Positions 1-33,527 of a stretch of 33,527 nucleotides of DNA are shown in pieces. The DNA is from Proteromonas lacertae. Taxonomy: Eukaryota. The notes under the pieces were generated by a model. It ran no database searches, was not told the origin of the DNA, and worked only from the letters and a program-made list of their open reading frames with translations. The stretch's first letter is position 1. Every line of letters starts with the position of its first letter. The translations under genes and the position numbers were made by a program. The stretch spans positions 1-33,527 of the forward strand of contig NGBS01000342.1 in assembly GCA_002245135.1 (NCBI GenBank), written 5' to 3'.

Positions 1-305
1 TATAATAGAAAAAAGTGAATTCCATCTTGTATTTTTTATTATGCCTACAGAATTCTCAATCTTTTATGATTTACTACAGTTTATAAAAGTTTAGATAATC
101 CAACAAATTAATTTATTGTCTGTTTAACAATATTTTCTTATTCACCACTTTTTTATCCAATTCATCCAATGCTTTGTTGATAGACAGTTGGATTGTATGA
201 AGAAAACATCTTATATTTGGGATATTTATATCTTTGATGGATTTTATAACATTTGCTACATTTTCGCTTGTAATGCAATTAAATCTGATATAGTGTGACT
301 TCATT
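1..305 (-). pseudogene. hAT-superfamily transposase fragment
   Basis: Minus-strand translation gives CITSENVANVIKSIK...IRCFLHTIQLSINKAL (hAT TDN-like and CxxH motifs) and, near positions 1-36, KNTRWNSLFSII (TRWNS motif). The fragment is broken by stops/frameshift and cut at ~305 by the next element. Confidence 0.85.
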
Positions 306-343
306 GATGCAATCGATGAAGCTCCCGTAAGGGTCAACTCTGA

Positions 344-713
344 ATTTAGAAGGGGACTAACTCCTAGAACACTCGTTAGAACTCTGTGACAATATCCCAT
401 AGTCCCATTTACGTAAGGTTCCTACGGGATTCCTCCCAACAGGGTCTACTTCTCAACGGGGTCTGCTTCCCTACGGGGACTCCTGTAAGCTATTTCTATA
501 CCTACCTATACCTATCTATGAGACGATCTCCTACGGGTACTCCTGGAAGCTATCTAGAAGTGTTGGTTACCTCAAGGTGATGATTCTAATCATGCTCTTG
601 ACTCTCCTTGCTACGCTGGTGATCTTGTAAGGGCTTTTAATTGAACCGTGGAAACCAATCGTGGAACCGGGAGTTTACAATTGTTAACTTGTTACCAATT
701 GTTAACTCCTGGA
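344..713 (+). repeat. Left terminal inverted repeat of the RNR element
   Basis: atttagaaggggactaactcctagaacac...gggagtttacaattgttaac is the reverse complement of 7459-7799, apart from scattered substitutions, an extra ~45 bp block near 468-515, and one fewer ~17-nt palindromic unit at the inner end. Confidence 0.95.
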
Positions 714-763
714 CTTTACAATTGTTAAGATCTCCATTGAGTCTTTTCTGATCTGTGAATACT

Positions 764-1508
764 ATGAAGAGAACCAGACCTATCAATGCCTCCGAGGAAT
801 CTTCTAACGATGAGGAAGACACTAAGGTGTTCAGAATTAAGCTTAAGCCGGAGTATAAGAAGTTGAAGGCTGAGATGATTGCTGCTGCCGATGATGATGA
901 TGTTCCTCCTCCTCTCCCTCCTAAACCTCCTAAACCTCCTAAATCTATACTAACAATCACTAACTCCAAGGATGAAGACGATGATGATGTTCCTTTCAAT
1001 GCAGAGATCATGGACCTGGTAAGAGACTTCAAAGCTGACAATACACCGATAAAGCTAGGGTCCGTGATTACTTACCTTGATTATAAACGATGTTGTTTGA
1101 ATGAGTTCCTGGATGCCCTTTACAATTACGTGTCGAAGGAGATCACCTTGAATGAAGACATATCATGACCAGGATGAAGAAGCGCTGTAAGCTTATCAGA
1201 TACAACAATCGCAAGGAAGAAGACTATGGATACATCCCCCTAGGCCATCTCATGGAGCTTTGCAACTGCACCATGTGCATTCAGAACATTGAAGTATCTT
1301 CTTGGCTATGACATCGAACAGCTTACTGCTAGCAAGAAGATGAAGCAGTACATGGACTTCCTCCAAGCCAACTTGAAGGTTAAGTACTTAATTGAATATC
1401 TTCTCAGTAATGAAGAACAAGTTCGATCAGTTCTGTATCATTAGTCCTAAGATGGATGATCTTGACCTTACTGAATCTACGGATGTTGAATCCTCCGGTG
1501 AGGACTAA
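764..1508 (+). pseudogene. Orphan protein with acidic/Pro-rich N-terminus, frameshifted
   Basis: ORF 755-1168 continues in shifted frames (IMTRMKKRCKLIRYNNRKEEDYGYIPLGHLMELCNCTMC; YLLGYDIEQLTASKKMKQYMDFLQANLKVKYL; ISPKMDDL...SSGED*). No family recognised. Confidence 0.55.
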
Positions 1509-1685
1509 CTAGCATTACTTAAAACCTGATAATCTCTTGTTCTATTCTATCTCAGCGTTGTCCTTGAAGTTCCTTTGAAGTGTCTTTTCAATTGTTCATT
1601 GCATTGTTGTCTTGAGGAGATCACTTACGGGGACGCTTAGTGTTATTTAAGCAATCCCCCAAGACAACAAACAATAAAACAAAGA

Positions 1686-2505
1686 CTAATTAATTACTTC
1701 TTTAAGTGGACGTGGAAGGATCGGGAGATCTCTACAGAAGGAAGTAAGGTTGAGGTTCAGCTTCTCTAATTGAATCGCCTTCTTAAGGATTGGAATTGAT
1801 AGATGAAGTCTGGTCATAAACTGATAGAACATTGACGGCAAAGTCATCTTCCCAGGAGTTTGTGCTCGAGCCATCGAAGTAGTAGTTCATGATCCATTGC
1901 AGTGCTTCCACCTTCCACATCTTGTTATTGTAACTCAATTGTCCATATCGTTCCTTTGCCGAGAGGACAAAGAAGTTAAATATTCATCTCTCAGTGATGT
2001 TAAAGACATGATCTTGCGTGGCATTGCTAAGGATCACTATCGGTAGATTTGAAGATAGGCTCATACAATGCATAAGGAGCTGACCGATGGTATAGGTCCA
2101 GTTGTTGCATGATGCTATGATCTTCAACCCCGAGGTTGTTAAGGGAACATCTCTGATCGAAGTCTTCCCATAGTTCTTCATCATATAGGAGGCTGGGAAT
2201 AAGGTATCGTCAAAGTCAAGGATGATGATTGTCTTGAGAATAGCGATGGAGATCCCCTGGTTGTATTAGTAAGGATGAGCAATGCCTAAGAGTTGATCGA
2301 AGGCTGTTTTATAGGAAGATCGATTCTCTTGACTGGTGACTCCTGGTAATCCATTGACGAATTGCGGACTGTTGCTATACTCCATGTGAGTGTGTTCATA
2401 AGGCATTGCTTTGATGGAGGCTATTTGAGGGTGATCATTCTCGGGAGTAGATTCACCGATAAGTAAAGGAGGACGGTAAGGAGCAATCGATCTAGTAATG
2501 ACCAT
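1686..2505 (-). pseudogene. HAD-superfamily phosphatase-like protein (DxDDT type)
   Basis: ORFs 2266-2505 and 1984-2184 share one frame. Reading through TAA 2266-2268 and TGA 1984-1986 gives KTIIILDFDDTLFP, IVILSNA, VLSAKERY...WKVEAL and NVLSV. A lesion near 1810 precedes the C-terminus. Confidence 0.75.
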
Positions 2506-2937
2506 GATTGAAAGGCAAGGAAATTGATCAATGCTGGGAATGTCGATTCATAACTCACTTCGGAATTGTTAACACTTCAGAACTTCTTCCGGCGGGAGTT
2601 ACCAATTTACTTAATCGTTCATTTCCTTGGATCTTACTGAGCAATGGATTTTGACTTTGATCGCTTAGTGCTTCCGTTATGGACTTATAGCTTCCGTGAG
2701 TTCTTCTGTCATGACGAAGTGCTGGTAAGCGTCTTTGGAATCCTCCTTATATTGAACGTCCAGATGTTCCTTGAAGATCACCCAGCTATTGAGCATAGCA
2801 GTTGTTGCAGATTGATCCGAAGTATCTTGTTTACCATCCTTCTAATGATGATGCTGATAGCTCTTTGGGTTGCTATGAACTCTATACCTTAAGTAACTTC
2901 TCCTATCGATAAATACTCTTTAATTAACTCTTACCAG

Positions 2938-4098
2938 ATGTTGTTCTTGGGATGGACTTATCATAGCAGGCATCTCTGTATTCAACTTTTTCTGATCCTC
3001 CTAGAGAGACTTTGCCTTATGAATACTCAACAAGCATTATCTACCCGTACTACCTCTAGCCTTGAATTACAACAGTGTGAGCCTATGGCTACTTCTACTC
3101 ATAAGAAGTCCAAGGTACTTATCATCACTCCCGTAAAGGTAAAGAATTCACGTTCAATTGCTAAGCGTAGTAAGGCTATGAAGTCATCCACCAATTCCAA
3201 TGACTCCAAGAAGCGTAAGCTTAATAAGTACTTAGCACTCAAGGCACCAGTAATATCTCAATCATCGAAGGCATCTCCTACTGTTGCTAGCACTACACTT
3301 AAGAAGAAGCTCCCCAGAGGCAAGACAACTTCCTCGGCACAGTCATCCAAAGATGTCACTATCAAGAACTTAACGAAGACCTTGAAGTCCATCCGCAGCA
3401 AGGACAAGATCATTGACTATGTGGCTATATGCTCTGACTTACGAAAACATCTTCGTTCCTGCTATCAACTACTTCAAGAGACTAAAGCAAAAGCTGATAA
3501 GCTCACTTCCGAGGAAGTACGTCTATCATCAGAGATCATGGACAAGATCTTGGAAGCTATAAAGCACTCTAGCAACCTCCTCAACGATGAAGTCAAGAGT
3601 CAGGACGCTTACATTAATAAGATCCTTGACGATCTTAAACTAGCTTCTGTATCTGATCCATCAGTGACAGCTACATCAGTTCCTGCTTCATTACCAACCC
3701 CAACATCTATTCCCAAAGATGATATTCAAGTAACTACCGATAGCTTTAAGGTAAAGCAAGAGAATCAATCATCCAGTTCTACACCCTCATACACTTACTT
3801 CAATTCACCGATAGTAAGTTCCTTGTCTGGCAATCCAACAACCTCTGGACTAGCAACACCAGCAAGTACTTCCCCATCAATTCCTTTACAAGTTCCCATG
3901 CAGGTTCCTATTCAGGCTCCTTTGAAAACTACAAAGACTGTTAAAGGTAAGAGATCTACAAAATCATCCTTTCCTACTCCTCCAGCATCAATGAACTACT
4001 ACTCTAACTACAATCCTTATGCTGCTTACGTTCCATCATTCAGAGGAGTCTATCAGCAACAGGCCCAACAAATACCGACCTTATCCAGATACTTCTAA
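2938..4098 (+). CDS. Orphan: Lys/Ser-rich N-terminus, central helical/coiled-coil region, Ser/Thr/Pro-rich C-terminus (likely real start at 3019 or 3085)
   Basis: Long uninterrupted ORF; convergent with the RNR gene. Confidence 0.7.
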   Translation: MLFLGWTYHSRHLCIQLFLILLERLCLMNTQQALSTRTTSSLELQQCEPMATSTHKKSKVLIITPVKVKNSRSIAKRSKAMKSSTNSNDSKKRKLNKYLALKAPVISQSSKASPTVASTTLKKKLPRGKTTSSAQSSKDVTIKNLTKTLKSIRSKDKIIDYVAICSDLRKHLRSCYQLLQETKAKADKLTSEEVRLSSEIMDKILEAIKHSSNLLNDEVKSQDAYINKILDDLKLASVSDPSVTATSVPASLPTPTSIPKDDIQVTTDSFKVKQENQSSSSTPSYTYFNSPIVSSLSGNPTTSGLATPASTSPSIPLQVPMQVPIQAPLKTTKTVKGKRSTKSSFPTPPASMNYYSNYNPYAAYVPSFRGVYQQQAQQIPTLSRYF

Positions 4099-4275
4099 GT
4101 TCCTTAATCACTTATTGTTAATAACCTTGAGTTGTTTACGGGCTGCTGCAATCATCGTCTAGGATCTATCGGAGATGCTTATTATCACGTCCCTTATCAT
4201 CTCCTATCCGATGATATCTACTTTGATTATTGTCCATCCCTACATAAAACCTTTAAGATCACTTAGGTAATTTAC

Positions 4276-6389
4276 TTAAAGGCAATGATCACCATCACAA
4301 TAGCTTACTTCAATCGGGAATGGTTGATTGTAGTCTCCATCTAGTTCATTTCCTTGAACTTCCTCGGGACTTAGATCGATCTTATAATCCCTTGAGGAGC
4401 TTCTGATAAAGTCAGGTTCTGATACTTGACGTAGGAGTCGGTAATACTCCTCCTTGGAGATCTCTTCATAAGGCATCTGTGGGTAGGTTGTTTTCATCTG
4501 GTCAGTGGCAACTGAAGGTAAGAATGATACTCCCTTGAGTTGATATTGAAAGTAGTCTAGTGCGTGTTGAATATGGGGCCCTTCTAGTTTCGGATCAAAG
4601 GTAATCGTACAGGACACTTGATTGTCAGCCCAGTACTTCTGAACGAAGGCTAGCAACATCAGCTGCTCGTACATCGGTACCTCCTTGATAGTTCTAACTC
4701 CTTTTACTTCGACTGGGAAGGAGATCACCGAGGTTGTCTCTGGGCAATAGAAGTCATCTTCAATCGGATACTTTGCATGCTTCAAGACTCTAATTAATGG
4801 ACTATTCTTATCTATCCTAATCCTTCTAACGTAGTAGTTGCTCTGTGGGAAGTGAATCCCTGGAGTTGCTCAAGCAAGTAGACTGACTGTACCACTTGGC
4901 TTTACCGATGTTGTCTTGATTGATCGTGGAATGCAGAACCACTCGGAGTAGATCCTATCCCAGTGTTGGATAGTTGAATAGCCTTCTTCCATCCAAGTCT
5001 TGAGAATATCAACTCCGTACTTATCAATGAACTGTGCTATCCCACTGATACTGCATCCGATCCTTCTATTCCTTAACATCACTCTGTTGGTCTCTGGCCA
5101 GTGAGTCATCCCCAGAGTCACAGTCTTGGCATATAGGTAAGCAAACTTTAGTGTCCTTAAGAACTCTCCTAGATTATGTTGACGATAAGGAAACGTCTCT
5201 ACCAGGCAACACATCTCATAAAACTCCAGCGATTGTTCTAGACAAGGATTACCACCGAGAACTCTTCGATCCTTCTTATTCTTTGGATCGCCTAGCCTTC
5301 CATACTCTTGCATGTTCTTCAACCAGCAGATACCAGGCTCTCCATTCTTCCGTATGCGTTCAGTTATATTGCTATAGTCCATTCCTTTGATTGCAAAGAC
5401 ACTGTTGTTGGATGCCCATCCAAAGGAGCTTCTGTCTGGGTTGAGATCATAGTCCTTGAGGTTAAGGAACTCTTCATCGTGATGTTCTCCAAAGGCTATC
5501 TCTGCGGATCTTTGGACATTACCACTGACTATGCATCTACCGATGAGGTTTCCTAAGTCCACGATTGCTCTTGTTGATATGGGCTTACCGATGAGATCAT
5601 CCAGGACTAGTCGGATAGAGTGATGAAGCTCCTTCAGAGGAGTTGCCTCACCAGCAACTCCTCCGAATACTTTAAGTACCTTTCCCTTGTCTCGGATCTT
5701 CTCGTAGTTGAAGTAAACAGCTGGCTGCTTTACGAAGTGAAACATCTTAACCTTGTTACCTTCCACATCCTCAGATTCATACATCTCACGCCTTCCATAG
5801 TAAGACTCCAACAAGAGACTCAAGGAGTTCACCCAGCCTTCTCGGGAGTCAGGAATCTCGTAATACATGGACTGTTGTAAGCGATCGGGTCCTTGAATGA
5901 TAATCTTTTCTTTACCGGTAGTATCAAAACCTACTCCAACTCCCAGCATACTCGCATCCATCAGGAACTTGAAGGGCTTTATGGGATCAATATCGATATC
6001 CTTAGTTGATACGAATGCACAGTTGTTGAGTGCAGCACTTAGCTTCTTCCATGAGGTAGGAACTTCATGTTGAACATTAGATCATACATCTCCTTAGCTG
6101 AGCTTAATCCTTGCTCTTCATTCCATCCTAAGCATTGCTCTTGTATGTAGTCCTTCTGCAGTGTATAAGTGCCTTCAACAACTCTTCTTACCGTCTGATA
6201 CCATTCTTCATAGACTGGAGGATCATCGTTGATTAACCTGGAGTACGTTCTGCGATAGATGAACTCACCGAGACCATTGAATCCAAAGGGGGCCTTTACG
6301 GTCTTATACTTATCGATGAAACTATCGGGGAGATGAAATGATAAGGACGTCTATGCCGTGCAAGACATATTGCTTATTGCTAGACTCAT
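4276..6389 (-). pseudogene. nrdJ: Adenosylcobalamin-dependent (class II, monomeric type) ribonucleotide reductase
   Basis: Motifs APFGFNGLGEFIYRRTYSR, AALNNCAFVST, FLMDASMLGVGVGFDT, PDSREGWV, GNVQRSAEI, GGNPCLEQSLE..EMCCLVE, RNRRIG, TTSVKPSGTVSLLA, WADNQVSCTITF and the C-terminal YCDGDHC. Lesions: TAG near 6352, a frameshifting deletion near 6052 removing the expected PGRGLW segment, and in-frame TGA at 4870-4872. Confidence 0.95.
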
Positions 6390-6807
6390 AAGAAAGTCAA
6401 TGACTAGGAGTTGTCGGTGATGCCAAGATCCCTTGAAGTAAGTTGTACCATAAACATCCGTATTACGTATTAGTAGGTTCCATTCCCATTTTCCCCGGAC
6501 AATTGTTATTAGCTTCTAGTGGCTCCAGATACGTCAAGGTGGGTCTCACTTCATCAGCTCAGTATAATCCAACATAAAAACTCCCATTAATACTTACCCA
6601 ACTGCGAGGTGCTTTCTCTTGACTGCTCCAGCTTACGACTTCACTGACATGGAATAGCACTCGTGTTTATCCTTCCAGGCAAAGCTCTTCTTCTTCTAGA
6701 CATCATCTTCAAATCACTTTGGTTATAAGTTCCTTTGAAGTTCATCCTAGAGCATCTCCGTAGTGTTGATGTTAGTGCGTATAGAACACCCCAACAAAGT
6801 CAATTAA

Positions 6808-7293
6808 TTAGAAGGGAAGATCGTTAAGCAAGTTACATTGAACTCCACGGTCCTTGAATACTACAATTGGCCTTGATACTCCCACGATATGATCTGTTTC
6901 AGATACCTTACAATAATGACCACTTCCATCTTCAAGAGGAACGTAAAGTGTTGGTCTGCGACATCTAAGGTTAGTTATTATCTCCTCCTTTACCTTCATT
7001 GACTTCAAAGGTAGTTCAGGTGCACACTCAGGTATTGGAATCTCGAATGCTTCTGGGGAGTACTCAGGTATTGGAATATCAACTGGGTTGTTGACGATAA
7101 GCTTATCAGAGAAGGTAAGTTTCTTATGGTGTTGATGATTCTTCCTTTGACGATACCTACGGCACTCTTCACAGCTCTTGTAATATCCTCCATCCCGTTT
7201 CAGAAACTCCTTCCTTGGGTGGATCTTGAAGCACCTACAGCATAAGACTCCATTCAAAGGTAACTTATTCTAATATAGATTCACACGTCTCAT
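6808..7293 (-). pseudogene. Cys4 zinc-finger protein (CxxC...CxxC)
   Basis: CCRCFKIHPRKEFLKRDGGYYKSCEECRRYRQRK. The ATG at 7293 is in frame but followed by TAG at 7270-7272. Internal duplicated IPIPE unit. Confidence 0.65.
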
Positions 7294-7458
7294 CCTGTAT
7301 AGTTGTTGATACTTATTGCGTTCTTCACGGCATTGACTACAGATCTTATAGAAGTGCTTGCAGTCTCGTTTAATTTCTCTAGGGCGTCTTCTACGACTAT
7401 AGCAACAAATAAACATGAGGTCTTTAGATTGCGAGGAAATTCGAAATTAATCAAAGCC

Positions 7459-7799
7459 TCCTGGATTTACCAATTGGTAACTTGTTAACAATTGTTAACT
7501 AGTTAACAATTGTAAACTCCCGGTTCCCCAGTTGGTTTCCACGGTTCAATTAAAAGCCCTTACAAGATCACCAGCGTAGCAAGGAGAGTCAAGAGTGTGA
7601 TTAGATTCATCACCTCGAGGTAACCAACACTTCTAGATAGCTTCCAGGAGTACCCGTAGGAGATCGTCTCATAGAAGTAGACTCTGTTGAGAAGTAGACC
7701 CTGTTGGGAAGAATCTCGTAGGAACCTTACGTAAATGGGACCCTGGGACATTGTCACAGAGCTCTCACTAGTGTTCTAGGAGTTAGTCCCCTTCTAGAT
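7459..7799 (-). repeat. Right terminal inverted repeat of the RNR element
   Basis: Reverse complement of 344-713, e.g. acggttcaattaaaagcccttacaagatcaccagcgtagcaaggagagtcaagag versus ctcttgactctccttgctacgctggtgatcttgtaagggcttttaattgaaccgt. Confidence 0.95.
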
Positions 7800-7848
7800 G
7801 CATCAATGAAGCTCCCATAAAGGTCAACTCTGAATCTAGAAGGGGACT
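7785..7848. repeat. Terminal hairpin/palindrome junction: 15-bp perfect stem around a 34-nt loop
   Basis: agtccccttctagat (7785-7799), loop 7800-7833, atctagaaggggact (7834-7848). The stem extends a further ~53 bp via 11672-11724 once the insertion is removed. Confidence 0.9.
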
Positions 7849-8493
7849 TGTTGTGCGCCGTTTGTCATAGTTGGCCGTTTGTCTACCAGACACTTTTAAA
7901 ACAAACTAAATGTATATTATTACTTGTCTTGATGAAAAATTGTTACTTTTATATTAACATTTTGTATATGATAGACATGTCACGATATGACTTAATTAGC
8001 CTATGTAACAAATTTACTTTACATAATCTATTAATACATATTAAGTACATGAATAATATAAAATATTAGCTTACAACTCACTTCTGTTGTTGATATAAAT
8101 AAAAAAATGTAACTAAAAACTTGAATTTTCTTATCACCTTATTTGTACGAAAATCAATATTTTGATATAAACACTTGTTTTATATGCACATGGTTTTCAT
8201 TTAAATCTATAATTTTAGATATAAAGTTAATATCTACAATATAAACAGAAATACAATCTTTAATCGACATGAATATCAAAGCTACAACAAATTAATATAT
8301 TTCATATTTCAATACCTTCTATAAAAATCATTCATTTCAGCGTGTAGCCAATTACAATATATTATTAACACTTAGCTTCTTTTGTATAAATTACAAAGTT
8401 ATAATTTATGTGTTGTTTTTTGTTTTATATAATAGTATCAATGATTATGAAATGATACACATAAGTTACAGAAGAAAATTGAGAAGTGAAAAA

Positions 8494-8551
8494 TGTCTCC
8501 TAGACAAACGGCGTATTTCTAAATCTTCTCACGCCGTTTGTCTAGGAGACA
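8494..8551. repeat. Internal perfect 21-bp inverted repeat related to the element's TIR
   Basis: tgtctcctagacaaacggcgt, 16-nt spacer, acgccgtttgtctaggagaca. Compare TIR gccgtttgtctaccagacactttt. Confidence 0.9.
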
Positions 8552-8757
8552 CTTTTGATTTCTCATATTTCATATATGAGATAATCATAATATATTATTA
8601 ACAAATATAACAAAATTGAAATCAGAAAATAAGTTGAAACAACATTCAACTCAAATCTTTTTCCAAAATTGTTTTTTATGTTATGTGGATGTGTGTACCT
8701 AACAAACACATTGTAATTATATAAAGATACTTTTTAGAATTTTTAAAGAAAATGAAA

Positions 8758-9171
8758 TTATTTAAATCTATAAATGTTTTTTTTGTTGTAAATGTAAAAC
8801 AATTTCGCTTTTTCTTCGTTATTTAAACTTTCTATACCTTCAATTAAATCATCAATGAAGTATTTTATATTAAAACTTTCTATATTTTGAATCTTTGTTA
8901 TTTCCAAATTATTCAATCTGGCTCCAAGAAAGAATAAACAGTAATATCCACAAGTTACAGCATCTGTTTGATGAACTTTTGTATCATCTATTTCATATGA
9001 TTCTAATTCACGATTGCAAAAATGAAAGAGTTGTTTAATATTCTTTATTACTATATTTCTTGGTTCTTTGTTCATATAAATTGCTAAACTGTCATATATT
9101 CTAAACATCATATAGTCATTAGGAACATAATCTACTTCCCATAAACTCCAATGACTTTGATTTGGATCACA
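8758..9171 (-). pseudogene. Ulp1/C48-like (clan CE) cysteine protease, C-terminal fragment
   Basis: The frame extends upstream of the listed ORF: NQSHWSLWEVD...RIYDSL...HQTDAVTCGYYCLFF, giving the His, Asp, Gln, Cys catalytic order. The 5' part is cut at ~9173. Confidence 0.8.
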
Positions 9172-9173
9172 TC

Positions 9174-9852
9174 TGAGTTCGGCAACGGGACGTCCTTTTG
9201 TGTTTTGTCCCGTCCCTTGTCCTTTTCATACACGAAAACTTCTCGTTGATTACACATGTCCTCTTTGTCCCGGGACGTGTAGTTTAACACGTCCTTTTTT
9301 GTCCTATATTTTTGAGTTTAAGTTTCTGTTTTTTTAATAAAAATATTCTGCAAAAGCATTAAATAAGCTTAATATTAAGTATTACATACTATACTCAAGT
9401 CATTTTTGTATATCCTAAATAATATCTTTTGAAAATCCATTTAAGCCATATTTGCTATATCTATGAATAATATTTAACCCACTTATACCACTTAGATAAC
9501 TCTGTATAGTTTAATGAAGAATATCCCCATTAACAAACACTCATCACATAACAGAACTTCACATGATACATGCTTATCATTACACTATTTTCTACTATAT
9601 ATGACATTTTTCGCGAAAGTATTTCAACCGATATATGCTTTACTATATATGAGATATACTTTAGAAATTTAAAGAAAATCTATGACATTATATCAACAAT
9701 ACCAAGTTTAATGTTCAAGCTCTTTTATTGAGAGAATTTTCTCCATCGCAAGAGTAATACATTCATACAGGAGAAACAGATTAAACTTAGAAACTATTAA
9801 TAACATTATGAGATTAAAGTATGAATTAGTTGAGAGAAATAAGAGAGAATAA
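9174..9852 (+). mobile_element. Truncated hAT element nested in the TGT...ACA element
   Basis: GC-rich terminus-like start (ctgagttcggcaacgggacgtcc, with repeated gtccc/gggac motifs) and a hAT dimerisation-domain remnant at ~9666-9852: NLKKIYDIISTIP/CSSSFIERIFSIARVIHSYRRNRLNLETINNIMRLK. No second end found. Confidence 0.7.
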
Positions 9853-10134
9853 GAACAAAATGTAGGAAGTGATGAAGATGAAAATAGAGAAATTACTAAT
9901 GTGGAAGTAATAAGTAAAGAAGATGATGAGCAAAGTGAAGAAGGTAGTCCAGATCATCAATGTTATTATTAATAATCTTACTCATATCACCTAATTTCTC
10001 AGGATTTAATTAAACTTTAATCATTTGAGTTGCCATTGGTCCAATTACACCTTTAACTGGATCAGGGAAATAACTACCAATCTATATACTTCTTTTATCT
10101 TGTTCTGTTTTCAAATTGAGCACTTAAATTGGAT

Positions 10135-10707
10135 TTATTCTTTAATGTTAAAGTTCGATAATAAGGTATATCTTAAATAACAATCTCCATATTTCAATGA
10201 TTCTTCTAATAATTCTACTTCAGCTACTCGACATTCAGCACTTATTGGAATTGTTAATAAAGCTTCACCTACACTTTCAATATCAATTGCTAAACAATAA
10301 TCATATACTTTTATTGTTTGAGATATGAAATTGATTTTGATTTTCTCTTCTCCTTCTGGTAATACTGTTGCTACTGCTTGAATTATTTCGAATTCTTTGT
10401 TTAAGTAATTACCATCTTGAGGAACTCGTAAATTGAATATAAATGGAACAGAGGAAGTATTTCTTAATATCAAATCAGTTGAGTTAAAAAACGCATAACT
10501 TACAATACCAAAATCTAGTTTATTCTTATTAAAGAAGAATGTTGGACCAACTACATGTCCTTTTATTGTTAATACCACATTATTAGTTGCTCCTTTTAAT
10601 GCAAATTCAAAATGATCACTAAATTCACCAAGAGTTGAACTTGTATAAGATACTTCGATTGTTACACTTTCTTCTATATCTACTTCACTTTCTGGCGGAG
10701 TAAATAT
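10135..10707 (-). pseudogene. HYDIN: Captured fragment of Hydin (axonemal central-pair protein, ASH/Ig-like repeats)
   Basis: FTPPESEV...LGEFSDHFEFALKG...LTIKGHVVGPTFFFNKNKLDFGIVSYAF...LRNTSSVPFIFNLRVPQDG...KEFEI...YGDCYLRY resembles the N-terminal repeats of Hydin. Only ~190 codons of a normally very large protein are present. Confidence 0.8.
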
Positions 10708-11035
10708 TAATTTGGTTTAATTGATCCTTCATTGGTAAGTAATACTTCAACCAATATCTAATGATAAATAAGCAGGATCCATTGATATTATTTGAGTACT
10801 TCAACCAATATCTAAATCTTGAGCTTGAGCTTTTATTCTTCTAATTAATACATTTTTTCTCCTAAAGTCTAAATCAACATTCTGCTGTATATTTGATATA
10901 TTATTTTTTCTACTCTATAATTGGGCCTAGTTAATCTTTGACTTCTTAAACCTCGATTTTCTATTAAAATGCGCTTTCAGCTTATCTGTTAATAAATTTA
11001 TCACCAAAATCAATTACATCTACTTTATGTTCATA

Positions 11036-11140
11036 AAATAATGATGCTTCTGTACCTTTCGCTGTACATGATAGTATTATAAAGTTTATAAATAATATAA
11101 AGAAAGTATTTTGATAATAATAATAATAATAATAATAATA

Positions 11141-11171
<31 letters not shown>

Positions 11172-11236
11172 ACATTTTGATTTTCTAAAATAAAAAATAA
11201 AAAAAAACTGTCAAGTTTGACAAGCTTGATTTTTCT
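11036..11236 (-). repeat. Segment with (TA)n/(TAT)n microsatellite, duplicated in inverted orientation at 12962-13087
   Basis: Both copies read agaaaaatcaagcttgt...aagtactatata...tattatcaaaatactttctttatattatttataaactttataatactatcatgtacagcgaaaggtacagaagcatcattatttt. Confidence 0.9.
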
Positions 11237-11671
11237 TTTTTGAAATATCTTCATATCTTGATATAATATTTTAACATTCTTCAAAGTGTCTGCTGAAATT
11301 CATTTTTTCTCTTTGACTGAATCAAAAAAAAACATACAAACAAAAAAGTTGAAGAAAATGAAATTTTAAATTAAAAAAGATGTCAGAAGGGGTATTATTC
11401 TTAATTCCTGTGTAACTGACACTTCTCATTTAGACATTATATGTCAATAAAAACATATAATTTGGAATATACATAATTTCTAGAATATATTTTGATAGTT
11501 TTTATTCAATATTATGACAATTAATAGTTACTCATAGATGTAGGTTATATGACAAAGTAAGTATAAAAGTAACAATTTTTCATTAAAAGAAGTGTAATTG
11601 TGTATTTAGTTTGTTTTGAAAGTGTCTGGTAGACAAACGGCCAACTCTGACAAACGGCGCACAACAGGACT

Positions 11672-11724
11672 GACTCCTAGAACACTCGTTAGAACTCTGT
11701 GACAATGTCCCAGGGTCCCATTTA
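11672..11724 (+). repeat. Displaced continuation of the RNR-element TIR (outer arm of the right palindrome)
   Basis: gactcctagaacactcgttagaactctgtgacaatgtcccagggtcccattta matches 359-411 directly and ~7732-7784 in reverse complement. Confidence 0.92.
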
Positions 11725-12113
11725 TATACTATATATTCCAGTTTTTTTATTGCATGTATATTCTACACCACAGTGTATACATATACAGAAATTACTCCCT
11801 TTAATTTAATTCGCTATACTCATATTATAATTTACAAAATAACCATATCAACACCTTCTATTTATTTTATTGTTCCATATTTAATAATTATATCTCAATA
11901 AAAACAATTAACAAATGAAATATGGTATAAAAATAATAAAGTTTGTCTATAAGTTCGATTTTAATTCTTCAAAACATTTGATTTAAATTATCGAGTTATC
12001 CTATGAAGTGTCATTATTTACTGAAATTTGAAACTCTGGAGACTCTTCGAAATGCATAAATGTACCTGTTATCTTATCTAGAATTTTCATCCAATCCTAA
12101 CCTTAATTTCGCA

Positions 12114-12653
12114 CTATGGTCTTCTTCTGGTGGCACTCAGATATTTTTCTAATACTAATAATGAATCACCAATCCATGCACCTATATCCATAACATCTTT
12201 ATTTAACATGTAATTAAGCATTTTTTTATTAAAATAAATAATTCCATGCTTATAAAAGAATACTTCCGGATAAAAATATGAAAAATTATATCTCATTTTA
12301 TATACAGGAAGCAGGGATAAATATAATTTATTATTATTCAACTGTTCATTTGAAAACACTTTAACTAGCTTTTCACATATTATTATTGTTTTCATCATAT
12401 ATTTTTGATTGTTTAAATTCATTTTTGATATATAGTCTGTATTCCTTTTCATATATAAGAATTCTTTTTCAATGTGCTCAATTGATTTAGTTATACTGTA
12501 ATTATTTAAATTTAAAATTTCTTCTCTAATTTTAATAAAGAAAGGGAACAGTTTAATACCTTTACTACATATTTTATAATCTACTTTATCTTTTTTGTAA
12601 AACATTGATAGAAAATAAATAATCCACAAGACAAATATAAGATATAATATCAT
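12114..12653 (-). pseudogene. FkbM-family SAM-dependent methyltransferase with N-terminal membrane anchor, 3'-truncated
   Basis: Hydrophobic N-terminus, then EVFFYKHG...NKDVMDIGAWIGDSLLVLEKY (SAM motif I). The ORF ends a few codons later, before the rest of the fold. Confidence 0.7.
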
Positions 12654-12961
12654 AATTTACAGATTGTTGCAATTAAATGTTACTAAATATCATAATATTT
12701 GTACGAGCCATCAAGTTTGGCATTTCTGTAACGATTCTTTCCATAAAACATACATTTAAAGAGAATTTTAGATATATAATTTTTTATTATGGTATATAAT
12801 TATGATTTTATATTCTTGTTAATAGATTAGTAGTATGGTGAACTTATCAGCTGAAATTATAGACTTATATGTCTTCACCTCCCAAGACTTTTCTAAACAC
12901 AGAATGACTAACGTGTTAAATTGTTTATCGCGCAAATTTCTTTATCGCGCGACATATTTCA

Positions 12962-13087
12962 TAAAGAAAAATCAAGCTTGTAAGTACTATATATATATAT
13001 ATTATTATCAAAATACTTTCTTTATATTATTTATAAACTTTATAATACTATCATGTACAGCGAAAGGTACAGAAGCATCATTATTTT
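12962..13087 (+). repeat. Inverted partial copy of 11036-11236
   Basis: Near-identical sequence with an internal deletion and shorter microsatellites. Confidence 0.9.
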
Positions 13088-13379
13088 AATAGAAAATTGA
13101 TTTTGTGACCGGTTTTACATAATTTACCTCTTCTTTTACCTTAATATTTGTACTCATCTTCGATGTATTTCAATTTATATCTTATCTCTGAGTATGTAAG
13201 TCTTGATTTTGATCCTGAAATTAAATGATATAATTTCGATTTTGTGGGAGCTCTGATTTTACCGTCTTTTCTGAAGCTTATGATGATTACTTGTTTGTCT
13301 AATTCTGTTAATTTGAATGGAACTGTTCTATGTTTAGTTTTTTTTATTATCTTCCATAAAATGTTAGTCTTATGATGAT

Positions 13380-13961
13380 TTGTTTATAGTTAAGGATATG
13401 CTATATACACCTGTAATAGAAGGTAATGGTGATTTATTTAAGCTAGATGATAAAGATGATGAACATACCAGACATTTAAAAATTGCAAGTAAAATGAATG
13501 CATTATATAGTTTAACAAAACCTATTTTTTGGATTTCAAAAATAGAAATAGTAACAAAAGATTTAGCCTACAAGATATTAGGTATTCCAAATAATAGCTA
13601 TTGGTTATGTTATGATAAATTTGTTCCAGGACCTCAAGGAACAGAAAAAGCATTTTCAGTAGATTTCCCATTTACTCAATTACCATATCGTCCATCTCTT
13701 ATATGGGTTAGCGCGATATCCATTCGTTTAGATATTGTAAACATCATTCAAGATTCAAATGTGTTAGAAAATATACCAATAGCAAACCCTGAGTTTCCAT
13801 TCATTACATACCAGAACAATGACATTCTTAATACTAGCAAAATGTTCAATAATACTTATGCCAATGGTCAAATTACAATTCAGATTACTCAACAAAATGG
13901 TTATGAACTCAATCTTGATAATATCGAGTTTAATTTAGCTATTGTTGTCTTTAAAGTCTAA
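13380..13961 (+). CDS. Minor capsid (penton-like, single jelly-roll) protein, probably 5'-truncated
   Basis: KILG, ISIRLDIV, NVLENIP...FITYQN and ITIQITQQNGYELNLDNIEFNLAIVVF follow the C-terminal pattern of Polinton/virophage minor capsid proteins. It lies directly upstream of the MCP. Confidence 0.72.
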   Translation: MFIVKDMLYTPVIEGNGDLFKLDDKDDEHTRHLKIASKMNALYSLTKPIFWISKIEIVTKDLAYKILGIPNNSYWLCYDKFVPGPQGTEKAFSVDFPFTQLPYRPSLIWVSAISIRLDIVNIIQDSNVLENIPIANPEFPFITYQNNDILNTSKMFNNTYANGQITIQITQQNGYELNLDNIEFNLAIVVFKV

Positions 13962-13982
13962 TTTTTATTTTATTTTTATTTT

Positions 13983-15449
13983 ATGTTTCTGATGTCTCTA
14001 ACTATCCCAAAAGAGCAAAAACACGGTGTAGACGTTCCAGCAATGATGACCTTTTATCAGTATGTCAAGTTGACACCAATGGAAACAAAATCATTCTATC
14101 AACTTAAAAATAACACTTAATCAGATGAAATAAGGTTCGAATTAAGTGGTGAGAACATTATAAACCTTGCAAAGTCTTACATTCAATATGATATCGAAAT
14201 TGAAACTACTCCACTTTCTAAAATTGGAGCATTTCAAAAAATTGATGGTAGTGGTAATGTAGCAGGTGATAATACTTTATATCCAAAATATATAAAAGGA
14301 ATGAAAGAAGGATTTGGATTAGCAGCATTTCGTTTATGTAATAATACAGGAACAGATCTAATCAAGCTTGATGACAATTATGAACACTATAGAGTGTTTA
14401 TGGATGAATTAGTGAGAAAAAGATCAGACATGTTTTACCAATCAAACTATAATGATGGAATTCAATTAAAATGGAATGATGAATACCATGATCATTTAAT
14501 TCTTGATGAAAATGAATGGGAAATGGATAAAGATGGAGCTACAAAAATTATAGTTACTGGATCAGGTGATAAATATCAACAGTATAAAAAGTCTAAAACT
14601 ATTCATGTAAAGATGTTTTTAGGTAAATTTTACAATACATTCTTATCAATGAAAAGTGATGCATTCTTTGGAGAGAGAATGTATTTATGTTTCAATTTCC
14701 AACAAAGTCCTAAATTTGGACAAATTATGGGTTTTAATAATGATGAAGGTGCATCAACATCAATAAACTGGCCTATAGATGGAATAAGACCAGATTCAAT
14801 TAAATTCAAGAATTTTTATTTCTATGCTTATTTGAATAAAGATACTCAATGTAATAACAATACAAGAAGTTATTGTTTATCTAAACCAATCCAGTTCAAT
14901 GATGTAAAGTGCCATACATTAACAGTAAATCAAGGTGGATCTGGACAATTCAACTATTCCTTTACATTAAACAGCTCAAATGGACCATTCTTACGTTACA
15001 TTATCTATAGACCATGGATCGAAGGAACTCAAACAGCACACGATGGTAAGAGTGGAACAGCAACAAATAGATATGCAGTAATTCCTGAAAATGCACAATT
15101 CAGATGGATGATTAACGATTTCGTGTATCAACCAGACTATTCATTAATGCAGTATTATGATAGTTACATGACTGTACAAGATTATTTCAAAGATTCATGG
15201 TTTGATATATTCAAAAGACATATTCCTTTTAAAAAGAAGTTCTTTGAAATTTTGAATTTTGGATCAAAAGACTTGGATAATATCAAGAATCAATCAGGAA
15301 GACCATTAGCTAGTGACTTAAAGATCACTTTTGAGTTGTCTACTCCTGGTACAAATGATTTCACTAACTTTAATATCACTCATCGTTTCTATATAGTTAC
15401 AGGAAGAATGTGTACAATCAATGGAAGTGGAATTGTAAGTGTTATTTAA
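13983..15449 (+). pseudogene. Major capsid protein (double jelly-roll), ~485 codons with one in-frame TAA
   Basis: ATG 13983/13992 is in frame with ORF 14301-15449 across TAA 14118-14120. N-terminal EIRFELSGENIINLAKSYIQYDIEI and C-terminal CTINGSGIVSVI. Size and position between penton and ATPase fit. Confidence 0.8.
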
Positions 15450-15513
15450 ACTAACTAATAACTAGCATAATGACTATATTCCTTATATAATTGTTTTTTT
15501 ATTTTTTATTTAA

Positions 15514-16362
15514 ATGAGTAAAATAAAACTAGAGAAATGTAATGACGTTGTCATAACGCCAGTAGAATCAGTAGTCAAAGGTAATAAAAAGAGATCAAGA
15601 GATACTGTTTTAGGCTATGATTATTTTGAAGAGCCTTTCTGCAATATATTTATATTAGCTAAGAAGAACAGTGGAAAGACAACACTTATATTTAACATGA
15701 TACAACACTTGTTAAAGAAGAATTATGATCAAACTGTATATTTCTTTGTAGGAACAATTTCAAAGGATATTATTTATGAAAAGATCACTGATATGCTGAA
15801 GTACAATTTAATAGAATACCATTGTTACGATTCAATAGTAAATGAAGATAAAGTGAATGTATTAGATGCAGTATTGAATAATATCACAGATGTTGATAAA
15901 GACAATTATAGTTATCCTGAAAATATCTTTATATTCGATGATATATCATTCGATTTATCAAATAAGACCGTTTCAAAACTACTCAAATCAAACCGTCATT
16001 ACAAGTCAAAAGTAATTATATCAAGTCAATATGTTACAGATTTAACACCATCTGTTCGTCTACAATTAGATTATTGCTTAGTATTTAGAAATCTAAGTTT
16101 AGCTAATCTACACAGTGTTCATAATAGTTTAGATTTGTGGGTAGATTTCAGTAAGTTTAGAGAATATTACAAGTATGCAACCAATTACAGTAATCATTCA
16201 TTCCTCTACATCGATTTGTGCAATCATGAATTTCGTGTAAACTTTAATATGAAAATTAAAAACGATAGTAATGGTTATAAAAGTGATAATGAAAATACCA
16301 GCATTAGTTCCTCCTCCTCTTCTTCCTCTGATTCGTCCGATACTGATGATGATTCAGAATAA
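15514..16362 (+). CDS. A32/FtsK-HerA family genome-packaging ATPase
   Basis: Walker A variant IFILAKKNSGKTT, Walker B IFIFDD, and RHYKSKVIISSQY..LTPSVR; acidic/Ser tail. Confidence 0.93.
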   Translation: MSKIKLEKCNDVVITPVESVVKGNKKRSRDTVLGYDYFEEPFCNIFILAKKNSGKTTLIFNMIQHLLKKNYDQTVYFFVGTISKDIIYEKITDMLKYNLIEYHCYDSIVNEDKVNVLDAVLNNITDVDKDNYSYPENIFIFDDISFDLSNKTVSKLLKSNRHYKSKVIISSQYVTDLTPSVRLQLDYCLVFRNLSLANLHSVHNSLDLWVDFSKFREYYKYATNYSNHSFLYIDLCNHEFRVNFNMKIKNDSNGYKSDNENTSISSSSSSSSDSSDTDDDSE

Positions 16363-16411
16363 TCCTCATAATGCTAGTAACTTAATTTTTATCATTCTTT
16401 TATTATATTTT

Positions 16412-17288
16412 ATGTTTGGTGGTCCCTTAAAAAAACAAGCTGTTTCAATAGATACAGGTGCTAACAAACAATTTAGGTAAGAAAGCTGATGATGATAAAA
16501 CAATTAGAAAAATGTTGAAAGAAATTGACGTAACAACTAACAATAATGCAGAGTCAGTTAAGAGTGTTGTTAATGCGATAGGTAAAACGAAATTAGAAGC
16601 AAATGAAAGAAATTTATATGAGATGATTAAACATGTTTATGATGTGATTGGTTATCCTAGTTTTGGTAAAGATGATGGTGATTTATATATTTTGGTTAGA
16701 GAATGTTTTTACGCTGTAAGTGATATAACTACTATGCTTAGTAAGGTAGGTGACATTGAATGGAAAATAGGTTATGGTGATTGTTCTTATGATTGTATGT
16801 ATAAATTTGTAAAAGATACATATAATCAAATGAATGAGTTAGTTAAACGTTTTGGTAAACATATTATAGAAGACTGGCTAATTGTATATACAAGAGATAT
16901 TAATGGACAAAGCGAAAGTATATTAAATTGTAGAAAACTCTATGTTCAATATATAGTTCATGATCATTTTATGGAGTTAAAGATAATGAATTATTATAGT
17001 ATGAAAATAAATGACAAATTATTATGGATTAAAACAACTGATAGTTCTCAAACAGCTAATTTTATAAAGAACTATACACCTAAATTAGATATAAGTGCAG
17101 ATACAGGTTTTAAATTCGATTTATTATGTCAATCCTTTAGTGGTAAAGTTCAGCCAATTATTATGAAACCAGAATCATTTTCTCCAATAGATGAATATTT
17201 TACATTCGGTTTAGCAGAAGCTCCAAATAATACATTTGAATGGAATATAGTTATATTACCCCAATCAATCATATTACCTTTCAAATAG
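16412..17288 (+). pseudogene. Possible fibre/spike-like structural protein (helical N-half, beta-rich C-half), frameshift near 5' end
   Basis: ATG 16412 (MFGGPLKKQAVSID) joins ORF 16458-17288 by a 1-nt shift. Function is inferred only from position and composition. Confidence 0.5.
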
Positions 17289-17335
17289 TATAGTATATAA
17301 TTTTAATTAATCTTCTTTGTTTCATTTTTTGTTGT

Positions 17336-19014
17336 TTACTTGGGTGGTTGTTGTTGTTGAGCAACTTGAGAACTTGAAACAAATGGATTATAACCAGTGC
17401 TATTGCTAGTGTATGGTATTGTTGGTGGTTGAAATGCCATTGTGACTGATTGATTAACTACTGGTTGTTGTTGTTGTTGTTGTTGTTGTTGTACATCTGT
17501 AGATGGTACTGGAATATCTTCAACTGGTGCAAAACTTGAATATATTTCAAATTTAGGTAAAACAGTATAATAAGGAGTATTGTTCTGCATTGATGATAAA
17601 ACCATACACTGTCTAATTCTTACTTCAAAATCACAATACTTCAATAAGTGAGAAGTTGGATCACTGATAATGTTGTTCCATGCAGTACATTTCAGTTGAT
17701 TGTTATCATTATCTAATGGAATTACTAAATTTAATCCAAATTGCTGATAGGAATTCTTCATTTTGATATCTTCTGTAAATTTAATTGTTGATTCGACACA
17801 AACATTTTTTATAGTCTCCTTTACTTGAGCATTGAAATCCATAATCGGCTGACGATTAAATAGTAAATATCTAGCAGGAGTGAAAGTAATGTAATGACAT
17901 TTGCCAGACTTAGCTAATTCTGCTCTATGCATATACCCTCTAAACTTGACGTACATGTTATCTGAAGGATTGAAAGCAGGGTTGTATTTATCGGTTACCG
18001 ACGGAGATAGGTCAAAACCTATAGGTTTTGCCTTGACCGTCGGTCGGTCAAGCCTTACAAGCCGTATATTATAAAATCTATTTTAATTCATTATATACTA
18101 ATTTTCCCTTCATAAAAACTATCTTATAATATATTTTAATACTTGATTCATATATTTTCAATTCAATTAAATAATTTTTAACTTTTTATAAAGAATTAAA
18201 ATTTAATACTCAACAATAATTAGGTATTTTATATAATTATGTTCTTATTTATTTCTACTAATCATCAGTTTCATTTGTAATCTATCACATGATAAATTTG
18301 ATTTGGATAAGTTACTTATTTGTCCAGCCTCTGAAAATATTCTTTCTGGCTCTGAAGATGTTGTAATGAATATCATAATGCAAATATTCTTGTACTTCAT
18401 TTGGCATAATTAATCTCTTTCTTTTTACTGCAAATGCATTTATCAAGGCTTTTTATCTTTAACATATTATACCAAAAGGTTTTGTATAAGTTAAAATTAA
18501 GATGTTTAAGCATATTTGCCTCTATTAAGGCAATAACTTCACGAGCCGCTCCAATTGGTAAAACTATACTCCTAGAATATATAATGATAGATTATATTAG
18601 ATACATTTATGATAATTTTAAGAAATGATTAATGTCAAGCTAAAAGTTTGCCATTTTTTCTTTCAAATTTTTATAATCATTCTATACTTTATATTACATA
18701 TATAACACAATAGAATAACTCATTGGTAAGGTTAGATTCAATTATGAAGAAAGAAAAAAGCGCATCGACCGACACGGTTAATTCAGTATTTTATAGAATG
18801 ATATATAGAGCTTGAATTCAATATGTACAGTTAGATAATATTATTAATATCACATGTTTAGGAGGAGGTCAGCTAATAGTTACTACAGCCTGGTGTCGGT
18901 CAACATTTGTTTATTGACCTACGACCGATCGGTTTTCTCCGTCGGTCATGACCGATTTATACAACCCTGATTGAAAGTGATGAAATTGACTCCGTTTTCT
19001 ATTTTTGATGACAT
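17336..19014 (-). pseudogene. 225-aa viral protein with Q/P-rich tail, split by hAT insertion (possible OB-fold ssDNA-binding protein)
   Basis: Removing 17977-18969 and one TSD restores MSSKIENGVNFITFNPSDNMYVKFRG... in frame from ATG 19014. Confidence 0.75.
17977..18969. mobile_element. Non-autonomous hAT transposon, 993 bp
   Basis: TIRs cagggttgtat / atacaaccctg and 8-bp TSD ATTGAAAG (17969-17976, 18970-18977). Subterminal gaccg/cggtc motifs. Minus-strand dimerisation-domain remnant ITTSSEPERIFSEAGQISNLSKSNLS near 18245-18400. Confidence 0.95.
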
Positions 19015-19162
19015 GATTATTATGATTATTAGATATCCAATAAAATGTTAGAATTAAGATTTTATATCCGTTTCATGCATTTTATGGTTTGAAGCTCGAA
19101 GCGCGAATATGCTAATTAGCGGTTTTTTAATAGAATATTTTCATAACCCTTCTTCAACATAA

Positions 19163-19576
19163 ATGGATTCAGATAGTATATTTGTAATAGAGCAGAGAGC
19201 TAAAAAACCAGTATATTTATTTGTTAAAGAGATCAATGTGCTTAGAGCATTTATTGAAACTATCCTAGGTTTAATTAAGACTGCAGCTCAAAACTATATC
19301 ATATGTAAGAATGAAGACATTACCAAATTTAATAGCGTATCTCAATTATTGTTAGGACATATTAATAAGTATGCTAATAAGATGAGAAAGCCAGTTCCAG
19401 ACACAATAGTAGTAGAAGCTCAGAATCTGTTCGATTGGTTTGTAAAATTGGTTAAACAATATGCTATAAACTTACAGATGCCTCCTCCTAAGTATCATAT
19501 TAACGAGTATGGTTCAGTTATCAAAGTGTTGTTGGAAGAATTAGATCTTTACACAAAAATCAAAGAAACCAAATAA
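19163..19576 (+). CDS. Hypothetical viral protein, alpha-helical
   Basis: Intact ATG-initiated ORF ending in the TAATTA junction. Confidence 0.7.
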   Translation: MDSDSIFVIEQRAKKPVYLFVKEINVLRAFIETILGLIKTAAQNYIICKNEDITKFNSVSQLLLGHINKYANKMRKPVPDTIVVEAQNLFDWFVKLVKQYAINLQMPPPKYHINEYGSVIKVLLEELDLYTKIKETK

Positions 19577-19580
19577 TTAA

Positions 19581-20144
19581 TTAATTAAAAGCATTTACAT
19601 ATACTATATTAACTAAAGAACTATAGAAATTGAAACATGTTTTTTCAAATTGGGTAAATAAGTAAACTTTGAAATACAATTTTTGATTAGCTTCCAAGTG
19701 CCAGTTATCTCTAAAATACTGATTGTACATAATGAGTAATCTTCTTATTGCACCTACTATTGTACTATAAGGAACTGATTGATTTTCTGTAAGATCTATA
19801 ATTAAATCTATTTCTTTACATAATGAATCTACTTGATTTGCTGTTAAACTATTCAACGTTCTAAGACTTGGTTTGAATTTCGATAAAGATAACTTAAATA
19901 ATTCCAATGTATATTGTATTTCTTCAATGCTAGCAATTACTCTTGGACCTTCAATACCTATTGGTAATCTACTCTCTGCATGACTTTCTAAAACATCTAT
20001 AGGATCTTCATTTGAAGGAGCAGGTCTTTTATTTTCTGGATCGTCTCTAATTATAAGTATAGGTGATCTAGCTGGAGGTGCAGGAGGTGGAGGTAAAGGT
20101 AATGGTATAGATTCTGTTTTTATGGGTATATTACTCATAAACAA
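19581..20144 (-). CDS. Hypothetical viral protein with Pro-rich N-terminus
   Basis: Intact ORF convergent with 19163-19576; likely ATG at 20138. Confidence 0.7.
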   Translation of the reverse strand: MFMSNIPIKTESIPLPLPPPPAPPARSPILIIRDDPENKRPAPSNEDPIDVLESHAESRLPIGIEGPRVIASIEEIQYTLELFKLSLSKFKPSLRTLNSLTANQVDSLCKEIDLIIDLTENQSVPYSTIVGAIRRLLIMYNQYFRDNWHLEANQKLYFKVYLFTQFEKTCFNFYSSLVNIVYVNAFN

Positions 20145-20183
20145 TAAGTAAAAATAAAAAAAAGAATTAATTAATTAATTAGT

Positions 20184-20717
20184 TCAAGAATCACTTAACA
20201 CTTCTTCCTCTTGATTATCAAAGGAATTGCTTCCGTTGGTTTGTTTGTTAGGCTTGATTAAATGCTTTCTTTTTTTAGGGTTTAAACTGTCTAATGAATC
20301 TGATATAGCAGTCATAATCTTTCTTTTAGTTGTACATATCTCTGAGCTAGCATTCTGATTCAAAATGTCTTCTAAGTCTTCGTCATTTTCCCAATCACTT
20401 AAATCTGTTTCATCTTCTTCCATAGTGTAGTCCTCATCGTCATCATCGCTATCTACAATAAAGCCTTTCAAGTTTCCTTCACTATCGGCATCAGAAGCAT
20501 TAGCATCATCTTCTTCCTCATCCTCACTATCTGTACACTCTGCTTCTCCATATAAATAATTGTAGACGTCTTCTAACTCTCTCTTTCTCTTTTTGGCAGA
20601 TCTTTCTTTATCATCTCGTTTTTGCTCCTCTTTTTGCTCCTTCTCAGCATCGCTAACATCATCGTCTTTAATCTGAAGAATGTGAATTGTTTTTGAGTTG
20701 CTCATAGCACAAAACAA
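20184..20717 (-). CDS. Highly acidic protein with basic NLS-like patches
   Basis: KKRKR and PKKRKH patches, LYGEAECTDSEDEE and DSEGNLKGFIVDSDD. Likely ATG at 20705. Confidence 0.75.
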   Translation of the reverse strand: MFCAMSNSKTIHILQIKDDDVSDAEKEQKEEQKRDDKERSAKKRKRELEDVYNYLYGEAECTDSEDEEEDDANASDADSEGNLKGFIVDSDDDDEDYTMEEDETDLSDWENDEDLEDILNQNASSEICTTKRKIMTAISDSLDSLNPKKRKHLIKPNKQTNGSNSFDNQEEEVLSDS

Positions 20718-20757
20718 AATTTAAAATAATAAAACGAATATATTTTTAATAATTATG

Positions 20758-21150
20758 TTAAGCATTCCCAATGTTATTATAAGCATATGGATTATAAGCA
20801 GGTTTAGCATTATTATTGTTATCTGTTTGATGTGTAGGAGGTGGTGGTGGTGGTGGTGGTTGCAGAACTATTTGAGGTTGCTGAACTGGTTGTGGATCTG
20901 GTTCATTTGCTACTTGATTTACAATTATAACTATTTCATTGATTGCTTCTTGGAATGAAAAACCATTGATACTGTTTAGCATAGATTTAGCTTCTGGCGG
21001 TAACTTATTCAATGTAGAATACAATTCTTGATCAGCTTGGGTCTCTTGTTCTGTCTGAGAAGGCTGCTGTTTATATATAGGATGTTGAGCATCTAACTGT
21101 GTAGTTATACCACCTGAAAAAGTTCTTTGAGGAATAGGTCCGTCTGACAT
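20758..21150 (-). CDS. Hypothetical Q/P/N-rich protein
   Basis: Intact ATG ORF in tandem with neighbouring minus-strand genes. Confidence 0.65.
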   Translation of the reverse strand: MSDGPIPQRTFSGGITTQLDAQHPIYKQQPSQTEQETQADQELYSTLNKLPPEAKSMLNSINGFSFQEAINEIVIIVNQVANEPDPQPVQQPQIVLQPPPPPPPPTHQTDNNNNAKPAYNPYAYNNIGNA

Positions 21151-21217
21151 AAATTTTTATTTTTATGGTCAATGTAATGTCAGTAATGTCAATATAGTAA
21201 TTATTTGTAATATTATT

Positions 21218-21658
21218 ATGCCTAAGAAAAGTAAAAAGAAATATCGCAAGTGTGTTGTAGGAAAAGGTTTCTGGGGAGATTTAAATAAAGGACTTAAAGA
21301 AACTAAAGCAATATCAACTGGTTTAAGTATGATTCCAGGATGGGCTGGTAAACTTACTGGTGGTATTGCCAAGTTATTAGTTTATGGTCGTAGAAGACAT
21401 AGAAAGAGTAGAAGAGGTGGTATGATGAATCCAAAATATGATTTAGTGGGTGGACCAAAATCACTCGAACCATACTTGAAATGGAAAGCAAGTCATAGTG
21501 GTAGTGGTCTTTCAATAGCTGCAAAACATTGGATTAAAGGACCTGGTGGAATTTATAAAGGAAATAAAGGTTCAGGAAGAAGTGGTCATAGAAAAAGCAG
21601 TCATAGTGGTAATAATGCACTTAATCGTTATCCTGATAATAAGATAAGAGTACTTTAG
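21218..21658 (+). CDS. Basic Gly/Arg/Lys-rich virion core precursor with putative protease sites
   Basis: VGKG/FWGDLNKGLK, GRRRHRKSRRGG/MM, LVGG/P and HSGSG/LS; very basic. Confidence 0.7.
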   Translation: MPKKSKKKYRKCVVGKGFWGDLNKGLKETKAISTGLSMIPGWAGKLTGGIAKLLVYGRRRHRKSRRGGMMNPKYDLVGGPKSLEPYLKWKASHSGSGLSIAAKHWIKGPGGIYKGNKGSGRSGHRKSSHSGNNALNRYPDNKIRVL

Positions 21659-21717
21659 TACTTTAATTTTTTGTTTTTTATTCTTTGTTTTTTATTGGTT
21701 TTTAATATATTATCATA

Positions 21718-22032
21718 ATGGTTTTAGGTGGTAGAAGACATAGAAGACATCGAAGAAGACACCAAGGTGGTTCGTTAAAATCATTGTGGGGAAAAGTTAA
21801 ACATTGGGGAAAGAAAGCTTACGATTGGTCTAGAGAACACAAAATAGGTTCAAAGATCGCAAGAGAGTTTGGTAAAGATAATATCGCAGATGCATTAGAA
21901 AAGGTGGGATTCGGTAGACGTAGAAGAAGACATGGAAGAAGAGGAGGAGCTAGAATGCCATTCAATGGAGGCGGTAGTAATCAACAAGCGTTACTAAATG
22001 CATACTTGAAAACAAAAGTTGCACGTATGTAA
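21718..22032 (+). CDS. Arg-rich core protein with amphipathic Trp helix (adenovirus pX/pVI-like character)
   Basis: MVLGG/RRHRRHRRRHQGG/SLKSLWGKVKHWGKKAYDW...GFG/RRRRRHGRRGG/ARM. Confidence 0.75.
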   Translation: MVLGGRRHRRHRRRHQGGSLKSLWGKVKHWGKKAYDWSREHKIGSKIAREFGKDNIADALEKVGFGRRRRRHGRRGGARMPFNGGGSNQQALLNAYLKTKVARM

Positions 22033-22125
22033 TTTACATTAACAAAATGACATAATTACATAAATATTATTATTATTATTAAATTTTGTGTTTTTGGCGG
22101 GCTTTTAAAATTTGCATAGAAATAA

Positions 22126-22350
22126 ATGAGTGAATCAGAATCTAATGATTATTCCAGTGATACAAGTTTAGTCACATCAACTGAGAGTGAGTTAGAAGAC
22201 AAACTTCCTGAAATGAAATCAACTTCAAGAATCGATCCTAGTGAACCAAGTGAAGAGATGATTAAAAAGTTCTTAATGAAGAGCTCACCAAAGAAAGTAT
22301 ATAAGATGCTTACAACTGAGACAGAATGCAGTAGATCAACAACTAGCTAG
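22126..22350 (+). CDS. Small Ser/Glu-rich hypothetical protein
   Basis: Intact ATG ORF in the plus-strand cluster. Confidence 0.55.
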   Translation: MSESESNDYSSDTSLVTSTESELEDKLPEMKSTSRIDPSEPSEEMIKKFLMKSSPKKVYKMLTTETECSRSTTS

Positions 22351-22372
22351 TTCTCTTAGATTAGGTAATAGT

Positions 22373-22564
22373 ATGGCAAATCCAATTGCAAGAAGTTATA
22401 GAGAACTTGATGACCAACACTTATTTGGTTCTGCTATCTATGCTAATTCAAATAGATCTGATTATAATGCTATGGCAAGACAACAAGCTGAAGCAAAAAT
22501 GAAGATGGCGCAAATTATGAGTGATCCTGTTAACCAAATGAAGATGCAGATGCAAATGGTATAA
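22373..22564 (+). CDS. Small Met/Gln-rich hypothetical protein
   Basis: Intact ATG ORF in the plus-strand cluster. Confidence 0.55.
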   Translation: MANPIARSYRELDDQHLFGSAIYANSNRSDYNAMARQQAEAKMKMAQIMSDPVNQMKMQMQMV

Positions 22565-22622
22565 TATTAACATTCTAATATATTATCTTTAGTAGAGAAA
22601 TAAAGCATTAGGACGTAATTTA

Positions 22623-23052
22623 ATGAAACAAAAAATAGATCCTAAAAAAGTTGTTAAAGATGATAAAAAAAAAAGAAGAAGAAGAAGAAGAGCCTGCTTT
22701 ACCTTCAGTTGATGCAGCAGTAACTGATGAAGAAAAAGAACAAGATGAAAAAGTTAAAGATTTATGTAAAAAGAAAAAGACAGTAGGTGAAAATTATAAT
22801 TACTATGTTTATAATTTTGTTTACTCTTTTGCTTATACAGTAAAAGATCCAACAAACTCAATTGATTGGTCTACTATCAAAACAGAAACAATAGAACAAA
22901 AAATAGCAAGAAGAAAGAAGTTAGTTTATTATTTACCAATATTTTCCTCTTTCTACTGTGTATAAAATGCAAATTCTTTTATGGTACAACAAGTAAATCA
23001 ATATATGGATGCTATAGACAGCGAAATGTATGAGAAAGCAATAGCAAAGTAA
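22623..23052 (+). pseudogene. Hypothetical viral protein, disrupted
   Basis: ATG 22623 (MKQKIDPKKVVKDDKKK) slips in an A-run into ORF 22651-22965. After TAA 22963-22965 the frame stays open (NANSFMVQQVNQYMDAIDSEMYEKAIAK) to TAA 23050-23052. Confidence 0.6.
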
Positions 23053-23131
23053 TTATTAATAATAATCATCATAACAACTATAACGGATCTATTTTTAGTT
23101 TTGATATTTTTGTTTGTTTTTTTCTTAAATA

Positions 23132-25372
23132 ATGACTGCTCCAACAAAGCGTAAACATAAAGAAAAAGAGTCAGAGGACTTTGGCAATCCATCCATCTAT
23201 CACAATGCATTAAAAAGAAAGTTGAAGAAAATGATTTATGATAGAGCTTCCTCAAATAAGAAGATTAGGTTAGATTTAAGCCATATGGCTAATCCAACAA
23301 GAGCAGTAGACAATGGAGACGCTACAAGTGAATTAGAGATTTATGATCCTTATAAAAGTCACCTTATCAAAACATTTGGTAGTGACTACGATGTAACATT
23401 CGATGATAATAGTAGTAGTAGTAGTAGTAGTAGTATGAAAGACAAACCAATGAATCCAAACATCAATGCTACCAAGAACAATTACATGACTGATGAAATG
23501 AAGTATAAATTATATATGAGTGGTATTACTGACCAATTCGGTAGGTATTATAAGAATATTGGTCAGTTTAATAAGCCATATTCTAATTACTACGGTGATC
23601 CTACAAACTTAACCAATATTTATCAAAATCCTTTTGGTCCTCCTAATCCATATCAACAACAACAACAAACAGGATTATATCAAGATCTAACTACAGGTCA
23701 ATGGATTACAAATCAGTACAACAATCCATCTCTGTACAATACTCAGTCCTATGTAAACAGTCAGAGATGGAATAATAATGGATTGGATAGTCACTATGAA
23801 TTAAAACAACAAATACAAGTAAAAGATGCTGCTTTAGAAGATGCAAAGAAAACAATTGAAAAAATGACTGAAGAAAAACAAAAGTCTGTATGGAGACATA
23901 TTGATGATCTGTTTAAAGGAAGTACTGCATGGGACTGGTTGAAATGGGGTGTTAAGTTTTGTATGTGTACTATAGTATTAGGTGGTATTGATATAGCATT
24001 TAAATTTGTATTTCCAAATGCTTTAGGTGATTGTTTGAGCAGGTATATTTAATCATGCTGTTAGAACAACTGATTATTGTTCAAAATTTTTTGGTATATC
24101 CAGACAAAGTGTATTTAGTGCTTCATTAGTAGGATCATGGTTACCTAGTACATTTGAATTCATTAAAGCAGGATGGAGTAGCGGTGTGACTGGTTTATTC
24201 AATTTTGCTATGACAAAGTTACAAGACTTTTGGAATTATACAAAGAACTTATTTAGCAATGTCTTTGAATCGCTCAAGAACTTCTGGAACTCCTGGGGCG
24301 CGGCGGGAGCTTCATGTCCTACATATGATATACCTAGAATAGCTCCCCCACCTCCAAGTACTTCAGATGCTACAGGTACATCAAGCGGTGCAGGAAAGAA
24401 GCATGTAAGCTTTGATCTTAAATATGGGGGGAGCTCTGAAGCTAATGCTGTTTATAACGCAAATATGGATGGAACAAATCCACCCACGGCAATCGCCGTG
24501 GGTGGATACGTCCATCCATATTTTCTTCAAGAGTCTTCTCAACAGATGTCAAAGGATAGATAACTTCTATAGGTACATATGGTACAATACTTAGTGCATT
24601 TGGTGCAGTAGCAGGTTTAATGGCTCCTTCAGGATTGTCACAATTCTTAGATAATGATATCATACCAAAGAATGATGTAGTCAACAACACCTACAATGAG
24701 TCAAATTTTCATCCTAAAGGAATCAATTTACCTAATGGATTAACAAATTTTCAAGCTGGAACTATGAATGCAATACAATTAAGTGAGATTATGAGACTCA
24801 TGAACCAGTACGGTTATGGTGGAAGAGGCAAAAAAGTACATTCACGAAGGATACTTTTGACTAACATCAATGGTAAAGGAGCATTATCGAACTTCGACAT
24901 TGAAGAAATTATTCAAAAAGAATTCAATGATTTTGATAAGAAGTTCAAAGGTTGTTTTTGTTGGGATGAATTGATATTACCAATACCTAACAAAATGGAT
25001 CAGTGGGGAATCATTATCAATACACTCACTACTAAAGCAAAACCAGATAGTGTAGGTCATTGGGTTGCTTTAGTAGTAGACAATGATAAGAAGATGTTCA
25101 TGTACTATGATTCTTTCGGTGAGGATCCTCAGAAACTAGAATATTTCAAAGAATGTTTAAAGAAGTTCAAGAAATTTCATGAAAAACCATATCAGTTAAA
25201 AATCAATGCAGTTCAGAACCAGAATAGTAATACAAATTGTGGTTTTTTCGCAATCAATTTTTTGAACGATATATTAAATAGAAAAAGAATATTCAAGCAG
25301 GCTACAGATTTTAATACAGTGGTAGGTGAGAAAAGAGTAGCGATGATGAAAAAAGAGTTTGGAATAGTATAA
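23132..25372 (+). pseudogene. Large multidomain protein (~746 codons) ending in the adenain-like maturation protease; two frameshifts
   Basis: ORFs 23132-24052, 24186-24563 (open from 24039) and 24620-25372 (open from ~24560) overlap or abut and join by single-base shifts near 24038 and 24560. Confidence 0.7.
24620..25372 (+). CDS. Adenain/Ulp1-like (clan CE) virion maturation cysteine protease domain
   Basis: IIINT...GHWVAL...YYDSFG...VQNQNSNTNCGFFAINFL. Confidence 0.92.
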   Translation: MAPSGLSQFLDNDIIPKNDVVNNTYNESNFHPKGINLPNGLTNFQAGTMNAIQLSEIMRLMNQYGYGGRGKKVHSRRILLTNINGKGALSNFDIEEIIQKEFNDFDKKFKGCFCWDELILPIPNKMDQWGIIINTLTTKAKPDSVGHWVALVVDNDKKMFMYYDSFGEDPQKLEYFKECLKKFKKFHEKPYQLKINAVQNQNSNTNCGFFAINFLNDILNRKRIFKQATDFNTVVGEKRVAMMKKEFGIV

Positions 25373-25392
25373 AATTAATTAATTATTATTAT

Positions 25393-25830
25393 CTAATCTT
25401 TATGGGGTTTTAAAATATTATTTAGTATAGGCATTACCTCTTCTATTGCTTTATCTAACTCTTCTTTAAGACACTGTGTAGCTAATCTCTTTCTCTTTAA
25501 ACGATTCATCAATTCAAGCACTTGTTCATCCAAACCTAAATTATATGCTTCATTGAGCTTCTTACAAGTTACTATTATATTCCTTGCTTTCTTTAATGAG
25601 TTTTGGTACTCCAAACTACCATCATCTTTGTGATTGATATATGTGCTGCATAATTCGAACCACATGTCAAATGCTGCTTCCGCATTTTCTTTTAACATCA
25701 TTTCCATTGTTATTTGATACCTATATAAACGAAAAATAAAAGAAATATCGAATTTATTCGTTTCGCGATCTTTGGCATTTTCGTTACATTTCATTTTTTT
25801 TAAGAATTCATGAAGTATTGTTTTAGTCAT
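25393..25830 (-). CDS. Hypothetical alpha-helical viral protein
   Basis: Intact ORF convergent with the protease at a TAATTA junction; first ATG at 25830. Confidence 0.65.
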   Translation of the reverse strand: MTKTILHEFLKKMKCNENAKDRETNKFDISFIFRLYRYQITMEMMLKENAEAAFDMWFELCSTYINHKDDGSLEYQNSLKKARNIIVTCKKLNEAYNLGLDEQVLELMNRLKRKRLATQCLKEELDKAIEEVMPILNNILKPHKD

Positions 25831-26220
25831 GGTGACCAAACTATTTTTGGATTCTAGAAGTATAGTGACGAGTGTAGATGGAAGATATATATTCCAAAAG
25901 AAGCTAAAGATATAATATGGTTCTCATCATCAAATATCAAAGCACCTTTGGTAATAAATTATGGCCAGGCTGTAGAAGATAGATATTGTGCTGGCTGCCC
26001 TACAATTTCACCTATTCCCAACCATGGATTTTACGAGATCTTCATTCTATCAAGATACAAACCAATTATTGTATCTACAATTGATAAGGAGTTTTTAATA
26101 CACAATGTGTTGTATCTTGCAAGAGGTCAAACAAAAACAGAGAAGAATCAAAAAGTAATTAATGCAAAGACAATTGTTGCTCCACCCAGAAAACAAGTTA
26201 ATAGCTATGATGTTGCTTGA
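25829..26220 (+). pseudogene. Small beta-rich protein, frameshifted near 5' end
   Basis: MVTKLFLDSR joins YSDECRWKIYIPKEAKDIIWFSSSNIKAPLVINYGQ... by a 1-nt shift near 25858. Confidence 0.5.
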
Positions 26221-26251
26221 TTGTTAGAACAGCTTAAAATTAATTAATTAA

Positions 26252-27479
26252 TTACACAATTGTATTATCACCTTTTCTGATTCGAGGTCTTTCCAAAATA
26301 TGTCTGAAATTTGTTTCAGGATCCCTTCTAGCTACTAATTGAAGTTCATAGTGCTTAAACCTATATCGAGACACATCTTCATCCCAATTTCCATTTGTAT
26401 CTCCTAACATATAAGAGTATCTGTTCTTCTTTATAATACGATATATCTTATCTGACCAATAAGTGTTTTTATCCATAGGTCTTCTTCTCTCTTTAAATCG
26501 AACTAAATCTCCTACTTGAAAATGAACTTTTAATCTTTTGTTCATTATTAAAATTGTATTTGATTGATTCCATTAACATTCTGTTTTGTAGTTTAGGACT
26601 ATTGTATACTTCATTAGGTGTAAAATCTCTCAAACTTGATAATGGTTTGTTGTTATAGTCATTCACAGCTTGTTGTACAATATCATTGAAACGTGCTAAC
26701 CACTTTTGATCGATGATTTCTCTTCTGTCCCGTCGATCAATATTAGCTTGAAACTCTGGTCCTTTTATTCCTAAGTCTATCAAGTGTTTATATAATAGTT
26801 TCTTTATTACACTAACAGATTTATCTAATATAGCTTCTATTCTATGTTCATTAGGTGCTTTTTGATAGAATGTTATTCCTTCCTTATCACAGAACTCTTT
26901 AACTACACTAAAACCACTTTCTAAATCAGCTAAAATACTTGCAACACGTCTTTTTGATACTATTTCAGAACCATCTTCATTTGTTTTAAAATACCATGCA
27001 TTAAAAGCTCTCATTATATCTTCAGCTTTATTGCTTGACATTGGTATCACCCATACTTTTCTAGAGTTTATTTCTATTATATATAAATGATATAATTGAG
27101 GTAAGAAAAAGACAATATCTAATTGAAAATAGCCTGGTTTCTTAACAGTTGCAAAAGGTAAATCTTTATTGTATTTGAAATCAACTACTTGACGACCTGG
27201 TTTACGTCTAAGATACTCTCTAACAACATCATAAGGAGGTGGAACTTCATTCTTTCCAATAGCTTCTTGAGTTAATTTAATAAACTGTTTTTCACTTAAA
27301 TAATAATACTATTCATAAAGTCTATCTAAATTCTGTAATGGCGGTGGTGCATTGTTAAAATTGCTCGTAAGGTTTGATTGATTTGTTTGATTAACAAACT
27401 TATATCCTGGTGGTAGTTCTTGAGTTGCATTTGTATTTGACTTAGTGTAAGGCTGATTATAATAAGAATTAGTAAGCAT
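26252..27479 (-). pseudogene. Retroviral-like (rve) integrase of Polinton type
   Basis: From ATG 27479, with one TAG at 27309-27311: PGYFQLDIVF, YIIEINSRKVWVIP, ILADLESGF, EAILDKSVSVIKK, YNNKPLSSLRDFTPNEV. A frameshift near 26545 leads into the C-terminal FQVGDLVR...WSDKIYRI...YELQLV domain. Confidence 0.9.
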
Positions 27480-27538
27480 AAGAAGAAAAACACAAAAGTA
27501 AAAGCATACACAAATATATTGAATATATCCATTTTATT

Positions 27539-27570
27539 CTAATTAATGCTATTTTCATCAATATTAATAA

Positions 27571-27603
<33 letters not shown>

Positions 27604-30600
27604 CGACAATATCTGTAAACATTGGTGGTGGTGGGCGACTTATAGTATAAGGAATTGAAGTTAAAACATTCAAGTAAAATCTCTTTATATCAAAGATTGT
27701 AAAAGCTAACTTTGGTTGTTTAACTGTGTATACTACTTGTTTTGCACTTCTAAAACTGTATTGATTAACATAAACTTTACTTAGTTCTTTACTTTCTAAG
27801 ATATTCTTGTAGTAATCATAGTCACAAGTCTTTATTCTGAAACCTTTAGTTACGCCTTTTGCTCTGCTATCAGACACCTTTAAGTGCGTAAATCCATCCA
27901 CTCTTTGTTTCTCATAAGCATACATCTTTGCTTTCAATCCACAGAATTTAGTTATTGTATATAATTGATCACTTTTGTTCTCTTCCATTTTAAGTAAGTT
28001 CAGTTCACCTGTTCTTTGATAGTTCTGATAACGAATACCTCTATATTTAAGATAATCACAATTAATATTACCAGTATCCATGCAACTTTGTAGACTTAAA
28101 TCATTAGCAATATCTTTGTATATATCATCTGTCCATACCATAAAGATAAAAGAGTCTGTATCTGTCATTAATAAACGCAATCCTTGTTTATACTTTTGAT
28201 ATAGCTGTCCATACCAAAACTTTGCCATAAGATACTTTGATTGGCAAAGAATGGACATTCCAATATAGCTTGGCTTATCTATTGTACACTTGTATTTTTT
28301 AAACTTACACACTCTCAAGTCACAACCATCAATTGAAACAAAACCAGTAAAGTATGGATTGCTAACACATTTGAGGAATTGGTCCTCATTATTAACTAGT
28401 CTACTTCTACATCTATTCTCAGTATTCTCACATGTCTTACCATATGCACTATTCAGGATTAGTTTAAACGTATCAGCTTCTGCATCTCGATGGAACTTCT
28501 TTGCATCTTTTCTTAATAGATGGCATTGCATAACAAATTCATACGCATAATCTGTTTCACAAAAACTAATTACTCTCCATACTTTGGTTACTTTATATCC
28601 TAACTTCACAGCATAGTTTAGATATTGATAATGAACAACATAATGATACTTGTTGGATAAATCACATATTATTCTTGCTGTATTATTCTTCAATACTTCT
28701 TTGCCAGACTTTTTGTTGACAGCTACTAATCCTAATTCTCTGGCTCATTGCTTCTGTGTTGGTGACAAATCTTCATATAATATTATCTTTCTTTCAGGAA
28801 ATAAAGGATACTCTGAAAACTTGCCATTTGTATTATCTGGAGGTTCTATATCAACTTCTAATATATAACCTCTGCTCTCTGGATCCTTCCACAGCTTCTG
28901 ATCTTCTACCATAAATAATCTTTTTAAATCCTCATAAGGTTTTAATTTTGTTATAACATTATCATAAATTAATTAAGGATTTGGTTCCCATTGAAAGTCT
29001 TTATAGGGTAATTTCATTGATGCCATTGTAGAAGGATATAGAGAATTATAATCTACATACATAATATATGTTTCTTGTTTTGGTGGATGAGAAGTATGAT
29101 CTGAAAAGTATGGAGGATCCATGTAATGATTTTTAGCTTCTGCTTTTCTCGTAGATCCAATCATTGAAATTCCACCAATAAGACCTTTTCTCATAAAGTC
29201 ATACTTGTCTTGATCTGATATTAGTTCAATATCCACTTTGGATTTTTTAAGGAATATACTCCAGGCTAAACCAGGACATGATACATGCCAGCATGGATCT
29301 AATGTAAATGTTCTAAATACAACATTCCTAAAGTGATCGAATACACTAGATAATGTAAGAACATCAATTGCTAAATAGAACATATTGTAATCCATCAAGT
29401 TTTTACATTTCAATAGAGTTCAGAGAGCTTGAGATGATTCATAATCATAATCAGATATACCTTCATTCTGTTTTAATTGAGACTTAAAATCTTCTTTTCT
29501 AGGTAATTTATCAGTAAGGTATAACTTTTGAATACTATCTACGTATTCGTAGGGGAAATGACCTTTCTGTAAACCCCACTTAGCTATAAAATCATCTACT
29601 GTCCAGTTTCTCTTTTTTAAACAATCATTTATCTCTTTTGTTTGTGTTACATATTGATAAACTGGTTTAAAGAGTACTTTATGATTAGCATGTGCATCAG
29701 CTTCGACTTTCAATGACTTAACTAATGAATCTAATGATGCTGGCATAAATTGACAACTAACTATAAAGTGTAACTTCATGAACTTGATAAGTAAAAACTT
29801 ATTATCAGTTTTTAACAATACAGATAGTTTTGAATGATATTTCTTCTTTCTTGGTGTTGGTTGTTGTTGTTGTTGTTGTTGTTGTTGTTGAATTAGGTTG
29901 TGAAACAATAATATTACCCATCTCTTCTTCTAATCCAATATCTTCTGCTGTTCTTGGTGATATGTAATGATCTCTACTATGTAACATATAATACAACTCA
30001 TTAAATGCTTCTTCATTTGCTGGATCATTTTCATCAACTATTTCAATTGTATTAATTGGTATTTCTGGTAATGGTAAATCAGAATCAGTATCTTCTTCTG
30101 TTTCTGCATCTTCTTCATCATTATCAACATCAACTGTTTTTGCTTCTTGTTTCTTTTCTTCTTCAATACCTCTATTGTATTCAGCTAATCTATCAGCAAT
30201 TGGTTCAGGTTCAGGTTCAGGTTCATGTATTGGTAATTGTATAATTTCATTATCTTCATCATCATCATCATTATCATTTGGAATAGGAATATTATTATCA
30301 TTGTACCATTTTGCTTCCATTTCTTTATCCAACTTTGATAATCCACGTATTATAAAGTTATTGTCATAGTTTTTATTGTTGTGTGCCAAACATGGTATAG
30401 GCATATATTGTAAACTACAATGCCAATTACAGTTTGAACATAAGGTTGCAATATACTTGCCAGTAAAATGGTCATGGTGCCTTGTACGCCTTCTATTTCT
30501 GTCGTTTTCATTGAAGGGTGTATTGCACCACATACATTTATCGATATTTTTATGAGCTGGAATATAAGTGCTTTCATCTAATGGTTTCAATTCACCACTT

Positions 30601-32367
30601 TTATAATCTTCATACTTCTTCAATACATAATCTTGAATCTCAACAAACTTCTTTACTAGTTGCATCTCCAAATCTTGTGGATCTTGCTGCAATTCCAGTT
30701 TTCCGAAGAATGTTTCTTCGCTGATGATTTCAGGGTACCTGGAACTTAAGTGAATGCACCAATTGCTGAGAATATGTTTTTTAAACGCTCCTTTGGCTCC
30801 AGGTATTACTTCAGAAGGATCTATTGGTACTTGTATAACTTCTGTATCCCAGTATAATACTACAGGAATCATTTGTTGGTATTTGAAATTATGAAACTTG
30901 ATGAAAGTATCTGGAGGTGGAAATTGACGAATGATTCCTTTTTGTAATTGACAATTCTCTTTCTGATGTTGAATTATCATATCAGCTGTTGATAAAGTAC
31001 AGAAACAATACTGGCATCTTGAATAATAATTATGACACCTTTTACCAAAAGGTGATAGGAAGGCTTCTAACTTTGTTATTACCATATAATGATCTTTATA
31101 TATCAATAGGTTCATTCTGGTCTATTGCAAATATATTGATAGTAATATGATTCAGCTGTTCAAACTCATCAATTCTGTCACTATCATTAATTGCATCTAC
31201 TGGAAACCTTAAACTACTTACATCCATTAAATCTACATACTGTTTATATTTCATTGCTCTGTTACGGTGGTCTTTGAACTCTATATAGTGTAAACCAGCT
31301 GCCACGCTAAATAAAAAGCACATATTCTTACATTCTTCACTATATCTTACTAAATTAATAACGCACTTTTCATCAGTATCATCTCTACCTTCTTAATATA
31401 TCTGAACTTTAATTCAGATCTTTCAGTGTTGAAAATTGAACCTAAATCTCTAATCATGGCATTGTTTAACTTTGAACCAATTGTACCTAACTCTTGAGAA
31501 GTTATAATTTCTGGCGCTGTTTCGAATGTTTTGTAACAACTTACTTGTGCATTGGCTGGTTCATCGGATCCTATATAACCTACTCTGAATCTGAAATACA
31601 CTTTTATATAAGAAAATTTCTTCTCATTTATGTAGTTACGTATGGTAACCATAAAATCACTTGATGCATTGCAGATTTGGGTAAACAAATCCTCAGGTTT
31701 CTTTCCATCTTCTTCATTTATAATCTTCTCGTAGGTACGTTCGTAGTCTCTACTACTTCTCTCTACAAGTTGTAACAAACTTACTCTTTCAGGATGTGAC
31801 ATTGTTTTCAACTGATCTGGATGATTATCAACAACATCCAGAGCAATCATTTCTTCCTGTAGCTGCCTTCTTCTTTCAACATCTGTAGTTGATTGAGGAT
31901 GTATTTCAGGAATTGGTCCATCATTAATTGGTGAAAGTGTTGGTGGATCTTCAGGAGGAGGTGTATCTGGTAATAAATCATCTGGGATTTCTGATAATCG
32001 TTGTATTTTTGGAGGTGGAGGAGGTGGTTGATCAATTACAATTGAAGATGTTGTTCTTCTTCTTGGTGTTATGAAACTAGTTTCATTAGTACTTCTAGTA
32101 GTGTTTGATTGTTGTTGTTGTTGCTGCTGCTGCTGCTGAGGTTGTTGTGGATGTTGATTTAATGATCCTACATAATATGGTGGAGGATAGTAATAGGATG
32201 GTGGTGGTGGGATAGCTGGAGTAAAATAAGGGTTCATCCAGGGATTAAAATAACTTTGTGGCAACATTGGAATCTGATTTGCTTGACTATTGCCTTGAAT
32301 AGGCATAGAAGTACTTGGAGACTTGGTAATACCACGGATTAAACCAAGGAGGATAGCTGGGATACAT
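27539..32367 (-). pseudogene. polB: Protein-primed family B DNA polymerase with endonuclease VII-like (HNH) insert
   Basis: Exo I YWDTE, CMWC...RHHDHFTGKYIATLCSNCN, Exo II AHNNKNYD, KGHFPYEY, Exo III YLAIDVLTL, motif A YVDYNSLYP, motif B KLILNSAYGK, motif C TDTDS and KAKMY. Broken by frameshifts (~32322, ~31360, ~31110, ~29905) and in-frame stops (29420, 28973, ~28746). Confidence 0.95.
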
Positions 32368-32562
32368 TAGAACCTATAAAACGAGAAAGATATAAATATA
32401 CCCAATAAAATAACTCCAAATGTATTAATATGATTTGCTAATTGAAATTCCTTGATAATCAAGGAGTTGTAATAATATAGTTAAATTTTTTTCTTTGATT
32501 ATCAAAGAAATAATTAACTTTACTTTTAATTTATTGTTTTTTTGATTTTTTGCTATATTAAA

Positions 32563-32937
32563 ATGGGTCATTTTGTTTATCAGAGAGATATAACAATGGT
32601 TCAAGAAGAAATACCATTTTGGATCAAAGTTTTTAATAGCATTAGAGAATTAGCATTAAATGGATATACAGAAATTCATTTCTTACATTATTTAGAAGAG
32701 AGTATAGCTAATCTAGCAAAGTTAAAAGCTATACTAGACAAAGATAAGCATTATTATAGTAATCAGTATGCAACGAAAAAAAGATTGGAAATTATCACAT
32801 ATTTAGATAATATTAGAAAAGATGGTAATAGATTTAGGAAAGAATTAATTGATAATAATCAATTATTTATTGATAACAAATTAGATTACGAAGTTAATGG
32901 ATTACTATCTTTATTATGTGATGCTTTACGCAGCTAA
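32563..32937 (+). CDS. Hypothetical alpha-helical protein, last gene before the telomere
   Basis: Intact ORF from ATG 32563, divergent from polB. Confidence 0.65.
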   Translation: MGHFVYQRDITMVQEEIPFWIKVFNSIRELALNGYTEIHFLHYLEESIANLAKLKAILDKDKHYYSNQYATKKRLEIITYLDNIRKDGNRFRKELIDNNQLFIDNKLDYEVNGLLSLLCDALRS

Positions 32938-32960
32938 TTGATTGATTATATAATAATTGA

Positions 32961-32978
32961 TTAGGGTTAGGGTTAGGG

Positions 32979-33019
<41 letters not shown>

Positions 33020-33527: not shown

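Follow-up and report, generated by a model that had tools for sequence, protein, structure and literature searches.

Here we describe a decayed 7.6-kb piece of foreign DNA (its length without a later transposon), found in a 33,527-nt stretch of DNA (the window) from a host that is likely an anaerobic, flagellated protist. With modest confidence, we regard it as the chromosomal fossil of a virus-derived linear double-stranded DNA with covalently closed hairpin ends. Inverted ends that share one common spacer are the pattern that opened hairpins would leave, and the element is therefore likely the fossil of a small virus-derived linear DNA. Using self-BLAST and alignment, we found the order S-T-core-T'-S-T67 on one strand, where S is the spacer, T the long repeat, T' its inverted copy and T67 a restart of T. 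The features, with the flanks, are as follows.

116..298, minus strand: left flank, likely the middle part of a hAT transposase relic, with a CxxH motif 30 codons from the junction
299..321: fold-back with a 10-bp stem and a 3-nt loop
312..344, plus strand: left spacer S, its positions 4-36, carrying a ccc-GTAA-ggg mini-hairpin
345..706, plus strand: left long repeat T, 362 nt, with three CCTACGG motifs
Inner end of left T, to about 728: 18-nt palindromic array
755..1506, plus strand: ORF A, in three or four pieces, without detected family or relative
1690..2265, minus strand: HAD-like phosphatase, broken, with a DxDxT motif and four in-frame stops before the terminal one
2269..2841, minus strand: ORF C, fragmentary, without assigned identity
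2938..4098, plus strand: ORF D, 386 open codons, with a basic N-terminus and a Ser/Thr/Pro-rich C-terminus; no family
4276..6368, minus strand: pseudogene of a class II (B12-dependent, monomeric RTPR) ribonucleotide reductase, intronless
6808..7446, minus strand: ORF E, with one internal stop and two Cys-rich zinc-finger-like motifs
7484..7798, minus strand: right long repeat T', 315 nt, inverted, with more perfect palindromes than the left copy
7799..7834, plus strand: right spacer S, 36 nt, in the sense of the left copy, with three A where the left has G
7835..7848, plus strand: T restart, first 14 nt
7849..11666: later non-autonomous DNA transposon, outside the element proper, with TGTTG termini and inverted repeats of about 120 nt
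11672..11724, plus strand: T restart, nt 15-67, ending abruptly
11725..11922, minus strand: right flank, likely the start of the same hAT relic, with a BED-finger-like CxxC, cut 15 codons past it

In self-BLAST, positions 306-358 matched 7797-7848 in the same sense (53 nt, 90.6%, E 1e-12), 341-706 matched 7802-7484 in inverted sense (E 3e-108), and 354-411 matched 11667-11724 in the same sense as well as 7732-7789 in inverted sense (58 nt, 93%, E 4e-18). These matches confirmed, with corrected boundaries, the arrangement claimed in an earlier note on this DNA, namely a spacer and a terminal inverted repeat (TIR) on the left and an inverted TIR, the same spacer in the same sense and a restart of the TIR on the right. 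The restart was also said to be split by a later transposon and to resume at 11672-11724, and this is indeed the case, the transposon being flanked by a 5-bp target duplication, GGACT (7844-7848 and 11667-11671). Over 315 aligned columns, the two long repeats are identical at 294 and differ at 21, and the left copy has an additional 47 nt; at 315-362 nt they are inverted terminal repeats like those of hairpin-ended Nucleocytoviricota, and a TIR'-loop-TIR junction is present at 7484-7848 plus 11672-11724. S lies beyond T on either side of the core, measures 36 nt between the paired arms (7799-7834), or 34 nt with the closing T-A pair assigned to the stem, and the restart of T totals 67 nt (7835-7848 plus 11672-11724). 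The direct repeat of about 100 nt, made up of S and the start of T, shows 8 differences between left and right, and the three T copies, which lie in two orientations and 7 kb apart, are 7-8% diverged. Three variants are common to both arms that follow a spacer and are absent from the arm that precedes one. The earlier note had reported no target duplication, and none of more than 5 nt was found at the outer junctions on either side; matches of 4-5 nt do occur there, but they are simple AT-rich words out of register. This absence is weak evidence, because later loss of sequence at the right end could have taken a duplication with it.

The left edge had previously been placed at 306, with spacers of 35 and 34 nt. 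The spacer is real, but its length is 36 nt, and 299-311 repeats the opening 13 nt of the right spacer exactly, in inverted form, which moves the boundary to 299. The seven bases that the fold-back adds before 306 were matched in 227 of 184,829 simulated windows (a chance of 0.0012). The spacer itself pairs only weakly: 16% and 25% of 500 shuffles reach its folding energy, its gapped self-alignment falls within shuffles (12.5% and 49% of 1000), and in-register pairs number 8 of 15 in the left copy (P 0.022; P 0.07 with register slack) and 6 of 15 in the right copy (P 0.14). The in-register pair count of the left copy is the sole spacer-folding measure above chance. Within the window there is no full inverted (flop) spacer, only the 13-nt inverted piece. 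Spacer GC is 42-50%, compared with 24-25% in the flanks, and S is thus not an AT-rich loop of the poxvirus type; since this GC is element-like rather than flank-like, S is not a host-derived duplication.

The ends of the transposon differ at 2 sites in their outer 62 nt, and between them lie fragments of Hydin (GC3 0.12), a hAT dimerisation region and a protease-like piece. The Hydin piece makes Blastocystis itself an unlikely host, the eight strains described in PMC10690189 having all lost almost every flagellar gene. The two flanks of the element look like parts of one hAT transposase relic from which about 200 codons would be missing, a resemblance seen at motif level only. A CxxHxx[QN]L pattern, picked post hoc once the sequence was known, is found in the left flank and in 11 of 3000 shuffled flanks, and the loose pattern of the right flank occurs in 174 of 3000 shuffles. 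In both flanks, hAT families had no Pfam match, and PDB gave no confirmation.

The gene content and the foreign composition of the core are newly described here. Both GC content (42% versus about 25%) and GC3 (0.39-0.59 versus 0.12-0.25 in host genes and neighbouring virus genes) set the core apart, and its six genes, which occupy both strands, are closely packed, lack introns and are all alike in their alien composition. An excess of GATC in the core was a raw signal only and disappeared under Markov expectation. When 100 six-frame pieces of at least 33 aa from positions 299-7850 were scanned against Pfam (cut-off E<=0.01), 2 of the 100 matched a family, in both cases ribonucleotide reductase. 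None of these pieces matched a transposase, integrase, recombinase or reverse transcriptase, which upholds at Pfam level the earlier statement that no mobility enzyme is recognisable; nor did they yield replication genes or a rolling-circle initiator in the core, giant-virus hallmarks (capsid, PolB, A32 ATPase, RNA polymerase, resolvase) or the set typical of Polintons and Polinton-like elements (pPolB, integrase, capsids, ATPase, protease). No DNA helicase family was matched in the element, and an Rfam scan gave 14 weak matches, none at threshold and none a hammerhead.

The reductase pseudogene is broken by stops at 6351-6353 and 4870-4872 and by a frame break near 6040-6060, and it matches the profiles of the alpha domain and the B12-type insertion domain (PF17975, E 2e-32; PF21995, E 1e-9) and PDB entry 1l1l (E 2e-42). 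TIGR02505 (RTPR) matches all three pieces, each under the whole-protein cut-off, and the features of a class II monomeric RTPR are present in what is a broken gene. In trees, the reductase is placed with cellular proteins of Blastocystis and Cantina and apart from virus-like contigs, which points to a cellular opalozoan type. On a giant-virus contig (GVMAG L001), the same reductase type adjoins a B12 adenosyltransferase-like ORF.

Both the HAD-like phosphatase ORF and ORF E end at a TAATTAATT motif. For the HAD-like piece, Atlas ranks 1 and 3 (scores 0.93 and 0.91) are all-virus clusters in which Nucleocytoviricota is the commonest phylum among the 10 of 64 and 7 of 59 members whose phylum is known, and rank 2 is a eukaryotic acid phosphatase; we treat the apparent match to giant-virus clusters as a lead only. 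Word search, phmmer and full HMMER scan, Pfam and PDB returned no relative of this piece or of its read-through, and the single-sequence fold of the read-through had a mean pLDDT of 31.5. ORF E gave weak PHROG matches to HNH / endonuclease VII (E 2e-4 and 2e-3), no relative in phages and Atlas scores of 0.83 or less throughout, and ORF C may not be a gene. No relative of ORFs A, D and E or of a neighbouring ATPase was confirmed in viral contigs, and ten window ORFs were absent from the protein collection searched. Exact-pattern scans with the spacer or the repeat gave 0 hits in metagenome contigs and 0 in viral contigs, and distant blastn with 299-720 found nothing in plasmids or phages. One copy of the element, itself decayed, is known.

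We propose the following history. In the free molecule, each end would be a T'/T stem closed by loop S, possibly with three fixed mismatches at 30-37 nt from the loop along the stem, which would give an imperfect terminal hairpin of about 110 nt. The replicon could have been a giant-virus genome with an internal deletion, one segment of a genome, or a satellite; its B12-dependent reductase and HAD nucleotidase-like enzyme would supply deoxynucleotides without oxygen, with polymerase, resolvase and capsid coming from a helper or parent virus. The left hairpin would then have been nicked where loop and stem meet, and the right hairpin 67 nt beyond the loop, or an equivalent concatemer junction may have broken at that point. 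After fill-in of the single-stranded loops, with the left end folded back by 10 bp, host end-joining would have sealed the piece into a broken, old hAT transposase gene, from which target DNA was lost. Afterwards, the element decayed, and a younger transposon inserted into its right-hand palindrome.

The S-T...T'-S-T geometry is what is expected of a symmetric hairpin-ended molecule with both loops opened, and the left fold-back, the element-like GC of the spacer and the virus-like foreign cargo without a transposase lean towards hairpin ends. Against them stand folding energies within shuffles, a spacer that is not AT-rich, the lack of a hallmark gene, a cellular-type reductase and the single copy. 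The geometry and the new observations thus agree with the captured hairpin replicon that the earlier note had proposed, but a circular episome or head-to-tail tandem of [S-T-core-T'] gives the identical string, and we consider this alternative possible though unlikely. S would here be the junction of abutted inverted repeats, and the integrated DNA would have been either one unit running 103 nt into the following one, or a tandem dimer that a deletion later shortened; the cargo would still be virus-derived and hairpin ends would not be required. Such an origin accounts directly for the 100-nt direct repeat with its 8 differences and for the three variants that the restart and the left repeat have in common, which would be expected of fixed stem mismatches but suit a circle or tandem just as well, and it does not need the spacer to fold, which by energy S does not. 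On its own, however, it leaves the left-edge fold-back and the in-register pairing of the left spacer unexplained, the core contains no recombinase or rolling-circle initiator, and plain integration of a circle would produce a permutation and not a 100-nt duplication. The two readings are not separable on the repeats, because the restart survives for only 67 nt.

The other explanations carry far less weight. An ordinary non-autonomous TIR transposon ending at T, which captured foreign genes, inserted in tandem and was rearranged, with S as earlier flanking DNA, would fit the repeated subterminal motifs in T, such as transposon ends have, and the abundance of transposon relics in the region, and its target duplication could have been lost by later deletion. 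We consider it improbable: S, at 36 nt and with element-like GC, exceeds in both length and GC what a host target duplication would have, the gene-dense, intronless and alien cargo differs from the host scraps in the real transposon next door, and the element does not end at its TIR with a target duplication. Very improbable is a host gene amplicon, a repair accident (in which a piece of DNA, for example of an engulfed organism, received its repeats through fold-back at a break) or an assembly artefact. The reductase is of cellular opalozoan type and fold-back is a common signature of DNA repair, but repair does not readily produce repeats of 315 nt with a palindromic array on the inner side of each; and three diverged T copies, one of them split by a cleanly duplicated transposon, indicate old genomic sequence and not a read artefact. 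Retro-capture of the Penelope or DIRS/Ngaro kind, in which self-priming and template jumps copy repeats around passengers mobilised in trans, seems equally remote. The pLTRs of Penelope-like elements carry hammerhead ribozymes, and DIRS/Ngaro elements, besides a reverse transcriptase and a recombinase, have either split direct repeats or an internal stretch that is complementary to each terminus. In Adineta, Penelope inserts comprise three pseudo-LTRs of about 200 bp, two of them direct and one inverted, with palindromes where a junction is inverted and with or without a 31-bp tail, and a host gene may be carried along in trans (PMC3846280). The element is similar in its three mixed-orientation terminal repeats, 30-odd-nt extension, junction palindromes and trans gene capture, but the repeats around its core are inverted and not direct, the two spacers have the same sense, unlike a tail, which would be inverted, and the 8-10-bp target duplications of Penelope inserts (PMC3846280) are lacking. 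It also has no reverse transcriptase or recombinase, no hammerhead or other RNA family at Rfam threshold, no internal region complementary to the termini and no internal inverted copy of the spacer, and its six genes occupy both strands.

Among known systems, the telomeres of Pokkesviricetes offer a close parallel to the hairpin ends proposed here. In Kaumoebavirus LCC10, an imperfect hairpin of 102 nt connects at either end with the strands of the TIR (PMC7909422), and vaccinia stocks contain each of the four flip/flop combinations, among them molecules whose two ends are identical (PMC8956199). As in these viruses, inverted repeats are joined through one non-palindromic or imperfectly paired segment, and the replicated or opened form is TIR'-loop-TIR. 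Kaumoebavirus further resembles the core in its 43% GC and in a hairpin length close to the about 110 nt proposed here (PMC7909422), but differs in genome size (362 kb versus 7.6 kb) and TIR length (1032 versus 315-362 nt). Hairpin A+T reaches 93% in vaccinia and 84% in Shope fibroma virus (PMC8956199), whereas the loop described here has 42-50% GC, is weakly paired and shows no flop in the window, and the element is chromosomally integrated and has no hallmark gene. Transpovirons (Mimiviridae; pacmanvirus lostcity pltv) are, like the replicon proposed here, linear and about 7 kb long with terminal inverted repeats, and carry a handful of genes including one for a zinc-finger-type protein, depend on giant viruses and recombine into other genomes (PMC11788076, in part). 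Every transpoviron known so far has genes for a helicase and a probable membrane protein (same source and part), whereas here no helicase was found and the cargo concerns nucleotide metabolism; hairpin ends or a spacer are not described in that part of PMC11788076. Egoviruses, Pokkesviricetes of the gut, are also linear with inverted terminal repeats and are linked to anaerobic gut protists, and would be a plausible kind of parent or helper by analogy. They differ in size (160-360 kb), in their 55-bp repeats and in their inferred hosts, ciliates and parabasalids; the survey saw no gene flux with Blastocystis, and the words 'hairpin' and 'ribonucleo' are absent from its main text (bioRxiv 10.1101/2024.03.23.586382). 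A brief literature search, limited to listings and the openings of abstracts, gave no report of an endogenous element that retains both opened hairpin junctions.

If the hairpin reading is true, a host chromosome preserves both telomeres of a linear DNA replicon, the positions of the nicks can be read from its sequence, and capture would have proceeded by hairpin opening and end-joining without an integrase. S and T would serve as probes for the parent or helper virus, in hosts (Blastocystis relatives) without a virus link in the egovirus survey, and B12-dependent nucleotide synthesis would be a cargo of DNA replicons in anaerobic protists. It is a doubtful extension that the element represents the complete genome of an undescribed hairpin-telomere satellite or segment of about 7.5 kb, riding with a large DNA virus of anaerobic opalozoans and devoted to oxygen-independent deoxynucleotide synthesis, which would combine transpoviron size, closed ends of the poxvirus type and metabolic instead of replicative genes.

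The window also contains a Polinton-like element at 13.3-32.9 kb, which has no BLAST match with the ends of the 7.6-kb element and whose putative capsid gave a mean pLDDT of 30.9 in a single-sequence fold. The region is dense in transposon relics, and the element is located at a chromosome end.

Self-BLAST of the window bore out the repeat positions given in an earlier note: 306-358 matches 7797-7848 in the same sense, 341-706 matches 7802-7484 inverted (E 3e-108), and 11667-11724 matches both the left and the right repeat regions. On the plus strand the element reads S-T-core-T'-S-T67, S being a spacer, T a long terminal repeat, T' its inversion and T67 a restart of T that totals 67 nt and is split after nt 14 by a 3.8-kb transposon.

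Features of the window
345-706, plus strand: T, left copy (self-BLAST)
7484-7798, minus strand: T', inverted right copy of T (self-BLAST)
7799-7834, plus strand: S, right copy, 36 nt
7849-11666: non-autonomous transposon, TGTTG termini, 3.8 kb, 5-bp duplication (self-BLAST)
8474-8571: internal 98-nt palindrome in the transposon, repeating its terminal motif
8758-9111: protease-like fragment in the transposon
9712-9849: hAT dimerisation fragment in the transposon (Pfam, E 0.014)
10138-10716: Hydin fragment in the transposon
12114-12653: shortened (truncated) ORF, no Pfam or NCBIfam match
13300-32960: Polinton-like element, partly broken; pPolB pieces and Ulp1/adenain-type protease by Pfam

Left T and T' are identical in 294 of 315 aligned columns and differ in 21 (14 by transition), and 8 of 100 sites differ between the left and right copies of S+T67, against 2 differences in the outer 62 nt of the ends of the interrupting transposon, which we take to be Ginger2/Tdd-like. 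Hence the repeat and spacer structure is old genomic DNA and not an assembly fold-back, and the transposon insertion is likely younger. Since its GC content is 42-50% as opposed to 24-25% in the flanks, S is not a host duplication. Across the 67 columns common to the three T copies, private changes number 4 in the left copy, 1 in the restart and 3 in the right inverted copy; these last 3 are clustered, and both arms downstream of S agree against that copy. Perfect palindromes of at least 8 nt number 10 in the right repeat (window 7467-7804) and 3 in the left, and at several sites where the two differ, the right copy carries just the base that completes a palindrome.

The left edge carries an exact inverted copy of the right spacer's first 13 nt (bases 299-311), which gives the element an opening stem of 10 bp with a loop of 3 nt. 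The repeats had been placed correctly before, but these fold-back bases had been missed and the start set at 306 instead of 299; with a start at 306 given and five registers allowed, the 7 added bases arose by chance in 227 of 184,829 simulated flank-like windows. Short palindromes of such a kind are left when a hairpin is opened or when a single-stranded end folds back on itself. In line with the earlier claim, the outer junctions showed no target duplication of more than 5 nt. Translated on the minus strand, the left flank has a CxxH motif that lies 30 codons from the junction, and the right flank contains a BED-like CxxC and is cut 15 codons beyond it; these patterns, chosen after the sequence was seen, occurred in 11 (left CxxH) and 174 (right CxxC) of 3000 shuffles. 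Pfam search of the flanks gave no confirmation of a hAT identity. The corresponding motifs of the hAT protein Kat1 are C130/C133 and C402/H405 (PMC4763223), and both flanks are likely parts of one hAT relic, of which, judging from that spacing, about 200 codons would be missing. These codons could have been lost on integration or through a deletion afterwards.

The GC content of the element is 42% versus 24-26% in its surroundings, and third-position GC is 0.39-0.59 in six of its ORF pieces versus 0.12-0.25 in five genes outside. It carries an intronless class II ribonucleotide reductase of the monomeric B12 type, broken in three places, whose best matches are Blastocystis-type proteins (60-64%). 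Two quick trees, both without bootstrap, joined it by a long branch to Blastocystis and Cantina, with SH-aLRT 99 in the first (64 rows: the window sequence, those below 900 aa among the first 60 of 120 matches, and further named rows) and 98 in the second (54 rows: 46 chosen proteins, 7 of 14 loci and the window). The giant-virus contig L001 has the same reductase type, but outside this group in the second tree. There the reductases of L001 and of another contig, L014, branch beside the Blastocystis/Cantina group; in both (L001 6950-10834, L014 1-2823) a eukaryote-type class II reductase lies, by eye, near a putative B12 adenosyltransferase ORF, and that of L014 is apparently intron-split. In Blastocystis sp. 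Blastoise the element-type reductase is present in three copies (P0003, P0008 and the deep-branching P0009). Taken together, the affinity of the reductase, the Hydin fragment, the Polinton-like element and the TTAGGG repeats that close the window suggest that the host is a relative of Blastocystis that is anaerobic and flagellated. A broken DxDxT ORF is HAD-like by Atlas, which places all-virus clusters, most commonly Nucleocytoviricota, first and third and a eukaryotic acid phosphatase second; word search, HMMER scan, Pfam and PDB yielded no relatives. Two Cys-rich fingers occur in ORF E, for which PHROG gave weak matches, and no family was found for ORFs A, C and D. Among 100 six-frame pieces of the element, two gave Pfam matches at E<=0.01, both to the reductase, and none matched a transposase, recombinase, polymerase, helicase, capsid or reverse transcriptase; the claim that no mobility enzyme is recognisable thus holds at the Pfam level.

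We lean towards the view that the element is a hairpin-ended, virus-derived replicon. In a free molecule with identical ends, each end would read T'-loop-T along one strand. Nicks at the left loop's base and 67 nt beyond the right loop, or a broken concatemer junction, would then give S-T-core-T'-S-T67 with no need for a duplication step. Junctions of the T'-loop-T kind are present in Kaumoebavirus LCC10 (PMC7909422), and the four loop arrangements, identical ends included, all arise in vaccinia (PMC8956199). The earlier interpretation as a captured hairpin replicon is partly supported: the repeat order agrees with it, and S itself gives a mixed picture. Its folding energy and gapped self-alignment lie within the range of shuffles and it is not AT-rich, while in-register pairs number 8 of 15 in the left S (P 0.022, or 0.07 with slack) and 6 of 15 in the right (P 0.14). 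The three clustered T differences look as fixed stem mismatches would; they fit equally well with a head-to-tail circle or tandem in which S is the junction, a possible but less probable origin that stays the main rival because the restart stops before T ends. An ordinary transposon is improbable. Penelope inserts may comprise three repeats and a tail (PMC3846280), but their repeat orientations are unlike those seen here, and neither RT (Pfam six-frame pieces) nor hammerhead (Rfam scan) was found in the element, making retro-capture very improbable. Equally so is an accidental origin as a host amplicon, a repair event or an assembly artefact, the last of which the age of the structure speaks against.

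As hairpins, the ends of the element would function as do the telomeres of pox-, asfar- and kaumoebaviruses, from which it differs in that no hallmark gene was found among its six-frame pieces and S is not AT-rich. Transpovirons are alike in size and ends but have a helicase (PMC11788076), of which none was found in the element. Among the hairpin readings, the element may be a deleted large-virus genome or a true satellite or genome segment, the latter being, overall, rather unlikely. Egoviruses, reported to be linked to ciliates and parabasalids but not to Blastocystis (10.1101/2024.03.23.586382), are a plausible kind of helper. Pattern and BLAST searches of viral, metagenome, phage and plasmid collections found no relatives of the element ends.

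The truncated ORF at 12114-12653 presumably resembles an FkbM-type methyltransferase. By eye, the Polinton-like element contains ATPase, integrase-like and capsid-like ORFs, and no close relative of its ATPase was found in viral contigs. An imperfect 63-nt palindrome lies within it (24461-24523), and at its left edge sits an inverted duplicate of 89 nt with 100% identity and an adjoining 35-nt match (11034-11184 versus 12968-13088). The motif TAATTAATT occurs at window 1687, 6802, 19574, 20165, 25373, 26238 and 28967 and is absent from 7850-13300; it coincides with the stop codon in 2 of the 4 ORFs checked in the element and in 7 of the 18 in the Polinton-like element, and 2 copies were observed in the element core versus 0.09 expected. 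It may be a gene-end signal that the two elements share, such as the use of one helper or host machinery would produce. The window ends in TTAGGG repeats, and this telomere directly cuts off the Polinton-like element at 32961.
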